In this document: piece by piece, positions 1 to 64,000 of the stretch
Layout of the letters: each line of letters opens with the position of its first letter
How positions within the stretch are numbered: the stretch's first letter is position 1
IMG/VR virus record: IMGVR_UViG_3300025425_000012
Strand: one strand, 5' to 3'
Length of the DNA: 64,000 nt
From: a virus
The notes under the pieces: generated by a model
The model's database searches: none
Seen by the model: only the letters and a program-made list of their open reading frames with translations
What the model was told of the DNA's origin: nothing
Position numbers and translations under genes: made by a program

Positions 1-482
1 ACGAATAAGGAGTTGCTGCATTATCAAAAATTACTCTAAGATTATTAGCTTTTGCAGCTGCAAGAATAGTGTCTAGCTCCTGTACATGACCAAAACAGTT
101 AGTTACAAGAAGTATATTTCCTTGCTTTAAGTTCATTAAATCAATAACGTGAGGTAAATTAATATCACTATTAAAATCAACGATAATAGGATTTCTACAT
201 TCACCTTGAAAGGCTGGGTAGAACGTGAAGTCTTGTGTTATAACTCTAGGATATATGTTTTCAACTACAGCAATACCGTTTATAATAGCATTAAGAGCTG
301 CGGAACCGTTAACTACAGCGATTACAGCTTTACTATCACATATCTCAAGAATATTTCTTGCAGTTCTCTCAAGTAACTCTACTGTACTACCTCCATTAGT
401 ATATTGATTAGAATCAATAGCTGGTTGAAGGTATAACATAAAGCTAGTTTCATCAAAAGTCTTAGTATGTACGAATTTTTTC
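1..482 (-). CDS. DegT/DnrJ/EryC1-family sugar aminotransferase (PLP-dependent), 5' portion; gene continues past window start
   Basis: The reverse-strand ORF starts at the ATG at 480-482 and has no stop inside the window. Its translation (MKKFVHTKTFDETS...AVVNGSAALNAI...ITQDFTFYPA) matches the N-terminal pattern of sugar aminotransferases (GxxALxxA...ITPxFTF). Confidence 0.5.
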
Positions 483-485
483 ATT

Positions 486-1253
486 CTAAATTTCTATAGC
501 AGAATATACAGTTTCCCAGTCTACATAGGGAGAGATACAGTATTCTTGTAAATGAGTAGCGTGACTTGGGATCGGGCATACAGCTCCTGCTTGTGCAAAA
601 GCTTTCCAAGTCCAGGAGTCATCAGCAAAAGCGCCTGCTCTTAGTAGCTCATATTTAAATTTAAGCCATGTATGTCCGTAGGCAGCTACAGTTAACGTAG
701 CGCTCGGAATACTTCTGAGGTGCCCATAAGGCCCTGCATGAATTTCTGCAAGTTTAGAATTATCAAGCGTATATCTATCAGGATAATCATAAGGAGCGTA
801 AAAACCTTGATAACCTTTAGCATACACGCCTTTCATCGCAGTAATTGCGTGTGGAAGGTGCAGGTAATCATCTTCACAAATATAAATTACTTCATCAGGA
901 TTATTTTCTGCAATCTTAATTAAAGCTTCCATTAGGTCTGGGCATGAGTTAGGTAACACAGGGTGGTATGTAGGGTAAGGATGACTCGCTCTAAGCTCTT
1001 CCAAAGAGGTAATATCTATTTCTTCATATTGAGCAACCGTGTTATTACTGAACCAGTCAAGAGTATCAGGAGAGGTTCTATCATTGATAATAAATATAGT
1101 ATCATCAGGAGTAAGACCATTTTGTATAGACATATAGGACTTACGCAAAATCTCTAATTTACCTTTACCCATCCAACGCGGTTTATCTTCATAACCATCT
1201 CCTAGAGATCCTGGAGACAAGTTTGCTTCACAGCTTCTAAATAATACTATCAT
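486..1253 (-). CDS. putative sugar-modifying enzyme / glycosyltransferase-like (EDD acidic motif); function uncertain
   Basis: 255-aa ORF translationally coupled to its neighbours. It carries a YICEDDYLHLP acidic motif reminiscent of glycosyltransferase DxD. No firm family assignment. Confidence 0.25.
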   Translation of the reverse strand: MIVLFRSCEANLSPGSLGDGYEDKPRWMGKGKLEILRKSYMSIQNGLTPDDTIFIINDRTSPDTLDWFSNNTVAQYEEIDITSLEELRASHPYPTYHPVLPNSCPDLMEALIKIAENNPDEVIYICEDDYLHLPHAITAMKGVYAKGYQGFYAPYDYPDRYTLDNSKLAEIHAGPYGHLRSIPSATLTVAAYGHTWLKFKYELLRAGAFADDSWTWKAFAQAGAVCPIPSHATHLQEYCISPYVDWETVYSAIEI

Positions 1254-1861
1254 TTCTTTTTTACTATCATCCCTGATCTAAATAATTCACTATTCTCCAT
1301 ATCGTCGAATACGTACTCACCTGCACTAACAGTATTATTGTTACCCAAGCTTACAAGAGGTACTACTGTAGCTCCTGCGCCAAAAAAGTTTTTATTACCA
1401 ATTCTTACATTACCTAGTAAGGTTGCATAAGGAGAAAGGACATTATCATCACCTAACACACTATCGTGGTGCGTTGAAACATAAGCATTAAAACAGTTGA
1501 AGTTACCTAAAACAGCGTTTGCATTGACTAGACTAAACTCACAGAATACATTTCCGTAACCCATTACAGACGTCTGTGAGATACGAGACGTAGCTGCAAA
1601 GTAGTTAGGAAAATGCTTAATACCTAGTGGATACTGCTTACTTAATATAGAGATAAACATATCCCTATGTTTCTTTATACCTGTACCTAAAATAAACTTA
1701 TCAGAACTAGATTTAGTGATTTCTTTTTTATTTGCTATGAGTTTGCCTTCATCATAACTTACAAAACCTGCAAAATCTGTACAGTCTGAGTTTACAATCA
1801 TTTGTTCAAAGATTTCTTTAGTAAAGCCACCTTGGCCTAAAATATATGTGCTCATTATCAA
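1250..1861 (-). CDS. NeuD/PglD-family sugar O/N-acetyltransferase (left-handed beta-helix, hexapeptide repeats)
   Basis: N-terminal YILGQGGFTKEI resembles the NeuD Rossmann-like start. The C-terminal half has [LIV]G-x-x-x-x hexapeptide repeats (VLGDDNVLSPYATLLGNVRIGNKNFFGAGATVV). Confidence 0.55.
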   Translation of the reverse strand: MIMSTYILGQGGFTKEIFEQMIVNSDCTDFAGFVSYDEGKLIANKKEITKSSSDKFILGTGIKKHRDMFISILSKQYPLGIKHFPNYFAATSRISQTSVMGYGNVFCEFSLVNANAVLGNFNCFNAYVSTHHDSVLGDDNVLSPYATLLGNVRIGNKNFFGAGATVVPLVSLGNNNTVSAGEYVFDDMENSELFRSGMIVKKK

Positions 1862-1904
1862 TCTCTACTTATGGTTAGAGGGGCCACTAAGTGACCCCTC
1901 ATTG

Positions 1905-2162
1905 TTATTTTATGTTTTTACTAGGAGCGCTTCTATCAGTAACAAAAGAATACATAGCTTCAGCTTTAGTTTTAACATCTGCATCTGTATACTGTGCTCT
2001 AGACTGAGCAGCAGACATTTCATCATTATTAAAATGTACTTCACTATTTAGCATATGGTTATAGGTTACTGAGGCTCGTTGACGCTCTGCTTCTAGCATA
2101 TTTTGTGCTAAAATTAAAACATCCAGCCTTACTTCATACGGGGTCTTTGTCATTATCATCAC
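1905..2162 (-). CDS. hypothetical protein
   Basis: 85-aa ORF in the minus-strand operon, overlapping its neighbours by a few nt. Confidence 0.3.
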   Translation of the reverse strand: MMIMTKTPYEVRLDVLILAQNMLEAERQRASVTYNHMLNSEVHFNNDEMSAAQSRAQYTDADVKTKAEAMYSFVTDRSAPSKNIK

Positions 2163-2943
2163 CTACTGCTGTTGCACGCTCATCATCTGTAAAAGCACTA
2201 CTAGCATATAGAGATTGAGTACTAGTACCCTCACTACGTGCTTGTCTCATAGCTGAGACTTTATTAGACGCAATAGACATAGTACCTGCCATAGCACCCT
2301 TACTAAACTGAATTGTGTTATGCTCCTGAAAACCATAAACACTTGATGCTGCGAAAGCATCAATGTCTGCACCCATAAAAGTGAATACCCAGTCTTTAGC
2401 TTCTGCTTTGGCGATCATCTGCTTAATATCAATACTTCCAAAAGTACTAGAAGCATTTTCATAGCCGTCAGTAAGAATATTAATAATAATAGAATCTCTA
2501 TCAGCTTTCTTAGTTTCAGCAAACAGATTATTTACAGTAAGCATAACGGAACCTATTGCATCATTTAGATTTGTCATACCAGCTGGATTATAATCTCTAC
2601 GAGTAATATGCTCTACTTCTTTAATGTTTTTACGAGTTACAATACTAATCACATTATTACCATCAAACTTAACAATAGATACAAAAGTCTTAATCTTTTG
2701 TGCTTTTGAATCCTTACGCTGGCTGTCTAAAAACTCATTACAGCTACTAATCGTAGCGTCTGTTGAGCCGTTCATTGAGGATGATTCATCTAGAATCATT
2801 ACTACATGCGATGTTTTCGTTCCTGCACGTTTTGGTTTAAAAGCCTCGGCAAGAGTAAGTGGTTTTGGTGCCTTTATTGCTCCTGCAAGTGCTTCACCAA
2901 TCAGTGACGATGTAACTGGTGCGTATGTTTTAATTCTTCTCAT
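2134..2943 (-). CDS. von Willebrand factor type A (vWA) domain protein
   Basis: Metal-ion-dependent adhesion site (MIDAS) motif VVMILDESSSMNGS (DxSxS), plus a downstream T and D..D consistent with the vWA fold. Confidence 0.55.
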   Translation of the reverse strand: MRRIKTYAPVTSSLIGEALAGAIKAPKPLTLAEAFKPKRAGTKTSHVVMILDESSSMNGSTDATISSCNEFLDSQRKDSKAQKIKTFVSIVKFDGNNVISIVTRKNIKEVEHITRRDYNPAGMTNLNDAIGSVMLTVNNLFAETKKADRDSIIINILTDGYENASSTFGSIDIKQMIAKAEAKDWVFTFMGADIDAFAASSVYGFQEHNTIQFSKGAMAGTMSIASNKVSAMRQARSEGTSTQSLYASSAFTDDERATAVGDDNDKDPV

Positions 2944-3017
2944 TTATTATTTCTCTTTTTCTGTGCTGTGTGTGATGCTATAATAACCTTGTTATAGCTC
3001 GGATATATTTATGGGTA

Positions 3018-3275
3018 TCACCCCAATTTATACAGCAAGTGACCAACTTCGTCAGTAACTCTTTGTTTAAACTCTGGAAAGGATATAGTATCTTCACTTT
3101 TACAAAATTGTAGATTAAGAGGATGCTCAACACCATCAATATATGTAAATAGGAAAATATCATCATTGGGGAAACAACGCATAGAAACATTGTATGCTAC
3201 TTTGTTTATTGTTATACGCATGACTCTCCAATAAAAATAGGCCCGTTCTGTTGCAAGGTGGAGCCCATACCCCAT
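3018..3275 (-). CDS. hypothetical protein
   Basis: 85-aa ORF on the coding strand of the minus block. Confidence 0.3.
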   Translation of the reverse strand: MGYGLHLATERAYFYWRVMRITINKVAYNVSMRCFPNDDIFLFTYIDGVEHPLNLQFCKSEDTISFPEFKQRVTDEVGHLLYKLG

Positions 3276-3721
3276 GTCGTTACGCTGCTAGAGCGTAACC
3301 CATAGGTGCACTATTTTTGTTTGCATCTATAAAGTTTCTTGCGGTTACAGTCGCTTGCGCACTGGCTTCTAGCTTACTCTTTGATACCTGTCGATCCTAT
3401 TTCGACCCCATCATCTACCTACTAAGTTCATTCTTTATCGTTACTAAGCGCTTAGCATGAATATAACGAGTTATCGTAGTAGGTAGGTGGTGGAGTCGCT
3501 GGGTACTGCCCCCAGGTCCAGAATATCTCCAATTCACATAATTGAAGCGATGATTTTATTATACTTCGTTTCTTAGTAGCTTTTCTAAATCTTTTTCATG
3601 TGGCTCATACTCTACCCATAGATCAGGACCAGAGATTTCCCCATGTTGTGGAATGTTACGAGCAGCTATTACACCTGATAAAAAGGCGTGTTTTAGCATA
3701 CGTGCAATTAGCAGTGTCATG

Positions 3722-4555
3722 TTAAGTACCTTTAGTTAAAAAATCGTTAATAGCGTCTACAATGTTATTAACATCACAAGCATATAAACCTGCTGAGTTA
3801 AAACCATTATACTCTACTACAGCTAACCCTTTATCTGTTTGAGCAATATCAATAGTATATACGTCGCCAGGATTATGTATATTAATACAATCATGAGCAA
3901 AGTCTAATACTTCTTGGTAAATTTCTCTACTAGACATTATAGTTTGCCATTGCTTATATATAGTATATTCGACAATCTTAGAATCTACTACTATTAGTCT
4001 CCACTCTATATTAGTGTTTTTTACAGAACTTACAACTACCTCAAAGTCTCTAGGTATCCACTCTTGTGCAAACACTCCTTCAATAAAGTAACTATATCGT
4101 TTAGTATCAAATACAGTACCAGCAAACTCTTTATTATCTGTATTAGGCTTAGCAAAAAAGAGCTCCCAGCCTTGTTGTTCTGCTATATTGTCTGCCTCTT
4201 CGGCCTTACAGATAATCATATCTGAGTTAAGATACTTATTACCTAGGGCTGCACTAACAACACTTTCTTTGACACCTGAATAATCCCACACAAGAGGTTC
4301 CGCAGTCATCTGCTTAGCTACTGCTCTAATATTTGTACTTCCGTACATAACAGCAGGGCTAACAACTTCTGGAAGTCCTCCAACAACTTCATGAGAAAAA
4401 GGTATAATGTCTAGTTCTAACCACGTATGATTAGTTTCTTTACATCTTTTTCTAATAGCTTCGGATACTTCACTACATCTATCTGCAAATAAGCCGCTAC
4501 TTTGAGTAATCCAAGTTACCATATTATCGACCTCCGCAGTAGATACAAGGATCAC
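3722..4555 (-). CDS. ATP-grasp fold protein (ligase-like)
   Basis: C-terminal half shows the ATP-grasp pattern: FAKPNTDNKEFAGTVF ... EWRLIVVDSKIV ... YTIDIAQTDKGLAVVEYNGFNSAGLY. Confidence 0.4.
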   Translation of the reverse strand: MILVSTAEVDNMVTWITQSSGLFADRCSEVSEAIRKRCKETNHTWLELDIIPFSHEVVGGLPEVVSPAVMYGSTNIRAVAKQMTAEPLVWDYSGVKESVVSAALGNKYLNSDMIICKAEEADNIAEQQGWELFFAKPNTDNKEFAGTVFDTKRYSYFIEGVFAQEWIPRDFEVVVSSVKNTNIEWRLIVVDSKIVEYTIYKQWQTIMSSREIYQEVLDFAHDCINIHNPGDVYTIDIAQTDKGLAVVEYNGFNSAGLYACDVNNIVDAINDFLTKGT

Positions 4556-4815
4556 TTGTACTTGTTGTGTTACTCAAAGTTATATTATTACCAGTACCTG
4601 AGGTAACAGCTACTTGGCTATTAGTAGAGAATAAGTAGTAACAAATAATTACCGTTAATACTATACTCAGTACCCATAAGCTAATAAACAGGTTCATACT
4701 TCAATTCTTTTACATTTATTACAGCGCCAAGCAGTGTCACCCTCTAACCAGATAATAGTACCACCTCCATGTGTTTTGCTACATATAAAGTTACTTAACC
4801 AGTTCTTAAACTTAA

Positions 4816-5472
4816 TCATAGGTTTGGCCATAGCTGTTTACAAATGCTTTCACACTTATTAATATCAAGCCAATCATCTGTACGAATACCACTTTCCATA
4901 TCTAAGTAGTAAGGTCCGCGAGCTTTAACCTTACGATTAATCTCTAGTACATTTTCTGGGTTAATACCACCAGCGTACCCCATAAGGAACTCTGTTCTAA
5001 AGTCAGGGTAGTCGCCCTCAATTACTGTTCCTCGCCCACCAGAAGTATCGTAAAGAGCAGTAAATTGATGAGTAGGATTTTTCTCACTACGATGCTGAAT
5101 AATAAAGCTAGTTTCAGCAAATATATTAGACATAACACCAAGTTTAGGAAAGTCATAACGCTTATCTAACAGGTTAATCTGAATACGATCAAAGTAGTCA
5201 TACCAAGTCTCTACTCTACCTTCTTGAAAGTCTGTAGCTTTACTACCGCATACGTGTAAAGCACAGTCTAAGCTCATTAAGTCTGAACAATCTACAAAAT
5301 CCATAATCACACCTTCATCTGGGTATCTAGATTTTGATCCAGGATTGGTACCGTATAGCACACCCCATTCAATAGGGAAGCGATTAGATAGATCAATACA
5401 ATCGTCAGTATCAGTATTTTCGTCAATACCAATAAAAGATACAAATTCAGGAGTTCTCATTTTAGTTTCCAA
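4816..5472 (-). CDS. TrpF-like (phosphoribosylanthranilate isomerase family) TIM-barrel protein
   Basis: C-terminal DTSGGRGTVIEGDYP...LMGYAGGINPENVLEINRKVKARGPYYLDMESGIRT parallels TrpF DSGSGGGGTGETFDW...ILAGGLTPENV...GVDVSSGVE. Confidence 0.4.
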   Translation of the reverse strand: METKMRTPEFVSFIGIDENTDTDDCIDLSNRFPIEWGVLYGTNPGSKSRYPDEGVIMDFVDCSDLMSLDCALHVCGSKATDFQEGRVETWYDYFDRIQINLLDKRYDFPKLGVMSNIFAETSFIIQHRSEKNPTHQFTALYDTSGGRGTVIEGDYPDFRTEFLMGYAGGINPENVLEINRKVKARGPYYLDMESGIRTDDWLDINKCESICKQLWPNL

Positions 5473-5476
5473 TAAT

Positions 5477-5965
5477 TTAGGGTGCTAGAGGTTTCCACAT
5501 TTTAGCGTATACCAACACGTTAGGACGATCATCATTTTCACAAGGTGGTGGAATCGCACATGATTTTTTACCTCCTAGAGTGGTGTTCTCATGCCCCAAG
5601 TAAACATCAGGAATCTGACAAATCTTAATAAACTCTTTACTGTTTACTCTGAGCACCACTTTGCGAAAGTGATTTTGGAACCAATTGATGTAGTCCGGGA
5701 ATTTGTAAGCACCATGGTCAGCAATATCTTGAATATTGTTAGCTTTTAGGAAGTGCTCATGTGCCGACAGAACAGAATGGGCTACAAGTGTAGGAACCAT
5801 AAAGTCTGGAACTTGATCCAATACTGCGATATACATTTTCATAGCTTTTGTAGCCTTAAGCTCTGGCTGTCCCAGTTCTTCATAAGGCACACCGTTGATC
5901 TCAGAGAACCCAATTGTTCCAATGTTCATATGCGGTTTGTTTTGAATATAAATGGTAGAATTCAT
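5477..5965 (-). CDS. PTH2-like protein (peptidyl-tRNA hydrolase 2 family), tentative
   Basis: KMYIAVLDQ...PTLVAHSVLSAHE...KVVLRVNSKE...NVLVYAKMW is co-linear with PTH2 motifs (KMVLVVR...AAQCSHAA...KVVLK). Confidence 0.35.
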   Translation of the reverse strand: MNSTIYIQNKPHMNIGTIGFSEINGVPYEELGQPELKATKAMKMYIAVLDQVPDFMVPTLVAHSVLSAHEHFLKANNIQDIADHGAYKFPDYINWFQNHFRKVVLRVNSKEFIKICQIPDVYLGHENTTLGGKKSCAIPPPCENDDRPNVLVYAKMWKPLAP

Positions 5966-6424
5966 TATATAACTCCTAAAATACCTACTAGAATAAAATT
6001 GCCTAGGATTACGACAAGAGCAGCGACTACGATAGCTACAATAGCTGTTTCAATCTTTTCAAATTTACTCATCTATTGTTTCTTGTAGTCTAGCTTTAAA
6101 CTCTGTCAGGGATATTTCTAAAGGAAAGTATACTACATAACCATTATCAACTAACTTAGCAATCTGGGCTAACTGTACGGATAAACTTGGTTGTATTTTT
6201 GACATAACCTATTCTTCCTCGAATATGAACTATGACATAGTGCTTACTACAGCATAGATAAGACCGTACCAAAAACCAATAACAAATAAAAGAAACGCTG
6301 TAATACAAAGACTATAATAAAGTACACGTTTTAGTGTATAAGGCGCATATACGCTTTTAAGCACTTTGAATGTTTCTTTTACAGATCTATCTTTTGCTAC
6401 ATATAAAGTCATAATTTATTCTTT

Positions 6425-6877
6425 CTATTTTTGACAAGAAGCCACAATAGCTTCAAGTTTAGATACCATTTCACGGCCAGAAGAGTCAGCACGACACTGT
6501 GAGTAATAAGGTTCCATCATATATAGAGCACCTTCTAGTTCCTCAATAATATCTAATATAAAGGCCCCTGACAGATCATGTTTACGATGTTTTCTAGCTT
6601 CCATCTCAAGTTTATAAGCTCTATCAGATGCTTTTTGTACTGCTAAAGCCTCTCTTTGTAACTTACGTGAGCCATTGTAAGCACTCCGTATCATAGGCAT
6701 TAGATCAACACCGTTAGGGTAATTACCTGGATTTTGATCACGAAAGCTTTTACATTTTTTACTGAAATAGTGCTGCCATAGACCTGTTCTATCAGGCTCT
6801 TTACATAGGATACTACGAGGTAAACCACATGCAGGGCATTCCGCATGATTAGCGCCAGATAATTTCAAGGTTTCCAT
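6425..6877 (-). CDS. hypothetical protein with N-terminal Cys cluster (zinc-ribbon-like)
   Basis: 150 aa with a CPACG...C motif near the N-terminus. Confidence 0.35.
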   Translation of the reverse strand: METLKLSGANHAECPACGLPRSILCKEPDRTGLWQHYFSKKCKSFRDQNPGNYPNGVDLMPMIRSAYNGSRKLQREALAVQKASDRAYKLEMEARKHRKHDLSGAFILDIIEELEGALYMMEPYYSQCRADSSGREMVSKLEAIVASCQK

Positions 6878-6878
6878 T

Positions 6879-7064
6879 TTACTTATCCCTGTTTACAACT
6901 ATACCGGATACTGTTGCATAAGTATAATCTCCGGAGTCATCCCCACGAGTAACACGTATAGTAACACTAAAGTGGTCAGTATCCCTATAACCAATACTAT
7001 TAACATAGTTTTTGATAGCTTGAGTGATTTCATCGTCTGTAAGTGATAGTGTTATATCAGCCAT
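6879..7064 (-). CDS. hypothetical protein
   Basis: 61-aa ORF, start/stop coupled with its neighbours. Confidence 0.3.
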   Translation of the reverse strand: MADITLSLTDDEITQAIKNYVNSIGYRDTDHFSVTIRVTRGDDSGDYTYATVSGIVVNRDK

Positions 7065-7294
7065 TAGTAATCAATCTGTTCTGGAGTAACCATTACTGCA
7101 TTAAAATTAAAGATTCTAAAGTTGTCTTCTTCTAAGTCCCACACAAGCTTCATACCTGGAGCATATGTTTTCTCAGGTCCAGAACCGATAATCTTATCTT
7201 CAAGATAGTCTTCTGGTAAATCTTCAATATACGCAAAGATCATTTCTCTTACGTCACCATTTTTCTTAATAAACGAGCCTTGAAAAGCTTTCAT
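7064..7294 (-). CDS. hypothetical protein
   Basis: 76-aa ORF, ATGA overlap with the downstream gene. Confidence 0.3.
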   Translation of the reverse strand: MKAFQGSFIKKNGDVREMIFAYIEDLPEDYLEDKIIGSGPEKTYAPGMKLVWDLEEDNFRIFNFNAVMVTPEQIDY

Positions 7295-7348
7295 GTGTCA
7301 TTCCTTATTTATACATTAAATATAACATACAAATAAGGAACGAGCAAA

Positions 7349-7642
7349 TTATTTATTATATCGCTTTGCTTGTCTTGCTAAACGCTCGGCACGTTCTTTC
7401 TGCGCACGACGTCTATTTTGTTTAATCAACTGTTGTTCGCGTTTCTCAATGTTATCAACAAAGGCTGCTCGCGTCTTGCGCCAACGTCTTTCCCCTGCTT
7501 TCTTATCTAAACGCCTTGTTTCTCCTGCGGAAACAAAGTGTTGTTTACCTCTGAGCAAATTCAAATCGCCTTCTGTCTGAAGTTTTTTCTTCAAAACACG
7601 TAGGGCTTTTGAAATGTCATTATTCTTAACAAATATTTTCAT
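7349..7642 (-). CDS. rpsU: ribosomal protein bS21 homologue
   Basis: MKIFVKNNDISKALRVLKKKLQTEGDL...RRWRKTRAAF...KRYNK aligns with bacterial S21 ([28 protein letters not shown]...). A longer ORF up to the ATG at 7690 is possible, but the internal Met fits the S21 N-terminus. Confidence 0.75.
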   Translation of the reverse strand: MKIFVKNNDISKALRVLKKKLQTEGDLNLLRGKQHFVSAGETRRLDKKAGERRWRKTRAAFVDNIEKREQQLIKQNRRRAQKERAERLARQAKRYNK

Positions 7643-7719
7643 TCTTTTATAATACACATTATTTAAGATTTGTCTACTGTAAAATAACATACAGTAGTGT
7701 AGTGTGACCAGATAAATTC

Positions 7720-7755
7720 ATTTTATAATGTAACTGGTACGTTTACAGTTGCTAA
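7720..7755 (-). promoter_or_regulatory. sigma70-like promoter (TTAGCA-17-TACATT, minus strand) upstream of the bS21 gene
   Basis: Reverse complement reads TTAGCAactgtaaacgtaccagtTACATTATAAAAT. This is the same motif family as the plus-strand promoters. Confidence 0.4.
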
Positions 7756-7833
7756 AAGCATACACTAAAAAGCAGTGGGGCAACGAAAGTAATTTTCAAG
7801 TTGCCTAATGCAAAAATCCGTGCTAGTATTTAT

Positions 7834-8103
7834 TTAACCAATAGTTCTAACTACCCAGTCTAGTAATTCTTCTTTTGTTACTTTACCATAAAGAACTGCT
7901 TTCCTAGAGTTATTCTTTAGAACAAGAAAACAAGGAAATCTACCTTGTTTCATTATAAACTTTGTATATCTAGAGTCATTACTATTAACAATCTCAGTTG
8001 ATATATCACTAATATTAGAATTAACAAATGATACATACTCTGTTACTTCAGGAGTAATAGTATCATTATTTACGTCTGTAAAAGCGATTAGCTCATGACT
8101 CAT
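7834..8103 (-). CDS. hypothetical protein (thioredoxin-fold-like C-terminus, no CxxC)
   Basis: ...GRFPCFLVLKNNSRKAVLYGKVTKEELLDWV resembles the thioredoxin C-terminal beta-alpha unit, but the active-site motif is absent. Confidence 0.3.
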   Translation of the reverse strand: MSHELIAFTDVNNDTITPEVTEYVSFVNSNISDISTEIVNSNDSRYTKFIMKQGRFPCFLVLKNNSRKAVLYGKVTKEELLDWVVRTIG

Positions 8104-8363
8104 GGCTGGGACTCCGTTAAAAATATAATCTGTTCATTTAGCAGTTTTTGATCTGCCTGTAAAGAAGTAATCATTTGGTGTAGGGTTTTTATATCATCCC
8201 CTAGATCACTAGCCACGTTATTAATATTCTCATTTACGTGGCGTATCTGGAATTTAAGTTCTTTTTCTGTTGCATACATGTCTAAACTATACTATAATAA
8301 ATTAACAGTGTCAATTAGAATGTTAATTAATACTGTTGTGAGCTTTATAATATAGGAATTTAA

Positions 8364-8570
8364 ATGAGTAATAGGCCATCTGTTAAAGAATCCCTACAGT
8401 TTCTTAATAAATACACAGAGTATGATTCATCTATTGCAAGTGCGGTAGAAGAATATCATAGACTAAAAGCTTCTGGTCAAGAGTTTTTAGCTTCCCGTAT
8501 GATTGTAGAAATCGTACATACATATAACGAGGATAATATCGACAATGGCAAAAAGACGAGCGCTTCCTGA
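8364..8570 (+). CDS. hypothetical protein
   Basis: 68-aa ORF, the first gene of the plus-strand block after the divergent intergenic region. Confidence 0.35.
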   Translation: MSNRPSVKESLQFLNKYTEYDSSIASAVEEYHRLKASGQEFLASRMIVEIVHTYNEDNIDNGKKTSAS

Positions 8571-8850
8571 TAGGCATATCGGCTCTGGTTATTCTAACTG
8601 GGATATTCGACGTACAATTCGTGAAGCAGAAAATATTTCTAGGTGGAATCCGTGGCTTACGCATGAGTGGATTGAAGAAGCTCGTAATGCAATGACTCTT
8701 GATAAACCTTTCTATAGTGAGTTTAACCAAGCAGCTTCTCGGATCAATCACAATTGGGTTTGGATGAGACAGTATACATGGTTTGATGAGACAGAGTTCT
8801 GGTCAATGCATGGAGAGTCTCGTGGTATTACCCTGATTGAGCTAATTTAA
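8545..8850 (+). CDS. hypothetical protein
   Basis: 101-aa ORF overlapping the upstream gene (coupled). Confidence 0.35.
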   Translation: MAKRRALPDRHIGSGYSNWDIRRTIREAENISRWNPWLTHEWIEEARNAMTLDKPFYSEFNQAASRINHNWVWMRQYTWFDETEFWSMHGESRGITLIELI

Positions 8851-8906
8851 ATAAAATAATACTTCCTATCTACCGATAAATATGCTATTATAAGGAACAA
8901 ATAAGC

Positions 8907-9290
8907 ATGTACTTTAAAATTACTGGCCGTAACCCGTATCGTGACCTAGTTCGCAACGCTCGTAAGATTTGTCTGGAAGACATTAGCGATGATGAACGTA
9001 TGACAGAGTTTCGCAATTTATACAAACTCTTGAAACCACGTATGAGGGAAACAGAAGTGTTTTTGAACTCTCACCCTGCGTTTAATGCGCGGTGTGAACA
9101 CTGGAACCAGCTTGATGTACGGTCTATTAAACCTATGACCAACATTAAAAACCCTTGGTTGGCTTTTAAGCGTACCTTTGAACGGGCTATCGCCCATAAA
9201 CAAAAAACTTCAGTGGGAGATCTTGTGTCACGCGAACTAGCGTGGCTAAACGCAGATAACCACCGTAATGACTGGATTAATGACAAGTAA
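8907..9290 (+). CDS. hypothetical protein
   Basis: 127-aa ORF, preceded by aggaacaaataagcATG. Confidence 0.35.
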   Translation: MYFKITGRNPYRDLVRNARKICLEDISDDERMTEFRNLYKLLKPRMRETEVFLNSHPAFNARCEHWNQLDVRSIKPMTNIKNPWLAFKRTFERAIAHKQKTSVGDLVSRELAWLNADNHRNDWINDK

Positions 9291-9621
9291 CTGTATAAAG
9301 TCTGACGTAAGCAATATACTACAGAACAATCCCTTTGAGGTTGTAGACGATGATACTAATCACGTCTACTCCTCATTGGTATGGGAACTGTGTGAATTAA
9401 GAAGTACTGGTGATTGTAAAGGTATGAGAATTATCGGTAGCGGTAATCTTATGACTGCCCTAAACGTAGTATATACTGAGTGTATAGACGCCGACAAAAG
9501 TAAAGAAGATACTATGGCAGAAGCGTCTACTATGTTTAAAACTATCTTAAAAGATCTATCTGATGAAAAAACTATCAGACATAAACCTGAACAAATCAGA
9601 AAAACATTTAGAGCTGTATAA
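9268..9621 (+). CDS. hypothetical protein
   Basis: 117-aa ORF in the plus-strand gene train. Confidence 0.35.
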   Translation: MTGLMTSNCIKSDVSNILQNNPFEVVDDDTNHVYSSLVWELCELRSTGDCKGMRIIGSGNLMTALNVVYTECIDADKSKEDTMAEASTMFKTILKDLSDEKTIRHKPEQIRKTFRAV

Positions 9622-9845
9622 TGGAAAAAGAACTTAAACAAGACATGAGTCGTTTAGTAGACCTTATGATTACTGCTGAGGCTGCACGTGACGCTATCGC
9701 AGAGCAAAAGAAACATATTAAATCAGAGTATGAGATTGCTATTCCTCTAATCACTAAGATTGCTACTATTTTGCGTAAAGATGCGTTAGACGAAGAAGAA
9801 GAAAAGTGGAATGAAATTAAAAATCTAGTAACAGAGTGTAAGTAG
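9621..9845 (+). CDS. hypothetical protein
   Basis: 74-aa ORF, ATG overlapping the upstream stop. Confidence 0.35.
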   Translation: MEKELKQDMSRLVDLMITAEAARDAIAEQKKHIKSEYEIAIPLITKIATILRKDALDEEEEKWNEIKNLVTECK

Positions 9846-9848
9846 CCT

Positions 9849-10115
9849 ATGGAAGATCTTTGTATGTCTGAGATCATGATGATTACTTATAACGATCATG
9901 ATACTTATGTAGTAGTAAAAGAACAGTTTGATAGACACTCTAGATGGAGCATTTTATCTCACTGTATTGTAATAAATAAAGAAACTGACATGTACTATAG
10001 AATTGACTATAGTGATCCTGCAACGGAGTTGCAACATGGTGGGCGTACAATCGAAGATTGTTATGAAGTAGCGCCTGTAGCTAAATCTGTAATTACCTAT
10101 GTTAAAGTTGAGTAG
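9849..10115 (+). CDS. hypothetical protein
   Basis: 88-aa ORF. Confidence 0.35.
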   Translation: MEDLCMSEIMMITYNDHDTYVVVKEQFDRHSRWSILSHCIVINKETDMYYRIDYSDPATELQHGGRTIEDCYEVAPVAKSVITYVKVE

Positions 10116-10445
10116 ATGTGTAACTGTATATCTTATAACAGGCCTGAGATCTCTGGTGGTACTATAGCGGAAGTAGTATTAGATAAGCCTATATGGATGT
10201 CTAAAGAGCGTAAAACAGTTTGTATTGATTCCTGTATTGTAGAATATATACTACTTTTATGGGCTAATAAAATAGAAACTTTAGGTTGTTGCTGTGGTCA
10301 TAATAACTTGTTTGATAGAAACGTAATAGTTAACTCTATAGATCACTTAGAAGCAGAAACTTTACTAAAAAATACAGATTTACAGGTAGTATCATGGCAA
10401 CTATGTTTACAAGCCCCGATAGTACAAGGTATTAAAACATGTTAG
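10116..10445 (+). CDS. hypothetical Cys-rich protein
   Basis: 109 aa with a CCCGH motif. Confidence 0.3.
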   Translation: MCNCISYNRPEISGGTIAEVVLDKPIWMSKERKTVCIDSCIVEYILLLWANKIETLGCCCGHNNLFDRNVIVNSIDHLEAETLLKNTDLQVVSWQLCLQAPIVQGIKTC

Positions 10446-10762
10446 AGCTATTCGCACTTATGGTTTTTGCACACGCATTAGCTGACTACCCTTTACAGGG
10501 AGACTTTCTATCTAAAGCTAAAAACCATAAAGATCCTATTCCTGGAATACCCTTTTATCATGCCCTAGGGGCACATAGCATAATTCAGGCTGGTTTTGTA
10601 GGTATAATTACAGGAATGATATGGTTAGCTATAGCTGAATTTTTTATACACGTAGCTACCGACTATGCTAAATGTGATGGTCGTATATCTTATAACACAG
10701 ATCAAGCTATTCATATTGGTTGTAAAGCCTTGTGGGCAGTATTAGCTGTACTAATTATTTAA
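10439..10762 (+). CDS. DUF3307-like integral membrane protein
   Basis: FAHALADYPLQGDFL motif and 3 predicted TM segments. Confidence 0.35.
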   Translation: MLELFALMVFAHALADYPLQGDFLSKAKNHKDPIPGIPFYHALGAHSIIQAGFVGIITGMIWLAIAEFFIHVATDYAKCDGRISYNTDQAIHIGCKALWAVLAVLII

Positions 10763-10966
10763 ATAAGGATATAATATGTCAAGGTATTTTGCTAGATCTG
10801 CTAGTGATAAAACTGATGATTGGCCATATTGGTATGTAGCAGATAGTGATAAAGGCAGCATGAATGTGACTAGCAGTCTTGAGCCAAACCTAAAAGGTAA
10901 ACTTCCTTTTCTAAACCCTTGGGATTGTGTAAAGCTTGCTATGAAATCTAATACAGAAGGTAAAAA

Positions 10967-11338
10967 ATGAGTCACGATCGAGGCTGTTATTGCGGTAAAG
11001 AACGCTGGGACTACCCAGAGTGTAAAGACCCTACTTGTTGGAAGCAACCAAGAGTAATATCTACAAAAGAGGTAGTATCACTAAAAGATATTGAACAATT
11101 ACAACAGGAAACCAAAATGAAGTCTTCTAAAGAGATTGCAGATATGCAAGCAGAAATTAATGAATTACAAAAGCAAGTTGCTAAGATTATAGAAACTATT
11201 GAAAAGATGAATGAGCCAGCTGTAGATACAGATGCTATTCGTGCAAATATGGCACTATTATCTGATAAAATTACAGATAAGACTTCAAGTGCAGCAGCAT
11301 CAGTGATGCGTTTTAAAGATCGTTTTACTGGGAAGTAG
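10967..11338 (+). CDS. hypothetical coiled-coil protein
   Basis: 123 aa. N-terminal Cys pairs, then a long heptad-like stretch (EQLQQETKMKSSKEIADMQAEINELQKQVAKIIETIEKM). Confidence 0.35.
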   Translation: MSHDRGCYCGKERWDYPECKDPTCWKQPRVISTKEVVSLKDIEQLQQETKMKSSKEIADMQAEINELQKQVAKIIETIEKMNEPAVDTDAIRANMALLSDKITDKTSSAAASVMRFKDRFTGK

Positions 11339-11734
11339 CTTAATGAGCAAAGTTCAAAATTCTAAAGATATTAGAGATCCTTGGACAGGAGAGAGTGGTA
11401 TTTATGCAGATGAGGCTCATGTCTATGAAAGAGCTATTCATTCCCGTCTTTTAGGTCCAAATGGTAAGCCTCTACTATATAAACAACCACCTCCTGTAGG
11501 TTTTGATTTAAGTAATCGTAATAAGGACTAAACTATGTCTGAGTTTGTAAAGAAAATTGCTTGTGACCACGTAGTAGCTTCATGCTTATGTGATACCTGT
11601 AATTTATACTGTGAGTGCAAAGTATCAGAATTACTATTTGGCGATGGTGATACTTTTAACTGTTTCAAGTGTAAAACTGTTTTATTATATAACGAGGATA
11701 TACTTCGTGATCTTTTCATAGAAATGTTTATTAA

Positions 11735-13000
11735 ATGAGAACTCTAGGTGTAAGCTATGGTGAACCTTATAGTGCTGTAGCTGTTTTAAACGATAGTAAA
11801 GTTACTGACGCTTATATGGAGTGTCAATTTAACAACTATACTGATACTTCTACTTTCCCAGAAAAAGCTATTAAATATCTAAAAAAAGACTATAGAACTT
11901 ATGGTTACGCAGCTTTTACTAATCCTAAACTATTTTCTGATTTTAAAAAGCGCATTGGTACTTTAGTAGACGCATATCCTGTATTAGTCGATGAACGCGA
12001 AGCTTTAGCTATGTCTTCTATCATCACTAAGCAATGGGATAATTGCGCTGTTATTGTGTCTGATTATAAGCATACTAGTCTAGGTTATTATGTTGCTGGT
12101 AAATTTTACTGGATTAAAGAATTTAAATATCCTAATTCGTTAGCACTTTTCTTTTCTAGCTCTATGGCTATGTTAGGGAATAAACCTGTTTATGGCGAGC
12201 AAAACGCGATATGGAATTCAATTAACTTCGGAGATATTAACGATACTCTTGAGCAGCTTATGCTTAATGATATTATACGTCTTACAGAAGATGGCTATTC
12301 TCTATTAGGTGATTATGAAAACTTCTTAGGCCCTTATAAAAACGATCATAACTTAGGAGCAACTATTAATTCTGTGTATACAAAAGCTATTTCACACTTA
12401 GCAACATGGTTACAGACAAAGATTGATTCTCCTAACCTAGCTTTTGCAGGTATTGGTGCTAATAACTTTACTGTTACGCATTCTTTAAATAAAGTTTACG
12501 AGAATGTAGCTGTACATACAGCTCCTAGTGGTGCTGCTAAAGCACTTGGAGCAGCTGCCCTAGTTGACTACCCTCTATACGAAAACGCCTACCTAGGCAA
12601 AGACGCTAAATCGGGTCTTAGTATAGAGAGAATTGCTGAATTACTACTTAAAGGTAAAACTGTTTCTACTAATATAGGTAGAGAAGCCTTTTCTATAAAC
12701 TCTTTAGGAGTTCGTAGTAAAATAGCTGTACCCTTCTTACCTATTTTAGATAGTCCTGACTTTGTTCAACATTCAGCATTTTGCCAAGAACGAGACTTTA
12801 ATACCTATTTTAGCGGTAGACAATCCAAAGAAGATACTGGTTTTGTTAATGTAACTGCTGAATCAAATTATAAAAGAGCAAGTGCGCGTACTTTTGTTGT
12901 ATCACCTTCTTCAAACCCTATTTTACATAGGATTTTAGAAATTACTAGAAGTCAGGGATACCCAGTACTTATGTGTGCAAACAGGAAACTTATTGTATAA
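11735..13000 (+). CDS. carbamoyltransferase (NodU/CmcH family) N-terminal domain protein
   Basis: Start MRTLGVSYGEPYSAVAVLND resembles MKILGISAFYHDSAAALV of NodU/TobZ. FAGIGANNFTV...VHTAPSGAAKALGAAALV matches FVAGGVGLNA...PPVASDIGVSLGAAAAV (Kae1/YgjD-like fold). The C-terminal carbamoyltransferase domain is absent. Confidence 0.45.
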   Translation: MRTLGVSYGEPYSAVAVLNDSKVTDAYMECQFNNYTDTSTFPEKAIKYLKKDYRTYGYAAFTNPKLFSDFKKRIGTLVDAYPVLVDEREALAMSSIITKQWDNCAVIVSDYKHTSLGYYVAGKFYWIKEFKYPNSLALFFSSSMAMLGNKPVYGEQNAIWNSINFGDINDTLEQLMLNDIIRLTEDGYSLLGDYENFLGPYKNDHNLGATINSVYTKAISHLATWLQTKIDSPNLAFAGIGANNFTVTHSLNKVYENVAVHTAPSGAAKALGAAALVDYPLYENAYLGKDAKSGLSIERIAELLLKGKTVSTNIGREAFSINSLGVRSKIAVPFLPILDSPDFVQHSAFCQERDFNTYFSGRQSKEDTGFVNVTAESNYKRASARTFVVSPSSNPILHRILEITRSQGYPVLMCANRKLIV

Positions 13001-13643
13001 TTATACAACTAAAATGTCTGTAGAAACCTTAACTACCGGCAGAACTTACCATACTCCTGAAGGGTCATTCCCTTCAATTACTACTATCCTAGGTGCAACA
13101 TCTAACAACGCTTGGCTACAGCGCTGGAAAGAGCGTGTCGGAGAAGAAGAAGCTGCTAGAATATCAAAAATAGCTACTGATCGAGGAACTCTTATTCACG
13201 ATTTTGCAGAGAGACATTTTAATGGTGAAGAAATATTTCTTGATAATCAACCCCCCGACGTAATACAAATGACTAACGACCTAATTAAGATAGTATCTTC
13301 AGGCGTAGAAGAGATATGGGGTCAAGAACAGATCCTATGGAGTAAAAAATATAAAGCAGCAGGTAGAACTGATATGGTAGGCACCTGGAAAGGTAAGCCT
13401 ACCATTATTGATTTTAAGACCTCTAAAAAACGTAAATCTAGTAGTCAGATTAGAGACTATTTTTTACAGTGTTGTTTCTATGCTATAGCTCATAATGAAA
13501 TGTTCGGTACAGGTATTAAAGATTGTGTAATCGCAGTAACGGTGGATGGTGCCGCTCCTCAACTTTTTGAAAAAGCTGTACCCCCTTTTCTATATGAATT
13601 TAAGAATAGAAGACTTGACTATACAAGATTGAAAGGTGTATAA
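12975..13643 (+). CDS. PD-(D/E)xK family nuclease (RecB/Cas4-like exonuclease fold)
   Basis: GTLIHDFAE ... RTDMVGTWKGKPTIIDFKTSKK gives D...(E/D)xK spacing typical of PD-(D/E)xK nucleases. Confidence 0.45.
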   Translation: MQTGNLLYNYTTKMSVETLTTGRTYHTPEGSFPSITTILGATSNNAWLQRWKERVGEEEAARISKIATDRGTLIHDFAERHFNGEEIFLDNQPPDVIQMTNDLIKIVSSGVEEIWGQEQILWSKKYKAAGRTDMVGTWKGKPTIIDFKTSKKRKSSSQIRDYFLQCCFYAIAHNEMFGTGIKDCVIAVTVDGAAPQLFEKAVPPFLYEFKNRRLDYTRLKGV

Positions 13644-13884
13644 TGAAGAATATGATTATGAGCTTATTTAAAAGGAAAAAGGTTGTTAACAAAGAACAAC
13701 TTGTGTATCCGTGGCTATATGACTAGACGTTTAAAAAAAGATTTAATAAAGTTATTTGCTGATGCTTTGATGGATGAGAGAGATAGACGTTTTATTAACG
13801 GTTGTCTACGTTGTCAACAAAATCACCCTCAATTAACTGCTAATCAATGGAGTCTAGTTAAGCAGTTGGAAGAGAAATATAAAA

Positions 13885-14232
13885 ATGGCAAAAGCAGCTA
13901 ACGTAAAAAGACTACCTTCTGGTAGAATTGAGTATAGAGGAGAGACTTTTTCGGGTTTTAATAAGCCTAAGAAAAATAGCTCATCCTCTAAACATAAGCA
14001 AGTAGTTCTAGCTAAAAAAGGTGATGAAGTTAAGCTAATTAGATTTGGTCATAAAGATTATGGACACAACTACTCTAAAGAAGCTAGAACTAGTTATCTC
14101 GCAAGAAGTGCAGGTATAAAAGACAAAAGTGGTAAGCTTACAAAAGATAATAAGTTTAGTGCTAACTATTGGGCTAGAAAAGAGCTATGGTCTGGGCCTT
14201 CTGGCGCTAAAAAATCACCTAAAAAAGGATAA
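13885..14232 (+). CDS. hypothetical basic protein
   Basis: 115 aa, lysine-rich. Confidence 0.35.
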   Translation: MAKAANVKRLPSGRIEYRGETFSGFNKPKKNSSSSKHKQVVLAKKGDEVKLIRFGHKDYGHNYSKEARTSYLARSAGIKDKSGKLTKDNKFSANYWARKELWSGPSGAKKSPKKG

Positions 14233-14237
14233 TTATT

Positions 14238-14513
14238 ATGATAAGAGATATTAAAAATATGGCTAATTGGGACGAAGCAGCTAGATGGTTAGCAAAACAC
14301 GGACATGGTTTAGAGCAAATTCGACTTCAAAAGTTAGAATGGGAACTTATGCAAGCTCCTAGTACTCCAGAACCTGTTGAAAAAGTAGTAACATCTACTC
14401 CGGTAGCTAAAGTAATGCCTACCCCAACGGCTAAAGTAATGCCTACCTCAACAACTAAAATAGCACCAGCTAAAGGTACTACTACTACCCCTGCACCTAA
14501 TAGTAAAAAATGA
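14238..14513 (+). CDS. hypothetical protein with Thr/Pro-rich tandem repeat tail
   Basis: C-terminus TPVAKVMPTPTAKVMPTSTTKIAPAKGTTTTPAP is encoded by a 24-bp tandem repeat. Confidence 0.35.
   Translation: MIRDIKNMANWDEAARWLAKHGHGLEQIRLQKLEWELMQAPSTPEPVEKVVTSTPVAKVMPTPTAKVMPTSTTKIAPAKGTTTTPAPNSKK
14406..14453 (+). repeat. 24-bp tandem direct repeat x2 inside a CDS (gctaaagtaatgcctacc...)
   Basis: gctaaagtaatgcctaccccaacg / gctaaagtaatgcctacctcaaca seen directly. Confidence 0.7.
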
Positions 14514-15334
14514 AGATAGCAATTATTGGCTATGGTTTTGTAGGTAAAGCCGTTAGTTATGGGTTCTCAGATACAAGATTAAAGCAAACATTGATTGACC
14601 CTATTCTAGGTTTATCGCTAGCAGACGTGAATATCCATACTCACGGCTGTATTTTTGTTTGCCTACCTACTCCTATGGGAGACGACGGTTCTATAGATTC
14701 TAGTATTTTAGATTCAGTACTAAATGAAGTACTAAATATACGCGGCTATAAAGGCTTAGTTATTATAAAATCTACTGTTACTCCTGATATTATTCGTAAA
14801 TATGAAAACTATAAGGTCGTTTATAATCCTGAGTTTCTAACAGAGAAAAAAGCAGAAGAACAGTTTGTAAATCCTGATTTTCATGTGTTTGGTGGTCGTA
14901 AAGCATACACTAATTTTGTAGAACAACTATATAAAAAGTATAGTTTATGCGCCCCCTGTCCTGTATTTCATACTAGCTTATCAGAAGCTAGTATAATTAA
15001 ATATGCAGTAAACTCTTACCTAGCTGTTAAAGTTACCTTCTTTAATCAGTTATACGATCTATGCGAAAAAGAAAACGATGCTAGCTTTAATACCATCGTA
15101 AACGCTGTAATAACTGATCCAAGAATTGGTAGCTCTCATACTAGGGTTCCAGGTTTTGATAGGAAACGCGGTTTTGGAGGCTCTTGTTTCCCAAAAGATA
15201 CCTCTGCAATTTCTAACTATACAGACACTCTTTCTTTAGTAGAAGCAGTTATTAAAATTAACAACACTTATAGAGAAGGCTATGATTTAGATGATAGAGA
15301 AAAAGAACAATCCATACGGTTTTCATCCAAATAG
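14510..15334 (+). CDS. UDP-glucose/GDP-mannose 6-dehydrogenase family protein, C-terminally truncated (no UDP-binding domain)
   Basis: N-terminal MKIAIIGYGFVGKAV Rossmann motif and catalytic-Cys motif GFGGSCFPKD. The ORF ends about 50 aa after the active-site Cys with TAG. Confidence 0.55.
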   Translation: MKIAIIGYGFVGKAVSYGFSDTRLKQTLIDPILGLSLADVNIHTHGCIFVCLPTPMGDDGSIDSSILDSVLNEVLNIRGYKGLVIIKSTVTPDIIRKYENYKVVYNPEFLTEKKAEEQFVNPDFHVFGGRKAYTNFVEQLYKKYSLCAPCPVFHTSLSEASIIKYAVNSYLAVKVTFFNQLYDLCEKENDASFNTIVNAVITDPRIGSSHTRVPGFDRKRGFGGSCFPKDTSAISNYTDTLSLVEAVIKINNTYREGYDLDDREKEQSIRFSSK

Positions 15335-15713
15335 TATATATATTAGTTATGTTGAGCCAGAATCGCATCGTATAATCGCGTCTGGTAGACGTTGTGGAAA
15401 AACAGCTATGATGACAGAGTACCTTAAAACAGTTATACATAATCTTCAAGAGGATCAAGATAATAAACCTGGGTACCATCTTACAGAGATTACGAAAGGT
15501 GAAATAGGCACTTTATCTAAGATTCAAGAAGAGCTTGATGAACTTAAAGACGCAGAAGAACAAGGCGTTGCTATACTTGCACTCGTAGAGCTTTCTGATC
15601 TATATGGTGCTATTGACTCATATCTAGAAGTTAATTTTCCAGACACTTCTATGGAGGATCTATCTGATATGAGTAACGTAACTAAGCGCGCATTTAAAAA
15701 TGGAAGAAGATAA
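15291..15713 (+). CDS. hypothetical acidic protein
   Basis: 140-aa ORF overlapping the dehydrogenase 3' end in another frame. Confidence 0.3.
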   Translation: MIEKKNNPYGFHPNSIYISYVEPESHRIIASGRRCGKTAMMTEYLKTVIHNLQEDQDNKPGYHLTEITKGEIGTLSKIQEELDELKDAEEQGVAILALVELSDLYGAIDSYLEVNFPDTSMEDLSDMSNVTKRAFKNGRR

Positions 15714-16267
15714 TGACACATATTGATTGGGTAAAGATTGGTGAAGCCGTAAGTTTTTATAAAGCTTGCGGCTATACTTATATAGATGTTCCTTGGAGAG
15801 TAGATATTGATTCAATTAAAGAAACCATAGATGAGCCTAGTATTATTAAAACCTCAAACGGCTTAGGGCTTATAGGTTCCGCAGAGCAATCGTTTATATA
15901 CTTAACTCGTCAAGGGTTACTTAGACCTGGACGTTATGTAAGCTGTACTCCTTGCTTTAGAGTAGAGCCGGAGTATAATAATCTCAGCAAACCTGAGTTT
16001 ATGAAAGTAGAACTATTTGATTCCTCCTCTTTTGTACACTACGATCTAACAATGATGATCTCAAAAGCTGGGCAATTTTTCTCTATGTATACTAAAGATG
16101 TTGAACTAGTTAAAACATTAGAGGGTTATGATTATGTATTAAATGGTATAGAGATCGGTTCTTATGGTTTACGGTATTTTAGAGATACAGAAGGTGTAAA
16201 TAACTTTTCTTGGAACTATGGCACAGGTTTAGCAGAACCTAGATTTTCAACGGCATTAGAGACATGA
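15713..16267 (+). CDS. class II aminoacyl-tRNA synthetase-like minimal catalytic core (AsnA/AspRS/LysRS-like motifs 1-3)
   Basis: Motif 1-like ACGYTYIDVPW. Motif 2-like RYVSCTPCFRVEPEYNNLSKPEFMKVELF (compare the class-II aaRS motif fRnE...h.PEFTm.E). Motif 3-like GIEIGSYG...GTGLAEPRF. Only 184 aa. Confidence 0.4.
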   Translation: MTHIDWVKIGEAVSFYKACGYTYIDVPWRVDIDSIKETIDEPSIIKTSNGLGLIGSAEQSFIYLTRQGLLRPGRYVSCTPCFRVEPEYNNLSKPEFMKVELFDSSSFVHYDLTMMISKAGQFFSMYTKDVELVKTLEGYDYVLNGIEIGSYGLRYFRDTEGVNNFSWNYGTGLAEPRFSTALET

Positions 16268-16974
16268 AAAAAACTATAGAATTTAAACTATTACATGACT
16301 TTCCGGGACTAGATATTACCCCTCCGCAACCTGCTAAGAAGCTAATGCCACAGTGGTTTAAGTCTATGCCTAGGGAAAATGAAGACGATGACACAGTAAA
16401 AAAATGTATCCCGTTTATTGACGCTATGACTGCGGGCTACATTATAACTACTCATATTGATATTATACTGAATCAAACACCTGACGGTAAGCTTCACTTA
16501 AAGTATCTTGGCGACTATCATAAAAAACTAATTGATAAATGGCCTCCTATTGAGACACACCCAGAACGACAAGTTCCTAACTCTCCTCTCACTTCTTCAA
16601 CTGTGCTAAAGTATATGAACCCTTGGAGAATTAGTACCCCTAAAAACTACTCTCTTATATTTACTCAACTAATGAATAGATATGAAAGTAAACTTATACC
16701 TATCAGTGGTTTAGTAGATACCGATATGTATAAAAACGTAGTTAATATTCCCTTTATTCATCTAGATGTATATCCAGGCGGTCCGGAAATTCATATTCCT
16801 GTAGGTACTCCTGTTTGTCAAATCATACCAGTAAAACGTGATGAATGGGCTGCTCAAACTCGTATCAATGACGGTGGTGATATTAAAGAGACGGTAAAAC
16901 AACGAACTGAAATGACAGCAGATAGAGCTGAATGGTACAGACGTAAAATTCATCAGAAAAAATCTTTTAACTAG
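16264..16974 (+). CDS. cupin / 2OG-Fe(II) oxygenase-like protein (tentative)
   Basis: HID ... H pattern (TTHIDIIL, ...IHIPVGTPV) in a beta-rich 236-aa protein. Weak. Confidence 0.25.
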   Translation: MKKTIEFKLLHDFPGLDITPPQPAKKLMPQWFKSMPRENEDDDTVKKCIPFIDAMTAGYIITTHIDIILNQTPDGKLHLKYLGDYHKKLIDKWPPIETHPERQVPNSPLTSSTVLKYMNPWRISTPKNYSLIFTQLMNRYESKLIPISGLVDTDMYKNVVNIPFIHLDVYPGGPEIHIPVGTPVCQIIPVKRDEWAAQTRINDGGDIKETVKQRTEMTADRAEWYRRKIHQKKSFN

Positions 16975-17047
16975 CTATAAAACATATTTTCATATTGCCT
17001 GTACGTTAAATAGATGTTATTTTACATAAAAGTAATCAGGAGACTTT

Positions 17048-18115
17048 ATGGAATATTTTAACAAAACACAGACAGACTGGCGTATTTCTCAATGCTGTCA
17101 GTTTAATGATAAAGATTTGGCAAAACGCTATAATCTTGGTACTACTACTAAGACTTATGCTTTAAAAGACGGTGGTAAAGAGCGAGTACAACAAAAAGCT
17201 TTAGCTAACGTAGCTAAGCTAGAGGACATTATTACTAACTATTTTCCAACACAACCTCGTAACTTGCGTGCTTTTCGTATATCGTCTGAGCTATTTCCTT
17301 GTTATACTCTTGACTTTACTACTGATTGGTATAAAGAAATCTGGGAAGATCTTAGTGTTATACTGGCACGAACTGGTGAGCAAGCTAAAAAACACGAAAT
17401 CAGACTGAGTGTGCATCCAGGGCAGTTTACTGTTCTCGGATCAGACAAAGCTAATGTAGTAGAAAACTCAGTTGCAGACTTAGAATACCATGCACATTAT
17501 GGTAAGCTGATGAATATACCTGCCGAAGACTTTGTAATGAATATTCACTTACAAGGTTTGTATGGAGGTAAACATATTGATGGTATTAAACGCTTTGCTT
17601 CTAATTTTAGCTATTTATCAGACTATGCTCAGAAGTGTTTAGCAGTAGAAAACGAAGATAAGCCTAATGGTTATGACATTGAACATACTATAGAATTAGC
17701 ACAACGTATTCCTACACGATGCACTCTTGATACTCATCATTATGCTTGCCACCGTATGTTGCATACTGAAAAAGTTCATGAAAACGGTAAGATTGTAAAC
17801 CGTAAAATTCGTGATGTACAGCATATTACAGCTAATTCCGACTTTTTTAAAGAAGCAGTAAAAACTTGGAAAGGTAGACGACCTTTATTCCACAAGTCTC
17901 AGTCACATCATCCAGATAATTCAGAGTATTGGATGAAAGTCAACGCCCATAGTAACGTATTTTGGGACGAAGAACTTATGGCTAACCATGTACCTATGTT
18001 AGAATATGCAGACTTCGATATTGAAGCTAAACATAAAGAGATTGCTGTTGCAGGTTTTTATAGCTTTATTAAAGAAGAACAAAATATGAGCGGTGAAAAG
18101 ATTATATGTAAATGA
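17048..18115 (+). CDS. uvsE: UV damage endonuclease UvdE/UvsE
   Basis: FRISSELFPCYTLDF...EIRLSVHPGQFTVLGSDKANVVENSVADLEYHAHYGKLMNIPAEDFVMNIHLQGLYGGK...LAVENEDK...CTLDTHHY is co-linear with B. subtilis UvsE (YRFSSSIVP...LRTSFHPNQFTLFTSP...INIHIGGAYGNK...TLENDDKTYT...FDFHHF). Confidence 0.8.
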   Translation: MEYFNKTQTDWRISQCCQFNDKDLAKRYNLGTTTKTYALKDGGKERVQQKALANVAKLEDIITNYFPTQPRNLRAFRISSELFPCYTLDFTTDWYKEIWEDLSVILARTGEQAKKHEIRLSVHPGQFTVLGSDKANVVENSVADLEYHAHYGKLMNIPAEDFVMNIHLQGLYGGKHIDGIKRFASNFSYLSDYAQKCLAVENEDKPNGYDIEHTIELAQRIPTRCTLDTHHYACHRMLHTEKVHENGKIVNRKIRDVQHITANSDFFKEAVKTWKGRRPLFHKSQSHHPDNSEYWMKVNAHSNVFWDEELMANHVPMLEYADFDIEAKHKEIAVAGFYSFIKEEQNMSGEKIICK

Positions 18116-18837
18116 TAAATAAATACTTTTGTGAAGCAGTATCGTTATGCTCTCTAGCTTATGCTAAAAATAAAGTTATAGAAAGAGGACTATTTCATAA
18201 AGGTTACGTAGATATACATTTTATAGAAAAAAAACTATATAAAGGTTTTATAGCGTATAATCCTTCAGATAATAAGTGTTACTTAGCCCTAAGCGGCGTA
18301 CCTCCTGGAACTTTTCTACGATCTGGAGTACAATTATTAACTTGGAAGTTACAAAGCCATAACAATAGTAAAGTTTATAGCACTTTTTTATACCATGCAG
18401 ATAGCCTAAAAGATATACTAGATAGCTATATTGAGAAGTACCCTACTGCCTCATTTATGTACACAGGGCATTCTCTAGGCGCTGCTATATGTACCATTCT
18501 ATGTTTACACAAAGCTCCTACTATGTTAGTTACTTATGGGTCACCAAAAGTAGGAGATAAGCATTTTGTTAGAAACCTAGATAAGTTAAAAATAAATCAT
18601 TTCAGATTCGTAGCTTGTAATGATGATGTAACTACGCTACCTTTATGGTGTTATGGGTTAAAACATCATGGAGCTGAAATATACATTAATTTTTATGGAC
18701 ATATTAGAGATTCTACTAAGTTTCAAAAAAGTAAGGATAAGTTTAGAGCTAAGATCAGTATGAATAAGGCTCATTCTATATATAAAGCACATAATATAGA
18801 TAACTACTACTATAAAATACTCAAAGCATATAGATAG
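18112..18837 (+). CDS. class 3 lipase-like alpha/beta hydrolase
   Basis: Nucleophile elbow YTGHSLGAAICTIL (GHSLGxA). 241 aa. Confidence 0.5.
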   Translation: MINKYFCEAVSLCSLAYAKNKVIERGLFHKGYVDIHFIEKKLYKGFIAYNPSDNKCYLALSGVPPGTFLRSGVQLLTWKLQSHNNSKVYSTFLYHADSLKDILDSYIEKYPTASFMYTGHSLGAAICTILCLHKAPTMLVTYGSPKVGDKHFVRNLDKLKINHFRFVACNDDVTTLPLWCYGLKHHGAEIYINFYGHIRDSTKFQKSKDKFRAKISMNKAHSIYKAHNIDNYYYKILKAYR

Positions 18838-19220
18838 TTTTAGTATAAAACTGTAATGCTTTAAACTAAATATTTGGTAATCATAATAAAATAAAGTATA
18901 ATGGGGGTAAGAAATTACCCTCATTTTTTATGGAAAGAAGTAACTATGAATACATATAGAGCTATGAGTTGCTGCCCTACATGCAGCTATGAACACGAAG
19001 TTTGGTTCCACAAAGGGAAGATTGAACCCACAGCGGTATTAGAGTGTGAGCGTTGTTCTCAGATATACCCACCAGAGCACTTTATTATGAGTTTACTAGA
19101 ACTGCGAAAAGATGTTTCTATTTCTGCTATATTACTAGGGCGTTAGTTTTAATTCAAGTTGCTTATCGCTTATTTCAATGTTATATTAGTTTATACAACA
19201 AATTAAAAAAGGTTTCTATC

Positions 19221-19481
19221 ATGGGTGTTAAAAAAGGCGGTAAGTCTAAAGGTGTACGTTCAAATGGTGAACGTCCTAACGTCGCTAAGAAAATCTCTAA
19301 TGCAGTGCGTTTGGATTATGTAGGTACAGCCGATCAGCTGATTAATCAGCTACGTGCGCATCGCAAGGGTCGGCGGGTGTCTGTAACTATTGGAAACCCC
19401 AATAAAGCAGAGACTAATAAGCGTTTTATCAAGGTTCCTGGGAGTGTAGCATTTAAAAATGCCGAAAAACCGAAGAAGTAA
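19221..19481 (+). CDS. hypothetical basic protein
   Basis: MGVKKGGKSKGVRSNGERPNVAKK... The ATG at 19221 follows aaaaaggtttctatcATG. The longer listed ORF starts in the untranslated region. Confidence 0.35.
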   Translation: MGVKKGGKSKGVRSNGERPNVAKKISNAVRLDYVGTADQLINQLRAHRKGRRVSVTIGNPNKAETNKRFIKVPGSVAFKNAEKPKK

Positions 19482-19770
19482 GAGTGAGCGCCTACTGCAA
19501 GCTACACAAAACCATAATAAATGGTTAAAATCAATGGGGGTTAGCGATGCTAATCCCCCTTGTACTTCTACAGAGCCTTATAAACTACCTAGACATAACG
19601 CAGTAGTTGTAAATAGTTCAGAATCAGTAGGTAACGGATCAAAAAAACCTAATTCAGTGTATACAGGAACTCAGAAACATCACGTAGGGCTACTATATAA
19701 CAAAGGTAACTATGGAGTTATATCTGCCGAGGACGCTAAAGACCCAGCAACAGGAAAGAGACGCACATGA
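19459..19770 (+). CDS. hypothetical protein
   Basis: 103-aa ORF, coupled. Confidence 0.3.
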   Translation: MPKNRRSKSERLLQATQNHNKWLKSMGVSDANPPCTSTEPYKLPRHNAVVVNSSESVGNGSKKPNSVYTGTQKHHVGLLYNKGNYGVISAEDAKDPATGKRRT

Positions 19771-20258
19771 TTGCTATTGATAAAATTGCATATAATGAGT
19801 ATACTAGAACCGTTGCATATAGCATGTCTAAGTATATTAGAACATATGACGATGCTTTTACTTTAGAGAGTGTACTCTGTGACTGGTCTACTACTAGGAG
19901 ATCTCATATAGGTGGTTGGTACAAGAACGGCCCTGGCATTAACCTAGCAATGACATATCTAACCAAAACTACAGGTGTTTATAAGTTTCATGAGTACCCC
20001 TCGTTTGCTAAGAGAGCTGACATTGGTAGCTTTTATTATAACAACTATAAGCATAAGGTCGTAGCAACTATTGCTCATGAGGTAGCTCATGCTTGGCAGT
20101 TCTATGATATGAAACATAATAAAATCAAAACAAAACCTCATGGTATCGAGTTTAAACGCTATTATAAAATTCTACGTGAGCAGTTTGTAAATCCTTACCT
20201 AGCAGATCAAGCCGTTCTATCTTATTTGTACTATAAAGATGTTGTTACTAGCAGCTAA
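19767..20258 (+). CDS. putative zinc metallopeptidase-like protein (HExxH)
   Basis: ATIAHEVAHAWQF contains an HExxH zincin motif. SprT/WLM-like size. Confidence 0.35.
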   Translation: MIAIDKIAYNEYTRTVAYSMSKYIRTYDDAFTLESVLCDWSTTRRSHIGGWYKNGPGINLAMTYLTKTTGVYKFHEYPSFAKRADIGSFYYNNYKHKVVATIAHEVAHAWQFYDMKHNKIKTKPHGIEFKRYYKILREQFVNPYLADQAVLSYLYYKDVVTSS

Positions 20259-20320
20259 AGGTACTTTCACATTTTTCTTGCACAAACTCTAACTTAGTGT
20301 TAATCTAAAAGGATAGAACT

Positions 20321-20560
20321 ATGGCAGAATACCTAGTTAGAAAGGTTTTAAATGAAATTGAGGTTACAAAATTTGAAGAATATACTCACCCGATTGCAAG
20401 TTATCGTATTAACTCAAGAGGTTGTAATTGTCCCTCTCGCTACCGTAGCTGCAAACATGTTACGATAGTTAAAGCTTGGAGAAAGCATGGAGAGATTATC
20501 GGGCAAGTGTTAGATGATGTAGGCAATGAAGTAACAATTCTTCCTGTTACTTTGCAGTAA
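20321..20560 (+). CDS. hypothetical protein
   Basis: 79-aa ORF with RBS aaaggatagaactATG. Confidence 0.35.
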   Translation: MAEYLVRKVLNEIEVTKFEEYTHPIASYRINSRGCNCPSRYRSCKHVTIVKAWRKHGEIIGQVLDDVGNEVTILPVTLQ

Positions 20561-20576
20561 AAAAATTAAGTTTATT

Positions 20577-20625
20577 CTTGCTCACTGCTTAAATATATGT
20601 TAAATTTATTATTATGAGTGCGGAA
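20577..20625 (+). promoter_or_regulatory. sigma70-like promoter motif copy (CTTGCT ... TTAAATTTAT)
   Basis: attcttgctcactgcttaaatatatgttaaatttattattatgag matches the recurring family motif. Confidence 0.4.
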
Positions 20626-20671
20626 TTTTCCGGCTTATAGTAACTCTTGCTTTTTTAAAAGGAGATAATAC

Positions 20672-21112
20672 ATGAAAGAAACATTCCCAAAAGCTTCTTT
20701 CATTGGCTTTGAGTCAATGCTAGAGAGTTTACGGTATACTAGTGAGCACGCTCACGATCATTACCCCCCACATAATGTGGTACAGACTAATGAGACAGAT
20801 TACTTTATCGAGATTGCAGTCGCTGGTTTTACTATGAGCGAGCTTACTGTAGAAGAAAAAAGTAGAACTCTTATTGTTTTAGGAAATCATGTATCAAAAG
20901 GTAGAACAGTTATCCACAGAGGTATCTCTACTAAAGGCTTTAAAAAAGAATTCAGATTGTCTGAATACGTTAAAGTCCTCGGAGCAAATCTAAAGGATGG
21001 AATCCTTGCAGTTCAGCTGAAGGTAGTAGTCCCCCAAGAAACGCGTCCTCGTAATATCATAATTGAAAACGAGGAAAATAACAATGGAACTAACACAAAA
21101 CGTCACTTATAA
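20672..21112 (+). CDS. small heat shock protein Hsp20 (alpha-crystallin domain, IbpA-like)
   Basis: YPPHNVVQTNETDYFIEIAVAGFTMSELTVEEKSRTLIVLG...LKDGILAVQLKVVVPQE aligns with IbpA [23 protein letters not shown]...LLHIDL. Confidence 0.8.
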   Translation: MKETFPKASFIGFESMLESLRYTSEHAHDHYPPHNVVQTNETDYFIEIAVAGFTMSELTVEEKSRTLIVLGNHVSKGRTVIHRGISTKGFKKEFRLSEYVKVLGANLKDGILAVQLKVVVPQETRPRNIIIENEENNNGTNTKRHL

Positions 21113-21290
21113 TGTCTCAGGATATGTACTAACTAAAATTCGCGCATTTTTTAATGCTATTACTGAAAGCAGACAACGCTCTGTAAATGTAGAAGTAGCA
21201 CGAATTTTGCACAGAGTTGAATACCGTAATTACGATTTTGAAACGGTACTCGAAGCTGTAAATCAGGGAGAACTACATGACCTTCCTTAA
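21063..21290 (+). CDS. hypothetical protein
   Basis: 75-aa ORF overlapping the hsp20 3' end. Confidence 0.3.
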   Translation: MKTRKITMELTQNVTYNVSGYVLTKIRAFFNAITESRQRSVNVEVARILHRVEYRNYDFETVLEAVNQGELHDLP

Positions 21291-21434
21291 TAAGCTTTTT
21301 AGTTATCTACCTAAGCCTAAGACAAATGAACAACTAGTCGAAGAATATCTTTCTAAGTCTATCGATCTAGTTGATTTAGAACGTAGACAGCGGTTAATTG
21401 ACCGCAGACCAAATCTACGCGCATGGTAAACTCA

Positions 21435-21460
21435 GTGAAGCTCTTCGGAGCTTCACTTTT
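21435..21460 (+). terminator. rho-independent terminator (GTGAAGCTC-TTCG-GAGCTTCAC + TTTT)
   Basis: Perfect 9-bp stem with a UUCG tetraloop followed by a T-run. Confidence 0.75.
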
Positions 21461-21492
21461 CTCCTTAAGTAGCAATCAATATAACTTTAATA

Positions 21493-21530
21493 TTGCTAAA
21501 CGCTTATTTTTACGTTATATTAAATTATAG
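21493..21530 (+). promoter_or_regulatory. sigma70-like promoter TTGCTA-17-TATATT (consensus copy)
   Basis: attgctaaacgcttatttttacgttatattaaattatag. Confidence 0.55.
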
Positions 21531-21544
21531 ACGATATAAAAGAA

Positions 21545-21794
21545 TTAACTGCTATCACTTTTGAAAAATTCTATTACTCGGGATTGTGGGTCACCACCTT
21601 TCTAGGTAATAGGTAAAGACTCTAATAAGCGGCTTCCCTGTTTCGCAATAAGCGGTGCCCAGATTAGAATTGTGATAGAAGCGACAGTTAATTCTTTTAT
21701 ATAGTATAACGCTTCCTGCCCCACCCCTCGCCTTCTAAGCGAGACCTTAACGGTGGAAGGACGGTCCGGGGTTCGATTCCTCCAGGGAGTACCA
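21545..21794 (+). ncRNA. promoter-driven structured leader / ncRNA with tRNA-like 3' domain (T-arm CGGGG-TTCGATT-CCTCC, ...AGGGAGT-A-CCA)
   Basis: No ORF. Direct repeats AATAAGCGG x2. T-loop and ACCA end present but no matching 5' acceptor strand found. Confidence 0.3.
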
Positions 21795-21798
21795 ATTT

Positions 21799-22404
21799 AT
21801 GAATAATATAAGTAAGAAAAAATGTATAGAATTAGCTAAAATCTATATAAGTAAATATGACTGTTATCCGGCAGCAAAAGGGTGGACTATTGATTCAGCT
21901 GGTTGTAGCAAAGATAGAATATACGCAAATTGGGGTAATTGGTCAGATTTTATTACAGAACTTAATATATATACAAAAGTACCTAACAAGCCTTGTAGTA
22001 CTGTACATAAGATTACTATTAAAAAAAGTAATAAATGTATTTACTGTATGGCAGTTATTAAAGACATAAATACTTACTGTAGTAATAAGTGCCAAAAGGC
22101 ATATGAGCGTATATTATTAATACAAAACTTTTTAAATAATGAGTATGTAGGAAAACCTCTAACTACTGGTAGCAATTCTTGGGTTAGAGAGTACTTATAT
22201 ACTATTAAAGGAAAAAGTTGTGAACAGTGTGGTGTAGGAGCTATTTACAATAATAAGAAGTTACTATTAGAGATTGACCATATTGATGGTAAATGTTATA
22301 ATAATACTATTGATAATATGCGTTTTTTATGCCCTAACTGTCACTCACAAACCAGTACGTACAAGAATAAAAATAAAATTAGTGATAATATAAAAAGGTA
22401 TTGA
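21799..22404 (+). CDS. HNH homing endonuclease
   Basis: CEQCGVGAIYNNKKLLLEIDHIDGKCYNNTIDNMRFLCPNCHSQT (HNH with Cys ligands). It sits between a tRNA-like RNA and tRNA-Leu. Confidence 0.7.
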   Translation: MNNISKKKCIELAKIYISKYDCYPAAKGWTIDSAGCSKDRIYANWGNWSDFITELNIYTKVPNKPCSTVHKITIKKSNKCIYCMAVIKDINTYCSNKCQKAYERILLIQNFLNNEYVGKPLTTGSNSWVREYLYTIKGKSCEQCGVGAIYNNKKLLLEIDHIDGKCYNNTIDNMRFLCPNCHSQTSTYKNKNKISDNIKRY

Positions 22405-22448
22405 GTACCCTAAATGCTCGATTTTAAAGCCGATTACCAGAATTACAC

Positions 22449-22533
22449 GGCCCTGTGGCGGAATAGGTAGACGTACCAGACTTAAAATCTGTTGCCTTCG
22501 GGCGTCCCGGTTCAAGTCCGGGCAGGGCTACCA
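22449..22533 (+). tRNA. tRNA-Leu (anticodon TAA)
   Basis: Acceptor GGCCCTG/CAGGGCT, anticodon loop CTTAAAA, long variable arm GCCTTCGGGCGTC, T-arm CCCGG-TTCAAGT-CCGGG, CCA encoded. Confidence 0.7.
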
Positions 22534-22566
22534 AACACACTACCAACTTTCGGAGTATTTAACATT

Positions 22567-22764
22567 ATGTTTGCTACTACAATTGATATGATTCAGGTAA
22601 AAACATTTGAACCTGATGAAGTACTTGGATGGAAACAAAGAGATGTTGTAGAGTCTGAATGTTGGTTTACAGCTTTAGCTTTTGTTAAAGATGCTTCACA
22701 ATGTGACTTAGGATTAAAATGTGAGATACTAAGTTGGGAAGTAACTATACAACGAGATAAGTAA
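22567..22764 (+). CDS. hypothetical protein
   Basis: MFATTIDMIQ... The listed longer ORF starts inside tRNA-Leu, so the internal Met is the more likely start. Confidence 0.3.
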   Translation: MFATTIDMIQVKTFEPDEVLGWKQRDVVESECWFTALAFVKDASQCDLGLKCEILSWEVTIQRDK

Positions 22765-22787
22765 TATATAAAACAAGGAATAGCTCT

Positions 22788-23156
22788 ATGGATATTTGTG
22801 AAATTAGTGAGTATGGTCAGGGCGATAAACTATTCTTGATTGTGCATAATCCAGATGCTAAACCAGAAATGCTCACTATGACGGGTGATGATGGTTATAC
22901 GTGGTCTAGAGAAGAAATGGCTAAGTTCTCGACTGTAGAGGAGATTATTTGTGTAGGCTACTCCAATATTGTTGTAGAAGGTGCTCAGAGTCTCGAAACT
23001 CAGCTTGAAGAAGATCCTACTTATTATTTCAAATATGGTTATAATCGTACATATGTTATCGGCCCCCATAAAGGGGAAGAAGAAGATGTATTTGCTACAT
23101 ACTCTGACGCACAAGAAGAAGCTGATGATAGAAATGAGGGTCAACACCCTTACTAA
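22788..23156 (+). CDS. hypothetical acidic protein
   Basis: 122 aa, Glu/Asp-rich C-terminus. Confidence 0.35.
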   Translation: MDICEISEYGQGDKLFLIVHNPDAKPEMLTMTGDDGYTWSREEMAKFSTVEEIICVGYSNIVVEGAQSLETQLEEDPTYYFKYGYNRTYVIGPHKGEEEDVFATYSDAQEEADDRNEGQHPY

Positions 23157-23170
23157 GAAAAGAGATTGCT

Positions 23171-23359
23171 ATGTTTACAGGCTACCCCAACGGTTTATAT
23201 ACTGACGAAGAAATTGTTTTGCTAAGACAAGAGCTTGTAGAAATGAATAGATTAGCAAGAATAGCTCGCGATGAAATCGGCGGTAGAGGGATGCACCCAA
23301 GAGTAGCTGCGATTAAAGATAAAATAAAAAAAGCAAAAGATAATGTTCCTGTAGCTTAG
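23171..23359 (+). CDS. hypothetical protein
   Basis: 62-aa ORF. Confidence 0.3.
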   Translation: MFTGYPNGLYTDEEIVLLRQELVEMNRLARIARDEIGGRGMHPRVAAIKDKIKKAKDNVPVA

Positions 23360-23422
23360 TTGGCCTAAAGCAACCCGCTCATAACGGGCAGACCGTAGGT
23401 TCGAATCCTACCGGGAACACCA
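23345..23422 (+). tRNA. tRNA-Met (anticodon CAT; could also be Ile2/lysidine or initiator)
   Basis: Acceptor GTTCCTG/CGGGAAC, loop CTCATAA, T-arm GTAGG-TTCGAAT-CCTAC, A-CCA encoded. Confidence 0.7.
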
Positions 23423-23438
23423 AAGAAAGAAATATACT

Positions 23439-23609
23439 ATGGAATTTATGTTTATAGGCGCTATTATTGGGCTTCTTACAGGTATTATAATGGGTGCTTT
23501 TGAGGCTCTAACTGCGAGAGACGGTATTTGGCCTGAGGTGTGGGCATTTATGATTATGGTCTGCACCGCTATCGGAATGGTTGTAGGTCTTCTAGCTAAC
23601 CTTATCTAA
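23439..23609 (+). CDS. small membrane protein (2 TM)
   Basis: MEFMFIGAIIGLLTGIIMGAFEALTARDGIWPEVWAFMIMVCTAIGMVVGLLANLI. Not in the supplied track (<60 aa). Confidence 0.3.
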   Translation: MEFMFIGAIIGLLTGIIMGAFEALTARDGIWPEVWAFMIMVCTAIGMVVGLLANLI

Positions 23610-23619
23610 AGGCTGTATT

Positions 23620-23802
23620 ATGACTAAAAATTATTTTTCAAAGTTACGTAACAGTATGACTCCAGAAGCACAGCTTCGCTCAGCTGAAAAAAGCAAAGTA
23701 CTAGCAGAAGCACCTGTATGTCAGAAATGCTATGTAAATATAGCAGACGTAGGAAGCAATACTTGTGTAGGGTGTGATGCCTACAATGAACATAACCAGT
23801 AA
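23620..23802 (+). CDS. hypothetical Cys-rich protein
   Basis: CQKC...CVGC pairs. Confidence 0.3.
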   Translation: MTKNYFSKLRNSMTPEAQLRSAEKSKVLAEAPVCQKCYVNIADVGSNTCVGCDAYNEHNQ

Positions 23803-23812
23803 TGGATAAAAT

Positions 23813-24175
23813 ATGAGTGATACAGATAAAGCGTTAGCAGAAGCAATTAAAACAGTTGCTCAAGCAAAAATAGCAGAAGCACTTGGCGGTGATGTTCTAG
23901 GTTCTATTATCGAGTCGGTAATGAACCATAAAGAACGTACCTACAATGGTGGCAAACAAGAAAAAACTGTTTTTGAAACTATGGTCGAAAATCAATTACG
24001 GCGAGCAGTTGAAGAAGCTGTTAGAGAATATCTAGTAACATCTAGTGTACAGATTAAAGAAGCTGTTGCAAAAGCTATGGAAGCAAGGACGCAAGACTTC
24101 GCTACTACTATTGTAGACTCTTTTGCTAGTGACGATTGGCGAGCTGAGCTAAAAGTCAGTATTGATCGCGATTAA
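23813..24175 (+). CDS. hypothetical protein
   Basis: 120-aa helical protein. Confidence 0.35.
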   Translation: MSDTDKALAEAIKTVAQAKIAEALGGDVLGSIIESVMNHKERTYNGGKQEKTVFETMVENQLRRAVEEAVREYLVTSSVQIKEAVAKAMEARTQDFATTIVDSFASDDWRAELKVSIDRD

Positions 24176-24357
24176 AGAATTAGCTAGGGATGAAATCTAG
24201 CTATTGCGCTAAGTAAGTGTGGTGTGAACATGTGTACTTAGTTTGTGGTTTCGGCTACCCAGTAAAGTCCGACATATCACATCGTCAATTTCTCAAGCTG
24301 TTACCACGTAAGAGTAACGCCAGGTGTAGCAACTGGCAATTTATAAAGTGATGTATT

Positions 24358-24591
24358 ATGAAGATTGCTGTTAGTACCAAAAATATAGAGTTAGGTATAG
24401 AACTGAACCAGTGGAAACGCTGTAGAGCAGAACGATATGTAGACTCATATATCGCGGTATTTGGTCCTCTGTTTTTTACTAGAACTAACCTACCTTTTTG
24501 TAAAAAAGCATGTAGTAGACTTTTTGATAAACTAAATGACCCAAACAGACCACTAAGAAAACTATCAGACTTATATAGTCGGTACGGTTAA
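24358..24591 (+). CDS. hypothetical protein
   Basis: 77-aa ORF. Confidence 0.3.
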   Translation: MKIAVSTKNIELGIELNQWKRCRAERYVDSYIAVFGPLFFTRTNLPFCKKACSRLFDKLNDPNRPLRKLSDLYSRYG

Positions 24592-24646
24592 ATAAAATAC
24601 TAGTAATGCTTCTTTAGCTTACTACTTACAAAGGAAATATAAATTA

Positions 24647-25441
24647 ATGAAATCTATTCTACTCTCAACCGCAGCTATTTTTACACTAGCTACGGCAAGT
24701 CTTGCACAAGGTGCTAACTTTTCTGTTGATGCTTTTGCACAAGGAAGTAATACTGTTGACGCCACAATCGCTGGTGTAGCTACTGCCGAGGTTGACGTAC
24801 CTCTTTCTGGTCAACTTTCTGCTACTGGCGGACTACGTTTTAATATTGCTACAGAAGCTGTAGACGGCTTCTACGTTGGTGTCGAAAGTGGCCTATTCGC
24901 CGCTACTTATGGTGACTGGAATGATATTTTTATTGTTACTTCCCATATGCGCTCAGTAAACGGTAATCCTGTTACTATGACTAGCCTTGCAAACCCTGCA
25001 CTTGCTGATACTCAGCTTACTCTAGGATATGCAAATTATGCTGCTATGGTCGGCTTTCAAAACAGCGCAGTAAATACTGATATTCAGAATGTACAGGTAG
25101 CTGCTACCTTTAACCTACCTTACTCCGTAAGTGCGGCTGTAGCAGTAGATTATAACAATGTCACTAACACTACTATCTACGGCGTTTCTGCCGAAGGTTC
25201 TGTAAATGTAGTTGATGTATTTGCTGCTGTTACTTATGACACTCAATCTGCTTATGAGCTAGGTGTTGGTTACGCAGGCTTTGATGCTTATGTATCAGGC
25301 AGTGAAGCACAGACTGTAAACTTTGTAGGCGTAGGTTATAGCTATGCAGTAGCAGATACTGCTGACTTGTGGACTACTGTTTCCTATAATACCGTGACAG
25401 AGGTTCCACAGTATGCAGCCGGTTTTAGTGTAGACTTTTAA
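24647..25441 (+). CDS. putative outer-membrane beta-barrel protein (porin/OMP-like) with signal peptide
   Basis: Signal peptide MKSILLSTAAIFTLATASLAQG. The mature part has alternating G/A/S/T/V/Y beta-strand-like composition. C-terminal ...FSVDF ends with the aromatic residue typical of OMP barrels. Confidence 0.4.
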   Translation: MKSILLSTAAIFTLATASLAQGANFSVDAFAQGSNTVDATIAGVATAEVDVPLSGQLSATGGLRFNIATEAVDGFYVGVESGLFAATYGDWNDIFIVTSHMRSVNGNPVTMTSLANPALADTQLTLGYANYAAMVGFQNSAVNTDIQNVQVAATFNLPYSVSAAVAVDYNNVTNTTIYGVSAEGSVNVVDVFAAVTYDTQSAYELGVGYAGFDAYVSGSEAQTVNFVGVGYSYAVADTADLWTTVSYNTVTEVPQYAAGFSVDF

Positions 25442-25448
25442 TCACTAA

Positions 25449-25522
25449 GGGAGTGTAGTTCAATGGTAGAACATGGGTCTCCAAAACTTATGACGAGGGT
25501 TCGATTCCTTCCACTCCTGCCA
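25449..25522 (+). tRNA. tRNA-Trp (anticodon CCA)
   Basis: Acceptor GGGAGTG/CACTCCT (G1.U72), D GTTC-AATGGTA-GAAC, loop CTCCAAA, T GAGGG-TTCGATT-CCTTC, G-CCA. Confidence 0.65.
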
Positions 25523-25536
25523 CTAAAGGACAAGAT

Positions 25537-25731
25537 ATGATTATATATTCACTAGGGTTTGTTATTGCTTTTATTTTGGGAGCAACCATGATGGAAAGAG
25601 TTGACGGGCGTATTTGTACTGGAGAGCCTGACTTTTTTGCAGCTTTCGTTGCTGCGTTGCTTTGGCCCTTTATATTTTTTATTATTGTCTTATTGTTTGT
25701 ACATGATTACTTTGAGAAAAAAGTTTCGTAA
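25537..25731 (+). CDS. small membrane protein
   Basis: 64 aa, two hydrophobic helices. Confidence 0.3.
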   Translation: MIIYSLGFVIAFILGATMMERVDGRICTGEPDFFAAFVAALLWPFIFFIIVLLFVHDYFEKKVS

Positions 25732-25733
25732 TA

Positions 25734-26002
25734 TGACTATTAAGATCATTTCAGAAGGTGGGTTCTGTCCTGTACAAATTGAAGGTACAGTAGATGGGTT
25801 GCCTTTTTACTTTAGAGCACGAGGATCAGCGTGGTCTCTAAGCATTGCAGATACAGCAACAGGTGATCCTCTAGATAGTGGCTGGTACTATACTCAGTCT
25901 TACAGCGATTTACCTTTCTCTGCTGGTTGGATGACCTTAGCTGAGGCTCGTACATTTCTTGAACAAGCTGTGCTTATTTGGAGAACACAAAATACTTTTT
26001 AA
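25734..26002 (+). CDS. hypothetical protein
   Basis: MTIKIISEGGF... The internal start avoids overlap with the upstream membrane ORF. Confidence 0.3.
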
Positions 26003-26029
26003 GATTTTCGGGGAGTTAGCTCAGAGGTA

Positions 26030-26171
26030 GAGTACCTGGTACGCGATATCAGGAGGTCGGAACTGTAACATGCGCGGCATTTACAAATATCAGCTGTAAC
26101 TTTTGTAAATGTGATATAACAGTAAGGGTTCGAATCCCCCACTTCTCACCATAAAGATTAATAAAAATGAA
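26030..26171 (+). tRNA. tRNA-like gene with ~70-nt insertion (Arg-GCG-like anticodon arm; possible intron or disrupted tRNA)
   Basis: Acceptor GGGGAGT/ACTTCTC (two G.U), D GCTC-AGAGGTA-GAGT, stem CTGGT/ATCAG with loop ACGCGAT, then an insert carrying a perfect 10-bp hairpin CATTTACAAA...TTTGTAAATG. The T-stem is weak (3 bp). Confidence 0.3.
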
Positions 26172-26349
26172 TTGTTTATACTGTAACCATATGCTAACTT
26201 CAAGATACGAATGGTTTGTGAGCGATACTGATAAAGATAATTGTATTCAGTGTCCTAACTGTAACCATTTCTTAGAAGTATACCACGAGTGTGGAGTGTT
26301 AGATAATTACGACTGTCTAGAAATAATAAGTAAATATAAGGAAAGCTAA
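26167..26349 (+). CDS. zinc-ribbon protein
   Basis: CLYCNH...CPNCNH. Confidence 0.3.
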   Translation: MNCLYCNHMLTSRYEWFVSDTDKDNCIQCPNCNHFLEVYHECGVLDNYDCLEIISKYKES

Positions 26350-26930
26350 TGCTACCTAGAACAATTTTGACTGACGTTGATGGAGTGCTTCTTAAGTGGG
26401 AAGCCCGTTTTCATGAATGGATGGCTTACAATAACTTTAATAGGGTTCATTCTTTAGACTACTTAATTCACGAACATTACTATGATGTATCACAAGAGCA
26501 AGCAAATAACCTAGTAAGACAGTTTAATTCATCTGGCTGGGTAAGTGATCTAACACCTATGCGGGATGCTCGCTCTGGTGTAGCTACTCTCGTAGAAGAA
26601 GGTTATGAATTTGTAGCTATTTCAGCTATGGGTACACAGCCTTATTGCAAGATGCTAAGAACTATGAACTTAGAAGCTGTTTTTGGAAAAAACGTATTTA
26701 AGGATATAATCTTAACTTCTGATTCCGAAGATAAGCGTGATGCACTTAGCGTATATAAAGACTCTGGTTGTGTATGGCTCGAAGATACTTTCTCTAACGC
26801 TAAGACAGGTGTAGAGCTTGGATTGAACTGCTACTTGTTTACACAAAAATATAATAAACAGCATAGTGACCCAAATATCAAACGTATTTACTATTGGCAG
26901 GATCTGTTTCCTGATTTGCTTAATGGTTAA
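26349..26930 (+). CDS. HAD-superfamily hydrolase
   Basis: Motif I LTDVDGVLLKW (DxDGV), 193 aa. Confidence 0.5.
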   Translation: MLPRTILTDVDGVLLKWEARFHEWMAYNNFNRVHSLDYLIHEHYYDVSQEQANNLVRQFNSSGWVSDLTPMRDARSGVATLVEEGYEFVAISAMGTQPYCKMLRTMNLEAVFGKNVFKDIILTSDSEDKRDALSVYKDSGCVWLEDTFSNAKTGVELGLNCYLFTQKYNKQHSDPNIKRIYYWQDLFPDLLNG

Positions 26931-27254
26931 GTATTTATTTTTAACTAGCTTAATTGCTTGTCTAGTGTTTGCATTTTGTAATGCTTTCACTTTTGAACTA
27001 ATCGGCATATGTATGTGCCTAAGTCTAATTACAGTGGCAGAATTTGTAGATAATGATTAAAGTAGAAGAAATCTTAGCAGCCCTAGAATACTATGTAGGT
27101 TTAGGTACCTATGAGAATATTCAATCTACAACACGATTGAGAACCTTACGAGCAGCCGTAGCACAAGATAGAGAGCTAGGCGTAGCAACAGCTAAAGCAT
27201 TGGGCTACACTGATATTAATTAACACTACCTACTAAAAGTTTTTAAAATTGTTC

Positions 27255-27292
27255 TTGCATGACGGTTATTTTTGCGTTATATTAAATTATAG
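27255..27292 (+). promoter_or_regulatory. sigma70-like promoter TTGCAT-17-TATATT
   Basis: ttcttgcatgacggttatttttgcgttatattaaattatag, 20 nt upstream of tRNA-Leu(TAG). Confidence 0.5.
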
Positions 27293-27312
27293 AAAGACAA
27301 TTAAGAGAACTA

Positions 27313-27396
27313 TGCGGATGTGGCGGAATGGTAGACGCACCAGATTTAGGTTCTGGCGCCTTCGGGCGTGGAGGTTCGAGTCCTCTCATCCGTACC
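27313..27396 (+). tRNA. tRNA-Leu (anticodon TAG)
   Basis: Acceptor GCGGATG/CATCCGT, loop TTTAGGT, long variable arm CGCCTTCGGGCGTG, T GGAGG-TTCGAGT-CCTCT, A-CCA. Confidence 0.7.
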
Positions 27397-27491
27397 AACT
27401 AAGGTTATTTTAAAGAGTGCTGTCTGGGTGTCTCCGCACCCAACACCTCCTGTGTACGTTTCCTTTCAATAGGCAGCACTCCTTTAAATAA

Positions 27492-27568
27492 CTCGGTATA
27501 GCGTAGTCTGGCAGCGCATCTGCTTTGGGAGCAGAGGGTCGTAGGTTCGAATCCTACTATCGAGACCA
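27492..27568 (+). tRNA. tRNA-Pro (anticodon TGG)
   Basis: Acceptor CTCGGTA/TATCGAG, D GCGT/GCGC, stem TCTGC/GCAGA, loop TTTGGGA, T GTAGG-TTCGAAT-CCTAC, A-CCA. Confidence 0.65.
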
Positions 27569-27632
27569 ATTAAAGGGTCAGTTCAGCATACCTTTTCATC
27601 GTTCTATGAAAAATGACCCTGATTTATAAAAC

Positions 27633-27707
27633 GCCTGTATAGCATTGTGGCAATGCAGCAGCCTTCAAAACTGACGTAAGTGGGTTCGACACCCTCTACA
27701 GGCACCA
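27633..27707 (+). tRNA. tRNA with anticodon TCA (reads UGA): putative opal-suppressor tRNA; amino-acid identity uncertain (Gly/Trp-like)
   Basis: Perfect 7-bp acceptor GCCTGTA/TACAGGC, D GCAT-TGTGGCA-ATGC, anticodon loop CTTCAAA (U33, A37), T GTGGG-TTCGACA-CCCTC, A-CCA. The anticodon stem is weak (3 bp: GCAGC/ACTGA). The anticodon arm is paralogous to the tRNA-Gly(UCC)-like gene at 28526. Confidence 0.45.
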
Positions 27708-27815
27708 ATTTTTAACCAAGGAGAACTTACTTATGTTGTGAGTATACGCGCCACCTTAATATATATAACAGTCTAACTATATCTACTGTTTAACATATAT
27801 TAAGGAAAAAAACAA

Positions 27816-28229
27816 ATGTCACTTAAACTAAAAATTAAATCTAAACATCTTAGCCTAGAAGCTAAAGTAATCCGTTTTGAAGAACGTAAATTGCTTAAAC
27901 AGCTACGCTCTAATATAGAGCATCATGTTAGTCAGGCTCATAACTCTGAGTATGACTATTTTAACGATCATAGCTATAGAAGCTACTACTCGTTAAATAA
28001 GCATAGACGTTATAATGTTAGAAATGAAAACAGAGCTACGTTTCTAGCTAGAGCATATCTAGCAGGTAAACCATATAGTTCTGTAGAGACATCGCGAAAA
28101 CACGACAAAGAATATACTTTTACTTATATCATCTTACCACGAGTTATCTCAATGGTTAAGAAATATAGACCAAAAGTAGAGTTTGATGTAGATACCTCAG
28201 CTGAGATTAAGGCTTGGGTACTTACATAA
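27816..28229 (+). CDS. hypothetical basic protein
   Basis: 137-aa ORF between tRNA clusters, RBS aaggaaaaaaacaaATG. Confidence 0.35.
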   Translation: MSLKLKIKSKHLSLEAKVIRFEERKLLKQLRSNIEHHVSQAHNSEYDYFNDHSYRSYYSLNKHRRYNVRNENRATFLARAYLAGKPYSSVETSRKHDKEYTFTYIILPRVISMVKKYRPKVEFDVDTSAEIKAWVLT

Positions 28230-28525
28230 AACTAAGGAGGGGGAGGATAAACATCGGCAGCGTGTGAAATAATCATGACGGATACTTCCCCCATAGCATT
28301 ACTAGCAGAGCGCGATTGAAATGCCTCGCTCTATAAATATCAGAAGCAGACCGCGTAGCGCCGCATGGCCAGATCGTAAAGATCAAGTAATGCACGATAG
28401 GCAGCGGCTATCAGCTTTAAATTGTAGAATATCCCCAATGGTCATTGCTGAGAGTTTGATCTAACTCGTAGATGCGACTATGCGATATCTACCTGCTAGA
28501 GGGTTTGATCTCCTTTAGTTAGATT

Positions 28526-28608
28526 GCGCGCATAACTTCGTGGAGATTGGTATCTTCAGCAGCCTTCCAAGCTGTGAGTAAGGAGTTCGATTCTCCATGC
28601 CCGCTCCA
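28526..28608 (+). tRNA. tRNA-Gly (anticodon TCC)-like with expanded D region
   Basis: 3' two-thirds (CAGCCTTCCAAGCTGT GAGTA AGGAGTTCGATTCTCCA TGCCCGC T CCA) closely parallels E. coli glyT. Acceptor GCGCGCA/TGCCCGC has one C.C mismatch. The D region is about 7 nt longer than canonical. Confidence 0.4.
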
Positions 28609-28610
28609 AT

Positions 28611-28685
28611 ATTGGTGTAGCTCAGTGGTAGAGCAGCGGATTCCAAACCCGCGTGTCGGGGGTTCGATTCCCTCCACCTTTGCCA
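28611..28685 (+). tRNA. tRNA-Trp (anticodon CCA), second copy, acceptor with two U.U mismatches
   Basis: D GCTC-AGTGGTA-GAGC, stem GCGGA/CCCGC, loop TTCCAAA, T GGGGG-TTCGATT-CCCTC, G-CCA. Acceptor ATTGGTG/CACCTTT pairs only 5 of 7. Confidence 0.4.
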
Positions 28686-29128
28686 ATAATAAACTATATA
28701 GTAGCATGGACCCGTGGGTGGGATATGTCGTTAAATGCGGAATTGGGCCTCCTAGTTAGTCGGTTGCGACTTGCTAACTTCATGTTAAATCATGCCCCAT
28801 CTACTAACCCACACTAATAATATTGGCAAAATGCACTAGTGAAGGCTATTAGAGCTTGTACTAGACCCACTAAGGGCAGTCTAAACATTGGGCCAATTTA
28901 ATAAGATAGGTATACGCTATAGTAAAGTGTAAGAAATAGGTTGTTGATTCGACGCAGCAGCCGCCACACTTCCCTTGTGGTCCTTAAGAAGGATAGACTT
29001 ACCACCTAACTAATTCAGAGATCGGGGTTCCGAGTTGATCAACGCCTAATTAGCGAACCTTGAGAGTTAGTTGCCTTTAAAAGCTCAGCTATGAAACGGA
29101 ATAACGTAGCAAAAAGCATCACCCATTC

Positions 29129-29206
29129 GCCCTTATAGCTCAGTCCGGCCAGAGCACCTCACTTGTAATGAGGAAGTCCTGGGTTCAAATCCTAGTGGGG
29201 GCACCA
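29129..29206 (+). tRNA. tRNA-Thr (anticodon TGT)
   Basis: Acceptor GCCCTTA/TGGGGGC (two G.U), stem CCTCA/TGAGG, loop CTTGTAA, T CTGGG-TTCAAAT-CCTAG, A-CCA. Confidence 0.65.
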
Positions 29207-29286
29207 TTAATATCTATACGACTCCTAATATCTAAATACAACTATATGGTTGCCGCTATATAGTAACATATCAAACAGGAAAACCA

Positions 29287-29541
29287 ATGAAAAAATCTAT
29301 GTTCGCACTCGGTCTTACAGCACTAACTCTTGTGTTTATGTCATATCCTACTGATACAGCTTACGCACTATTTGGTAGTAGCGTTCGTGATCTACCTACG
29401 CAGGAAAGTACTGGATATAAAGTTGAAGCTCGCGGCTATGATCTACGTGTGTATGAGTGCCAACTAGCTGCACAACCTGAGGTCACGTGTGTAGCAGTTT
29501 TTGCAGAGTCTGGTCCTGTCGGTTTGCAGTGTCTTAACTAA
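29287..29541 (+). CDS. small secreted protein (signal peptide)
   Basis: MKKSMFALGLTALTLVFMSYPTDTAYA signal peptide. 84 aa. Confidence 0.35.
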   Translation: MKKSMFALGLTALTLVFMSYPTDTAYALFGSSVRDLPTQESTGYKVEARGYDLRVYECQLAAQPEVTCVAVFAESGPVGLQCLN

Positions 29542-29544
29542 TAA

Positions 29545-29799
29545 ATGAACTACGTTCATAATAAGTATCACAATACAGCACCTACCAATGCTGTTTATAT
29601 TGGTAGAGGTTCACCTTATGGAAATCCTTACGTGATAGGTAAAGATGGTGATAGAGATGATGTGTGCGATCTTTTTGAGAAACATGTCCTTCCTACGTTA
29701 GACCTAACCGCTCTTAAAGGTAAAGATTTAGTTTGTTTTTGTAAGCCTGCTAGGTGTCACGGAGATTCAATAATTGCTAGGCTTAGCAAGTTATTATAA
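29545..29799 (+). CDS. DUF4326-like protein
   Basis: YIGRGSPYGNPYVIG...LKGKDLVCFCKPARCHGDSI matches the DUF4326 signature (YIGRGS.WGNPF...GKDLGCWC.P..CHGD). Confidence 0.45.
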   Translation: MNYVHNKYHNTAPTNAVYIGRGSPYGNPYVIGKDGDRDDVCDLFEKHVLPTLDLTALKGKDLVCFCKPARCHGDSIIARLSKLL

Positions 29800-29823
29800 C
29801 AATTAAAGCCCTTATTACAATAA

Positions 29824-29909
29824 GCTCTAGTGGCGGAATGGTAGACGCAGCAGTCTCAAAAATTGTCCGAAGATAGTAGGTGCAGGTTCGACTCCTGTCT
29901 AGAGCACCA
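29824..29909 (+). tRNA. tRNA-Leu (anticodon CAA)
   Basis: Perfect acceptor GCTCTAG/CTAGAGC, D GGCGGAATGGTAGACGC, stem GCAGT/ATTGT, loop CTCAAAA, long variable arm CCGAAGATAGTAGG, T GCAGG-TTCGACT-CCTGT, A-CCA. Confidence 0.65.
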
Positions 29910-29911
29910 AT

Positions 29912-30079
29912 ACTCCCGTAGCTCAGATGGTAGAGCAGCCTTTAGTAGCTTAGTTATTATGTACAGGAAAGTTAACAAGAATGTACACAAGATCTTAGTG
30001 AACACGGTGTGTCGCAGCAAACTTAGCAAATCTGTGCACAGATAGCTAAACTTAGGTTCGAGTCCTGCCGGGGGTTCCA
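29912..30079 (+). tRNA. tRNA-like gene with ~95-nt insertion (possible intron-containing/disrupted tRNA)
   Basis: 5' ACTCCCG-TA-GCTC-AGATGGTA-GAGC and 3' TTAGG-TTCGAGT-CCTGC-CGGGGGT-T-CCA pair as an acceptor (ACTCCCG/CGGGGGT). The insert contains a 14-nt palindrome ATCTGTGCACAGAT. The anticodon arm cannot be placed. Confidence 0.3.
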
Positions 30080-30136
30080 AATAGCAGTTTAGATTACTAG
30101 ATGTTTATATAGTATTCTAAACTATAAAGGATTTAC

Positions 30137-30352
30137 ATGAGTAAAAATCACGAATATGATTCAAGTAACTTTCCAATCTCTGATTATGAGTCTATAGCTT
30201 CTACTATTGGTATGGCCTTTTTCGACGAGTTTACATTAGAAGATGTTTGGATGTGTATAATGCTCTCAGATACTTCTGAGCAATTTGATGTAGCTGTAGA
30301 ATCTCAACTATGGTTAGAAGATTTAGTTAGGCGACATTATGGGGAAACGTAG
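30137..30352 (+). CDS. hypothetical acidic protein
   Basis: 71-aa ORF with RBS aaaggatttacATG. Confidence 0.3.
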   Translation: MSKNHEYDSSNFPISDYESIASTIGMAFFDEFTLEDVWMCIMLSDTSEQFDVAVESQLWLEDLVRRHYGET

Positions 30353-30887
30353 CGATTTCGAGAGGGTTGGTAAAGATTTTTATCCAACACCTCTTAAAGC
30401 GGTAGCACCTCTTATACCTTATCTTCCTGAATCTTTTACTTTTATAGAGCCTTGTGCAGGTGATTTTAGACTTGTCAACCATATAGAAACTCTAGCACCT
30501 CTCAGTGAGTGTTATGAGGCTTATGATATTGATCCACAAGCAGATGAAGTTAGAGAATATGATGCGTTACAGCTTACCTCTGAGCATGTGTACGGCGCTG
30601 ACTTCATAATCACAAACCCTCCGTGGAGTAGAGGTAAAAAAGATGATTACCTACTCCATAACCTAATTACTCATTTTACTTCTTTAGCTCCTACGTGGTT
30701 GCTATTTGATGCAGACTGGGCACATACTGTTCAAGCTACTCCTTATTTAGTGCGTTGCGAAAAAATCGTATCTATAGGTAGAGTAAAATGGATAGAAGAT
30801 AGCCCTCATAGTGGTAAAGATAACGCTGCTTGGTACTATTTTGATACTAATTGGAATGAGGGGTATACTAAATTCTATGGTAGATAG
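30339..30887 (+). CDS. DNA N6-adenine methyltransferase (Dam-like, small)
   Basis: FYPTP (AdoMet-binding region) and DFIITNPPWS (NPPW motif IV). Confidence 0.6.
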   Translation: MGKRSDFERVGKDFYPTPLKAVAPLIPYLPESFTFIEPCAGDFRLVNHIETLAPLSECYEAYDIDPQADEVREYDALQLTSEHVYGADFIITNPPWSRGKKDDYLLHNLITHFTSLAPTWLLFDADWAHTVQATPYLVRCEKIVSIGRVKWIEDSPHSGKDNAAWYYFDTNWNEGYTKFYGR

Positions 30888-31128
30888 CATAATCCCTTGT
30901 ATTCATTGCAATAAAAAACCTGTACCACTATGCTATACAAAATTCTGGATAATTGAGCATTCTTGTAGAAAACAGCATATTAACTTTGGTGCAGCATCAG
31001 AAGAAAAAGTTGTTAACCTTTATAATATTTATATGACTAAAAGTAAGAAACAAAAAAGTCAAAATAAGCTATTATTTATAGCGCTTATAATACTAATAAT
31101 GGGTGTTGTGGGGTTATTAATATACTAA
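30877..31128 (+). CDS. small membrane protein with N-terminal Cys cluster
   Basis: MVDSIIPCIHCNKK... C-terminal TM FIALIILIMGVVGLLIY. Confidence 0.3.
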   Translation: MVDSIIPCIHCNKKPVPLCYTKFWIIEHSCRKQHINFGAASEEKVVNLYNIYMTKSKKQKSQNKLLFIALIILIMGVVGLLIY

Positions 31129-31134
31129 ATAATC

Positions 31135-31172
31135 TTGCTAATCGCTAATTTTTAATATATACTTTAAATATA
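31135..31172 (+). promoter_or_regulatory. sigma70-like promoter TTGCTA-17-TATACT
   Basis: aatcttgctaatcgctaatttttaatatatactttaaatataag, upstream of the NAD-salvage operon. Confidence 0.5.
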
Positions 31173-31217
31173 AGTTGATAGAAACTTATATTAACCGCTA
31201 AAAGGAGTTTTTAGCAC

Positions 31218-32255
31218 ATGCACGACACTGTAGTATTTATTGGCAGGTTCCAGCCTTTACATTTGGGACACGAAGCTGTTATTCGCGCAGCTTTAGAAAA
31301 GGGTAAACAAGTTATTGTAGCCGTTGGCTCTAGCTTTGCTTCCCGCACGACGCGAAACCCCTTTACATTTGAAGAACGCAAGCATATGCTTGAAACCGTG
31401 TTTTGTGATGAACCACGGTTAAAAGTCGTGCCTATTGCGGACTATCCTTACGACGATAATAAATGGGTTAATGCTGTTCGCAAGCAAGTAGCTAAGCATA
31501 CTAAGCCTACAGACTCTATTGCTCTTATTGGCTATGCAAAAGATGAAACATCCTACTATTTAAACATCTTTCGTGATTGGGATTCTATTAATGTTCCGGG
31601 ACATGAAAAACTCAACGCGACAGATCTTAGAGTTGAGTTATTTAGTATTGTTCTTGAATGGGAACTTTATAATAACGAGCTGTTATGTAATGGTAAAACT
31701 CTATCCAGTAGGATGATATCAATACTAGATAAACTAGTTGTGAAACCAGAATTTGTACAACTATCTAAAGAGTATGCGCTTATCCAAACCTACAAAGAAG
31801 CTTGGTCTGTTGCACCTTATGAGCCTACTTTTCATACAGTAGATGCTCTTGTTGTTCAGTCTGGTCATGTTCTTCTTGTTAAACGTAAAGCTGCTCCTGG
31901 CATAGGGTTGTGGGCGCTTCCTGGAGGGTTTCTAAACCCTAAAGAAACTACAAAAGACGGAGCACTTCGTGAGCTTCGAGAAGAAACTAAAATTAAAGTA
32001 TCTCAGACTATCTTAGAAAGCTCAATCAAAGGCAAGCAAGTCTTTGATGAACCTAACCGCTCTACTCGCGGTCGAACAATTACTACTGCTTTTCACTTTC
32101 AACTATCTGATAAGTTTGATTTCCCTAAAGTTAAAGGTTCAGATGATGCAGAAAAAGCTAAATGGGTTCCTTTCGAGCGTATTCGTTCACAGGATATGTT
32201 TGAAGATCACTATCACATTATTGACTACTTTCTTAATATCGCAGGTGATGCATGA
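31218..32255 (+). CDS. natV: bifunctional NMN adenylyltransferase / Nudix ADP-ribose pyrophosphatase (NadM-Nudix, phage NatV type)
   Basis: N-terminal VVFIGRFQPLHLGHEAVI (HxGH nucleotidyltransferase). C-terminal Nudix box GGFLNPKETTKDGALRELREETKI. Confidence 0.8.
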   Translation: MHDTVVFIGRFQPLHLGHEAVIRAALEKGKQVIVAVGSSFASRTTRNPFTFEERKHMLETVFCDEPRLKVVPIADYPYDDNKWVNAVRKQVAKHTKPTDSIALIGYAKDETSYYLNIFRDWDSINVPGHEKLNATDLRVELFSIVLEWELYNNELLCNGKTLSSRMISILDKLVVKPEFVQLSKEYALIQTYKEAWSVAPYEPTFHTVDALVVQSGHVLLVKRKAAPGIGLWALPGGFLNPKETTKDGALRELREETKIKVSQTILESSIKGKQVFDEPNRSTRGRTITTAFHFQLSDKFDFPKVKGSDDAEKAKWVPFERIRSQDMFEDHYHIIDYFLNIAGDA

Positions 32256-32450
32256 AACGTAGAGTAATAACATATAAGTACAAGCCAGGCTGGTGGGGTA
32301 TTATGGATTATAAAACCTATGACACTACAGAAGCTAAGGTTGATGCTTTTATTAAAGTCTTTACTAAAACATTACCAAAATACTACCACGTAACAGTAAT
32401 AACTTTAGACGGATAGACCGTCGAACAGAACAGCAAAAGGAGTTTTTGCA

Positions 32451-33956
32451 ATGAAAAATATTCTATCAGTACTAACCGCTATCCTACGAGTTGATGGCTA
32501 TAAGCCTTCCCAATGGGTACAAACACCTACTAACACTACGGGAATCAGTTCTTATATTGAGTCCCGTGGCGGAGCAGCAAAAAGTGTCTTCTTCGGCCCA
32601 CAAGCCTTTATTAAAGAGTATCTACTAGTACCTATTACAGTAAGCGATGTTAAGTTTGCAAAAGCTGTATTTGCGATTTATGGCGCACCCTTCAATGAAG
32701 AAGGTTGGATGACTATTGTAAACGAGTATGGCGGCTTTCTACCTCTTGAGATTGAGGCAGTACCAGAAGGTACTTATATGGAGACACGCAACGTACAGGT
32801 ACAGGTTACTGCTACTGATGATCGTCTAGCATGGTTGACCTCGTATGTTGAAACCGCGCTTCTACGAGGTGTATGGTATCCTTCTACCGTTGCTAGTGAG
32901 TCAAGAGAATACAAAGTTATGTTGTTAAAAGGTCTGTATGCAACCTCTGATATTCCTATAGATGTTCTACGTGATGTAGTAGTAAAGTTCTCGCTGCATG
33001 ACTTTGGTGCTCGGGGCGCTTCTTCTTCAGAAACAGCTGTATTAGGTGGTATGTCACACCTTGTTAACTTCTGGGGAACAGATACTGTTGAAGGACTTAT
33101 CGGAGCGTATAGCTTCTATAATGCTGATATTACGAGTGCAGATGCTCCACCAGTCGGTAGGACTGTTCCTGCCTCTGAGCATAGTGCTATCACTTCTTGG
33201 GGCCGTGCTAATGAAGCTGCTGCTTTTGAAAATATGATTGATCAGTTTAGTGAGCCAGGTTCTATCTATGCTTGCGTTTCTGATAGTTTTGATATTTACA
33301 ACGCAACTTCAAATATCTGGGGAACTCAACTAAAAGATAAGGTAATTGCTTCTGGGGGTACCCTAGTTGTACGCCCTGACTCAGGTGATCCACTTACTAT
33401 GCCTATCAAAGTACTTGAAATGTTAGCTGAAAAGTTTGGCTATACTGTAAATAGCAAAGGGTATAAGGTACTTGCAGTACGTAAGAGCGATGGAAGCCCT
33501 ATTGTTAAAGTAATTCAGGGGGATGGTCTAGATAAGAAATCACTTCCTATTCTTATTGCCAATATCATAAGTGCTGGTTTTAGTCTTGAAAACATTGCTT
33601 TTGGTATGGGCGGTGGTCTACTTCAAAATGTTAATCGTGACACCTTGAAATATGCAATGAAAGCTTCTGCAATCCGTGTAGGAGAAGGTGACTGGGTAGG
33701 TTTCTCTAAAGACCCTGTTACTGATCCAGGTAAAAAGTCTAAAGAAGGACGCCTTGGCCTTATCTATACTTGCGGTATTGGTAGCTGTAGCTTTAAGACT
33801 GTACCTAAGCATATTGCTGACGAAAAAGGCAAAAATGTTATGCGAGTCGTATATAGAAACGGTAAGCTGCTAGTAGATGATAACTTTGAGACTGTTCGCG
33901 CGCGCGCAGAGGTTCAAGAGATTGAGTTTACTAACGAGCCTGTAGAAAGATACTAA
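32451..33956 (+). CDS. nadV: nicotinamide phosphoribosyltransferase (NAMPT, phage NadV type)
   Basis: 501 aa, full-length NAMPT family. Conserved DGYKPSQW, SVFFGPQAF, GARGASS, VRPDSGDP and IQGDGL segments. Confidence 0.85.
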   Translation: MKNILSVLTAILRVDGYKPSQWVQTPTNTTGISSYIESRGGAAKSVFFGPQAFIKEYLLVPITVSDVKFAKAVFAIYGAPFNEEGWMTIVNEYGGFLPLEIEAVPEGTYMETRNVQVQVTATDDRLAWLTSYVETALLRGVWYPSTVASESREYKVMLLKGLYATSDIPIDVLRDVVVKFSLHDFGARGASSSETAVLGGMSHLVNFWGTDTVEGLIGAYSFYNADITSADAPPVGRTVPASEHSAITSWGRANEAAAFENMIDQFSEPGSIYACVSDSFDIYNATSNIWGTQLKDKVIASGGTLVVRPDSGDPLTMPIKVLEMLAEKFGYTVNSKGYKVLAVRKSDGSPIVKVIQGDGLDKKSLPILIANIISAGFSLENIAFGMGGGLLQNVNRDTLKYAMKASAIRVGEGDWVGFSKDPVTDPGKKSKEGRLGLIYTCGIGSCSFKTVPKHIADEKGKNVMRVVYRNGKLLVDDNFETVRARAEVQEIEFTNEPVERY

Positions 33957-33961
33957 ACGCT

Positions 33962-33998
33962 ATAGAGAGGGGCTAACGCTCCTCTCTATTTCTGTTTT
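33962..33998 (+). terminator. rho-independent terminator (ATAGAGAGG...CCTCTCTAT + T-rich)
   Basis: 9-bp perfect stem directly after the nadV stop, followed by TTCTGTTTT. Confidence 0.65.
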
Positions 33999-34001
33999 AT
34001 A

Positions 34002-34040
34002 TTGCTAATATTGTCAAACAGTGTTATATTAAATTAACAT
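34002..34040 (+). promoter_or_regulatory. sigma70-like promoter TTGCTA-17-TATATT
   Basis: tattgctaatattgtcaaacagtgttatattaaattaacat. Confidence 0.5.
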
Positions 34041-34054
34041 ATAAAGGAAATATT

Positions 34055-34468
34055 ATGCAAGAACTAATCCAAGAAGCAGGCTATCGTCTTACCGTAGATT
34101 CGTGGGAGAATGATGGTGACGCAAATTGTACCGTACACAAAACTTATAAAGATAGAACAAATGCTTATTCTATTTTCACGTTCTTTAATACAATAAAAGA
34201 ACAAGACTTAATGAATTCTGTAGACCAGCTTACTTTAAAGCACTGTCATATTGCTAGAAAAGAGCTTATGCTAATACTACCACAAGAAGCTTTAGAGGAG
34301 CCTACAATGACTGACGAAGATTTAGAAAAAGATACTTGCCTAATGTCGTGTATTCAAGATCTGCTATACGAGTTTGGCCTAACCTCTGAGTACTTTTCTA
34401 TTAGGTATATTGAAAAAGTAAGCTTACATTACTTCTCAGACCCTGTATATGCAGAGGTTATTACATAA
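34055..34468 (+). CDS. hypothetical protein
   Basis: 137-aa ORF with RBS aaaggaaatattATG. Confidence 0.35.
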   Translation: MQELIQEAGYRLTVDSWENDGDANCTVHKTYKDRTNAYSIFTFFNTIKEQDLMNSVDQLTLKHCHIARKELMLILPQEALEEPTMTDEDLEKDTCLMSCIQDLLYEFGLTSEYFSIRYIEKVSLHYFSDPVYAEVIT

Positions 34469-34480
34469 GAAAGATGTATT

Positions 34481-35152
34481 ATGCACTATATTGGAGACGT
34501 TCACGGTAATTTCAGTGCTTACAAACACCTACTTAGTACCCTACCTGAGAGTGTTCAGATAGGGGATATGGGTGTCGGCTTTGGTCGCTGGGATGAAGAT
34601 CCTTTAGAACAAGCACGTGTTGATATGCTTGAGGTAGCTCAAGGAGCTAATCATAAGTTTATTCGTGGTAATCACGATAATCCAGCTGTTTGCAAGTCTA
34701 TGAACTCGTATATTGCTGACGGTACTGTAGTAGGTAATACTATGCATATCGGCGGGGCACTTTCTATTGATGCTAACATGCGTACTGCTGCTTGGGATTA
34801 TTGGGAAGATGAAGAGCTTTCTTATGATGAACTTTTTAACCTAATTGATGTATATGAGAAGGTAAAACCTGAAATTATGGTTACTCATGAATGCCCAGAA
34901 AGTGTGGTTGGGCACCTTTTTAATTGGTATGCTAAAGAGCAATGGCCTTCTAGAACTAGGCAGGCTTTTGATTCTATGTTTGCTATTCATAAGCCTAAGA
35001 TTTGGGTTTTTGGTCACTGGCATTATAGCGTATTTAGCACACAATTAGGTACTACGTTTATTTGTCTGAACGAGCTGAGCACAATCGAAATCACAGATAC
35101 TTATATCAGTGATATTAAACCTTTTAACCAAGGATGGTTACTAAAACCATGA
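34481..35152 (+). CDS. metallophosphoesterase (calcineurin-like; ApaH / PP-lambda-like)
   Basis: GDVHGN (motif I), GDMGVGFGRW (II), RGNHDNP (III) and ...HWHY metal ligands. Confidence 0.6.
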   Translation: MHYIGDVHGNFSAYKHLLSTLPESVQIGDMGVGFGRWDEDPLEQARVDMLEVAQGANHKFIRGNHDNPAVCKSMNSYIADGTVVGNTMHIGGALSIDANMRTAAWDYWEDEELSYDELFNLIDVYEKVKPEIMVTHECPESVVGHLFNWYAKEQWPSRTRQAFDSMFAIHKPKIWVFGHWHYSVFSTQLGTTFICLNELSTIEITDTYISDIKPFNQGWLLKP

Positions 35153-35586
35153 AGATACGTTACGTAAATTCAGATCTAACTACCGCCCGTGAGCGTTTTA
35201 TCGCTCACGGGTGTAATGCTCAAGGAGTTATGGGTTCAGGAGTAGCTAAAGCTATTAGAGCAAAGTGGCCTAGAGCATATAAAGAGTACAATGAACGATA
35301 CAAGATTGCAGGCTTAGGTACAGGTGAAGTTATACCTGTGTTTTATGATGATAAGACTATCCTTAACTGTATCACCCAAGAACGGTATGGCCGAAGCGGT
35401 GAACAATATGTAAGCTACGAAGCTGTTCGATTATGTATGAAGCTTATTAATAATAACTTCTCTATTGATAGCCGTGTTGCTATGTCTAAGATCGGATCGT
35501 CTTTAGGCGGTGGAGATTGGTCAATTATCTCTGAGATTATCGAGGCAGAATCTACAAATTTTATACCCATTGTCTACGAAATATAG
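35134..35586 (+). CDS. macro-domain protein (ADP-ribose binding/processing)
   Basis: IAHGCNAQGVMGSGVAKAIRAKWP fits the macro-domain diphosphate-binding loop (H..N..G.MG.GIA). Confidence 0.45.
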   Translation: MVTKTMKIRYVNSDLTTARERFIAHGCNAQGVMGSGVAKAIRAKWPRAYKEYNERYKIAGLGTGEVIPVFYDDKTILNCITQERYGRSGEQYVSYEAVRLCMKLINNNFSIDSRVAMSKIGSSLGGGDWSIISEIIEAESTNFIPIVYEI

Positions 35587-35597
35587 AATGCTTTATC

Positions 35598-35635
35598 TTG
35601 CTTGATGCTGTTTCTTATGCTATATTTAATTGTAA
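35598..35635 (+). promoter_or_regulatory. sigma70-like promoter TTGCTT-17-TATATT
   Basis: atcttgcttgatgctgtttcttatgctatatttaattgtaatatagg. Confidence 0.4.
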
Positions 35636-35913
35636 TATAGGAGATAGTCTATGAAGATTATTGAGTACGGCGAAAAAATGCAATACCGTTGCTCAGGTAA
35701 TGGTAATGGTGGAAACGGTTGTAAGGCTCTTCTTGAGGTTGAGCGTTCTGACATGCGTTATCTTGATGGGATCAGTGGTGATTCTTGGGGGTAGTCGTGA
35801 TGCTTCGGTTTCCTTCAAATGTCCTTGTTGTAAACAGCTAACAGATATACCTATATCAAAATGGCCTCAAGGGGCATCTTCATCACTTACGCGCTCAACA
35901 TCACACTGGAGAA

Positions 35914-36195
35914 ATGACTTGCCAGACCCTGATGAGCGACGATAATTATAAACAAATAAGAAAGAAGATAATGAAAGGTTGGAGAACAATCAATCACAAT
36001 AACAAGCTATTTTGGTGGAGAGTATCTACTGATTTCGTACTAGTACGAAAACACAATGGGCCTGTGATTGTAAGAAAGACTCTGTATGATGTTACTGGTA
36101 TGAGTCCTGATGATAGAGAGAGAGCAGCATGGAAGGGATCTCCCTTACCCGCTATTACACCTTCTATGATTATTGGGTACATTGATGAAGCATAA
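35914..36195 (+). CDS. hypothetical protein
   Basis: 93-aa ORF. Confidence 0.3.
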   Translation: MTCQTLMSDDNYKQIRKKIMKGWRTINHNNKLFWWRVSTDFVLVRKHNGPVIVRKTLYDVTGMSPDDRERAAWKGSPLPAITPSMIIGYIDEA

Positions 36196-36577
36196 CATTC
36201 CGAGTTTTCTCAGTAAACCAGTTCTTGTTGGTAGTAGGACTGTGCCTTGTGCTATTAGTAGAGACTCTGATTATGACTATCTTTGTCTTAAGCCTTGGTA
36301 TATTTTTAATGTTAGTAACCGTTTACAAGCATTAGGTTATGAAAACGAATCTAAGTTTGCTGTACAAGACACTTGGTCTTATCCTACGAATCAGTTTACT
36401 TCGTATCGTTATAATTCTGAGCATAATGTTGATGTAAACTTAATTGTAGCTCACAGTCATAGCTTTTATACTAATTTTTTAAAAGCAGCTAGAGTATGCA
36501 CTGCCTTGAATATTAAAAGTAGAGATACTAGAGTTAAAGTACACCAACTTATTATATATAACAACAATACTTTTTAG
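36173..36577 (+). CDS. hypothetical protein
   Basis: 134-aa ORF. Confidence 0.3.
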   Translation: MGTLMKHNIPSFLSKPVLVGSRTVPCAISRDSDYDYLCLKPWYIFNVSNRLQALGYENESKFAVQDTWSYPTNQFTSYRYNSEHNVDVNLIVAHSHSFYTNFLKAARVCTALNIKSRDTRVKVHQLIIYNNNTF

Positions 36578-36607
36578 ACCTTACACCTAAAAAATTACAT
36601 TTTTAAT

Positions 36608-36645
36608 TTGCTAAACCGCTAAAATATGAGGTATATTATTATTAT
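36608..36645 (+). promoter_or_regulatory. sigma70-like promoter TTGCTA-18-TATATT
   Basis: ttaatttgctaaaccgctaaaatatgaggtatattattattat, immediately 5' of the ORF at 36646 (leaderless or short leader). Confidence 0.4.
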
Positions 36646-36840
36646 ATGTTCAAAGTTAAACACGAATATGTAGACAAAGCTCCCTCTGTTGAAGGCGGTA
36701 GCACAGCTTCTACAATAGTTGACAGCTTAGAGGAAGCAGAGGAACATTTTGCTCTCAAAGTTGGGACACAAGTGTTTGACAAACGAGTAATTACACTTCT
36801 AGATGCTAATGATAACATCTTAAAGCAGCAGATTGTATAG
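36646..36840 (+). CDS. hypothetical protein
   Basis: 64-aa ORF. Confidence 0.3.
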   Translation: MFKVKHEYVDKAPSVEGGSTASTIVDSLEEAEEHFALKVGTQVFDKRVITLLDANDNILKQQIV

Positions 36841-36847
36841 TAATAAT

Positions 36848-36919
36848 GCGGGCGTAGCTCAGAGGTAGAGCATTTCGTTGCCAACGAAAATGTCGTGGGT
36901 TCGATTCCCATCGCCCGCT
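36848..36919 (+). tRNA. tRNA-Gly (anticodon GCC), CCA not encoded
   Basis: Perfect acceptor GCGGGCG/CGCCCGC, stem TTTCG/CGAAA, loop TTGCCAA, T GTGGG-TTCGATT-CCCAT, discriminator T then CCC. Confidence 0.7.
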
Positions 36920-37129
36920 CCCTAGCTGGTAACTCAACCAGTAAAAACAAATGAGAAGGCGAAAAGGGTAGCTCCCCTGTATTAGTTCTCTTAGCTAATT
37001 CTAGCCTAACTTTAAGAAAGATAAGATTAAAATAAACAAAGAACTTAATAGGCACTGTTTATTTATTAGTACTAAAGATGTATACAAGGCAAAAGCAATA
37101 GATTGCTTTTTAGATAAATAAAAAACCTG

Positions 37130-37500
37130 CACAATGACCTTGAAACCTATGTGCAATAATAACTACAAAGGTGACAGTCTGGAGAGTGACAGACATTACA
37201 GAAGACCCTGCATACGGTCCAGGGTCTATAAACATAAAATACAGGTTACTCTGTAGGACTCTGAGCCGCGCTAGATATGGCCCGAACGTAAGGTTCAAGA
37301 AGTATCAGGCTAGGGAACAGCTAGCCAACTAATTAAGCAGGGTTCAATTCCCTCGCTGATACCATACAGAAGACCCTGTATCAACCTGAGGGTCGTTAAA
37401 TATGAAGAGAAGGTAACTTCTCAGGTCTATGCTAGCACCGTGTTCCGAGGTCATACTCATAAGGAGAGAGTATCGGAAAGCTATGGAGTAGATAGCAAAC
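37130..37500 (+). ncRNA. ORF-free structured region with duplicated ACAGAAGACCCTG hairpin motif and a 62-nt tRNA-like minidomain (37303-37364, ends GGGTTCAATTCCC-TCGCTGATA-CCA)
   Basis: Two copies of acagaagaccctg...cagggtc / ...gagggtc hairpins at about 37195 and 37365. T-loop and CCA end present without a full cloverleaf. Confidence 0.3.
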
Positions 37501-37539
37501 TAATTAATACTTAACTATGATAATAAATCTTCTTTTAAC

Positions 37540-37580
37540 TTGCCTATTCCTTAATTTTGTTGTAATATAATTTATAGACG
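37540..37580 (+). promoter_or_regulatory. sigma70-like promoter TTGCCT-17-TAATAT
   Basis: acttgcctattccttaattttgttgtaatataatttatagac. Confidence 0.45.
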
Positions 37581-37600
37581 GAATTTAAAAGGATTATACA

Positions 37601-37888
37601 ATGCGTACAGGCAAAAAAAGTAGTAATCATCCCAGCTATATAACTCTTTACGAGTTAGTTATAAAATTAGCAAACTCTCGTGAGTTTTATCATGGGTACA
37701 CTGATTATCGTGCAGGCAAGCCTTTTGCTTATGATATGAATATTGGTATACCTTACGAACGAGGACGGTTATTTGCGTTATATATATCTCAATCTCTAGG
37801 ACCAAAAGCTGTCTGGCGTAAAGGTGTTCTAGCAAAAACTACGCAACAGATACTAAATAATGCTTTTGTGTTACGTAGAATACTTTAA
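37601..37888 (+). CDS. hypothetical protein
   Basis: 95-aa ORF with RBS aaaaggattatacaATG. Confidence 0.35.
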   Translation: MRTGKKSSNHPSYITLYELVIKLANSREFYHGYTDYRAGKPFAYDMNIGIPYERGRLFALYISQSLGPKAVWRKGVLAKTTQQILNNAFVLRRIL

Positions 37889-37903
37889 AATGTATCTTTT
37901 AGT

Positions 37904-37940
37904 TTGCATATTGCTTGCGAATCAGATATATTAAGAATAT
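37904..37940 (+). promoter_or_regulatory. sigma70-like promoter TTGCAT-17-TATATT (no ORF downstream)
   Basis: agtttgcatattgcttgcgaatcagatatattaag, followed by about 230 nt of non-coding sequence. Confidence 0.45.
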
Positions 37941-38178
37941 ATTACTATTGTTGGGAGAATAAAGGTCCGCCTTAATGACCAAAGAATTGACAAGCTCTTT
38001 ATCACTCTTAATAAACCTTGTCGGTTATCTGCTTTCTGTGATAAGAGATTGAAAGCTCAAATAAGCATTCTCTAGGTTAGCTACTTGAGAATGATCTTAA
38101 CAACAATAGTAGTATGTTACCAAGTAACTATATCCTTAATTACTTGATAGCATACTAGATAAAAAATCTGTTTTAAAC

Positions 38179-38215
38179 TTGCTAATTGCTTAAATTATTG
38201 ATATTATGAGATATA
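38179..38215 (+). promoter_or_regulatory. sigma70-like promoter TTGCTA-17-TATTAT (no substantial ORF downstream)
   Basis: aaacttgctaattgcttaaattattgatattatgag. Confidence 0.45.
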
Positions 38216-38388
38216 AGAACTTCTTGACGTATTATCTACGTACTAATTATGTATTCCTTATATAGTGAAGTTCTTATAATTTGCTTACTGTTCAGTAACT
38301 CACTCAGCGTTGGGGGATGACGTCGTTTAATAGCAAACACAGCTTGCAATACCGTGAGGCAAGCTACTAAAAAAAATTAATTTTAATC

Positions 38389-38425
38389 TTGCTCTATGCT
38401 TGATTTTGGTTTATATTAAGATAAT
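38389..38425 (+). promoter_or_regulatory. sigma70-like promoter TTGCTC-17-TATATT (drives non-coding transcript)
   Basis: aatcttgctctatgcttgattttggtttatattaag. Confidence 0.45.
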
Positions 38426-38880
38426 AAGAATTGGCGGTATAGCGTCATTAAGGATACCATATAGCAATATATGCAAAGAGGTGATTTCTACATAACCTCA
38501 CTACTCTAGTAGTAGCCTATCTATAAAACCCTAAGTTAGTTGTAACCGTGTATGCATGAAGTGCAACGCTTCATTAATGGAGCTAGGTAAGAAGTTAAGT
38601 ATATAGTCCGAAAGGATAAGTCCAGGCCAACGGTGAGGACGAATACGGTGGGAGCTGTAACTACGTAATTCCAACTTAACGATTACTAAATACTAATAGG
38701 AGATTACGTTATAGTCTGACTATTCGCGTAGAAAGGCGACGTAATAACACAAACGGTGAGGGCTTTAACGAGCCAAAGTCGTGAAGTGTGGTTGAGTATC
38801 CCGCAAGGAGAAAAACAGGAGGTGTGTTGCATTTTGTATCTAACAAGGTATGAAGCAACTGGAACAGCACATCTTAGTAG
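38426..38880 (+). ncRNA. candidate long structured non-coding RNA (no ORF >60 aa, GC-richer than surroundings)
   Basis: Promoter-proximal, ORF-free, multiple local hairpins. Ends at a tRNA-like element. No family recognised by eye. Confidence 0.25.
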
Positions 38881-38952
38881 ATTAACTTAGTCCAATGGTT
38901 AGGACGTCTGATCCCACATCAGAAGTTAAGAGTTCGAGTCTCTTAGTTTTTA
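38881..38952 (+). tRNA. tRNA-like pseudo-element (CCA-anticodon-like loop TCCCACA; U.U mismatches in acceptor; followed by T-run)
   Basis: D GTCC-AATGGTTA-GGAC, stem TCTGA/TCAGA, T AAGAG-TTCGAGT-CTCTT. Acceptor ATTAACT/AGTTTTT pairs only 5 of 7. Positions 33 and 37 are both C, which is non-canonical. Confidence 0.3.
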
Positions 38953-39454
38953 TGAAAAAAGCGAAAGACTGTTCCGGTATATTGTTAAAAGTGCTTAATG
39001 CCTTAGTCGAAAGACAATAAGGCTCATGATAGCTCGCAAGGCAGGATTGATTGTTCGGAAAGAAGACGTAATAGTTTAGCGACTATGAACTGCCCGACGA
39101 AGGTAGACGGAAGATTGAAAGACGAGTAGCAATATGCGACAGGAGAACCGCCTCTCCTCAAAAAAGGCAGCACTGAGAGATACTAGGATAGCTTCGGCAC
39201 TTAGTGGATACGAATTAACGCTCCATAGCAACGGATACGGTACGGTTCTAAGGCTCTCACTCGATGGTGTAATCTCAGCCAATCTACAAAAAAACTTTGA
39301 TGTTAGATAAAGCTAACACGACCAGAGATAACACTGGGTGCTAAAGTGATACTAGCAAAACACAATCCGTGTCAGTTGCGTTACCCGCTGGCTAATGGTG
39401 GTATGCTGTGCCCACTAACTATAATTATTTTAATGATACATAGAATACCAATAT

Positions 39455-39528
39455 ACCTTGTGGACCCTTTTGATATGGGTATGGGCGCGAGTTCAATGTT
39501 CTAGGTTCGAATCCTGGACAAGGTACCA
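39455..39528 (+). tRNA. tRNA-like pseudo-element with degenerate anticodon arm
   Basis: Perfect acceptor ACCTTGT/ACAAGGT, D ACCC/GGGT, T CTAGG-TTCGAAT-CCTGG, A-CCA. The anticodon region TGGGCGCGAGTTCAATG has no stem. Confidence 0.3.
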
Positions 39529-39831
39529 AGATAATATGCTGACGATGACTCACATAGCCCTATGAATGAGAAACGTAATATTAGTCTTTAGAGCTAAGCA
39601 GTATATTTAATCATTAGTCGTATGAGAAGTGCGGGCAATTTAGTTATTATCATTAACTAAGCTAATGTTTACTAATTTAAGAGATAATATGCACTAATCT
39701 GTATAATTGTTATTATGTTGCTTACTTCACCCAAGTGATATGATATTTACCCCCTTCTTGCCTTGTGAAGAAGCTAGGAAGTAAAGTAGTTATAAGTGTT
39801 TCTACATTATACAGTTTAGTCTATATTATAT

Positions 39832-39908
39832 TGCGAGGTAGGGGAGCGGTCGTCCCCACTGGGCTCATAACTCAGAAATCGTAGGTTCGAATCCTACCCA
39901 CGCAACCA
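39832..39908 (+). tRNA. tRNA-Met (anticodon CAT), second CAT tRNA
   Basis: Acceptor TGCGAGG/CCACGCA (one mismatch), D GGGG-AGCGGTCGT-CCCC, stem CTGGG/CTCAG, loop CTCATAA, T GTAGG-TTCGAAT-CCTAC, A-CCA. Confidence 0.6.
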
Positions 39909-40143
39909 AACTTTATTGCAGGATAGCCTTAAGCTAGATAAGTTGTGAAACTTATTGTGAGTTAAACCCTCTCTCCTGCAACCATATTCAAAGAAAGATT
40001 ATACAATGAACATTCAGAAGTCCCTCCAGCATCTACAGAATAGCGTCGCTTCTTTTAGCGCGGTGTCGGCTGATGAAGCGGATTCTAATGACTTGCAGGC
40101 TTTTGGTATGCTCTAAACATAGAGCAAAAGCATAATATACCAA

Positions 40144-40177
40144 AAGCCGCTCCTACTAGAGCGGCTTTTTTGTTTTT
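40144..40177 (+). terminator. rho-independent terminator (AAGCCGCTC...GAGCGGCTT + TTTTTTGTTTTT)
   Basis: 9-bp perfect stem with a 6-nt loop and a long T-run. Confidence 0.8.
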
Positions 40178-40185
40178 AAAAGTTC

Positions 40186-40222
40186 TTGCATATCATCTAA
40201 TTATATGTTATCTTAAATTAAG
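40186..40222 (+). promoter_or_regulatory. sigma70-like promoter TTGCAT-17-TATCTT
   Basis: gttcttgcatatcatctaattatatgttatcttaaattaag, upstream of the HNH gene. Confidence 0.45.
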
Positions 40223-40259
40223 AAATAAAGGACACACTAACAACTAGGGAGATTAAACC

Positions 40260-40796
40260 GTGTCAAATATTAAATATCCGGCACTTGTTTTAAATGCTGA
40301 TTACAGTCCTATTAGTGTGTTTCCGCTATCTACTTGGGGTTTTGAAAGAACTTTACGAAACTTCTTAAAAGGAAGAATTACACCACTAGAGCACTATGAT
40401 GTTACGCTACGTTCTCCGTCTTTTGAGTACCAGCCGCCTTCGGTTATTGCTTTAAAGAAATACGTAAAACGACCACAGAATGTTGTATTCAATAGAGTAA
40501 ACATTTTCAGACGAGATAACTTTACTTGTCAGTATTGTGGTGATGTTCACTTGCCAAGAGATCTAACTTTTGACCATGTTGTTCCTCGCGCTAATGGCGG
40601 TCCAACTTCGTATGAAAACATTGTAGCATGTTGTGTTCCTTGTAATACTCGTAAAGGTTCATCTACTCACATGAAACCTGTGAGAACACCTAAAGTACCT
40701 TCTGTTAGAGATCTAGCACGAGCTAGTCCTCCAAAAGAAAAACTTCACGCTTCTTGGATAGACTATCTATACTGGAGCGGTGTATTAGAACAGTAA
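40260..40796 (+). CDS. HNH endonuclease
   Basis: CQYCGDVHLPRDLTFDHVVPRANGGPTSYENIVACCVPCNTRKG (HNH core with Zn Cys ligands). GTG start as listed. Confidence 0.7.
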   Translation: MSNIKYPALVLNADYSPISVFPLSTWGFERTLRNFLKGRITPLEHYDVTLRSPSFEYQPPSVIALKKYVKRPQNVVFNRVNIFRRDNFTCQYCGDVHLPRDLTFDHVVPRANGGPTSYENIVACCVPCNTRKGSSTHMKPVRTPKVPSVRDLARASPPKEKLHASWIDYLYWSGVLEQ

Positions 40797-40909
40797 CGGC
40801 GGACTAATTATCTGGCGTTACTAGTAGGGGGGCCATTAATCCTATAGGTATTCGGCTCATTACCGTATTTCCCCTACGACCAATTACCTTATATAACTTA
40901 GGATATAAA

Positions 40910-41218
40910 ATGCCATCTAAATATATTGACTTTGAACGAGTAGATAAACTCTCAGCTTTTGAGTCTGATAAACTTTTGTACCGTAAAATTCTTAAGGTAT
41001 CAGAAGAATCTGGTGAACTAGCACAAGCGTTTCTAGGATATGACGGCGCAAGTAATGCGAGTAGCTCTGCTAATCCGAGTAGAGAAGCTATCTTAGAAGA
41101 AGCCTGTGATGTGATTAACTGTGCTATGTCTGTTATCTCAGTAATGCAATTTACTGATGAAGAGACTAAGACAATGTTTGATAAGAAACTTGATAAATGG
41201 CAATCTAAATACGAATAA
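40910..41218 (+). CDS. MazG-like nucleotide pyrophosphohydrolase domain protein
   Basis: EESGELAQAFLGY ... EEACDVINCAMSVIS matches the MazG EExxE/ExxD helix pair. Confidence 0.45.
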   Translation: MPSKYIDFERVDKLSAFESDKLLYRKILKVSEESGELAQAFLGYDGASNASSSANPSREAILEEACDVINCAMSVISVMQFTDEETKTMFDKKLDKWQSKYE

Positions 41219-41221
41219 CAT

Positions 41222-41311
41222 GGATAGACAAGCCAATGGGCGGTGGCCGCTGCCTTGAAAGCAGTTAGGACTTTAAGTGTCGTGAGGGTTCGACTCCCTC
41301 TCTATCCGCCA
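41222..41311 (+). tRNA. tRNA-Ser (anticodon TGA)
   Basis: Perfect acceptor GGATAGA/TCTATCC, stem CTGCC/GCAG, loop CTTGAAA, long variable arm, T GAGGG-TTCGACT-CCCTC, G-CCA. Confidence 0.65.
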
Positions 41312-41498
41312 ATATGACCCTACAGTTACTTAGGAAGAGAACGTGATGAAACATAAAAAACAAATACTACAACGTACTCTTCGAAATGATTTCGTACCAG
41401 TATATGCAATATCTCCAGGAATATATAGTGTTAAATACGCAAAATGAGCATGTTGCATCTTACTGCGTTAGGCAGTACACTTATTAAATAATAACAAT

Positions 41499-41581
41499 GC
41501 GGGCGTGGCGAAATGGTTATACGCGCAAGACTTAAAATTTTGTTCTTCGGAGTGTGGGTTCGAGTCCCATCGCCCGCACCA
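41499..41581 (+). tRNA. tRNA-Leu (anticodon TAA), second copy
   Basis: Perfect acceptor GCGGGCG/CGCCCGC, stem CAAGA/TTTTG, loop CTTAAAA, variable arm TTCTTCGGAGT, T GTGGG-TTCGAGT-CCCAT, A-CCA. Confidence 0.6.
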
Positions 41582-41602
41582 ATTTAACAAAGGATAGCTG
41601 TT

Positions 41603-41773
41603 ATGTTAGAAGACTATATTCCTACTACTTATAGAGTCTATTATGAGGATGCTACTGCCGACCCTAATGACCCACCTTTTACTGAAGTGTTGGCTATAAA
41701 CGAGGACGACGCACTCTCTAAAGCTACTTCGCATGACAATAAATCTTGGACACATGCAGAGTACTACGGATAA
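41603..41773 (+). CDS. hypothetical small acidic protein
   Basis: 56-aa ORF (below the track threshold) with RBS aaaggatagctgttATG. Confidence 0.3.
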   Translation: MLEDYIPTTYRVYYEDATADPNDPPFTEVLAINEDDALSKATSHDNKSWTHAEYYG

Positions 41774-41895
41774 TAATAACTTAAAGAATAAGCTGTCGTC
41801 TAATAGGAGGACACCTCGACGTTGGAAATTATGTTCAAATCCTACTAGTCGTCTAACATGGCAGGACACCGAGACCGAGGAGATGCAGCCTACAA

Positions 41896-42249
41896 ATGCT
41901 GCCAGCTTTTAACAAACAAAGGTATATTATGAATAAGATTAGTATTAATGGTGTTACTTATAGCTCAACCAGTGGTGATATTTCAGTACAAGGTAATGTA
42001 TTATCAATTAGTGGTCAAGAAATCGAAGCAACAGGTATTGTTGAAATTCGAGTACTTGAAGGCTCTATTGGCGAGTTGACCTCTACTGCCTCTGTTAGCT
42101 GTAATGATGTTACAGGTAACGTCAACGCTAAGGGTAGCGTTAATTGTGAAAATGTTGATGGGAATGTTAAGGCTGGTGGTAGCGTTAATTGTGCTAATGT
42201 TAGTGGTGACGTCAAAGCTGGTGGTAGTATTAACCATAGAAAGAAATAA
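41896..42249 (+). CDS. beta-helix repeat protein, bactofilin-like (tentative)
   Basis: Tandem ~17-aa repeats VTGNVNAKGSVNCENVDGNVKAGGSVNCANVSGDVKAGGSIN. Confidence 0.3.
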   Translation: MLPAFNKQRYIMNKISINGVTYSSTSGDISVQGNVLSISGQEIEATGIVEIRVLEGSIGELTSTASVSCNDVTGNVNAKGSVNCENVDGNVKAGGSVNCANVSGDVKAGGSINHRKK

Positions 42250-42250
42250 T

Positions 42251-42622
42251 ATGATTGATGTACTGAATGCCGACGTTCTAATTATGCGTAAAGCTAAAGA
42301 TCCTTTGGCAAAAACTATGGTATTCCACCTTGCTGAAATACGCAAGATTGGTAAAAACGATAGCAACCGCGATACAACTATAGATGAAGCTGTACAATAT
42401 ATTAAAAAAGCTGTACAAAAACTAAAAGACAATACTCATGCTAACCCTATAGAGATTGAGGTTCTAACTAAGTATTTGCCTGTAATGGCTACTAAAGACG
42501 AAATTCTTGCTATTATCAACCCTATCCTTGCTTCTGGTGGAGGAAAAGGCGACGTTATGAAAGCAGTGAAAACTAAATTCGGCGTAAATGTTGATATGAA
42601 ACTTGTATCAACTTTGCTTTAA
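42251..42622 (+). CDS. GatB/YqeY-domain protein
   Basis: MIDVLNADVLIMRKAKD...LTKYLP...ASGGGKGDVMKAVKTKFGVNVDMKLVSTLL is co-linear with YqeY (..LKEAMKAKD..LEEYLP..MGKVMG.V..K..G.AD.K.V...V). The start is chosen at the internal Met. The longer listed ORF overlaps the previous gene. Confidence 0.5.
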   Translation: MIDVLNADVLIMRKAKDPLAKTMVFHLAEIRKIGKNDSNRDTTIDEAVQYIKKAVQKLKDNTHANPIEIEVLTKYLPVMATKDEILAIINPILASGGGKGDVMKAVKTKFGVNVDMKLVSTLL

Positions 42623-42979
42623 TGATTTGGAGAGCTATAATGGGGATTTTTATTTTCGGAGTACTAGCTGCCGCCTATCTTATTTGGGGTCGAGACACAG
42701 GACAAAGTAATGAATACTCTAATAGAGGCAAGCCAGTTACATTTACTTTTAGGTCTTAAATAATATGGAAAAATATACAGATAACTATTATATGTATTCT
42801 AATAAAGAAGATACTAGAGACGCTTTTGAAGAAGCAGTACCTAATGCTACTAGAAATGCAGCCGAAAGAGCTTCTTATGCTGCTTACGAAGTAATGTTTA
42901 CAGGTTACTGGACAATGCAGGGTGAGTTTTATGCTACTCACGTAAATGATATAGCATTAGAAGAATCAGTTAAACTATA

Positions 42980-43063
42980 GCGGAGAGTACCGGCAAGGTG
43001 TCAAAGTGGGATGGAATTCCATGGGCACGGCAACGTGCGGGTTTCGATTACTCTACTCTCCGC
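42980..43063 (+). tRNA. tRNA-like element (type-II length, non-canonical 5' half with 12-nt palindrome ATGGAATTCCAT)
   Basis: Acceptor GGAGAGT/ACTCTCC, T CGGGT-TTCGATT-ACTCT, G-CCA. No canonical D or anticodon arm. Confidence 0.25.
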
Positions 43064-43180
43064 CACTTGTCCGATCCGGCGGCAATCAATAATTTCCGGC
43101 TGACATTAAGAATTCTCTTTGTTATATATTGCACGATTTATGGCAAGGGACGGGAGGGGGTGCAACCCTCCCTAGAGATT

Positions 43181-43256
43181 GGGGTCGCATGTTCCAAGGG
43201 GGCGACGGCGCTTTGCAAGCACTGTGTGAAGGGTTCGATTCCCTTCGATTCCACCA
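43181..43256 (+). tRNA. tRNA-Ala (anticodon TGC) with G3:U70 identity pair; weak D-stem
   Basis: 76 nt with canonical numbering. Acceptor GGGGTCG/CGATTCC (G3.U70, G4.U69), stem GGCGC/GCACT, loop TTTGCAA, T AAGGG-TTCGATT-CCCTT, A-CCA. The D-stem TGTT/GCGA is poor. Confidence 0.45.
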
Positions 43257-43454
43257 ATATAACACTAATTCTAGACTGCAAAGATAGAATCAGCTAAACC
43301 AGCCTCGCTAGGCACGGTAAACTTGAGACAAGAAAAGCTGCTCAATATAGTGTTAGTTACTATGGGGATAATAGAAATGACTATCTGTAAGGGTATTCTA
43401 TATAGTGAGAACACTATAGAATCGTACCACGGGTTCTTATCTCCACCAAATTAT

Positions 43455-43530
43455 GCTGACTGAGTGTTGCAGGTGTACACAATAGATTGTGGATCTATAG
43501 TATTCGGTTCGAGTCCGAAAGTCAGTTCCA
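43455..43530 (+). tRNA. tRNA-His (anticodon GTG)
   Basis: Acceptor GCTGACT/AGTCAGT, stem ATAGA/TCTAT, loop TTGTGGA, T TTCGG-TTCGAGT-CCGAA, T-CCA. Confidence 0.6.
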
Positions 43531-43545
43531 ACAAGAAAGAAACGT

Positions 43546-44007
43546 ATGTTATATAATAAACCAAGTAATGATAAAGCTTTTAACGATAATTATGTACGTG
43601 CTGTAGATGCGCTTTTTGATAGCTTATATTATCTTGAGCCTAGTTACTTTTATCATTCGCTATCTAGAAGAGAATATATCAAAGAACATAGAACCGTATT
43701 GGTTAAATTACCTAGACAGACAGGTAAAAGCACTTATATACAGTCTTTACAAGCTACTTTAGTACGTAAGAATAGTAAAAGATTCTTACTTGTATCTTCT
43801 AGCCCTAAATCTCTATCTCCTTACCCTATAACTCCTTATCAGTTTTACAGATCATCTAGTATACGTGCCTTGGTAGGTAGAAACTTTGATGGTATTTTAT
43901 TTGATGAATTTAGTAAAAAAGAAATAGATGAGTTTATGGATTCTGATGTTATTCAAAATACCTTAATTTCCACAGCTAATCCTATCATATTTGGATTAAC
44001 TACATAA
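43546..44007 (+). CDS. P-loop NTPase fragment (Walker A PRQTGKST, Walker B ILFDEF; terminase/packaging-ATPase-like), possibly a gene remnant
   Basis: Only 153 aa. LVKLPRQTGKSTYIQ ... FDGILFDEF. Flanked by tRNAs. Confidence 0.3.
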   Translation: MLYNKPSNDKAFNDNYVRAVDALFDSLYYLEPSYFYHSLSRREYIKEHRTVLVKLPRQTGKSTYIQSLQATLVRKNSKRFLLVSSSPKSLSPYPITPYQFYRSSSIRALVGRNFDGILFDEFSKKEIDEFMDSDVIQNTLISTANPIIFGLTT

Positions 44008-44023
44008 CAACTGCCTTATTAGT

Positions 44024-44098
44024 ATATGGGTTATTATACCGGCTTGTCACGCCGACGAAACGAGTTCGAGTCTCGTATAGGGCGCCATAAATAAAATT
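44024..44098 (+). tRNA. tRNA-Asp (anticodon GTC)
   Basis: Acceptor GCCTTAT/ATAGGGC (one G.U), D GTAT/ATAC, stem CGGC/GCCG, loop TTGTCAC, T ACGAG-TTCGAGT-CTCGT, G-CCA. Confidence 0.6.
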
Positions 44099-44106
44099 AC
44101 AATAAT

Positions 44107-44182
44107 GGTCGGTTAGCTCAGATGGTAGAGCGCTGTCTTTACACGGCAGATGTCACTGGTTCGATCCCAGTACCGACTACCA
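44107..44182 (+). tRNA. tRNA-Val (anticodon TAC)
   Basis: Acceptor GGTCGGT/ACCGACT, D GCTC-AGATGGTA-GAGC, stem CTGTC/GGCAG, loop TTTACAC, T ACTGG-TTCGATC-CCAGT, A-CCA. Confidence 0.7.
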
Positions 44183-44188
44183 AATTAT

Positions 44189-44266
44189 TGGAGGACGTAG
44201 CAGAATGGTGATGCATCAGATTTTGGTTCTGATTTTTGGTAGGTTCGATTCCTACTCCTCCAACCA
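44189..44266 (+). tRNA. tRNA-Gln (anticodon TTG)
   Basis: Perfect acceptor TGGAGGA/TCCTCCA, stem TCAGA/TCTGA, loop TTTTGGT, T GTAGG-TTCGATT-CCTAC, A-CCA. Confidence 0.6.
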
Positions 44267-44310
44267 AAAATAAAATACTACGATAAGTAGAAACGACAAT
44301 AACATTAACC

Positions 44311-44347
44311 TTGCCTAACGGCTGAATATCCGCTATATTATATATAC
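44311..44347 (+). promoter_or_regulatory. sigma70-like promoter TTGCCT-17-TATATT
   Basis: ccttgcctaacggctgaatatccgctatattatatatac, upstream of the binding-protein gene. Confidence 0.45.
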
Positions 44348-44371
44348 AAACAACTTATATTAGGATTAATA

Positions 44372-45187
44372 ATGAAAACTCTACTTTTGACTACTTGTGC
44401 CGCTCTTACGCTCGTAATGACACCTGCTATGGCCCAAGAAACTTCGGACACTTTGGTAATCGCAGGCGCAAGCGCTACAGGTGGTTACTTCTCTAAAGCA
44501 CAGACTGCTGCTGAACGTCTTTCGCAGCGTGGTCATGTTGCAGAAGCTGTAACTACTAACGGTTCTCAGGAGATTACTCTTGGTATTTGTAGCGGTCAAT
44601 TCACTGCTGGTTATACGCAGATTGACGCAATGTTTGCTCGTGCTAAAGAAGGCTGTGCTCTAATGCCAGTCGCTACCTACGGTGTTGAATATGCAATCAT
44701 GCTGGTTCCTGGGGATTCTGATATTGGTCAGTTGTCTGATCTAGGTTCTGATAATACTGTTCTTATTAATTCCGAAGGTTCGGGTGCTAATCTGTTCTGG
44801 AATACTATTGTAAGTATCGAACAAGGCGAAGAAGGTAGTGACGACGACTGGGCAAAAGCTCAGACAGAAGCAGAATCTTTTGATATGGCTAATACTCTAG
44901 CAGAGTTTGGTAGTGTAGACGCGGTTGTTGTTGTTGCAAGCCTTAATAGCCCTGTGTTTACAAACCTAGTATCTGTAGGGTGGGAAGCAATCGAGCTTTG
45001 GGACAAAGATATTAACGACCAAGAGTTTAACGGTGAATCTCTTTATGCTTCTGAAAAGATCAAAGGCACTATCGGAGGTTCCTCAATTAATGAGTGGGGC
45101 TATGAAGTTCGTAGCTTTGGTGTAGTAACTGTTGAAACTCGTCAAAACCGTGATTTGTTCAGTGATCTAGCCGCCGCTCTTCGCTAA
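44372..45187 (+). CDS. periplasmic solute-binding protein, TAXI-TRAP/PhnD-like (signal peptide)
   Basis: Signal peptide MKTLLLTTCAALTLVMTPAMAQ. LVIAGASATGGYFSKAQTAAERL resembles the TAXI motif IATGGTGGVYYPIGGA. Confidence 0.4.
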   Translation: MKTLLLTTCAALTLVMTPAMAQETSDTLVIAGASATGGYFSKAQTAAERLSQRGHVAEAVTTNGSQEITLGICSGQFTAGYTQIDAMFARAKEGCALMPVATYGVEYAIMLVPGDSDIGQLSDLGSDNTVLINSEGSGANLFWNTIVSIEQGEEGSDDDWAKAQTEAESFDMANTLAEFGSVDAVVVVASLNSPVFTNLVSVGWEAIELWDKDINDQEFNGESLYASEKIKGTIGGSSINEWGYEVRSFGVVTVETRQNRDLFSDLAAALR

Positions 45188-45188
45188 T

Positions 45189-45428
45189 ATGAAAGATACT
45201 ATATTGATCCGGCTGTCCTTATGGATAGCCGGAGGTATCGCAGCCCTACTAGGTTTTATCTCTTGGGCAGATTTACTTATTAATACCTTCTTTTTTGATG
45301 AGTTGATTGTTATGCTGGGTGCAGGAGCTGTTGTATGGTTAGTAAAACGTATGAAAGCAATCTTTGCAGTAACAGAAGATAAAATGAAAGCTCTTCAAGA
45401 CGAACTTGCTGCTTTAAAGAGTAAATAA
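45189..45428 (+). CDS. small membrane protein with C-terminal coiled coil
   Basis: Two hydrophobic segments, then ...MKALQDELAALKSK. Confidence 0.3.
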   Translation: MKDTILIRLSLWIAGGIAALLGFISWADLLINTFFFDELIVMLGAGAVVWLVKRMKAIFAVTEDKMKALQDELAALKSK

Positions 45429-45436
45429 AAAAGTTG

Positions 45437-45472
45437 TTGCTCACTCACAAAATATCTGTTATGCTAATAAAA
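45437..45472 (+). promoter_or_regulatory. sigma70-like promoter TTGCTC-17-TATGCT
   Basis: gttgctcactcacaaaatatctgttatgctaataaaaatag. Confidence 0.35.
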
Positions 45473-45495
45473 ATAGATAAAGTGAGCAACAAAAC

Positions 45496-46437
45496 ATGAA
45501 ACATGAAGAAAAGTCTTTAAGCCCTTATAGATATATAACTCGTCCAGATTTAGCTATGCCTGAGTGGAGTGCAGACTCAACAGGAAGCCATTGGCAGCCT
45601 GGAGGTTATGGTAAAAACAGCATTCCTGCTGGTGTATACGATTATCAAGCTCCTTGGGGTTCTGCTCCTTTTCTACGTCGTGTAGACTTCGTTGGAGACT
45701 CAATGGTAGAGCTACCTGATGATCCTACCTCAGAAGTACTCGCACATATTAAAGACTTTTGGTCTAAAGAACGCGCCTTTAGAGACCTTGGTATAACCTT
45801 TAAAAGAGGTATTATACTATATGGACCTCCAGGCGGTGGTAAAACTGCAACAGTATTCAGACTTGCAAAAGAGCTAGAAGCTAACGATGCTATTATGTTA
45901 GTTGCTCAGAGTGCCGGTGAAGCGACCGCAGGTATTCAAATGATTAAAGTTCTAGAACCTAAACGTAAAATCGTTGTAATTCTAGAAGACTTAGATGGTA
46001 TCGTAAGACATGGTGATGAATCTCTAACACACTTGCTAGATGGTGGAACAGATGTAGATAGTGTACTATTCTTAGCTACTACTAACTACCCTGAACGTCT
46101 ACCTAACCGTATTCTAAATAGACCAAGCCGTTTTGATGTGCGTATGCGTATCGGAATGCCTTCCGAAGCAGCAAGACGTGTTTATATTGAACATGTTGTT
46201 AGCGGTAATCTACTTGTAAATATTGACGAGCTAGTTGCAAAAACTTCTGGTTTAGGTATTGCAGTAATTAAAGAAGTAATTATCCTTACTCAGATCTTTG
46301 AGCATACTATTGATGAAGCTATCTCTAAAGTTAAGAATACTACACTAATTTCTGATGAAGAAATTGATAACGACGATCAAATTGATAACGACGATCAAAT
46401 AGAGCGGGGGCTGGACGGTAAGGCAACGCACTGCTAA
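45496..46437 (+). CDS. AAA+ ATPase (classical AAA clade: Walker A, Walker B, SRH with Arg finger)
   Basis: ILYGPPGGGKTA (Walker A), VVILEDLDG (Walker B), TNYPERLPNRILNRPSRFD (second region of homology). The C-terminal tail has an 18-bp tandem repeat (IDNDDQ x2). The 3' end abuts or overlaps tRNA-Ser. Confidence 0.7.
   Translation: MKHEEKSLSPYRYITRPDLAMPEWSADSTGSHWQPGGYGKNSIPAGVYDYQAPWGSAPFLRRVDFVGDSMVELPDDPTSEVLAHIKDFWSKERAFRDLGITFKRGIILYGPPGGGKTATVFRLAKELEANDAIMLVAQSAGEATAGIQMIKVLEPKRKIVVILEDLDGIVRHGDESLTHLLDGGTDVDSVLFLATTNYPERLPNRILNRPSRFDVRMRIGMPSEAARRVYIEHVVSGNLLVNIDELVAKTSGLGIAVIKEVIILTQIFEHTIDEAISKVKNTTLISDEEIDNDDQIDNDDQIERGLDGKATHC
46363..46398 (+). repeat. 18-bp tandem direct repeat x2 (attgataacgacgatcaa) in AAA+ gene tail
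   Basis: Exact duplicate copies seen directly. Confidence 0.8.
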
Positions 46438-46491
46438 TGCGCAGGACACCTAATACGTGTTCACTGGGTTCGACTCCCAGTCGCTCTGCCA
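46401..46491 (+). tRNA. tRNA-Ser (anticodon GCT)
   Basis: Acceptor AGAGCGG/TCGCTCT (G7.U66), stem ACGCA/TGCGC, loop CTGCTAA, long variable arm, T CTGGG-TTCGACT-CCCAG, G-CCA. Confidence 0.55.
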
Positions 46492-46513
46492 ATTACATTT
46501 ATAAGGATATGAT

Positions 46514-46768
46514 ATGAGTATACCTACAACAGACCACTGGGCTGTGATTACTACTAGATATACTCATATACCTGCTGATGCTAGATCAATATCTCATCCC
46601 GGACATGGATACCCCGAGCATACTGAAGAAAGTATTGATTATAGCTCTTTTACTTCAGAAGCTGGTATGTTAGCCTACATAGATCAACGTAATTTAGCAG
46701 GAAAATGTGTAATAATTAAGGCACAGCCACTTAAACTAACTGTTACAACTACTGTAGCTGTTAAGTAA
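46514..46768 (+). CDS. hypothetical protein
   Basis: 84-aa ORF with RBS ataaggatatgatATG. Confidence 0.35.
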   Translation: MSIPTTDHWAVITTRYTHIPADARSISHPGHGYPEHTEESIDYSSFTSEAGMLAYIDQRNLAGKCVIIKAQPLKLTVTTTVAVK

Positions 46769-46785
46769 AAAAGTTAAAAAACATC

Positions 46786-46822
46786 TTGCTATACGGTTAA
46801 TTTTCCGTTATATTTAAATTAA
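46786..46822 (+). promoter_or_regulatory. sigma70-like promoter TTGCTA-17-TATATT
   Basis: acatcttgctatacggttaattttccgttatatttaaattaag. Confidence 0.5.
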
Positions 46823-46972
46823 GAAATCAAACAGACCGCACACGCGGCACACCATTTAACAAAGGACTTCAATTATGACTACTTCATGTATGTTTAAGAA
46901 TTATGAAAATCGTATTAAAACTCCTTGGAGTGCTATGTAAACGCGTCTGTAAACAAACAGAAGTTTTTATAG

Positions 46973-47003
46973 CCCTCCCAGTTTTACTGCGGAGGGTTTT
47001 TTA
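46973..47003 (+). terminator. rho-independent terminator (CCCTCC...GGAGGG + TTTTTT)
   Basis: agccctcccagttttactgcggagggttttttatt, immediately before tRNA-Cys. Confidence 0.65.
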
Positions 47004-47005
47004 TT

Positions 47006-47080
47006 GGTGCGGGAGCAAGATGGTTATGCGTCGGATTGCAACCCCGATTTAAGTCGGTTCGATTCCGACCCGTACTTCCA
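47006..47080 (+). tRNA. tRNA-Cys (anticodon GCA)
   Basis: Acceptor GGTGCGG/CCGTACT (two G.U), stem TCGGA/CCCGA, loop TTGCAAC, T GTCGG-TTCGATT-CCGAC, T-CCA. Confidence 0.5.
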
Positions 47081-47087
47081 AATTTAT

Positions 47088-47162
47088 GACGCTGTAACTC
47101 AGTGGAAGAGTACTCCCATCATAAGGGATTAGCCGTGAGTTCGAATCTCACCAGCGTTACCA
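47088..47162 (+). tRNA. tRNA-Met (anticodon CAT), third CAT tRNA
   Basis: Acceptor GACGCTG/CAGCGTT, D ACTC-AGTGGAA-GAGT, loop ATCATAA, T GTGAG-TTCGAAT-CTCAC, A-CCA. Confidence 0.6.
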
Positions 47163-47178
47163 ACTTAAGGACAATACA

Positions 47179-47388
47179 ATGCTTAATCTCAAAGATATGG
47201 TAAAAGGTGACAAACAAGTTACTTTTACGCGCGCTTTTGACGATGCTCTCTGGTATAAAACGGATTGCGGTTTTGAATTTCCTGTATCTTATGCAGAGAC
47301 TAAAGGTGCTACCTTTAAGGCAGTAGATAAGGCTATGTTTTTTATGCGGTACATTAGAAAACACATAGCGATTGTGCAACTTACATAA
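47179..47388 (+). CDS. hypothetical protein
   Basis: 69-aa ORF with RBS taaggacaatacaATG. Confidence 0.35.
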   Translation: MLNLKDMVKGDKQVTFTRAFDDALWYKTDCGFEFPVSYAETKGATFKAVDKAMFFMRYIRKHIAIVQLT

Positions 47389-47452
47389 ACATTAACCTTG
47401 CTAATCGGCCTGTTTTAATGTTATTGTAAGTAACAAAGAATAATATCTTATC

Positions 47453-48034
47453 TTAATATTTATTACCTTTTTGTAAATTTTCTGAAATAGTGAGGTATTG
47501 TAAATTACTTAATACGTGCAACCCGCAGACATTTTTACCTTTTAAAGGTATTATATGATCTACGTGATAACCTTTCGGACATTCTAAATAGAAATTTTTT
47601 ATACCTTTCTGGTCCCAAGATACAGACCTATTAATAAGTAAAGACCTACGTTCGGCAGTATAGCTTCTAAATAACTCTGAATTGTTAGTTTGGTATCTTC
47701 TATAACAAAAAATACACCACGAATTTACTCCGTCATAGCGTTTCTTGTTATAAGTAAAGTTTTTTATATCAAGCACGTTATCACAGTTACAACATATTTT
47801 TTTATTAATCTTACTTAATAAGAAGGAGCAAGGCTTAGCATTATTAACTACTCTATCAGGAAAAGTTCTTTTTAGCAGCTTACTAACACTTTGAGCGCTA
47901 ATACCTAACTCTATTTTTAGATTATAATTCTTCATACTTAGCACTTCTATAAACTTCTCATAAGTAACTTTTCTACTTGTAAAAGAGTATCCACTCTCAT
48001 TAAAAGCCTTATTTATCCAGTATTTTTTATTCAT
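47453..48034 (-). CDS. HNH homing endonuclease (minus strand, inside tRNA island)
   Basis: ...YHVDHIIPLKGKNVCGLHVLSNLQYLTISENLQKG (HNH). N-terminal basic DNA-binding region. This is the only minus-strand gene after 8.1 kb. Confidence 0.55.
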   Translation of the reverse strand: MNKKYWINKAFNESGYSFTSRKVTYEKFIEVLSMKNYNLKIELGISAQSVSKLLKRTFPDRVVNNAKPCSFLLSKINKKICCNCDNVLDIKNFTYNKKRYDGVNSWCIFCYRRYQTNNSELFRSYTAERRSLLINRSVSWDQKGIKNFYLECPKGYHVDHIIPLKGKNVCGLHVLSNLQYLTISENLQKGNKY

Positions 48035-48120
48035 TAGTTTCTCCTATATAACTATAGTATACAAACTTTCAAGGTTTAGCAACTGGTTTTTTAATATAAT
48101 TTACTTTTTTACTTAACAAC

Positions 48121-48196
48121 GAACCGGTAGCTCAGGGGTTAGAGCACGAGTCTTTTAAACTTGGTGTCCTGGGTTCGATTCCCAGTCGGTTCTCCA
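48121..48196 (+). tRNA. tRNA-Lys (anticodon TTT)
   Basis: Acceptor GAACCGG/TCGGTTC, D GCTC-AGGGGTTA-GAGC, stem CGAGT/ACTTG, loop CTTTTAA, T CTGGG-TTCGATT-CCCAG, T-CCA. Confidence 0.7.
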
Positions 48197-48213
48197 AAAT
48201 CTAGGAACATTAG

Positions 48214-48483
48214 ATGCAGTGGTATAAATTAGCTGACGTTCTACCAAACAAAGAAGAGTACGCAGTGTTACTATTTCCCTGTAAAAGCTCTATTGGTATA
48301 CTTTACACTGCCTCTAATACTCCTTATGCTATTAAACATGGTTTGTCTTCTGGTTATACTCATTGGGCTTATATAAAAGAAGCGCCGGGTCATGGAGACA
48401 TGATTACTTGGCAAGATAGTATAACAGTAGAAGAAGAGCAAGAAAGTTTAAAAGATAGTATCAAGCTTTTAAAATCATTATAA
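48214..48483 (+). CDS. hypothetical protein
   Basis: 89-aa ORF. Confidence 0.35.
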   Translation: MQWYKLADVLPNKEEYAVLLFPCKSSIGILYTASNTPYAIKHGLSSGYTHWAYIKEAPGHGDMITWQDSITVEEEQESLKDSIKLLKSL

Positions 48484-48492
48484 ACAATATAT

Positions 48493-48567
48493 GCGTTGGT
48501 AGCTCAGTGGTAGAGCACTTGGTTGAAGCCCAGGGTGTCAGGAGTTCGATTCTCCTCCTTCGCACCA
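48493..48567 (+). tRNA. tRNA-Phe (anticodon GAA); acceptor with two U.U mismatches (4-69, 5-68)
   Basis: D GCTC-AGTGGTA-GAGC, stem CTTGG/CCAGG, loop TTGAAGC, T AGGAG-TTCGATT-CTCCT, A-CCA. Acceptor GCGTTGG/CCTTCGC. Confidence 0.55.
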
Positions 48568-48585
48568 AATATAGGTATAAAGCTA

Positions 48586-49124
48586 TGCACGAACCTAATC
48601 ACTTTACTTCTGCTAAGTATTTAGTATTCCTAGATATTGACGGTGTTTTTACCTCAAACAGAGTTGAGATAACCGAAAACACTGTAGGATTACTATGGTC
48701 TAAGTTTGATCCTATTGCTATGAATTTTATGAACCGTATTCACGATAGTCATGAAAAAGTTGAGTTTGTTTTAATCTCTACTTGGCGTGATGGAGTTCTG
48801 TTAAATGATGCACACGCAAACCTTTGGATTGTAACAGCTTTACGTAATGCTGGTTTTAGAGGCGATCTAGCTTATCCTCTGTGGAAGGTTAACCCTTATG
48901 AAGATGCTGAGCTGTATCAACTAAAACGTGCGCATGAAACTAAGCACTATCTAGATAACTTCGCCCCTTATCACAAAGACTTTATTATCTTTGATGATAC
49001 TGACTATGATTTCGAGGGAGTACTAGGTAAACGTCGTTTGATTAAGACTGATTCTAACGATGGGCTACTATTTAAACATATGAAAAACGCACTATCTATA
49101 ATGGGTACTTGGGATAAAAAATGA
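48586..49124 (+). CDS. HAD-like phosphatase
   Basis: YLVFLDIDGVFTSN (DxDGV motif I). The listed ORF starts inside tRNA-Phe, so the start is taken at the internal MHEPNH. Confidence 0.45.
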
Positions 49125-49453
49125 GTTATAAACCTTTGCCACCTAAGCAGCGAAGACCTGTAGCTGACGAAGGTTCCCTTCGTGCGTTTGAATACTACGC
49201 AGCTAAACTAAAAAAGTTAGGATACAAACCTATCAACCAGACAGAGAGTGTAGACGGGGACACTACAGACCCTACCCATCTACTATGGATGTGCACTTTC
49301 TGTCAAACTCAAGTTCGTGATGATGGTCTAGGTATGAACGTAGCTAAATATAGTCGTTGGCTAGGATACATACAAGGCTGTTTAATTTCGCAAAAAATAA
49401 CCACAGTAGAAGCAGAGAGAAATAGGACACGTCCTTGGTTTTCTGACCATTAG
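49121..49453 (+). CDS. hypothetical protein
   Basis: 110-aa ORF, ATGA-coupled. Confidence 0.35.
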   Translation: MSYKPLPPKQRRPVADEGSLRAFEYYAAKLKKLGYKPINQTESVDGDTTDPTHLLWMCTFCQTQVRDDGLGMNVAKYSRWLGYIQGCLISQKITTVEAERNRTRPWFSDH

Positions 49454-49656
49454 GAAAAGTCTTATGAAACTTAACAGTATATTACAAGTAGTAAAAACTG
49501 CTAAAGAAGTTAAACCACGTAAAAAGAAATAGGGGATATACTATGGAAGACTATGTAGAGGTACTTTGGTTTTATGATGAAGACTCTGATCTGCAATGTG
49601 AGGAGAGTGACGACTTTTTAGAACAAGACGACGGTGCTTAGTATTCTTCTTTTAAT

Positions 49657-49695
49657 TTGGCTAACGCTTTGAAATATCCTAATATAAGATATAAA
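49657..49695 (+). promoter_or_regulatory. sigma70-like promoter TTGGCT-17-TAATAT
   Basis: tttaatttggctaacgctttgaaatatcctaatataagatataaag. Confidence 0.45.
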
Positions 49696-49724
49696 GAAAA
49701 AACTTTTATAGTGGAGAAGTAGTT

Positions 49725-50381
49725 TTGCTGATTATTAGAGGAAACGATTACTACGATGGTTGTGGTTATGGGGTAGATAAAGCTTACGTATTTACAAGAA
49801 CCAATGAGTTCTTTAAAGATATCAAGCTACCTTTTGCATTACCTCTTTCTATGTACGGTTATGTACCTAATCTTAGCTATCAGTACCTAACTAAAAGTAT
49901 TTTTGGTAAGCATCTAACCACTGAGATTTTTAATGTTAAGTTTGGGTACGTAACAGTAGCTACTAAATGCTACCCCTTTATTAAAACACATCACGACTAT
50001 CACTATTCTATGGACGCTAAACTTACAAAAATTCTTTATAAGTTTAAAAGAGATCAGTTTCCTACGGTCGAACAGTTTTTTGCAATCCCTAGAGAGACTT
50101 ACAAAGACTATCTAATTAGTCGTAGAATTGTAACTAGTTTTTCAATCCTTAATAATAGAGATAAGTGGGAGCAGACTATTAACTGTGATGGCCTTGTTGA
50201 TAAAGGTTTTGCAAGCATACTAGACGCTTTTAGTTGTCATCAAGAGATTTTCCAATACGTTTCTGGTGTAATTGCTAACAATCCAGATATTATTGTCCTT
50301 AGTGATAAAGATAAAATCCGCAAAGCAGGTTTTGATACTGTGACAAGTTTTCGTAAAGGAATAAGAGCAGATGAACACTAG
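49725..50381 (+). CDS. hypothetical protein
   Basis: 218-aa ORF (TTG start as listed). Confidence 0.35.
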   Translation: MLIIRGNDYYDGCGYGVDKAYVFTRTNEFFKDIKLPFALPLSMYGYVPNLSYQYLTKSIFGKHLTTEIFNVKFGYVTVATKCYPFIKTHHDYHYSMDAKLTKILYKFKRDQFPTVEQFFAIPRETYKDYLISRRIVTSFSILNNRDKWEQTINCDGLVDKGFASILDAFSCHQEIFQYVSGVIANNPDIIVLSDKDKIRKAGFDTVTSFRKGIRADEH

Positions 50382-50667
50382 TATAGAAATGCTACTCCTA
50401 TCTATAAAGGAAGATTCGTCCGATGAGGAAAAGCAGAAAGTACGTGATTATAATATTAAATATGCTTTAGTTCGTTATCTATATGCAGAGGTAATGAGTA
50501 TGGAAGCTAAAGAAGGCGAACCTAAATTAGTTGACTTTCATTTTACACCGGGAAAAACCTTTATGGAAACTCCTGTAATAAGGATTGTAAATGACTTGAT
50601 GAATATCGACTTTAGCAAAGCTAAACCGATGCTATGGGACGATCTCCCTAAGAATAAGAGCACATGA
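50371..50667 (+). CDS. hypothetical protein
   Basis: 98-aa ORF. Confidence 0.3.
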   Translation: MNTSIEMLLLSIKEDSSDEEKQKVRDYNIKYALVRYLYAEVMSMEAKEGEPKLVDFHFTPGKTFMETPVIRIVNDLMNIDFSKAKPMLWDDLPKNKST

Positions 50668-50861
50668 ACATACCTGCTATACAATGTGCTAAGTGCCAAA
50701 AAGTTGTTGATAAGACAGTAATTAACACAAATGAAGAGAAAAGATTGTATGAAATAACAGTACATTGTCACGGTGAAACAGATTACTGTGAACTAACTGC
50801 TCAATTTTTACAACAAGAACCTTTTAACTTCGTAAAAGCCTTAGCCTTTCAACCAAACTAA
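50664..50861 (+). CDS. zinc-ribbon protein
   Basis: CAKCQK...CHGETDYC. Confidence 0.3.
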   Translation: MNIPAIQCAKCQKVVDKTVINTNEEKRLYEITVHCHGETDYCELTAQFLQQEPFNFVKALAFQPN

Positions 50862-50874
50862 AGTATCTTTTAAT

Positions 50875-50912
50875 TTGCTAAACGCTTTAAAATAAACTAT
50901 TATAAGATATAC
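50875..50912 (+). promoter_or_regulatory. sigma70-like promoter TTGCTA-17-TATTAT
   Basis: tttaatttgctaaacgctttaaaataaactattataagatatac, upstream of tRNA-Glu. Confidence 0.5.
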
Positions 50913-50923
50913 AAAGAAACAAT

Positions 50924-51002
50924 GGACCCTTCGTCTACATTGGTATTAGGATTTCCGGCTTTCAACCGGGGGAAGTCGGTTCGATTCCGACAGGGTCTAC
51001 CA
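50924..51002 (+). tRNA. tRNA-Glu (anticodon TTC)
   Basis: Acceptor GGACCCT/AGGGTCT, stem TCCGG/CCGGG, loop CTTTCAA, T GTCGG-TTCGATT-CCGAC, A-CCA. Confidence 0.55.
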
Positions 51003-51301
51003 TAATGAAAGTAAGTAATGTGTGATTGGAAAGTCTTAGGTAAAGTTTGGTACTGCTCAGTTTGCTCTTGTAGCAAGCCAGTATCAGAAAATAGACCTAA
51101 AGCATGTCCACTACTTACTATGTAATTTTCTTATTTAGTCAATAAGAACTTCAAGGACCGGTCACAGTACCTTGTAAAAAACCGACGACAAAGGAGATCC
51201 ATCTCTGCGTAGAAGTATAAAATGGAATAAGGCTATATGGAAGTCTTAACTACAGTACAAATCGCATATGTAGTAAAAGAGTAGTGACTTACTCTAGCCA
51301 T

Positions 51302-51377
51302 AGTTTTTTAATTCCCAGTAGCTCAGATGGTAGAGTGTCTGACTGTTAATCAGGTTGTCGTAGGTTCGAGCCCTACC
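51302..51377 (+). tRNA. tRNA-Asn (anticodon GTT)
   Basis: Acceptor TTCCCAG/CTGGGGA, D GCTC-AGATGGTA-GAGT, stem TCTGA/TCAGG, loop CTGTTAA, T GTAGG-TTCGAGC-CCTAC, G-CCA. Confidence 0.65.
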
Positions 51378-51384
51378 TGGGGAG

Positions 51385-51869
51385 CCAATTATCCACCGAA
51401 ATTCATAGGTGGAAAGACCGAGCAAGTATAACATGAAGGGAACGCTTGTGAATACGGGATTGCTGACTTCTTGAGCGCAAAAGGCTTAACCCGTTAGGTG
51501 TAATGAATAAGAGGTACTACTCAAGCTTGAAGTGTAGCTAAGTCGCCCTAATACGTGGGTTGAACCATTCACTAACTATTATATTTTCGTCAGTATCTAG
51601 TAACAGAGTCGACTATGTTAAAAAAGCTTAACTGATGTATAGAGTATTTAAACTGTCACACCGTGCGGAATGGGATGTTAGAGCGACCGGAGCTTAGTTC
51701 TGGAGTCAATTTGGCTGACTGGCGTAGTAGAAGCGGGTGAATCAACAGTGATGGTACTACAGCATACCAACCCCTAGTATGGACTAATTTGCCGGAGATT
51801 ACTTCATATGGTGATACCAGAAAAGGGTAGGAAGAGAAGAGATTAGGTATTGACGAAAATATAGTTAAA
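51385..51869 (+). ncRNA. ORF-free structured region (candidate ncRNA) between tRNA-Asn and Tyr-like tRNAs
   Basis: About 480 nt without a credible ORF. Opens with the hairpin CCACCgaaattcataGGTGG and contains many G-C rich stems. Confidence 0.25.
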
Positions 51870-51958
51870 GGGTTCTGCAATAAGGCTTCCGTGGGGGGCG
51901 ACGGGTTGTAGCCCCGTTCCGGAAACGGCACGAGGTTCGACTCCTCCGGAACCCACCA
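51870..51958 (+). tRNA. tRNA-Tyr-like (anticodon GTA) with irregular, enlarged D region; possible degenerate duplicate
   Basis: Acceptor GGGTTCT/GGAACCC, stem ACGGG/CCCGT, loop TTGTAGC, variable hairpin CCGGAAACGG, T CGAGG-TTCGACT-CCTCC, A-CCA. The D region is 24 nt. Confidence 0.35.
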
Positions 51959-51970
51959 AATATAGTTAAT

Positions 51971-52055
51971 GGGTAGATAAAGCTAGGGGTTCTAGCACGC
52001 GGACTGTAAATCCGTTCTTTGACCGGGAGAGGTTCGAGTCCTCATCTGCCCACCA
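51971..52055 (+). tRNA. tRNA-Tyr (anticodon GTA)
   Basis: Acceptor GGGTAGA/TCTGCCC, stem GCGGA/TCCGT, loop CTGTAAA, long variable arm, T AGAGG-TTCGAGT-CCTCA, A-CCA. 85 nt. Confidence 0.6.
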
Positions 52056-52060
52056 AATAT

Positions 52061-52135
52061 GGTCCTATAGCTCAGGGGTAGAGCGAAGAGCTGATAACTC
52101 TTAGGTCAGTGGTTCGAGACCACTTAGGACTACCA
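52061..52135 (+). tRNA. tRNA-Ile (anticodon GAT)
   Basis: Acceptor GGTCCTA/TAGGACT, D GCTC-AGGGGTA-GAGC, stem AAGAG/CTCTT, loop CTGATAA, T CAGTGG-TTCGAGA-CCACT, A-CCA. Confidence 0.7.
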
Positions 52136-52140
52136 AAAAT

Positions 52141-52216
52141 ACACGCGGTATGGTACTAGTATATTTGCACTTTCTGTAAGTATGCTGAATGTGGTTCGAT
52201 CCCACGCCCTGCTCCA
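52141..52216 (+). tRNA. tRNA-like 3' fragment (T-arm TGTGG-TTCGATC-CCACG + CCCTGCT-CCA) lacking matching 5' acceptor
   Basis: T-arm and CCA end visible. No complementary 5' strand or anticodon arm. Confidence 0.2.
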
Positions 52217-52421
52217 ATATTACTTAGATGTGCTTAGTCAGTTGTGCTCAGTTTTTATCCGAACGGATGGCGAACATGCTTAAATCGACTCTAGCAGCAA
52301 CCAGGTTTGGCCACCTAAATGCAAAATACGTCAGCAATAATAGTCGGCAATCCTAGGAACTTGCTGATGTTTATGACTAAGTGCTTCTAAGTAATAAAAT
52401 AAAGTAGTTTAAAGGAAACAA

Positions 52422-52688
52422 ATGCACTATAGAGTAAAAAGTTGGAATCACTTCTTTGAAGCTATTAAGCGTGGTGATAAAACACATGATCTTAGAGACC
52501 TAAAAGATAGAGACTATAAGATTGGTGATGTATTAACACTGCGCGATTATGACCCTTTTACAGGAACATACTCAGGTGACGAAGTTAATGTTGAAATAAC
52601 TTATATCACTTCCGCTACGACTCCTTGCGCATTTTCTTCTGCTGCCCTTGCTTCTGGATATGCGATTTTATCAATTAAGCTGCTATAG
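52422..52688 (+). CDS. DUF3850/ASCH-like small protein
   Basis: KTHDLRDLKDRDYKIGDVLTLRDY resembles the DUF3850 core (KTFEIRKNDRDFKVGDxLxLREY). Confidence 0.4.
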   Translation: MHYRVKSWNHFFEAIKRGDKTHDLRDLKDRDYKIGDVLTLRDYDPFTGTYSGDEVNVEITYITSATTPCAFSSAALASGYAILSIKLL

Positions 52689-52755
52689 CTCAGCGGGAGA
52701 GCAACGTCCTGGTACGACGTAGGCCGTCAGTTCAATTCTGACTAGCAGCACCATT
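52681..52755 (+). tRNA. tRNA-Thr (anticodon GGT)
   Basis: Perfect acceptor GCTGCTA/TAGCAGC, D GCTC-AGCGGGA-GAGC, stem ACGTC/GACGT, loop CTGGTAC, T GTCAG-TTCAATT-CTGAC, A-CCA. Confidence 0.7.
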
Positions 52756-52854
52756 ATGAGGGATTAGCCGAGGTGTCTCGGGGCTAGCTGTACACTAGTC
52801 AAGGTAACTTCTAGGTTAACAGCCTAAAATCTCTCACCATATATAAGGTATAAT

Positions 52855-53082
52855 ATGAAACATACTATACTAGGAAAGAGCCGTATCTGGGTAGGCGCAC
52901 TTAGCCAACCTCGACCCTATCATGATATTACACAGCGCGACCCAAACGATGTTTGTTTTTATAAAACTAAGTACTGGGCACTTTATGTAGGTTTTTATGA
53001 ATCAATAAAAGACGATTACTCAACAGATTTCACTGGAGGTTGTTACGCAGGTAATGAAGAACCTAAGAGAAATCATTTTTAA
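52855..53082 (+). CDS. hypothetical protein
   Basis: 75-aa ORF with RBS taaggtataatATG. Confidence 0.35.
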   Translation: MKHTILGKSRIWVGALSQPRPYHDITQRDPNDVCFYKTKYWALYVGFYESIKDDYSTDFTGGCYAGNEEPKRNHF

Positions 53083-53083
53083 C

Positions 53084-61834: not shown

Positions 61835-62047
61835 TTGGAGAAAGTAATGATTTTAGTAATTACGCACACCTCGCCAAAAACTATCTACGATCATAGAGGT
61901 AGACTAGAAGAAGAAAAAGGTGATATATATGTATCTCATGGTGTAGATATACACACAGGAAAAAATGTAGTATTGCCTTGTGATCTCTGGAAATATTTTA
62001 GTGTTAACTGCTTTCACCAGGATGGTGAATGGTATCTTAAAGGATGA
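61835..62047 (+). CDS. hypothetical protein
   Basis: 70-aa ORF. Confidence 0.3.
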   Translation: MEKVMILVITHTSPKTIYDHRGRLEEEKGDIYVSHGVDIHTGKNVVLPCDLWKYFSVNCFHQDGEWYLKG

Positions 62048-62050
62048 GTA

Positions 62051-62512
62051 ATGAGACAACTATTTTTAGACTGTGATGGGGTACTAGCAGACTTTGATAA
62101 AGGTTTTGAAGACCTTTTCGGGTGGAAACAGGACAGGACTAACCCTCGTGTTAGCCAAAAAGATATGTGGTATAAGATTAGAACTACTAACAAGTTCTTT
62201 GAGAACCTGGATCTGTTACCTGATGCACGCGAACTATATGAAGAAGTAAAGCACCTTCGTCCTATTATTCTTACAGGCTGTCCTTTTGGTGATTGGGCAC
62301 CTGTGCATAAGATGAAATGGCGAGATAAGCACTTTCCAGGAGTCCCTATGATTACTTGTATGGCTAAAGATAAGGTAGACTACGCGCAAGTAAATGATGT
62401 TCTTATTGATGACTATAGTAAGCATAGAGAAACTTGGCAGAACGGCGGTGGCATCTTTATCCACCATAAGAATACCAAAGATAGCCTTCAACAACTAAGT
62501 AATATCTGGTGA
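62051..62512 (+). CDS. HAD-superfamily 5'(3')-deoxyribonucleotidase-like protein
   Basis: MRQLFLDCDGVLADFDKGFEDLFG is the classic DxDGVLAD motif I of NT5C-type nucleotidases. Confidence 0.5.
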   Translation: MRQLFLDCDGVLADFDKGFEDLFGWKQDRTNPRVSQKDMWYKIRTTNKFFENLDLLPDARELYEEVKHLRPIILTGCPFGDWAPVHKMKWRDKHFPGVPMITCMAKDKVDYAQVNDVLIDDYSKHRETWQNGGGIFIHHKNTKDSLQQLSNIW

Positions 62513-63078
62513 AGAGCTGGGCCCAACCACCAGTAGATAAGGTACTAAAACCTTCTCTACTAGGACAGGCTAATATACCAAAAGCACTACACGGTATTAA
62601 TCCTAGGACTATTATGGGAGCTACTGAGTGGACTAAAATCCGTGTTAATGCTATTGCTAAATCTCCTTATTGTAAAGCGTGCGGAGACCCTACAAGATCA
62701 CTAGAGCTACACGAAGACTATGTAGCTAATTACCAACATATGGTAATGCAGTTGAGAGAGTATGTACCTCTATGCTCTTCCTGTCACAGCTTTATTCACT
62801 CAGGATTACTAAGAAGCTTACTTCTTAAGAGAGAGGTAAGCAAATACCATACTAAGCGTGTATTAGAGCATGGCTTAGCAGTTTGTAGAGAAAACGGAAT
62901 AAACGTATTTCATGGAGGATATATACTTGCTAAGGAACTAAACATCGACATGTCTGGTATTAAAAGCTGGGCACCTAAAGTTTCTTCCGAAGGGTGGGGA
63001 CAATGGAGACTACTTTATAATAATGAGTATTATAAGGGACTTACACAAAAACAATGGATGAACAAATATAATGCGTAA
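62509..63078 (+). CDS. HNH/zinc-finger-like nuclease (tentative)
   Basis: CKACGDP...LHEDYV...LCSSCHSFIHSG. Cys/His spacing resembles HNH. Confidence 0.3.
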   Translation: MKSWAQPPVDKVLKPSLLGQANIPKALHGINPRTIMGATEWTKIRVNAIAKSPYCKACGDPTRSLELHEDYVANYQHMVMQLREYVPLCSSCHSFIHSGLLRSLLLKREVSKYHTKRVLEHGLAVCRENGINVFHGGYILAKELNIDMSGIKSWAPKVSSEGWGQWRLLYNNEYYKGLTQKQWMNKYNA

Positions 63079-64000
63079 ACAAGCTAGCCCCGTAAAACTC
63101 GGGTTTCAAATTGTTGGAGGGATTATTGCAACAATGCTTACTCTTACCCTCCTATTCGGAACATGGTTTAAAACCGATACAGGATATAACTATGTAGTTC
63201 AAAATACGTGGTCAGGTAGCGTTTCAGTAATTAGTAGCGCCGGAACACACTTTAAGATGCCTTTCTTTACTACTGTCTATCCATATAAGCAAGCATCTAC
63301 TATCAACCTATCAGGTGTTCGTAGAGGTGCGAACGTAGTTGCTAATTCTGATATTGGTAACTTTACGAGACAACTACACGCCTCTGAGGTTGCCTTTGCT
63401 GATACTTATACCGGCGATATTGCAGCTACTTTTCGTTTCAGGCTTCCTACTGATGAAGATCAGATGCTAGCGCTGCACGGTGAATTTCGTAGTTTCGACA
63501 ATATGGTAGACTCTCTACTAGTACAGAATGCTATTGACGTTCTAACAGTAACAGCCACTCAATATACCGGAGAAGAGTTCTTTCAAGGAGGGGTTAACCG
63601 TTATAAAGTTCAGCTAGCTGATCAGCTTAGAAACGGTCTATACGAAACTCGTAGGCAACAAGTAATCATTGAAGAGACTGAGGTTGCGCCTGTATCTACT
63701 ACTAACTCAGATGCAAACACTCTACAAGAAGTACGTCGCAGAGTGTGGAAGAATATCGTTCTACTAGATAACGATGGACAACCACTACGACAAGAAAACC
63801 CTCTTGCTAGATTCGGTGTTGATGTAACTCAGGTAACTCTGGGTAAAGCATGGGCTAGTGAAGAACTTGATAATCTACTCGATGATAAACGAGCACGAAT
63901 CGGTCGTAGAATTGCCGCAATTGAACAACTTGCAACAGCAGAAGCAGAGGCTCAAGCTGTTCAGCAAGAAGAAGAGATTGAGACAGTTAGACAAACTCAG
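63071..64000 (+). CDS. SPFH/band-7 (prohibitin/HflC-like) domain protein, N-terminal TM; 3' end beyond window
   Basis: Open frame from the ATG at 63071 to the window end (310 codons). N-terminal TM GGIIATMLTLTLLFG. SPFH-like body, then a coiled-coil tail (IAAIEQLATAEAEAQAVQQEEEIE). Confidence 0.5.
   Translation, partial: MRKQASPVKLGFQIVGGIIATMLTLTLLFGTWFKTDTGYNYVVQNTWSGSVSVISSAGTHFKMPFFTTVYPYKQASTINLSGVRRGANVVANSDIGNFTRQLHASEVAFADTYTGDIAATFRFRLPTDEDQMLALHGEFRSFDNMVDSLLVQNAIDVLTVTATQYTGEEFFQGGVNRYKVQLADQLRNGLYETRRQQVIIEETEVAPVSTTNSDANTLQEVRRRVWKNIVLLDNDGQPLRQENPLARFGVDVTQVTLGKAWASEELDNLLDDKRARIGRRIAAIEQLATAEAEAQAVQQEEEIETVRQTQ

What the first reader, a model, noticed from the sequence alone, without database searches (positions are those of the whole stretch)
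26030..26171. tRNA-like gene interrupted by a ~70-nt insert carrying a perfect 10-bp hairpin
Acceptor (with two G.U), D arm, a candidate Arg-GCG anticodon arm, T-loop and CCA are all present. About 70 extra nt sit between the anticodon arm and T arm, including CATTTACAAA...TTTGTAAATG. The T-stem has only 3 bp.

This could be an intron-containing tRNA, a tRNA disrupted by a mini-insertion, or a tRNA-derived regulatory RNA. A second similar case lies at 29912.
Basis: seen in the sequence. Interest (0 to 1): 0.55.

Follow-up and report, generated by a model that had tools for sequence, protein, structure and literature searches.

The report
Phage tRNA-like gene split by hairpin
A large uncultured bacteriophage carries a tRNA-shaped gene whose T-stem is interrupted by a unique 65-base hairpin and whose anticodon loop is abnormal, so it is more likely a non-decoding tRNA-like RNA or a disabled tRNA than a classical intron-containing tRNA.

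Summary
It has a 7-bp acceptor stem (two G.U), a canonical D arm, a T-loop, A73 and an encoded CCA. It sits on the + strand inside a phage tRNA island.

Rfam's tRNA model scores it 27.1 bits (threshold 29) with a 68-nt insertion. The insert is best defined as 26061-26125 (65 nt). It splits the 5' strand of the T-stem (GG|GGG). Removing it in silico gives a 77-nt cloverleaf that ARAGORN scores 111.0, within the 102.7-122.0 range of the window's own tRNAs.

Even then the anticodon arm is non-canonical: 19 nt, read as a 9-nt loop, a 6-bp stem with C33, or a 7-bp stem with a 5-nt loop. "Arg-GCG" is therefore not supported.

I found no group I/II intron, ribozyme or repeated element. No orthologue was found. 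Nine strain contigs are identical across the locus.

The case at 29912-30079 is real, and similar interrupted tRNA-likes occur in two distant phages. The island also holds several anticodon-less tRNA-like genes.

Best reading (0.42): a non-decoding tRNA-scaffold RNA that keeps its insert. Main rival: a young pseudogene (0.33).

The parts
26010..26016 (+). Acceptor stem, 5' strand GGGGAGU
   Evidence: Pairs 7/7 with 26141-26147 (two G.U)
26019..26033 (+). D arm: GCUC / AGAGGUA / GAGU, preceded by U8 A9
   Evidence: Canonical D-loop with G18 G19; aligned by the Rfam tRNA model
26035..26053 (+). Anticodon-arm-like hairpin CCUGGUA-CGCGA-UAUCAGG (19 nt, not 17)
   Evidence: Folds as a 7-bp stem with a 5-nt loop (z=-3.1). 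ARAGORN's alternative is a 5-bp stem CUGGU/AUCAG with loop ACGCGAU and C33
26054..26058 (+). Variable-loop-like AGGUC
   Evidence: Read from the sequence; typical 5-nt class I variable loop
26059..26060 (+). GG: outer two bases of the T-stem 5' strand, separated from the rest by the insert
   Evidence: Pairs with CC 26139-40. Excising 26061-26125 is the best of about 2100 in-silico deletions (ARAGORN 111.0)
26061..26125 (+). 65-nt insert. Closing stem ACUGU 26062-66 / ACAGU 26119-23; 10-11-bp perfect stem 26078-87 / 26102-11; 14-nt loop 26088-26101
   Evidence: Fold (insert alone z=-1.24). Not repeated elsewhere in the window. No Rfam family at E<=10
26126..26140 (+). T arm: GGG / UUCGAAU / CCCCC
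   Evidence: Canonical T-loop; Rfam alignment
26141..26151 (+). Acceptor stem 3' strand ACUUCUC, discriminator A, encoded CCA
29912..30079 (+). Second interrupted tRNA-like gene (168 nt). Acceptor ACUCCCG/CGGGGGU, canonical D arm, T arm UUAGG-UUCGAGU-CCUGC, U73 and CCA. The anticodon arm and variable loop are replaced by a long hairpin of about 104-114 nt (29938-30051)
   Evidence: ARAGORN -i calls 'Thr(agt)' with a 94-nt intron but a weak stem. Fold. It starts 2 nt after the CCA of tRNA-Leu(CAA)

Best explanation
The locus is a tRNA-derived gene in the tRNA island of a phage of about 145 kb. It most likely yields a non-decoding, tRNA-shaped RNA of about 142 nt that keeps its insert.

Proposed mechanism:
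1. The gene is transcribed with its + strand neighbours.
2. The intact acceptor stem, D arm and T-loop fold into the tRNA 'body'. The split T-stem (GG...GGG / CCCCC) closes around the insert, which forms its own hairpin. That hairpin protrudes on the variable-arm side as the third arm of a three-way junction.
3. This body is what RNase P and the 3'-end trimming enzymes recognise. The RNA would therefore be cut out at G26010 and trimmed to the encoded CCA at 26151, like the flanking tRNAs.
4. The anticodon arm is closed into a 7-bp stem with a 5-nt loop, or has a 9-nt loop. The RNA therefore cannot read a codon.
5. Its role would be one of two things. It could be a stable tRNA scaffold that carries the hairpin. 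Or it could be a processing signal between the ORFs that end at 26002 and start at 26167.

Shown: the sequence anatomy, the exact position of the insert, and the absence of intron or ribozyme signatures.
Inferred: processing, stability and function.
For: 1. The tRNA body is intact despite two separate departures from a normal tRNA.
   - Acceptor 7/7, D stem 4/4, T stem 5/5 across the insert.
   - U8, G18 G19, the T-loop UUCGAAU, A73 and CCA are all present.

2. The insert is a self-contained hairpin whose ends pair right at the junction, so the flanks are brought together.
   - The forced cloverleaf plus hairpin lies only 1.4-2.6 kcal/mol above the minimum free energy.

3. The same design recurs independently.
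   - Case 2 in this window.
   - L027:5245-5361: Rfam tRNA 49 bits, my model 54.1 bits, fold z=-4.3.
   - L058:12197-12321: my model 51.6 bits.
   - The inserts are unrelated in sequence and sit at different sites between the D and T arms.

4. The same island holds other tRNA-like genes with perfect acceptor stems and CCA, but with stable hairpins in place of an anticodon loop.
   - 39455-39528: 5-bp stem with GCGA tetraloop.
   - 39916-39984: GUGA tetraloop.
   - 42982-43065: GCAA tetraloop.
   - 37302-37364.

5. Fusing tRNA modules to other RNAs is a theme of this genome.
   - GOLLD RNA encloses tRNA-Trp.
   - Y-RNA-like units enclose tRNA-like domains next to a Ro60-like gene.

6. There is precedent. 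Phage T4 encodes stable RNAs of 139 and 119 nt, rnaC and rnaD, in its tRNA cluster. Their roles are unknown (PMC3014915). rnaC ends in a canonical T arm and contains long hairpins.
Against: - No orthologue was found, so there is no covariation or conservation test.
  - Nine strain contigs are 100% identical across the locus.
  - IMG/VR and metagenome pattern scans found only unrelated tRNAs or tmRNA ends.
  - The closest relative of the flanking protein is 58% identical, and its contig has no tRNA-like sequence in the 100 nt upstream.
- The fold is not unusually stable: whole gene z=-0.46, insert z=-1.24.
- In a strain variant of case 2, seven SNPs cluster inside the insert. Two break predicted pairs and none is compensated. 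The insert interior therefore looks weakly constrained.
- The four inserts share no sequence and no common site. That fits sporadic insertion events as well as it fits a functional class.
- My detection methods required intact acceptor, D and T arms. 'Intact bodies' are therefore partly a selection effect.
- The island also contains weaker tRNA-like remnants, which shows that tRNA genes turn over there.
Confidence: 0.42

Rival explanations
1. Young tRNA pseudogene. A class I tRNA gene in a fast-turnover tRNA array was inactivated by insertion of 65 nt of filler or palindromic DNA into the T-stem, and by a 2-nt change in the anticodon arm. It has not yet accumulated further decay. The product, if made, has no function.
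For: - There are two independent lesions: the insert and the 19-nt anticodon arm.
- The score is below the Rfam threshold, and ARAGORN makes no default call.
- The island contains many weaker tRNA-like remnants at 10-21 bits next to real tRNAs.
- The interrupted genes in other phages have unrelated inserts at different sites, and most related tRNA arrays have none.
- The insert fold is not significant.
- SNPs in the case-2 insert are not compensated.
- The phage already has Arg(ACG) and Arg(UCU), and anticodons for all 20 amino acids once the missed Ala, Tyr and Gly genes are counted.
Against: - Every helix and every universal residue of the tRNA body, plus the CCA, is intact.
- The insert ends pair exactly at the junction in all four examples, which random filler need not do.
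- The extra 2 nt in the anticodon arm extend the helix rather than disrupt it.
- Sister tRNA-likes carry GNRA-capped stems that look selected.
- Phage genomes usually purge dead DNA.
Confidence: 0.33
2. True intervening sequence. The 65 nt are removed from the precursor, by an unknown phage or host endonuclease plus an RNA ligase, or by self-splicing. The T-stem is re-joined between positions 50 and 51 to give a 77-nt tRNA.
For: - Exact excision of 26061-26125 restores GGGGG/CCCCC. The resulting 77-nt sequence folds by minimum free energy into a cloverleaf, and ARAGORN scores it 111.0. The window's own tRNAs score 102.7-122.0.
- It aligns end to end with ordinary phage tRNAs at 72-78% identity.
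- The insert folds so that both junctions lie side by side.
- In L058 the insert sits in an anticodon loop with a perfect 5-bp stem. Two alternative excisions there give canonical loops, CU-UCU-AA or CU-UUG-AA.
- The window encodes an RNA-repair-type HAD domain.
Against: - Any clean insertion can be 'excised' in silico, so restoration is not evidence of splicing.
- No group I/II intron or ribozyme family matches at E<=10, and 65 nt is far below the size of known self-splicing introns.
- Known bacterial tRNA introns are group I (rarely group II) and lie in the anticodon loop (PMC13011429).
- There is no bulge-helix-bulge motif.
- No RNA ligase or splicing endonuclease was found among the window's ORFs of 150 aa or more.
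- The spliced product would still have a non-canonical anticodon loop.
Confidence: 0.12
3. Y-RNA-like partner of the phage's Ro60-like protein. The tRNA-like body mimics tRNA as in bacterial YrlA, and the long hairpin is the protein-binding stem.
For: - The 513-aa protein at 54426-55967 (DUF2828/DUF7788/VWA) has as its best structural matches Deinococcus Rsr (E 6.6e-6) and Ro60 (E 1e-5), over its full length.
- Bacterial and phage Y RNAs contain tRNA-like domains (PMC4201824, PMC12135203).
- In L058 the interrupted tRNA-like lies 1.5 kb downstream of the Ro-like gene on the same strand.
Against: - The target is 28 kb from the Ro-like gene.
- It lacks a terminal stem, the GNCGAA motif and any YrlA match.
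- Much better candidates for the partner RNA exist: five tandem units at 53792-54410 with covarying terminal stems and a conserved TT(A/T)CAGCAAA motif. That motif also lies next to the Ro-like genes in L057 and L058 and in no other fetched locus.
- The target does not carry that motif on its own strand. Its 9-nt complementarity to the motif is at noise level (BLAST E=11).
Confidence: 0.06

Closest known systems
Phage T4 small stable RNAs rnaC (species 1, 139 nt) and rnaD (species 2, 119 nt)
   Same: - They are encoded inside the phage tRNA cluster, on the tRNA strand, directly after a tRNA.
- They are of similar size (139 and 119 nt against 142 and 168 nt).
- rnaC ends with a canonical T arm, CCGGG-UUCGAAU-CCCGG, and contains long hairpins (fold z=-4.6).
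- Their roles are unknown (PMC3014915).
   Different: - There is no sequence similarity.
- T4 rnaC has no clear 7-bp acceptor stem, D arm or encoded CCA in my fold.
- The target is a complete cloverleaf with one discrete insert.
Bacterial tRNA genes with group I introns (cyanobacteria, Patescibacteria and others)
   Same: A bacterial-type tRNA gene interrupted by extra sequence that annotation tools miss (PMC13011429).
   Different: - Those introns lie in the anticodon loop, are about 200 nt or longer, and have a recognisable catalytic core.
- Here the insert is 65 nt, lies in the T-stem, and has no Rfam intron match.
Archaeal non-canonical tRNA introns (bulge-helix-bulge; found at many positions, including the T arm) - from my own knowledge
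   Same: A short intervening sequence outside the anticodon loop, which can be removed exactly to restore a stem.
   Different: - They need a bulge-helix-bulge motif and the archaeal splicing endonuclease.
- The junction here is a plain three-way junction.
- The context is a phage of a bacterium: alpha-type permuted tmRNA and bacterial-type tRNAs.
YrlA-type Y RNAs bound by Ro60/Rsr
   Same: A tRNA mimic (acceptor, D and T arms) joined to a long stem. A Ro60-like gene lies in the same island.
   Different: - YrlA has its ends in the Ro-binding stem and a closed 'acceptor'. It carries a GNCGAA motif and lies within 4 kb of the Ro gene (PMC4201824).
- None of these holds for the target.
tRNA pseudogenes and fragments in tRNA arrays
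   Same: A sub-threshold tRNA score, structural lesions, and a location in a duplicating array that contains other remnants.
   Different: The body is fully preserved, CCA included, and the insert is a tidy hairpin closing at the junction.
Engineered 'tRNA scaffold' RNAs - from my own knowledge
   Same: A structured RNA inserted into a tRNA body, so that the chimera is processed and stabilised like a tRNA. Case 2 and L058 match this design closely.
   Different: It is a laboratory design with the insert in the anticodon stem. No natural function has been shown here.

Membership tests
Canonical tRNA (Rfam RF00005) | Score at or above the family gathering threshold (29 bits) | tested here: not met
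   27.1 bits with a 68-nt insertion. ARAGORN at default settings makes no call
Canonical tRNA (Rfam RF00005) | Acceptor 7 bp, D stem 4 bp, T-loop UUCRANY, discriminator and CCA | tested here: met
   All are present
Canonical tRNA (Rfam RF00005) | 17-nt anticodon arm: 5-bp stem and a 7-nt loop with U33 | tested here: not met
   The arm is 19 nt. It reads as a 9-nt loop UACGCGAUA, as loop ACGCGAU with C33, or as a 7-bp stem with a 5-nt loop
Class II tRNA (long variable arm) | Variable arm of roughly 10-24 nt between the anticodon and T stems, with an intact 5-bp T-stem | tested here: not met
   The extra region is 65-68 nt, and the contiguous T-stem has only 3 bp
Group I or II intron-containing tRNA | Recognisable intron catalytic core | tested here: not met
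   No intron family matches at E<=10 in 25900-26300 or at E<=5 across the window. The insert is only 65 nt
Group I or II intron-containing tRNA | Insertion within the anticodon loop | tested here: not met
   The insert lies between T-stem positions 50 and 51
Self-cleaving ribozyme insert (hammerhead, twister, HDV-like and others) | Match to a ribozyme covariance model | tested here: not met
   No match at E<=10
Archaeal-type bulge-helix-bulge intron | Two 3-nt bulges separated by a 4-bp helix at the splice sites | tested here: not met
   By inspection of the folds, the junction has 1 nt and 2 nt unpaired, flanking a 5-bp intron helix
YrlA / Y RNA | Rfam RF02553 match; GNCGAA(N)G motif near the 5' end; terminal stem formed by the 5' and 3' ends | tested here: not met
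   No YrlA hit on the target. The only weak hit, 26.5 bits against a threshold of 69, lies at 29856-29963. The motif is absent
YrlA / Y RNA | Encoded within about 4 kb of a Ro60 orthologue on the same strand | tested here: not met
   The Ro60-like gene is at 54426-55967: same strand, but 28 kb away
Local Ro-associated repeat units (53792-54410) | Covarying 7-bp terminal stem followed by TT(A/T)CAGCAAA | tested here: not met
   The motif is absent from the + strand of the target. Exact copies occur only at 53915-54375
Repeated mobile mini-element (MITE-like) | Further copies of the insert in the genome; target-site duplication | tested here: not met
   There is no second copy in the 64 kb. There is no duplication, because all five Gs are needed for the stem. 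The remaining 81 kb or so of the genome was not searched
tRNA pseudogene | Loss of function with no purifying selection | not testable with these tools
   No diverged orthologues exist in the collections searched. The strain contigs are identical

The most novel reading that the evidence does not exclude
Large T4-like environmental phages encode a class of 'expanded tRNA' RNAs. These are complete tRNA bodies carrying a private hairpin of 40-95 nt in or next to the anticodon, variable or T-stem region. The hairpin is either spliced at non-canonical sites by a phage RNA-repair system, or kept as the working part of a stable tRNA-scaffold RNA. The target, with its insert at T-stem position 50/51, would be the first such case. 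It might also help explain T4's 50-year-old orphan RNAs rnaC and rnaD.
Probability: 0.15. Interest if true: 0.75.

Novelty: new variant of a known kind. Interest (0 to 1): 0.45.

Why it matters
All known bacterial and phage tRNA introns are self-splicing and sit in the anticodon loop. If the insert is removed, this would be a protein-dependent or otherwise new splicing event inside a T-stem.

If the insert is kept, it would be a natural counterpart of the engineered tRNA scaffold. It would also add to the very short list of phage tRNA-cluster RNAs of unknown role, such as T4 rnaC and rnaD.

If it is a pseudogene, it still has practical value. It shows that standard tRNA finders miss or mislabel about a third of the tRNA-related genes in this island.

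The surroundings make this contig a good place to study how phages re-use the tRNA fold. They include GOLLD, a permuted tmRNA, a Ro60-like gene with candidate Y-like RNAs, and several anticodon-less tRNA-like genes.

Tried and rejected
1. ARAGORN intron mode on the target. Only at a lowered threshold does it give 'tRNA-Tyr(gta)' with a 39-nt intron, a different and mismatched acceptor stem and a poor D arm. I rejected this as an artefact.

2. Orthologue hunting found nothing usable.
   - Exact 5' and 3' halves in IMG/VR: 0 hits.
   - Gapped pattern AGGTCGG-N45-75-GGGTTCGAATCCCCC in IMG/VR: only tmRNA-like ends.
   - The same pattern in metagenomes: only ordinary tRNA-Ser and similar.
   - GenBank phages: only generic tRNA similarity.
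   - Flanking NT5C protein: best non-self homologue is 58% identical, with no tRNA-like sequence upstream, and more distant homologues are not syntenic.

3. Orthologues of the L027 example in IMG/VR: the scans found only L027 itself.

4. Mobile-element idea: the insert is not repeated in the window.

5. Promoter or terminator inside the insert: none reached the scan criteria.

6. Antisense or kissing link between the loop GCUGUAACU and the Ro-associated AGUUACAGC motif: this is a 9-nt match at noise level.

7. My own tRNA covariance model does not bridge the T-stem insert. It returned only partial hits for the target.

8. Deletion scans for case 2 and for L027 give several equally good solutions, so the anticodon identities 'Thr(agt)' and 'Asn/Cys' are not trustworthy.

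9. Strain comparison gives no information for the target, because there are no differences.

Full report
**Setting**

The window is part of a phage contig of about 145 kb. It has been assembled repeatedly from Antarctic saline-lake and other metagenomes (ENA ERZ27315400 k141_23333, JGI 3300005931 and others).

- ARAGORN finds 29 tRNA genes, all on the + strand between 22 and 54 kb, plus a permuted tmRNA.
- Rfam adds a GOLLD RNA at 38819-39281 that encloses a tRNA-Trp.
- No similar DNA exists in GenBank phages beyond generic tRNA matches.

**Checking the observation**

Its parts are:

| Part | Coordinates | Sequence |
|---|---|---|
| Acceptor stem | 26010-16 / 26141-47 | GGGGAGU / ACUUCUC, 7 bp, G2.U71 and G4.U69 |
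| Positions 8-9 | 26017-18 | U8 A9 |
| D arm | 26019-33 | GCUC-AGAGGUA-GAGU |
| Position 26 | 26034 | A |
| Anticodon-like hairpin | 26035-53 | CCUGGUACGCGAUAUCAGG (19 nt) |
| Variable-loop-like | 26054-58 | AGGUC |
| Outer T-stem | 26059-60 | GG |
| Insert | 26061-26125 | 65 nt |
| T arm | 26126-40 | GGG-UUCGAAU-CCCCC |
| 3' end | 26148-51 | A73, CCA |

- The perfect 10-bp stem is CAUUUACAAA (26078-87) with UUUGUAAAUG (26102-11), around a 14-nt loop.
- Rfam's tRNA model aligns the whole gene at 27.1 bits. The threshold is 29, and E is 0.0012 for the local search. It places 68 nt as an insertion in the variable region.
- ARAGORN does not call it at default settings.
- Perfect hairpins of 10 bp or more are about six times more frequent in the window than in shuffles (12 distinct against 1.8). 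The hairpin alone is therefore not special.
- The combination of a full tRNA body, an encoded CCA, the correct strand and a position in the island is clearly not chance.

**Where the insert sits**

I deleted every segment i..j (about 2100 variants) and scored each product with ARAGORN.

- The best is removal of 26061-26125. This joins GG to GGG and restores a GGGGG/CCCCC T-stem.
- The 77-nt product scores 111.0, inside the range of the window's own tRNAs (102.7-122.0).
- It folds by minimum free energy into a cloverleaf.
- It aligns end to end with ordinary phage tRNAs at 72-78% identity.

The '3-bp T-stem' is therefore a 5-bp stem whose 5' strand is split between positions 50 and 51.

With the insert in place, the cloverleaf plus insert hairpin is only 1.4-2.6 kcal/mol above the unconstrained minimum. 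The insert's ends pair (ACUGU/ACAGU) right at the junction, giving a three-way junction.

This in-silico restoration shows a clean insertion. It does not show splicing.

**The anticodon arm**

Even after excision the arm is not canonical. It is 19 nt and can be read in three ways:
- a 5-bp stem with a 9-nt loop UACGCGAUA;
- the ARAGORN drawing, with loop ACGCGAU, C33 instead of the near-universal U33, and an extra base at position 26;
- the thermodynamically preferred 7-bp stem with a 5-nt loop (z=-3.1).

All aligned tRNAs of the window have the usual loop with T at position 33. 'Arg-GCG' is therefore not a supportable identity.

The phage already has Arg(ACG) and Arg(UCU). Once three genes missed by ARAGORN are added, it has anticodons for all 20 amino acids. 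Those genes are Tyr 51971-52054, Ala 43181-43256 with G3:U70, and a Gly(UCC)-like gene at 28526-28604.

**What the insert is not**

- No group I/II intron, ribozyme or other Rfam family matches the region at E<=10.
- The insert does not recur anywhere in the 64 kb.
- There is no target-site duplication.
- There is no promoter- or terminator-like site in it.
- Its fold is not significantly more stable than shuffles (z=-1.24; whole gene z=-0.46).
- The junction geometry is not a bulge-helix-bulge.

**Conservation**

Nine contigs from different samples are identical over the 370 nt examined. Elsewhere these strains differ by 0.04-0.6%, in clusters.

No diverged orthologue could be found:
- exact and gapped DNA patterns in IMG/VR and the metagenome collection returned nothing relevant;
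- the nearest homologue of the downstream NT5C-like protein is only 58% identical, and its short contig has no tRNA-like sequence in the 100 nt upstream.

The decisive comparative test could therefore not be run.

**The second case and the class**

The gene at 29912-30079 starts 2 nt after the CCA of tRNA-Leu(CAA).

- It has a 7/7 acceptor stem, a textbook D arm, a T arm and U73-CCA.
- The 115 nt between the D and T stems form one long irregular hairpin. There is no credible anticodon stem.
- ARAGORN's 'Thr(agt) with a 94-nt intron' rests on three base pairs, and several deletions score equally.
- In one strain (L011), seven SNPs cluster at 29966-29990 inside this hairpin and none falls in the tRNA body. 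Two break predicted pairs and none is compensated.

I then searched about 470 kb of distantly related phage loci. These share the NMNAT-Nudix or Ro-like genes at about 45-60% identity. I required an intact acceptor stem, D arm, T arm and CCA, and a length of 95-260 nt. This recovered two more examples:
- L027:5245-5361: 117 nt, Rfam tRNA 49 bits, fold z=-4.3, with a perfect 7-bp hairpin between the D arm and an anticodon-like arm.
- L058:12197-12321: 125 nt, with a perfect 5-bp anticodon stem and 48 extra nt in the loop.

My own tRNA model scores these 54.1 and 51.6 bits.

The four inserts share no sequence and lie at different positions. The search design could only find inserts between the D and T arms, so their location is not evidence.

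**Other non-canonical tRNA-like genes in the island**

A structural scan, my covariance model and folding revealed several more + strand elements. They have perfect acceptor stems and CCA but no anticodon loop:
- 39455-39528: the 'anticodon arm' is a 5-bp stem with a GCGA tetraloop.
- 39916-39984: 8-bp acceptor stem and a GUGA-capped hairpin.
- 42982-43065: a GCAA-capped hairpin.
- 37302-37364: no D arm.
- Tyr-like variants at 51870-51958 and 52757-52839, with 8-9-bp acceptor stems.

Weaker remnants also exist (10-21 bits). The island therefore contains both apparently designed tRNA mimics and decaying copies. This is why the functional and pseudogene readings stay close.

**Ro60-like gene and candidate Y-like RNAs (a side result)**

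- The 513-aa ORF at 54426-55967 (Pfam DUF2828/DUF7788/VWA) has no sequence match in the PDB.
- Its AlphaFold model (pLDDT 75) has as its three best fold matches Deinococcus Rsr and vertebrate Ro60. These matches are full length, with E 7e-6 to 1.5e-5 and TM 0.43-0.52.
- Directly upstream lie five tandem units (53792-54410). Each has a 7-nt 5' strand, a conserved TT(A/T)CAGCAAA motif, a variable interior and a complementary 3' strand.
- The closing stems covary: AGGAUUG/CAAUCCU, AGGUUAG/CUAACCU, AGGACAG/CUGUCCU, AGGAUGA/UCAUCCU and GGUUUG/CAAACC.
- One unit encloses the 'tRNA-Arg(tct)' called at 53810-53883, which lacks CCA. Two others contain T-arm-like hairpins.
- The same motif and stems flank the Ro-like genes in L057 and L058, and occur in no other fetched locus.
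- This is the YrlA-type logic of terminal stem, 5' motif and tRNA-like domain (PMC4201824, PMC12135203), but with a different motif.

The target does not belong to this family. It lacks the motif and the terminal stem, and it lies 28 kb away. Its 9-nt loop complementarity to the motif is at noise level.

**Comparison with what is known**

- Bacterial tRNA introns are group I (rarely group II) and lie in the anticodon loop (PMC13011429). The target fails each defining feature.
- The closest functional analogue I could test is phage T4. Its tRNA cluster ends with two stable RNAs of unknown role, rnaC (139 nt) and rnaD (119 nt) (PMC3014915). rnaC contains long hairpins and a canonical T arm at its 3' end (z=-4.6).
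- The target differs in being a complete cloverleaf with one discrete insert.

**Verdict**

I rank four readings:
1. A non-decoding tRNA-scaffold RNA that keeps its insert and is processed like its neighbours (0.42).
2. A young pseudogene (0.33).
3. A genuinely spliced intervening sequence (0.12).
4. A Y-RNA-like partner of the Ro60-like protein (0.06).

The remainder is unassigned. The finding is a real and unusual variant of a known kind. Its importance depends on an RNA-level experiment or on finding diverged orthologues.

Noticed in passing
window 54426-55967 (+) and 53792-54410 (+); L057 9759-9950; L058 9161-9200 and 10690-10830: The ORF is a Ro60/Rsr-like protein (DUF2828/DUF7788/VWA; fold matches 2NVO, 9NFA and 9NEP). 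It is preceded by five tandem RNA-like units with covarying 7-bp terminal stems and a conserved TT(A/T)CAGCAAA motif. Some units enclose tRNA-like domains, including the 'tRNA-Arg(tct)' at 53810-53883, which lacks CCA. The same motif lies next to Ro-like genes in two distant phages. These are candidate cognate Y-like RNAs for this protein family.
   Followed up: partly
window 39455-39528, 39916-39984, 42982-43065, 37302-37364 (+): These tRNA-like genes have perfect acceptor stems and CCA, but the anticodon arm is replaced by short stable hairpins capped with GNRA tetraloops (GCGA, GUGA, GCAA), or the D arm is missing. ARAGORN and Rfam do not call them at threshold. 39455-39528 lies about 170 nt after the GOLLD RNA.
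   Followed up: partly
window 51971-52054, 43181-43256, 28526-28604, 51870-51958, 52757-52839 (+): ARAGORN at default settings misses several likely real tRNAs: Tyr(GUA), Ala(UGC, G3:U70, odd D arm) and a Gly(UCC)-like gene. There are also two further Tyr(GUA)-like genes with 8-9-bp acceptor stems, which recall the 8/4 and 9/3 tRNAs described in PMC5389517.
   Followed up: partly
window 38819-39281 (+): GOLLD RNA (167 bits) with tRNA-Trp(CCA) at 38881-38952 embedded in its 5' part, as described for some GOLLD linkers (PMC12286853).
   Followed up: no
window 3189-3591 (-) and 21700-21794 (+): A permuted alpha-type tmRNA lies on the minus strand. Separately, a tmRNA-like 3' end (GGACGGUCCGGGGUUCGAUUCCUCCAGGGAGUACCA) on the + strand has no Rfam match, and I could not find its 5' partner.
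   Followed up: no
L027 5245-5361; L058 12197-12321 and 12326-12398: Interrupted tRNA-like genes in other uncultured phages. One is 117 nt, with a perfect 7-bp hairpin inserted after the D arm. Another is 125 nt, with 48 extra nt in the anticodon loop. A tRNA-like mini-gene of about 70 nt follows the second one.
   Followed up: partly
window 29966-29990 and 30094-30126: Strain polymorphism. Seven SNPs are packed into 25 nt of the case-2 insert in contig L011. Contigs L009, L011 and L015 carry an extra segment of about 121 nt just downstream of case 2 that the window lacks.
   Followed up: partly
window 27633-27707 (+): ARAGORN labels this 'tRNA-SeC(tca)', but it has ordinary class I size (75 nt, Rfam tRNA 48.5 bits). 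It is possibly a UGA-reading suppressor or a Trp(UCA) tRNA.
   Followed up: no
window 31218-35586, 45496-49124, 40260-40796 (+): Auxiliary genes interleaved with the tRNAs: NMNAT-Nudix and NAMPT (NAD salvage), a metallophosphatase, a macro domain, an AAA ATPase, a HAD domain of 'Swiss army knife' RNA-repair proteins, and HNH endonucleases.
   Followed up: partly

Follow-up and report, generated by a model that had tools for sequence, protein, structure and literature searches.

A phage tRNA with anticodon UCA followed by a leader ORF that holds the matching stop codon

Suppressor tRNAs encoded by phages have so far been interpreted mainly as tools, or forerunners, of genetic-code change. In stop-codon-recoded phages (crAss-like, Lak, Agate, Jade and others; Ivanova 2014; Borges et al., bioRxiv 10.1101/2021.08.26.457843) the phage carries a tRNA whose anticodon pairs with a stop codon, UCA for UGA or CUA for UAG, while its early genes use the standard code. 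Some standard-code phages also carry such tRNAs. The locus described here resembles these cases in its tRNA. However, no recoding was seen in the 83 kb of this phage that could be read, nor in its complete relative DSS3_MAL1, and the tRNA is physically coupled to a leader ORF with the cognate stop and to a conserved protein gene. No such arrangement turned up in our full-text literature searches or in the passages of Borges et al. that we examined, and the cassette is apparently undescribed.

Several regulatory systems share individual elements with this locus. In leader-peptide attenuation by ribosome arrest (ermC, cat/cmlA, secM-secA, mifM-yidC2, tnaC) a short upstream ORF is followed by a hairpin that sequesters the Shine-Dalgarno sequence (SD) of the downstream gene, and the arrest site may involve proline at or next to a stop codon, as in TnaC and in C-terminal Pro-Pro tagging. 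In the mechanism proposed below, the arrest site is reached only after a stop codon has been read through by a dedicated suppressor tRNA encoded just upstream. The signal would therefore be suppressor activity against release factor, not an antibiotic, tryptophan or secretion status. In prfB (RF2) an early in-frame UGA likewise acts as a kinetic gauge of termination against an alternative decoding event and sets the level of a translation-related product, but prfB uses a +1 frameshift and senses RF2. Here the alternative event would be cognate decoding by a suppressor tRNA, the output is a separate gene, and either UAG or UGA is used depending on the tRNA. Amino-acid operon attenuators and T-box leaders also read out the state of a particular tRNA. 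They sense host tRNAs at sense codons or by direct RNA-RNA binding and mostly control transcription termination, whereas a stop codon would restrict the signal to the phage's own tRNA. Synthetic suppressor-tRNA circuits (for example PMC7969014 and PMC13276491) use an in-frame stop codon and a cognate suppressor tRNA as an engineered translational gate. The present cassette appears to be a natural and widespread counterpart with an added arrest-and-hairpin relay.

The tRNA gene and the genetic code of the phage

We analyzed a stretch of phage DNA of 64,000 nucleotides (the window). An earlier note had reported a UCA-anticodon tRNA in a standard-code genome, and this observation is confirmed. 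ARAGORN calls a 75-nt tRNA at exactly 27633-27707 (+) with anticodon tca. Rfam RF00005 scores it 48.5 bits against a gathering score of 29. This is the low end for the window and lower than most relatives, but similar to several relatives with CUA anticodons, which score 50.9-52.1 bits. The gene has a perfect 7-bp acceptor stem (GCCTGTA/TACAGGC), a 4-bp D stem (GCAT/ATGC), the anticodon loop CUUCAAA with U33 and A37, A73 and an encoded CCA. The note had described the D and T arms as canonical. The T stem is not fully canonical, since GTGGG/CCCTC has a U50.U64 mismatch, and position 14 is U instead of A. The anticodon stem, whose weakness the note had given as a caveat, has only three Watson-Crick pairs, flanked by G27.A43 and C31.A39. 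This stem is a conserved family trait and not decay: the same arrangement occurs in several CUA relatives and in a second UCA tRNA on an unrelated metagenome contig (L243), which has the same anticodon loop and shows compensatory changes in all four stems. U14 also recurs in intact CUA relatives.

The use of the standard code is confirmed for the sequence that could be seen. A greedy set of 124 genes in the window ends in TAA 75, TGA 25 and TAG 24 times. Extensions after TGA are no longer than after the other stops, and no conserved ORF is split by TGA. Another 19 kb of flanks behaves the same, with TGA ending 9 of 38 genes. Megablast and blastn searches with the region and with the tRNA found only generic tRNA matches among cultured phages. 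An exact 15-mer of the anticodon arm gave 79 loci in IMG/VR, none of which aligned to the window by blastn, and only one hit lay in a tRNA (an unrelated 93-nt UCA tRNA). The tRNA-to-gene cassette is identical in ten contigs of the same phage population from several samples.

The cassette and its relatives

The tRNA is the first part of a conserved cassette. The features of this locus in the window are:

27220..27249 (+), possible sigma-70-like promoter upstream of tRNA-Leu, tRNA-Pro, tRNA(UCA), the leader and the protein gene
27633..27707 (+), tRNA with anticodon UCA
27718..27723 (+), SD AAGGAG of the leader ORF, 9 nt before its ATG
27733..27759 (+), leader mini-ORF, with the in-frame UGA at 27739-27741, the Pro-Pro codons at 27751-27756 and the final TAA at 27757-27759
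27754..27805 (+), predicted hairpin that sequesters the SD of the downstream gene; the 5' arm 27754-27764 (second Pro codon, TAA and 5 nt) pairs with 27795-27805 and an inner helix pairs 27767-27772 with 27785-27790
27802..27806 (+), SD AAGGA of the 137-aa gene, inside the 3' arm of the hairpin
27816..28229 (+), gene for a conserved 137-aa basic protein, predicted to be all-helical, of unknown function

The promoter is weakly supported, as it rests on a consensus scan only and does not exceed the shuffle expectation. No terminator-like site lies in between, which suggests co-transcription.

The leader starts 26 nt downstream of the tRNA and reads ATG TTG TGA GTA TAC GCG CCA CCT TAA, giving M-L-[UGA]-V-Y-A-P-P-stop. 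In general, the leaders consist of an SD, a start codon, 0-10 codons, an in-frame stop, about three codons, Pro-Pro and a stop. Two surveys each found 50 distinct TAG leaders. An SD-like motif precedes the start in every one of the 51 distinct short leaders of the first survey, and three codons separate the stop from Pro-Pro in 61 of 94 leaders. Among distinct cassettes, 74 pair a CUA tRNA with a TAG leader and two, the window and L243, pair a UCA tRNA with a TGA leader. No mixed cases were found (Fisher p = 3.5e-4, uncorrected for phylogeny). In 23 distinct cassettes with a TAG leader ARAGORN found no suppressor tRNA in the flank available, and two CUA cassettes lack a recognizable leader. 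In a long-leader subfamily a conserved 83-aa domain, for which no family match was found, begins right after M-S-x-TAG, in several members without any Met or alternative start, so TAG must be decoded there.

The match between anticodon and leader stop was probably acquired twice. With the anticodon loop masked, our tRNA is closest to the syntenic CUA tRNA of locus L283 (52/68), whose leader ML[TAG]IYIPP resembles ours, ML[TGA]VYAPP. The tRNA of L243 is closest to a CUA-type tRNA in L133 (53/68), while our tRNA and that of L243 share 47/68. In the protein tree the smallest clade holding both covers 91 of 114 leaves. Only two UCA/TGA cassettes were found, however, short sequences give a poorly resolved phylogeny, and the two UCA tRNAs share an identical 13-nt stretch (A29-U41). 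One origin followed by transfer cannot be excluded.

RNAfold of 27725-27825 gives -19.4 kcal/mol with z = -3.06. In 94 of 94 distinct leaders the partner of the SD lies -3 to +15 nt from the second Pro codon, and the arm sequences differ between relatives while pairing is kept. A stricter criterion, with all but at most one SD base paired in the MFE, was fulfilled by only 44 of 94 leaders. The Pro-Pro codons (CCN CCN) double as anti-SD sequence, so part of their conservation may act at the RNA level, although they are in frame in essentially all cases.

The 137-aa protein has 822 homologues, none with a Pfam domain, and 2220 clusters at 50% identity. An AlphaFold2 model (pLDDT 90.3) shows four long helices. 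No match was found in Pfam, PHROGs, NCBIfam, PADLOC or PDB. All invariant residues of the family (MSxELKIKSKHL...HRRxDVRNENRATFLARA) are present. In IMG/VR the nearest upstream tRNA is CUA in 64 of the 76 loci that have upstream sequence, plus 4 with odd CUA loops, and the same synteny holds in JGI and ENA metagenomes. It also holds in two cultured phages, roseophage DSS3_MAL1 of Ruegeria pomeroyi DSS-3, annotated with 'tRNA-Pyl' directly upstream, and cyanophage BUCT-ZZ01 of Synechococcus elongatus PCC 7942. In the window the tRNA ends 108 nt before the ATG of the gene, and the family mode is 104-126 nt. The CUA tRNA family shows strong cloverleaf covariation: 98.6% of cells are paired, 13 of 16 pairs changed on both sides, and 0 of 500 shuffles were as high. 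A covariance model of this family scores our tRNA 64.2 bits, second of all window tRNAs. It is not discriminating, because the window's tRNA-Lys(UUU) scores 66.0 bits. This hints at a Lys-like ancestry but does not prove orthology.

Proposed mechanism and alternative explanations

Based on these comparisons we propose, with fairly good confidence, that the gene at 27633-27707 encodes a functional opal-suppressor tRNA and that it is the UGA-reading version of a widespread phage cassette which normally uses an amber suppressor. The evidence is comparative throughout, and the match between anticodon and leader stop supports decoding of UGA in vivo only indirectly. Ribosomes would start on the leader (M-L). 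If a release factor wins at UGA, they leave 15 nt before the hairpin, which stays closed, and the downstream gene is poorly translated. If the phage tRNA decodes the UGA, the ribosome goes on for five codons to Pro-Pro-TAA. Such a C-terminal motif impairs termination in E. coli (PMC2998420), and the phage also encodes a tmRNA. The paused ribosome would sit on the anti-SD arm, whereby the SD is freed and the 137-aa protein is made. The cassette would thus report the suppressor activity of the phage's own tRNA and couple it to production of this protein. We suspect that the protein is a regulator or partner of suppression, or of the ribosome, but its function is unknown.

In a broader reading, which we consider only slightly more likely than not, large tRNA-rich phages of at least two host phyla (roseophages, a cyanophage and many uncultured relatives) carry a suppression-sensing cassette of this kind, in which anticodon and leader stop co-evolve (CUA/UAG to UCA/UGA, probably twice) and the protein governs or exploits stop-codon read-through in the infected cell. 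If so, this would explain why many standard-code phages keep suppressor tRNAs. The large protein family would then be a strong candidate for a new factor acting on termination, tRNA or the ribosome.

The earlier note had proposed a glyT-type origin by paralogy with a tRNA-Gly(UCC)-like element at 28526, which would imply a change of C36 to A and insertion of glycine at UGA. This is not supported and appears very improbable. The anticodon arms share 17 of 19 bases, CAGCAGCCTTC[A/C]AA[A/G]CTG, but the similarity is confined to this arm. The global alignment scores 16, against 33 for the CUA tRNA of L283 with the loop masked and, over the full length, 32 for the CUA tRNA of locus L196 and 28 for L243. 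A73 and C3-G70 do not fit the bacterial Gly identity set, which typically comprises U73, G1-C72, C2-G71, G3-C70, C35 and C36. The 28526 element is itself an aberrant tRNA-like sequence, which ARAGORN does not call and which scores 30.9 bits on the tRNA-Sec model against a gathering score of 47. By position, neighbors and sequence our tRNA is instead the counterpart of amber-suppressor tRNAs in related phages. It shares a UCA anticodon, or probable UGA reading, with the laboratory opal suppressors glyT(SuUGA) and trpT Su9 of E. coli and with the natural tRNA-Trp(UCA) of Mycoplasma and mitochondria. Its amino-acid identity is unresolved: A73 fits neither bacterial Trp (G73) nor Gly or Cys (U73), although C35 and A36 of the Trp set are present. 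Two tRNA-Trp(CCA) genes of the phage, at 25449 and 28611, have G73. A selenocysteine tRNA can practically be ruled out. The 'SeC' label of ARAGORN only reflects the anticodon, the 75-nt gene has a 7-bp acceptor, a 5-nt variable loop and A73, the general tRNA model is the best Rfam match, and no selA, selB or selD gene turned up among the window proteins scanned. Decay of an amber suppressor, with the TGA of the leader as an unrelated mutation, is also very unlikely. The low Rfam score, U14 and the mismatches in the T and anticodon stems could be taken as damage, and the identical copies within the population carry no signal. On the other hand, matching double changes in anticodon and leader are seen twice, the UCA tRNA of L243 differs by compensatory changes in every stem, and the leader, hairpin and protein gene are all intact.

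Phage suppressor tRNAs are strongly linked to recoding, which concentrates in structural and lysis genes, and some standard-code relatives of recoded phages already carry TGA suppressors (bioRxiv 10.1101/2021.08.26.457843). A genome-wide or late-gene reading of TGA as an amino acid, with an incidental leader, nevertheless seems improbable from the stop-codon usage described above, within the limits of 83 kb, as about 65 kb of the roughly 148-kb genome, probably including the structural genes, was not seen. A search with the DSS3_MAL1 capsid protein listed 120 closer relatives but not the capsid of this phage. DSS3_MAL1 itself carries the CUA cassette, yet it is densely coding under the standard code, with intact long structural genes and TAG in use as a stop. 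The suppressor in this family is therefore not tied to genome-wide recoding. Gene integrity in this GC-rich genome was judged from the deposited annotation only, because greedy ORF calling picks up spurious antisense ORFs. The cognate leader stop also explains retention of the tRNA without any recoding. An additional role in trans, by low-level read-through of UGA at the ends of phage genes or of host genes (with tmRNA clearing the products), is possible but remains tentative, and it would not be an alternative to the cis mechanism; the cassette would merely meter this activity. Any charged suppressor will also read other UGA stops, and 20% of window genes end in TGA. In the long-leader subfamily the 83-aa domain is made only by read-through, and loci L022, L023, L024 and L026 carry a separate tRNA(UCA) far from the cassette in addition to the CUA cassette, so opal suppressors exist in these phages for other reasons. 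No trans target was shown to be conserved, however, and long or conserved extensions after TGA are not enriched in the window. The one in-frame gene pair, 61835-62047 (ending in TGA) and 62051-62512, is within chance expectation.

The tRNA gene and the genetic code of the phage

ARAGORN found 29 tRNA genes and a tmRNA in the window. All the tRNA genes are on the + strand between 22.4 and 53.9 kb. One of them, with the anticodon tca, is located at 27633-27707 and was scored by the general tRNA model of Rfam at 48.5 bits (gathering score 29). Inspection of the sequence showed a perfect 7-bp acceptor stem, a 4-bp D stem, the anticodon loop CUUCAAA with U33 and A37, a 5-nt variable loop, A73 and an encoded CCA. 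Three details differ from the earlier note, which had described a canonical D and T arm and a weak 3-bp anticodon stem: position 14 is U, the T stem has a U50.U64 mismatch, and the three Watson-Crick pairs of the anticodon stem are flanked by G27.A43 and C31.A39. The gene is not a selenocysteine tRNA; the corresponding ARAGORN label only reflects the anticodon.

The window is part of a metagenomic phage of roughly 145-148 kb (ENA contigs k141_23333 and k141_220876 as well as several JGI and Logan contigs). All copies are at least 99.4% identical, and the tRNA is identical in all of them. The NAMPT of this phage is closest, at about 54%, to those of the 147-150 kb roseophages of the DSS3P8 group. 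Besides UvdE and sugar-modifying enzymes, the phage encodes the following elements:

31218-33956 (+), an NAD+ salvage pair as in many large phages, comprising an NMNAT/Nudix bifunctional protein and NAMPT
7349-7690 (-), an ORF whose product carries a ribosomal protein S21 domain (PF01165, precomputed hit), another translation-related gene in this phage
3189-3591 (-), an alpha-type permuted (two-piece) tmRNA with the tag peptide ANKNSAPMGYALAA
38819-39281 (+), a GOLLD RNA (RF02032, 167 bits, gathering score 150) in the middle of the tRNA array, with a tRNA-Trp(CCA) embedded at 38881-38952

Under the standard code the window is 77% coding with a simple greedy set of 124 genes, which end in TAA (75), TGA (25) and TAG (24). 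In-frame extensions after TGA are as short as after the other stops, and no pair of long ORFs is joined by a TGA beyond what is seen for TAA and TAG. A 70-aa ORF at 61835-62047 (+) ends in TGA and is in frame with the next gene (NT5C-like, 62051-62512, +), with only one codon between them. Read-through would fuse the two, but this is within chance expectation. Nineteen further kilobases of flank behave in the same way. The statement of the earlier note that the genome uses the standard code is therefore right for the 83 kb that can be seen, which do not include the remaining ~65 kb that probably hold the structural genes.

A conserved cassette of tRNA, leader ORF and protein gene

The ORF just downstream of the tRNA (27816-28229) codes for a protein of 137 aa without a Pfam or PHROG match. 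Nevertheless, it belongs to a very large family, with 822 hits in the 90%-clustered database and 2220 clusters at 50% identity in a profile search. The motifs MSxELKIKSKHL and HRRxDVRNENRATFLARA are strikingly conserved. The homologues are preceded by a suppressor-type tRNA. In IMG/VR, the nearest upstream tRNA is tRNA(CUA) in 64 of the 76 loci that have upstream sequence, and four more have CUA in an odd loop. The same holds in JGI and ENA metagenomes and in two cultured phages. In roseophage DSS3_MAL1 the record annotates a 'tRNA-Pyl' 113 nt upstream of the homologue, whereas in Synechococcus elongatus phage BUCT-ZZ01 the tRNA is unannotated but was found by ARAGORN. The tRNA studied here occupies the same position and ends 108 nt before the gene (family mode 104-126 nt).

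The CUA tRNAs form a well-behaved tRNA family, in which C34, U35, A36 and A37 are invariant. Cloverleaf covariation is strong: 98.6% of cells are paired, 13 of 16 pairs are changed on both sides, and none of 500 shuffles (0 of 500) scored as high. Cassette tRNAs with non-standard anticodon loops, for example CCCUAAC with C33 or an 8-nt loop read by ARAGORN as 'ccta', were observed in the related loci L127, L133, L156, L198, L232 and L277; they are still followed by TAG leaders. The relatives L022, L023, L024 and L026 carry, in addition to the CUA cassette, a second suppressor-type tRNA (anticodon UCA, 78 nt) elsewhere in the array, at 1796-1873, 2924-3001, 1796-1873 and 3082-3159, respectively. 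Opal suppressors therefore also occur away from the cassette.

In the relatives, the spacer between tRNA and protein gene holds a leader ORF with zero to ten codons, an in-frame TAG, most often three further codons, two proline codons and usually a stop. Examples, each ending in a stop, are MKEFFA[TAG]ITHPP, MKS[TAG]IRPPP in DSS3_MAL1 and MGGDAS[TAG]INLKPP in BUCT-ZZ01. In 23 cassettes with a TAG leader, no suppressor tRNA was detected in the short flanks available. In locus L134 a skipping-rope RNA (RF02924, 43.7 bits, 2266-2383) lies between the tRNA(CUA) and the leader. Several other loci (spacers of L129, L153, L163, L186, L191, L194, L142 and L145) share a conserved insert of ~130 nt at the same place (..GAGTAACCGAGACAAC..CTGGTAAAACCGATAAA..CCTTCTCAGG..), and L125 and L126 have a tRNA-like 3' half there.

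In one subfamily (L014, L141, L210, L216, L237, L242, L244, L247, L265, L270, L274 and L281), M-S-x-TAG is followed by a conserved 83-aa domain (..FHFNKKHLED..IPMWV.KAKGQT.YV.HV.CN..WSTKE.PDNPSTKG..) that again ends in Pro-Pro-stop and has no family match. Conservation starts at the first codon after TAG. Several members have no Met or alternative start there, so the TAG must be decoded, and in these members the domain can be translated only by amber read-through.

In the window, the corresponding parts of the cassette are:

27633-27707 (+), tRNA with anticodon UCA
27733-27759, leader ORF, AAGGAG-N9-ATG TTG TGA GTA TAC GCG CCA CCT TAA, giving ML[TGA]VYAPP and a stop
27754-27764 and 27795-27805, predicted hairpin arms, the second of which contains the SD AAGGA of the protein gene
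27816-28229, gene for the 137-aa protein

The in-frame stop of this leader is TGA, which is cognate to the UCA anticodon. The metagenome scan yielded one more such case, contig Ga0075464_10199624 (L243), with a tRNA(UCA) at 141-215, an intervening tRNA-Ala, the leader ATG TGA GTA TGT AAG CCA CCT TAG and then the protein gene. Fisher's exact test over all distinct cassettes gave p = 3.5e-4, not corrected for relatedness.

Table. tRNA anticodon and leader stop over all distinct cassettes.
Anticodon CUA, leader stop TAG: 74 distinct cassettes
Anticodon UCA, leader stop TGA: 2 distinct cassettes
Anticodon CUA, leader stop TGA: 0 distinct cassettes
Anticodon UCA, leader stop TAG: 0 distinct cassettes

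To find out whether the two opal cassettes arose once or twice, we compared the tRNAs with the anticodon loop masked. The tRNA of the window is closest to the CUA tRNA of locus L283 (52/68). Both share the acceptor stem start GCCT and an almost identical D arm with U14, and the leader of L283, ML[TAG]IYIPP followed by a stop, also resembles that of the window. The tRNA of L243 is closest to a CUA-type tRNA in L133 (53/68), whereas the two UCA tRNAs share only 47/68. In a tree of the protein, the smallest clade containing both covers 91 of 114 sequences. This favours two independent, coordinated changes from CUA/TAG to UCA/TGA. The sequences are short, however, and the two UCA tRNAs share an identical 13-nt stretch (A29-U41) including C31.A39, so that a single origin with later exchange is not excluded. 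In either case, the UCA tRNAs differ by compensatory changes in all four stems (for example C28-G42 against G28-C42 and U13-A22 against C13-G22), which speaks for selection on a working tRNA. The 27.43 and 31.39 mismatches and a non-A14 are also common among the CUA members. The weak anticodon stem, which the earlier note had raised as a caveat, is therefore a family trait.

Predicted hairpin and proposed mechanism

RNAfold of 27725-27825 paired 27754-27764 (the second Pro codon, TAA and five bases) with 27795-27805 and predicted an additional inner helix. The energy is -19.4 kcal/mol, with z = -3.06 against shuffles. Across 94 distinct leaders, at least part of the SD of the protein gene is paired in the MFE structure in all 94, and its partner always lies -3 to +15 nt from the second Pro codon. 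The stricter criterion, all but one SD base paired, is fulfilled in only 44 of 94. The arm sequences differ between relatives but stay complementary, as in CCTTAATATAT/ATATATTAAGG in the window, CCTAAATTG/CAATTTAGG in L129 and CTTCTTGTTTAAA/TTTAAACAAGGAG in L167.

Based on this geometry, which fits an arrest-type attenuator, we propose the following mechanism. A ribosome released at the first stop, 15 nt before the second Pro codon, should leave the hairpin closed. A ribosome that has read through and pauses at Pro-Pro-stop sits on the anti-SD arm and frees the SD. Decoding of the UGA in vivo, pausing at Pro-Pro-stop and the direction of regulation are inferred from comparative data only. DSS3_MAL1 and BUCT-ZZ01 also encode a tmRNA near their suppressor cassette, and a link with ribosomes paused at Pro-Pro-stop is conceivable. 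The output would be the 137-aa protein, which was modeled with confidence by AlphaFold2 (pLDDT 90.3) as four long helices and has no specific structural or sequence relative. Its basic, strongly conserved surface and its inferred regulation suggest a partner in the translation apparatus, but this is speculation.

The individual parts, a phage suppressor tRNA, an arrest leader and an SD-sequestering hairpin, are of known kinds. Their combination and the co-evolving pair of anticodon and stop appear to be new: full-text searches, in a literature collection that is incomplete, returned papers on recoded phages, on engineered suppressor circuits and on arrest peptides, but none describing a natural suppressor-tRNA/leader/protein cassette.

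Recoding and the origin of the tRNA

There are gut phages in which suppressor tRNAs accompany recoded late genes (bioRxiv 10.1101/2021.08.26.457843). The complete relative DSS3_MAL1, however, carries the CUA cassette and is densely annotated under the standard code, its long structural genes are intact and it uses TAG as a stop. In this family the suppressor is therefore not a mark of genome-wide recoding. Two loci of DSS3_MAL1 are possible trans targets of the amber suppressor. Its peptidyl-tRNA hydrolase gene ends in TAG and is in frame with the next CDS (18106-18555 / 18571-19056), and MAL1_00011 (3809-4108) ends in TAG and is followed by 104 open codons in an unannotated gap. The genome is G+C-rich, though, so long extensions are expected by chance. 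The glyT-type origin suggested in the earlier note, based on similarity to a tRNA-Gly(UCC)-like gene at 28526, fails with respect to identity elements (A73, C3-G70), overall similarity and synteny. Of the ordinary tRNAs in the window, the family model scored tRNA-Lys(UUU) highest, which hints at a Lys-like ancestry for the amber suppressors (CUU to CUA); the UCA version has lost U35.

The element at 28526-28608 (+) is itself an aberrant tRNA-like sequence with a UCC anticodon, U73 and CCA, a 6-bp D stem and extra bases after the acceptor stem. It was not called by ARAGORN and matches only the tRNA-Sec model, with 30.9 bits, below threshold. It is preceded by a G+C-richer, non-coding stretch of 300 nt (28230-28525). 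Three tRNA-Trp(CCA) genes are present in this phage (25449-25522, 28611-28685 and 38881-38952), of which the one at 28611 has two U.U mismatches in its acceptor stem. The covariance model of the suppressor family also gave weak tRNA-like matches (13-20 bits), not called by ARAGORN, at 51971-52055, 43183-43256, 53891-53962, 39464-39528 and 37304-37364, which may be degenerate tRNA genes or tRNA-like elements within the array.

Follow-up and report, generated by a model that had tools for sequence, protein, structure and literature searches.

A phage tRNA-derived gene with an expanded arm in place of the anticodon arm

The window analysed here, a 64,000-nucleotide stretch of the IMG/VR virus record IMGVR_UViG_3300025425_000012, is part of a large phage genome and includes a tRNA island together with a two-piece tmRNA and a GOLLD RNA. 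Positions 29912-30079 (+ strand) of this window hold a 168-nt tRNA-derived gene, the parts of which can be read directly from the sequence. A canonical class II tRNA-Leu(CAA) gene (29824-29909, +; called by ARAGORN, 53.8 bits with Rfam) is located directly upstream, and a spacer of 2 nt (AT) separates it from the start of the element at 29912. The 2-nt spacer and the encoded CCA of the element follow the pattern of the tandem tRNAs of the island, and the two genes are probably cotranscribed. Of the other ARAGORN-called tRNAs of the island that were compared, nearly all encode CCA too, the exceptions being Gly-GCC, tRNA-Arg(UCU) and the tRNA-Trp embedded in the GOLLD RNA.

The 5' acceptor strand ACTCCCG (29912-29918, +), which is followed by TA, pairs at seven of seven positions with the 3' acceptor strand CGGGGGT (30069-30075, +), including a U3.G70 wobble, and the discriminator T (30076, +) and the CCA (30077-30079, +) complete the 3' end. 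The D arm GCTC-AGATGGTA-GAGC (29921-29936, +) contains A14, G15, G18 and G19, in agreement with the Rfam tRNA alignment. The same alignment places an expanded arm (29938-30046, +) in the position of the anticodon arm (positions 27-43), followed by the variable loop TAAAC (30047-30051, +), the C48 of which can form the Levitt pair with G15, and by the T arm TTAGG-TTCGAGT-CCTGC (30052-30068, +), which also matches the T-loop motif. Four of the five pairs of the T stem are formed, with a U49.C65 mismatch and a U50.G64 wobble, and the usual core nucleotides are all there (U8, A14, G15, G18, G19, C48, U54-U55-C56 and A58). The D stem and the T stem are separated by 115 nt (29937-30051), compared with approximately 22 nt in a class I tRNA, an excess of approximately 93-95 nt.

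ARAGORN in its default mode and a whole-window Rfam search at the gathering threshold both miss the element. When the element is searched alone, the Rfam tRNA model (RF00005) matches it from end to end with 28.7 bits (E = 2e-4), below the gathering threshold of 29, and in the alignment 107 nt, treated as a local end, replace 15 model positions of the anticodon arm. We also built a covariance model from 19 normal tRNAs of the same window; it likewise matches the element over its full length and gives 41.9 bits (E = 4.5e-10), a score that exceeds those of the island's own class II tRNAs. Several of the features that define RF00005 are present: the acceptor stem has 7 bp, the D arm is complete, the T arm carries its conserved loop and the 3' end is CCA. 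The probability that seven acceptor pairs would arise by chance at positions set by the D and T arms is approximately 0.001 (0.375^7). Because both model matches run from end to end, a chance arrangement is rejected, and the element is confirmed as a genuine tRNA-derived gene. The two overlapping open reading frames (29863-30045, +; 29856-30080, -) are mechanical translations of the RNA and are artefacts.

Two sequence features stand out in the expanded arm. An imperfect apical hairpin identified by repeat search (29949-29998, +) has 17-nt arms that are 76% complementary, and its core consists of two TGTACA copies at 29960-29965 and 29982-29987. A perfect 14-nt palindrome, ATCTGTGCACAGAT (30030-30043, +), is evident from the sequence, can form a 5-bp stem with a UGCA loop and sits roughly where the anticodon arm would be expected. 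These results agree with an earlier note made from the sequence alone, which had proposed a tRNA-like gene with canonical 5' and 3' arms, an insertion of approximately 95 nt, the palindrome with the TGTACA copies, and two reading frames that merely translate the RNA; every one of these features was found.

At the base of the expanded arm, only G27-C43 and C28-G42 are left, and the remainder is AU-rich and folds irregularly. A 5-bp anticodon stem with a 7-nt loop (U33, purine 37) is found neither in place nor anywhere in the insert and, as the element has no anticodon loop, it cannot read a codon. The folding energy of the insert is no better than that of shuffled sequences (z = -0.91). A promoter or terminator within the insert was tested and rejected, and no ribozyme family in Rfam matches the element at E values up to 10. 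The motif CTTAG occurs four times in the insert, with a p value of only approximately 0.03, and is accounted for by internal duplications.

The possibility of a removable intron was addressed with an excision test, in which every single segment was removed and the product was required to have an anticodon stem with at least four of five pairs, U33, R37 and a normal variable region. No solution is obtained for the 168-nt element, and a relaxed version (loops of 7-9 nt, with U33 and R37 not required) gives no fully paired stem. A two-intron scheme yields a single implausible stem-loop with the anticodon ACA and four of five pairs. When the test is applied to four insert-bearing tRNAs of other huge phages, a unique solution with five of five pairs is obtained for each (Cys(GCA) and Asn(GUU) of contig L154, Thr(UGU) of L163 and Arg(ACG) of L165), and the test is therefore able to detect real introns. 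In these four genes, a perfect tRNA results once a single segment is taken out of the 5' side of the anticodon stem, whereas the element is not restorable. Nor do the sequences that border the insert correspond to the 5' and 3' halves of an anticodon arm. The locus is therefore not an intact tRNA into which a segment was simply inserted; the arm has been replaced. Every single-excision model fails, and the reading of the 168-nt element as a tRNA with a removable intron is not supported. The earlier note had held that two interrupted tRNAs in one island argue for a mechanism rather than chance, and had named an intron, an insertion element or a processed precursor. The exclusion of chance stands, given the model scores, and the two halves do belong together; the part that is not supported is a mechanism that yields a tRNA, since no single excision restores one and the positive controls pass.

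The excision test is also failed by the tRNA-like gene at 26010-26151 in the same island, by an expanded tRNA-like gene with a full frame in the tRNA array of another phage (L069 3758-3897), and by L154 6779-6916, which has an insert of the same family as both restorable L154 genes. The inserts of 44-57 nt at L154 3908-4041, 4142-4269 and 6779-6916, L163 7249-7369 and L165 4215-4350 (-) all interrupt the anticodon stem on its 5' side, following positions 27-30. The three L154 inserts have conserved sequence in common, including a CCC-GCAA-GGG hairpin, which suggests that they may form a mobile mini-intron family.

An unconventional maturation, by several excisions, trans-splicing or editing, would place the element among the poorly understood tRNA introns of huge phages, and we regard this as decidedly unlikely. 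Such introns are real, as the four clear cases in other phages indicate, and are termed "enigmatic" in a preprint on Lak megaphages and other huge phages, in which oversized tRNAs are described (Devoto et al., 10.1101/356790). Additionally, the L165 tRNA-Arg(ACG) carries the 10-mer GTCGCAGCAA, also present in the arm of the element, within its excisable 52-nt insert, and the intron option of ARAGORN reads the locus as a tRNA-Thr(AGT) with a 94-nt intron. However, the product of that reading has three of five anticodon-stem pairs and A34, and in tRNA arrays the intron mode is unreliable and returns many chimeric false calls. ARAGORN applied to brute-force deletions of the locus gives scattered and inconsistent isotypes. 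The failure of single excision, even when relaxed, and the one poor candidate from two excisions also argue against this explanation. A group I intron was rejected, as Rfam gives no match at E values up to 10 and the insert of approximately 95-107 nt is too short for the conserved P1-P9 ribozyme core of approximately 200 nt or more. A bulge-helix-bulge intron of the archaeal type, in which a 4-bp helix lies between two 3-nt bulges, was rejected as well, with four loose matches versus 1.4 expected (p = 0.08), the best of which leaves a tetraloop hairpin and not an anticodon. A scan of 20 open reading frames revealed neither a splicing endonuclease nor RtcB.

Examination of the whole window with the covariance model reveals 40 tRNA or tRNA-like genes, all on the + strand, 29 of which are listed by ARAGORN and 11 of which are missed. 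Several of the overlooked genes look like decoding tRNAs that escaped ARAGORN because their D arms are unusual: Gly(UCC) at 28526-28608, Ala(UGC) at 43181-43256 with G3:U70, Tyr(GUA) at 51971-52055, a probable Tyr(GUA) at 51870-51958 and an Arg(UCU)-like gene at 21711-21794. The default annotation has neither Ala nor Tyr isotypes; the missed genes supply both and add a second Gly isoacceptor, Gly(UCC). When these atypical tRNAs are counted, all 20 amino acids are covered without the 168-nt element, which is therefore not needed for decoding. The gene at 27633-27707 has the anticodon UCA and is called SeC by ARAGORN, yet its length of 75 nt and its shape are ordinary, and it is probably an opal suppressor; the large genes of the phage read through in the standard code. 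At 3189-3591 (-), a two-piece (permuted, alphaproteobacterial-type) tmRNA gene with the tag ANKNSAPMGYALAA suggests an alphaproteobacterial host. The GOLLD RNA (38819-39281, 167 bits) contains an embedded tRNA-Trp-like gene at 38881-38952.

Three genes of the island have a tRNA frame without a 7-nt anticodon loop: 29912-30079, 26010-26151 and 39456-39528. The second of these (26010-26151, +), the other interrupted tRNA to which the earlier note refers, is real and has a full tRNA frame with 27.1 bits in the Rfam tRNA model and 31.7 bits in our own model. Its anticodon arm reads CCUGGUA-CGCGA-UAUCAGG and lacks a 7-nt loop. Approximately 70 nt are inserted in the variable region, where CTGTAAC, a Tyr-type anticodon-loop heptamer, occurs twice. 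No similarity was found between this insert and that of the 168-nt element. The third gene (39456-39528) has a GCGA tetraloop for an anticodon loop and lies approximately 175 nt downstream of the GOLLD RNA.

Thirteen contigs of up to 148 kb encode the exact neighbouring protein, and all are 99.3-100% identical to the window; they come from related ENA and Logan assemblies and, presumably, from Ace Lake in Antarctica. No diverged homologue of the whole element was found, every carrying contig falling within this range of identity. For a neighbouring gene, the nearest homologue, which is NadR-like, is 62% identical at the protein level, and the adjacent 71-aa open reading frame has no homologues. 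An exact 28-mer spanning the 5' junction has no match in IMG/VR, and a search with the 5' half, in which the D loop was left free, returns nothing other than normal tRNAs, most of them a phage tRNA-Met/Ile2(CAT) that is widespread and shares the acceptor of the element. Loci reached through three neighbouring proteins contain no similar insert, and no similarity to the 168-nt element was found in cultured phages. A two-anchor metagenome scan returned only tandem-tRNA false positives, a scan that missed the source contigs as well. At approximately 30113-30126, a presence/absence polymorphism is observed: in three contigs (L116, L117 and L120), 135 additional nt separate the element from the downstream 71-aa open reading frame, and the other contigs match the window.

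The phage is known from a single population, in which two alleles of the element occur; they differ by seven substitutions, all within 25 nt (29966-29990) at the top of the apical hairpin; the tRNA frame and the remaining insert are identical. The seven substitutions are not cleanly compensatory, and the minimum-energy folds of the two alleles differ. A diversity-generating retroelement or a gene-conversion donor was considered for this cluster and rejected, as no second copy was found.

Parts of the gene itself recur in degenerate form within the insert: GTAGCTTAG can be set against GTAGCTCAG, and AAACTTAG occurs twice. Towards its 3' end, the insert (30028-30045) is identical at 13 of 18 positions to the anticodon-stem and variable-arm region of tRNA-Leu(CAA) (29859-29876), with equal spacing to the T arm, which hints that part of the element may have come from a duplication inside the array. 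The internal copies and the stretch resembling the 3' part of tRNA-Leu would be expected if the element were a decaying tRNA pseudogene, a functionless remnant, transcribed or tolerated, that lost its anticodon arm by illegitimate recombination or internal partial duplication. This is the main rival to a tRNA-like RNA, and we consider it possible, although somewhat doubtful. It is in line with the folding of the insert, which is not above chance, with the T-stem mismatch, and with the seven substitutions in 25 nt, which indicate that the apical part is weakly constrained; the Lak-phage preprint likewise reports oversized "pseudo tRNAs" from huge phages (10.1101/356790). The mismatch and wobble of the T stem and the wobble of the acceptor fit some decay, and the shuffled-level folding of the insert and the different folds of the alleles count against a tRNA-like RNA. 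However, the core and the acceptor are intact, yet the old anticodon arm has left no trace, which is uneven for neutral decay. The presence of three anticodon-less tRNA frames in one compact island also speaks against a pseudogene, as does a 30-nt segment of the insert that is found in unrelated phages.

This segment, TGTCGCAGCAAACTTAGCAAATCTGTGCAC (30010-30039, +), has GTCGCAGCAA as its core and matches, at 25 of 30 positions, an acceptor-plus-T-arm element of two phages of approximately 310 kb, L163 and L169, which are mutually 92% identical. In both, the match is followed closely on its 3' side by a T arm and by an acceptor strand that completes a 7-bp stem; the flanks are dissimilar, and the L163 locus has no proteins in common with the window. 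A scan of IMG/VR for the 10-mer GTCGCAGCAA with a T loop downstream of it returned eight sites. Six of these, from five phage lineages, belong to oversized tRNA-like elements, and the phages concerned range from a 19-kb contig to 473 kb. The match extends beyond the 10-mer only in L163 and L169, and the provisional grouping of the GTCGCAGCAA elements, in which the motif is placed between the region of the D arm and the T arm, was made after seeing the data. The probability of the 25/30 extension by chance is approximately 1e-4 given eight candidates, a post hoc estimate. In bacterial genomes, a 19-mer pattern gave nine matches, all of which lack a T arm downstream and look like chance occurrences within coding regions. 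Because the 30-nt segment is common to unrelated phages, part of the arm does not appear to be junk, and the match is the one hint that part of the arm may be under selection or exchanged among phages. A different RNA gene was observed in the tRNA array of a 463-kb phage contig (L161 4030-4350), namely a bacterial class A RNase P RNA with 208 bits.

The order of the parts, with acceptor, D arm, long insert in place of the anticodon arm, T arm, acceptor and CCA, is also that of tmRNA, and a tRNA-like module joined to a stem is the design of bacterial YrlA. A miniature ribonucleoprotein RNA of either type, in which the tRNA-like domain would be combined with a short tag frame or with a stem that binds a TROVE-like protein, is nevertheless very improbable. 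A frame of 11 codons (GUC|GCA GCA AAC UUA GCA AAU CUG UGC ACA GAU AGC UAA) ends 2 nt before the T stem, and its GUC followed by GCA resembles the resume-codon context of E. coli. However, the encoded tag, AANLANLCTDS*, is atypical and lacks the usual ..AA ending, and the frame of the motif is inconsistent in other phages. Pair 3:70 is U.G and not the G3:U70 needed for alanylation, pseudoknots are absent, and no tmRNA model match covers the element. With 168 nt, it is also much shorter than the two-piece tmRNA of approximately 360-390 nt already in the same window.

With respect to a Y-RNA-like role, phage Ro-type proteins use tRNA-like Y RNAs, and a tRNA-like RNA partner is expected in jumbo phages with ROT/TROVE proteins. 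The island contains a gene for a DUF2828/DUF7788/VWA protein (54426-55967) and a HAD_SAK_2 RNA-repair protein. We take DUF2828 to be a TROVE-type (Ro-like) family; the Pfam output and a PDB search, which gave no match, do not reveal a Ro-like nature of the protein. YrlA (RF02553) resembles the element in combining a tRNA-like module of acceptor, D and T arms with a long stem, and the YrlA of M. smegmatis is cut by RNase P and receives CCA; a putatively TROVE-related gene is present in the element's island. The topology is permuted between the two, with the termini of the element at the acceptor and its long arm closed. The Ro-binding motif GNCGAA is absent from the element, which is not beside the protein gene, and there is no true YrlA model match; a match of 26.5 bits is an artefact of a tandem tRNA junction, and YrlA identity was rejected.

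Better candidates adjoin the DUF2828 gene, 24 kb from the element. Five tandem hairpin RNAs (53788-54425) are located directly upstream of this gene, with units of the form 5'-(T)AGG-N4-5-(T)TACAGCAAA...N'4-5-CCTG-3' and variable stems that are complementary in every unit. Unit 1 encloses a tRNA-Arg(UCU)-like gene (53810-53883), and two other units have T-arm-like hairpins. As this layout is that of YrlA, the hairpins are good candidates for Y-RNA partners of the putative Ro-like (DUF2828/VWA) protein. The only relative of this protein in IMG/VR is encoded on L160 (44% identity), and two hairpin units of the same type occur just upstream of its gene (8790-9050). Their stems differ in sequence and are still complementary (AGGTAAG/CTTACCT and AGGTTCA/TGAACCT), a covariation that supports an RNA. 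A link between the 168-nt element and the repeated motif upstream of the DUF2828 gene was rejected, as its match of 12.7 bits is at chance level (mean shuffle maximum, 14.2).

Comparison with other systems reveals further similarities. The oversized tRNAs of Lak-type phages also have inserts of tens to hundreds of nucleotides, occur in the tRNA arrays of very large phages, fit no known intron class and are near-invariant within populations (10.1101/356790). The species 1 and 2 RNAs of phage T4 (rnaC and rnaD) are small stable RNAs in a phage tRNA cluster, a setting similar to that of the element; rnaC has a T-arm-like 3' domain and matches the tRNA model at the T arm only, with 13.3 bits, whereas the element matches over the full frame with 41.9 bits. 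In engineered tRNA scaffolds, reportedly described by Ponchon and Dardel in 2007, a cargo RNA takes the place of the anticodon arm and the acceptor, D and T parts are retained, an arrangement that is said to give tRNA-like processing and stability. These scaffolds are laboratory constructs with the same design as the element, and a comparison of its arm with a cargo is an analogy only.

Taken together, we give an even chance to the explanation that the 168-nt element is a non-decoding tRNA-like RNA that undergoes tRNA-style processing. The parts read by the processing enzymes would have been kept (the 7-bp acceptor, the elbow of the D and T loops, G15-C48 and the encoded CCA), with an irregular arm of approximately 107 nt in place of the anticodon arm. 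The element would be transcribed together with the tRNA-Leu(CAA) 2 nt upstream, RNase P would cut at its 5' end and by the same cut free the 3' end of the tRNA-Leu, and 3' trimming to the CCA would leave a stable RNA of approximately 168 nt; in this way, we infer the expression, processing and stability of the RNA. Its function, if any, may be to present the extra arm on a tRNA-shaped body, as a scaffolded small RNA or as a decoy for a tRNA-binding factor. A broader proposal, which we consider unlikely, is that the element and 26010-26151 belong to a so far undescribed type of natural tRNA scaffold carried by large phages, in which a cargo arm, in some cases with a common GUCGCAGCAA-type module, takes the place of the anticodon arm, the host tRNA machinery matures the RNAs, and the products serve as decoys or platforms in tRNA conflict, for example with tRNA-targeting defence nucleases or in partnership with phage RNA-repair proteins. 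Inserts that can be excised from tRNAs in other huge phages contain the GUCGCAGCAA-type module as well.

The tRNA arrays of large phages contain odd members that standard tools skip, as with the 11 of 40 genes missed by ARAGORN here, and sorting them into introns, atypical functional tRNAs and anticodon-less RNAs alters the count of phage decoding capacity. The excision test with its positive controls is a simple sorter for such loci. If the element is a pseudogene, it is a record of the turnover of a tRNA array. The tRNA-like RNA favoured here hints at a group of small phage RNAs that may exploit host tRNA processing. If its arm is functional, it would be the equivalent in nature of an engineered tRNA scaffold and a candidate participant in the conflict over tRNA between phage and host.

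Follow-up and report, generated by a model that had tools for sequence, protein, structure and literature searches.

We found that a 64,000-nt stretch of viral DNA (the window; IMG/VR record IMGVR_UViG_3300025425_000012) carries a NAD+ reconstitution pair of the known NARP2 type and, directly adjacent to it, a separately transcribed cassette that encodes an Adpp-type macro domain protein and a metallophosphoesterase (MPP). We tentatively favor the explanation that this second cassette recycles NAD+ breakdown products, though the case for it falls slightly short of even. Six genes on the + strand make up the two cassettes, in the 5' to 3' order natV, orf54, nadV, orf137, MPP and macro. A prior sequence-only reading had placed natV, nadV, a phosphoesterase and a macro gene at these positions, and open reading frames and domain matches confirm all four. 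The source genome is that of an uncultured phage of ~145–148 kb, with the cassettes inside its tRNA-rich accessory arm, and the host is probably an alphaproteobacterium. Megablast comparison of the region with GenBank phages returned no match and no cultured close relative. The MPP recurs identically in 17 contigs, and the same six-gene order was present in all four loci listed (ENA, Logan and JGI samples); because the layout recurs identically in these loci, the arrangement is not an assembly artefact.

The first cassette encodes the two NARP2 enzymes, which are predicted to rebuild NAD+ and to rescue the phage from NAD+-depleting defense. The natV gene (31218–32255, + strand) encodes a 345-aa protein in which a NadM-type NMN adenylyltransferase is joined to a Nudix ADP-ribose pyrophosphatase (Pfam CTP_transf_like, 6.9e-13, and NUDIX, 4.5e-19; phrog_395, 2.4e-79); its score of 397.2 bits against NCBIfam NF003786 is barely at the threshold of 397. 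Its translation shows a GRFQPLHLGH motif (HxGH) and the Nudix box REx2EE, and a Shine–Dalgarno sequence, AAGGAG, lies 9 nt upstream of its start. The nadV gene (32451–33956, + strand) encodes a 501-aa nicotinamide phosphoribosyltransferase, or NAMPT (Pfam NAMPT_N, 3.8e-16, and NAPRTase, 3.7e-52; phrog_448, 5.5e-140; 517 bits against NCBIfam NF006629, cutoff 405), that is 54% identical to roseophage NadV, 66–68% identical to NadV of IMG/VR relatives and 40% identical to NadV of a 244,834 bp IMG/VR genome (L111/L112). The two genes are 196 nt apart and are separated by orf54 (32252–32416, + strand), a 54-aa ORF whose first 4 nt are shared with the end of natV. It was called as a gene in 4/4 variant contigs; searches of Pfam and PHROG found no homologue, and jackhmmer returned only orf54 itself. 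Of the dereplicated groups of loci, 24/32 have natV no more than 10 kb from nadV. The domains, the NCBIfam scores and the linkage all fit the previous assignment of these genes to a NARP2-type pair with the Nudix domain fused to NMNAT, though the pair had been titled NadV then NatV and the actual order is natV followed by nadV. The NARP2 core itself is already known, with Vibrio phage KVP40 as its prototype (Lee et al. 2017; Osterman et al. 2024, bioRxiv 10.1101/2024.02.11.579819). Both enzymes here have the same domain architecture as in that system, are linked and are apparently co-transcribed. Unlike the described NARP2 loci, there is a 54-aa ORF between the genes, a macro/MPP cassette directly downstream and an uncultured phage as the carrier.

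The sequence signals between the genes predict two separate transcription units, natV-orf54-nadV and orf137-MPP-macro, rather than one operon. A promoter-like site, P1 (31135–31163, + strand; TTGCTA-17-TATACT), precedes natV, and a strong intrinsic terminator (33962–33989, + strand) follows nadV, so that the two bracket the first unit. Six of the 12 bp in the terminator stem are GC pairs, the tail is T-rich, and the folding free energy is −21.6 kcal/mol (z −6.1; 0/200 shuffles equally stable), which bears out the earlier terminator call at 33962. Only 13 nt past it lies a second promoter-like site, P2 (34002–34030, + strand; TTGCTA-17-TATATT), with a TG before the −10 element (extended −10). 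With the terminator and P2 standing between nadV and orf137, the earlier claim that the operon continues past nadV is contradicted. The promoter function of both sites is a prediction. P1 matches the sigma-70-type consensus at only 9/12 positions, and the count of generic sigma-70-like sites shows no enrichment (33 found versus 27 expected), but the motif TTGCTA-N16-18-TATAHT, to which both sites belong, occurs in five copies, all on the + strand, where 0.43 are expected (0/100 shuffles reach 5). The dedicated promoter previously proposed at 31135 holds up as a member of an enriched phage motif and less well as a generic promoter. An Rfam search of positions 30800–36800 found no riboswitch or other RNA.

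The macro gene (35149–35586, + strand) encodes a 145-aa protein of the Poa1p/Adpp type, or 150 aa if its start is at 35134. We used the ATG at 35149, which overlaps the MPP stop codon as ATGA, has AAGGA upstream and is also chosen by other gene callers. The macro domain that had been reported at the end of the gene row is confirmed by Pfam Macro (PF01661; 1.9e-7) and phrog_335 (5e-39). Its best PDB sequence matches are BT1257, SCO6735 and Poa1p, the last being its nearest functionally characterized relative. As comparisons, we used the NARP1-associated Adpps listed in Table S1 of the preprint by Osterman et al. (bioRxiv 10.64898/2026.01.28.702374). The alignment with most of these proteins spans the entire macro (29–34% identity to seven of them, E-values of 1e-12 to 1e-18), although the macro's matches to the biochemically tested Adpp of Vibrio phage Gary are weak and local, at only ~20 bits. 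It shares with the Adpps the motifs HxxN, MGxG(I/V)A, Q..YG and IGxxLxGGDW. Against an Adpp HMM it scores 98.7 bits, compared to 43 bits for AdfM, the DarG2-like protein of phage PhiKZ. In a MAFFT alignment that includes PhiKZ gp104, the active-site Asn (N28) is conserved, and Gln82 of the macro, a Gln in all Adpps, occupies the column of the catalytic Lys of DarG2 and AdfM (K80 in T. aquaticus DarG2 and K78 in PhiKZ AdfM). The macro is thus most likely an Adpp/Poa1p-type protein, with a predicted ADP-ribose-1''-phosphate (ADPR-1''P) phosphatase activity.

Adpps linked to NARP1 have been shown experimentally to dephosphorylate ADPR-1''P and to extend NARP1 against aRES (bioRxiv 10.64898/2026.01.28.702374). 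Like the NARP1-AP system (Adps-Adpp-Namat), the region studied here has a macro protein of the Poa1p-like family of Adpp adjoining a phage NAD+ reconstitution pathway. Unlike in NARP1-AP, the partner pathway is NARP2, and the macro, with two genes in between, belongs to another transcription unit. The preprint defines an Adpp by its location within two genes of an Adps and Namat pair; the neighbors of the macro are instead natV/nadV, orf137 and the MPP, and local tblastn and Pfam scans of the examined part of the genome, including 10-kb flanks, found no homologues of Adps or Namat. NARP2 also differs from NARP1 in needing no ADPR substrate. According to published data, NARP2 by itself is enough to cancel aRES, so that the macro is dispensable for this purpose.

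The MPP gene (34481–35152, + strand) encodes a 223-aa binuclear metallophosphoesterase of the calcineurin-like superfamily (Pfam Metallophos, 1.3e-7; phrog_1649, 4.5e-26). It has the five metal-binding motifs D-x-H, G-D, G-N-H, H and G-H-x-H in an alpha/beta sandwich, with all metal ligands conserved and a confident structure model, and Dbr1, an RNA phosphodiesterase, is among its best fold matches. It therefore looks like an active enzyme of the phosphodiesterase branch, and the overlap with the macro start suggests translational coupling. Of the former labels, calcineurin-like is supported by motifs and fold, but we rejected ApaH-like: the PPP signatures (GDxxDRG/GNHE) together with a match to the ApaH model were not found, and the likeness to ApaH/PPP phosphatases is limited to the calcineurin-like fold and the dinuclear metal motifs. 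The remaining gene of the second cassette, orf137 (34055–34468, + strand), belongs to PHROG 2290, which has an invariant SWENDGD motif and no known fold. We considered its identification as aRad1 and rejected it on size, aRad1 being ~70 aa long, and because the preprint's supplementary files lack the SWENDGD motif.

Our favored explanation takes the two cassettes as adjacent units with separate transcription. In the first (P1, natV, orf54, nadV, terminator), NadV-NadM nicotinamide salvage would proceed by NadV converting nicotinamide and PRPP to NMN, and by the NMNAT domain of NatV converting NMN and ATP to NAD+. The second (P2, orf137, MPP, macro, followed by small ORFs) would be an accessory unit whose substrate, ADPR-1''P, could be a product of RES-type NAD+ phosphorolysis or of the NAD+-dependent reaction that strips 2'-phosphates from RNA. 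The macro would convert ADPR-1''P to ADPR, and the Nudix domain of NatV would cleave ADPR to AMP and ribose-5-phosphate, so that carbon and phosphate would flow back into the PRPP on which NARP2 draws and a possibly toxic dead-end metabolite would be cleared at the same time. Our best guess is that the MPP would open a cyclic or internal phosphodiester before the macro step, either ADPR 1'',2''-cyclic phosphate or RNA 2',3'-cyclic ends. The enzymatic activities in this phage, the passage of ADPR to the Nudix domain and the roles of the MPP and orf137 are inferences. The chemistry is coherent because the Adpp family removes the 1''-phosphate and NatV carries a Nudix domain, which makes cassette 2 a plausible ADPR-recycling neighbor of NARP2. 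In this respect the ADP-ribose/NAD+ recycling unit proposed by the sequence-only reading remains plausible; that it would form one operon does not hold. If the macro does serve NARP2, then ADPR-1''P clearance in phages would accompany not only ADPR-based NAD+ rebuilding (NARP1-AP) but also the PRPP-based kind, and ADPR-1''P build-up or PRPP drain would be costly in itself. A bolder version, which we consider quite improbable, would turn orf137-MPP-macro into an upgrade of NARP2 devoted to clearing ADPR derivatives: ADPR>p and possibly cADPR-type signals would be opened by the MPP, the macro would take off the 1''-phosphate, the Nudix domain would feed ribose-5-phosphate back to PRPP, and the PHROG 2290 protein would act as a nucleotide sponge or as a new inhibitor of NADases. 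NAD+ rebuilding would then sustain itself whichever way NAD+ is cleaved.

The conservation of these neighborhoods bears on whether the adjacency has a meaning at all. It is possible, though somewhat unlikely, that natV-nadV, orf137, MPP and macro are independent accessory or anti-defense genes that shuffle within a hypervariable, tRNA-rich and HNH-rich arm, in which case their juxtaposition would be due to chance. The terminator and P2, which make separate transcription units, are consistent with this. So is the comparison with relatives: in every relative examined, the order and spacing of natV, nadV, orf137, MPP and macro differ. The distance of the macro from natV/nadV is 8–28 kb in the closest relatives and 21–97 kb in others; on contig 3300016476_000584, for example, 8.5 kb separate natV from the macro upstream of it and ~9.4 kb separate nadV from the MPP downstream, and one locus (L043) has the macro inside a tRNA array. 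Within 10 kb, the macro was found in only 1/47 nadV-anchored loci, and a true NAMPT in ~5% of macro-anchored loci, which is close to expectation because the base rate of NadV in large phages is high (22–33%; PMC9503650). The synteny that the sequence-only reading had expected between the macro and nadV/natV in related phages thus largely failed to appear. For the MPP, loci were gathered from IMG/VR by profile search. Neither gene chosen as a control for the effect of sharing one accessory arm was usable (a methyltransferase upstream of natV, with nadV in 0/80 loci, mostly short contigs of other phage types, and an NT5C-like gene, with 8 loci only), and enrichment was therefore judged by ranking neighbor families. 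The MPP is within 10 kb of nadV in ~12–22% of loci (7/32 dereplicated groups; 10/80 MPP-anchored loci) and, core genes aside, shares first place among nadV neighbors in loci whose NadV identities span 42–68%, which argues against chance, although in cultured relatives it lies 15–88 kb from nadV. The neighbors of the macro family within 4 kb include NadV/Namat in 7/73 groups and NADAR in 5/73, the recurrent NAD+/ADPR-related families, with unannotated families equally frequent; otherwise its neighborhoods are mixed, with thymidylate synthase (8/73), AAA ATPases and DnaJ. Harder to explain by chance are the few phages in which the macro directly adjoins NARP2: Rhizobium phage RHph_I1_18, where natV, nadV and macro overlap, and IMG/VR locus L062, where NADAR and macro are embedded in the order natV-NADAR-macro-orf71-nadV. 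A fused NadV and macro tblastn query of GenBank returned 23 records that mix Namat and NAMPT, and its E-value shift distorts union and intersection counts; we used only RHph_I1_18 from these records because it is the single clear NARP2 case. The functional tie of the same macro family to NARP1 also argues against chance. A further recurrence is locus L026, whose macro is 3.5 kb from nadV. ADPR-processing genes therefore occur inside or beside NARP2 in a few unrelated phages, and their recurrence is sporadic and the link loose.

The neighborhoods of the MPP family hint at another possible route, RNA repair. Here the MPP would heal RNA 2',3'-cyclic ends or open ADP-ribose 1'',2''-cyclic phosphate. 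Like Poa1p in the tRNA splicing of yeast, the macro would take off the 1''-phosphate, and NARP2 would refill the NAD+ spent by 2'-phosphotransferase-type repair and by a phage NAD+-dependent DNA ligase. In the MPP family, neighbors such as Rnl1 RNA ligase, AAA_33/AAA_28 P-loop kinases and PTH2 are roughly as frequent as nadV: in several loci a T4-type Rnl1 lies directly upstream of the MPP (10–381 nt), or an AAA_33 kinase within ~1 kb, or PTH2 or Acb1-like 2H genes nearby. Locus L026 has the order natV-nadV-x-RNA ligase-HD-AAA_33-macro. The Dbr1 and Poa1p similarities point the same way, as do the tRNA/tmRNA arm in the window, with its HAD_SAK_2 RNA-repair phosphatase, and a LigA-type ligase gene just beyond the window edge. 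In the yeast by-product pathway, Tpt1 produces Appr>p, Cpd1 converts it to Appr-1''p and Poa1p yields ADPR; the phage likewise couples a Poa1p-like macro to a phosphodiesterase gene in an RNA/tRNA-centered region, but its phosphodiesterase is a metallophosphoesterase and not a 2H enzyme, and no Tpt1/KptA or RNA ligase was found in the sequence covered. Split Pnkp-type RNA end healing is known from T4 PseT/Rnl1 and from Clostridium thermocellum Pnkp, which has an MPP phosphoesterase module. The MPP family resembles such systems by adjoining Rnl1 and an AAA_33 kinase in several phages, but here the MPP has nadV, orf137 and macro as its neighbors, and local tblastn found no homologue in the window of the relatives' RNA ligase, AAA_33/AAA_28 kinase, PTH2 or NADAR. 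Pfam scans of the larger window ORFs and the 10-kb flanks, a range that leaves up to ~65 kb of the genome outside, showed no KptA/Tpt1, and no RNA-ligase domain was present among the Pfam-annotated gene calls of those flanks. The macro-MPP pair is also rare (4/80 macro-anchored and 2/80 MPP-anchored loci), and we consider the RNA-repair route unlikely. It is highly improbable that the macro is an orphan DarG2/AdfM-like antitoxin, stripping DarT-type ADP-ribose from phage DNA and unrelated to NAD+ salvage. The phage macro protein AdfM is a validated anti-DarT2 factor (PMC13309987), and our macro falls in the same broad clade and shares its active-site Asn. It matches the PADLOC DarG model (52.7 bits) and NCBIfam antitoxin_DarG (37.6 bits) in the macro part only, as well as DarG in the PDB (5m3i; E 7.6e-5), and a NADAR, the DarG1-type domain, lies beside it in L062. 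Against these stand Gln82 in place of the catalytic Lys, an Adpp HMM score more than twice that of AdfM, the lack of a DarT-binding domain and scores below the family cutoffs, the NCBIfam score being far under its cutoff of 250. Finally, that the MPP, the macro or both degrade ADPR-derived immune signals (gcADPR, His-ADPR) and so counter Thoeris signaling, an extension suggested by the sequence-only reading, is extremely unlikely in our judgment; the wider idea of phage Macro, NADAR and Nudix domains processing soluble ADPr derivatives has already been proposed (PMC9503650).

The comparisons also yielded three leads beyond the recycling explanation that we favor. One is the L062 operon, in which an insertion of NADAR and macro separates natV from nadV. 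Another is the MPP family itself, ~870 well-folded phage metallophosphodiesterases whose neighbors alternate between NAD+ salvage and RNA-repair genes. The third is PHROG 2290, a small family that abuts natV/nadV in three relatives.

Six closely spaced open reading frames lie on the + strand between 31135 and 35586: natV (31218-32255, 345 aa), orf54 (32252-32416, 54 aa), nadV (32451-33956, 501 aa), orf137 (34055-34468, 137 aa), a metallophosphoesterase gene, MPP (34481-35152, 223 aa), and a macro-domain gene, macro (35134 or 35149-35586, 150 or 145 aa). Their order is identical in all four places shown, among 17 metagenomic contigs from four samples that carry an identical MPP. Judged by profile matches, the domain assignments of four genes are secure: natV matches CTP_transf_like and NUDIX, nadV matches NAMPT_N and NAPRTase, MPP matches Metallophos and phrog_1649, and macro matches Macro and phrog_335. 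Both natV (397.2 bits against the NCBIfam equivalog for bifunctional NMN adenylyltransferase/Nudix, cutoff 397) and nadV (517 bits against NF006629, cutoff 405) match at equivalog level. These matches bear out the sequence-only reading of a NARP2-type pair, and the core reads as an ordinary NARP2 pathway.

That reading had a single operon continuing past nadV. We found a strong terminator at 33962-33989 (dG -21.6 kcal/mol, z -6.1), as had been proposed, and a promoter-like motif at 34002 that starts 13 nt beyond it, which together indicate two units rather than one. The predicted unit 1 comprises the promoter-like site at 31135, natV, orf54, nadV and the terminator; the predicted unit 2 comprises the site at 34002, orf137, MPP and macro, with no terminator between macro and the next small ORFs. 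The dedicated promoter placed at 31135 is just a 9/12 match to the sigma-70 consensus, and generic sigma-70 matches are not enriched in the window; the site nevertheless belongs to a motif that is enriched, TTGCTA-N16-18-TATAHT, found in five copies, all on the + strand (21493, 31135, 34002, 36608 and 46786), versus 0.43 expected. This motif probably represents a promoter class serving the accessory arm. In unit 2, the ATG at 35149, which other gene callers also choose as the start of macro, overlaps the MPP stop codon as ATGA and has AAGGA upstream.

Among solved structures, the best matches of macro were BT1257 (PDB 2fg1, E 7.5e-11), SCO6735 (5e3b, E 8.2e-9), yeast Poa1p (6lfu, E about 1e-6) and DarG (5m3i, E 7.6e-5). 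A Poa1p-like macro protein, Adpp, is present in 15% of NARP1 operons, where it converts ADPR-1''P, the product of the RES-domain defence aRES, to ADPR and thereby restores NARP1 activity (10.64898/2026.01.28.702374, January 2026). We compared macro with eight Adpps from Table S1 of that preprint and obtained full-length alignments with seven (29-34% identity, E 1e-12 to 1e-18); the match to the biochemically tested Gary Adpp was weak. A profile HMM built from the eight scored macro at 98.7 bits, versus 43 bits for AdfM, the DarG2-like anti-DarT2 macro protein of PhiKZ. The active-site Asn is shared with DarG2 and AdfM, but the column of their catalytic Lys (K80/K78; PMC13309987) holds Gln82 in macro and Gln in every Adpp. 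The HMM score, the alignments and Gln82 make an Adpp/Poa1p-type enzyme the most plausible identity of macro. A DarG-type DNA de-ADP-ribosylase is disfavoured by the same score and residue; DarG models match the protein through the common fold.

The neighbouring phosphoesterase had been labelled ApaH-like. Neither motif II nor motif III follows the PPP type found in ApaH/PPP phosphatases, and no ApaH model matched the protein, so we rejected the label. All dinuclear-site residues are invariant across the family, which has about 870 metagenomic homologues, none with an informative name. The AlphaFold model is confident (pLDDT 94), and its nearest Foldseek neighbours are Dbr1, LpxH, Rv0805 and GpdQ. 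MPP is accordingly described here as a predicted phosphodiesterase-branch metallophosphoesterase.

We examined synteny by fetching 10-kb flanks around IMG/VR homologues and screening them locally. Around macro, a true NAMPT gene occurred within 10 kb in 4 of 80 loci (L014, L026, L043 and L062) and MPP in four; a Namat-like gene lay within a few kb in five, at no more than about 1 kb in four of these, which is the NARP1-AP pattern. An Adpp-family macro occurs in both settings, beside NARP2 here and with NARP1 there (10.64898/2026.01.28.702374). Around MPP, nadV was found within 10 kb in 10 of 80 loci and macro in two. The 47 nadV-anchored loci, dereplicated to 32 groups, contained natV in 24 groups, MPP in seven, and, likewise in seven, a second MPP family homologous to window 60162-60710 (52% identity), making the two MPP families the joint commonest nadV neighbours once the core genes are set aside. 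L082 and similar relatives have this second family about 1.8 kb beyond nadV on its downstream side. Medium-sized and jumbo phages carry NadV at a published rate of 22-33% (PMC9503650); against this base rate, which is not lineage-matched, the macro-NAMPT figure of 5% is near expectation and the MPP-nadV figures of 12-22% are a few-fold above it.

Several arrangements are much tighter. Rhizobium phage RHph_I1_18 has natV-nadV-macro with overlapping genes, and MPP lies about 0.75 kb downstream of nadV in L142. An IMG/VR contig (L062, 7404-11138) carries a five-gene operon, natV-NADAR-macro-orf71-nadV, with overlapping starts and stops, which places two predicted ADP-ribose-processing domains, NADAR and macro, inside NARP2. 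Contig 3300016476_000584, from among the closest relatives, is looser: macro, an 8.5-kb gap, orf137-natV-nadV, a gap of about 9.4 kb, then MPP. In other contigs with both macro and nadV the two are 21-97 kb apart, and MPP and nadV are separated by 15-88 kb in cultured phages. The proposed co-occurrence with nadV/natV is loose: RHph_I1_18, L062 and L142 show it, but the closest relatives have other gene orders, and just 1 of the 47 nadV loci has macro inside 10 kb. Synteny in related phages, on which the sequence-only reading depended, is largely lacking.

The chemistry of unit 2 would form a coherent extension of NARP2. Starting from ADPR-1''P, macro would yield ADPR, which the Nudix domain of NatV would cleave to AMP and ribose-5-P; PRPP would then come from host Prs, NMN from NadV and NAD+ from NatV. 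The ADPR/NAD+ recycling unit of the sequence-only reading keeps its chemistry, given an Adpp-like macro, but loses its unity, as the genes form separate transcription units and are rearranged in the closest relatives. The case for coupling is circumstantial: macro is homologous to the Adpp family, a few independent loci have the genes tightly juxtaposed, and MPP is moderately associated with nadV. The points on the other side are the separate unit, the rearrangement, and the finding that NARP2 alone already cancels aRES (10.64898/2026.01.28.702374). We put functional cooperation of unit 2 with NARP2 at slightly under an even chance, with macro a credible partner and MPP an uncertain one. Mere juxtaposition of the two units comes next and is less likely. 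An anti-DarT role, against which Gln82 speaks, or a degradation of ADPR-derived immune signals, is the least probable. That soluble ADPr derivatives, including ADPr-1''P, are processed by phage proteins of the Macro, NADAR, SLOG and Nudix types has been proposed before (Iyer et al. 2022, PMC9503650).

The wider neighbours suggest another role, in which MPP, and perhaps macro, would serve RNA end-healing and by-product clearing. On the same strand within 3.5 kb of MPP (69 groups), we counted an AAA_33 kinase in nine groups, the second MPP family in eight, topoisomerase/gyrase subunit A in seven, and an AAA_28 kinase, nadV and PTH2 in six each. The T4-type RNA ligase Rnl1 occurred in five, directly upstream by 10-381 nt in four loci. 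An Acb1-like 2H gene precedes MPP in L136 and L154, and L026 (4129-10450) reads natV-nadV-(221 aa)-RNA ligase (PF09414)-HD_4-AAA_33 kinase-macro, with NAD+ salvage, an RNA-repair-like trio and macro all in one row. However, a local tblastn search of the window with the relatives' RNA ligase, kinase, PTH2 and NADAR genes gave no homologue, and neither the larger window ORFs, scanned with Pfam, nor the Pfam-annotated gene calls of the 10-kb flanks yielded a KptA or RNA-ligase domain. An RNA-repair-centred role is improbable, less likely than mere juxtaposition, and cooperation with NARP2 remains our preferred reading.

Other features of these neighbourhoods were recorded. In L145, L157, L184, L198 and L181, and in L135, L136 and L154, Rnl1 is often directly upstream of MPP or an AAA_33 kinase adjoins it; T4-like and jumbo contigs share a conserved string, NAMPT..PTH2..(Acb1-like 2H)..MPP..gyrB. 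Neighbours of the macro family at distances up to 4 kb (73 groups) are thymidylate synthase in eight groups, NadV/Namat in seven and NADAR in five, with recurring AAA ATPases and DnaJ; several families without a Pfam match are as frequent as the annotated ones.

NARP2 is already known, as is Adpp in association with NARP1, and NADAR beside NadM and NadV was pointed out earlier (Iyer et al. 2022, PMC9503650). Among the papers searched, 'NARP2' and 'macro domain' occurred together only in the aRES preprint (10.64898/2026.01.28.702374), which ties the macro protein to NARP1 only; thus a putative Adpp-type macro beside NARP2, apparently translationally coupled to MPP, is new as a variation on known systems.

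The gene orf137 belongs to PHROG 2290, a family of unknown function for which a set of 1.84 billion proteins contains 31 representatives. The SWENDGD motif is invariant in it, and it matches no known fold. Its position beside natV/nadV differs: 34055-34468 in the window, but immediately upstream of natV in L043 (18386-18817) or of nadV in L106 (9522-9944) and L087 (9807-9929), all relatives. Family-wide the link is weak: of 22 loci, 4 have nadV inside 10 kb. A homologue also occurs in a 206,713-bp IMG/VR genome (L308). The MPP family is present in the cultured Sinorhizobium phage phiN3 (GenBank), a possible experimental model.

The phage has a genome of about 145-148 kb, and the window, which carries 29 tRNA genes and one tmRNA, falls in its accessory arm. 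The tmRNA (3236-3591, - strand; ARAGORN tag ANKNSAPMGYALAA) is of the permuted alphaproteobacterial type (Rfam RF01849, 114 bits; RF04321, 108 bits), which points to an alphaproteobacterial host. The closest NadV proteins among cultured phages are from roseobacter and rhizobial phages (43-54% identity); a nucleotide-level search of GenBank phages gave no match. Just beyond the left end of the window, a gene on this phage's contig encodes a NAD+-dependent, LigA-type DNA ligase (L329, 18990-20753), which gives the phage an NAD+ demand of its own. A ribosomal protein S21 homologue (L329, 3564-3905) is encoded inside the window, no more than a few kb from that end. The tRNA genes are spread over 22449-53883 (+), interspersed with small ORFs and HNH genes; three are tRNA-Trp, and one call with a TCA anticodon, given as SeC (27633-27707), could represent an opal suppressor. 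We grouped a HAD_SAK_2 'Swiss-army-knife' RNA-repair phosphatase domain (48507-49124), a DUF2828/DUF7788/vWA protein (54426-55967) and a YqeY-like protein (42104-42622) as RNA-centred accessory genes. Other genes encode UvdE (17048-18115), a class 3 lipase (18112-18837), a SprT-like protein (19767-20258) and Hsp20 (20672-21112). A second nucleotide/ADPr-flavoured cluster occupies the + strand at 59245-62512, with a YAcAr SLOG-domain protein (PF10686, 8.7e-16; 59245-59652), the second metallophosphoesterase (Metallophos_2; 60162-60710) and an NT5C-like nucleotidase (62051-62512).
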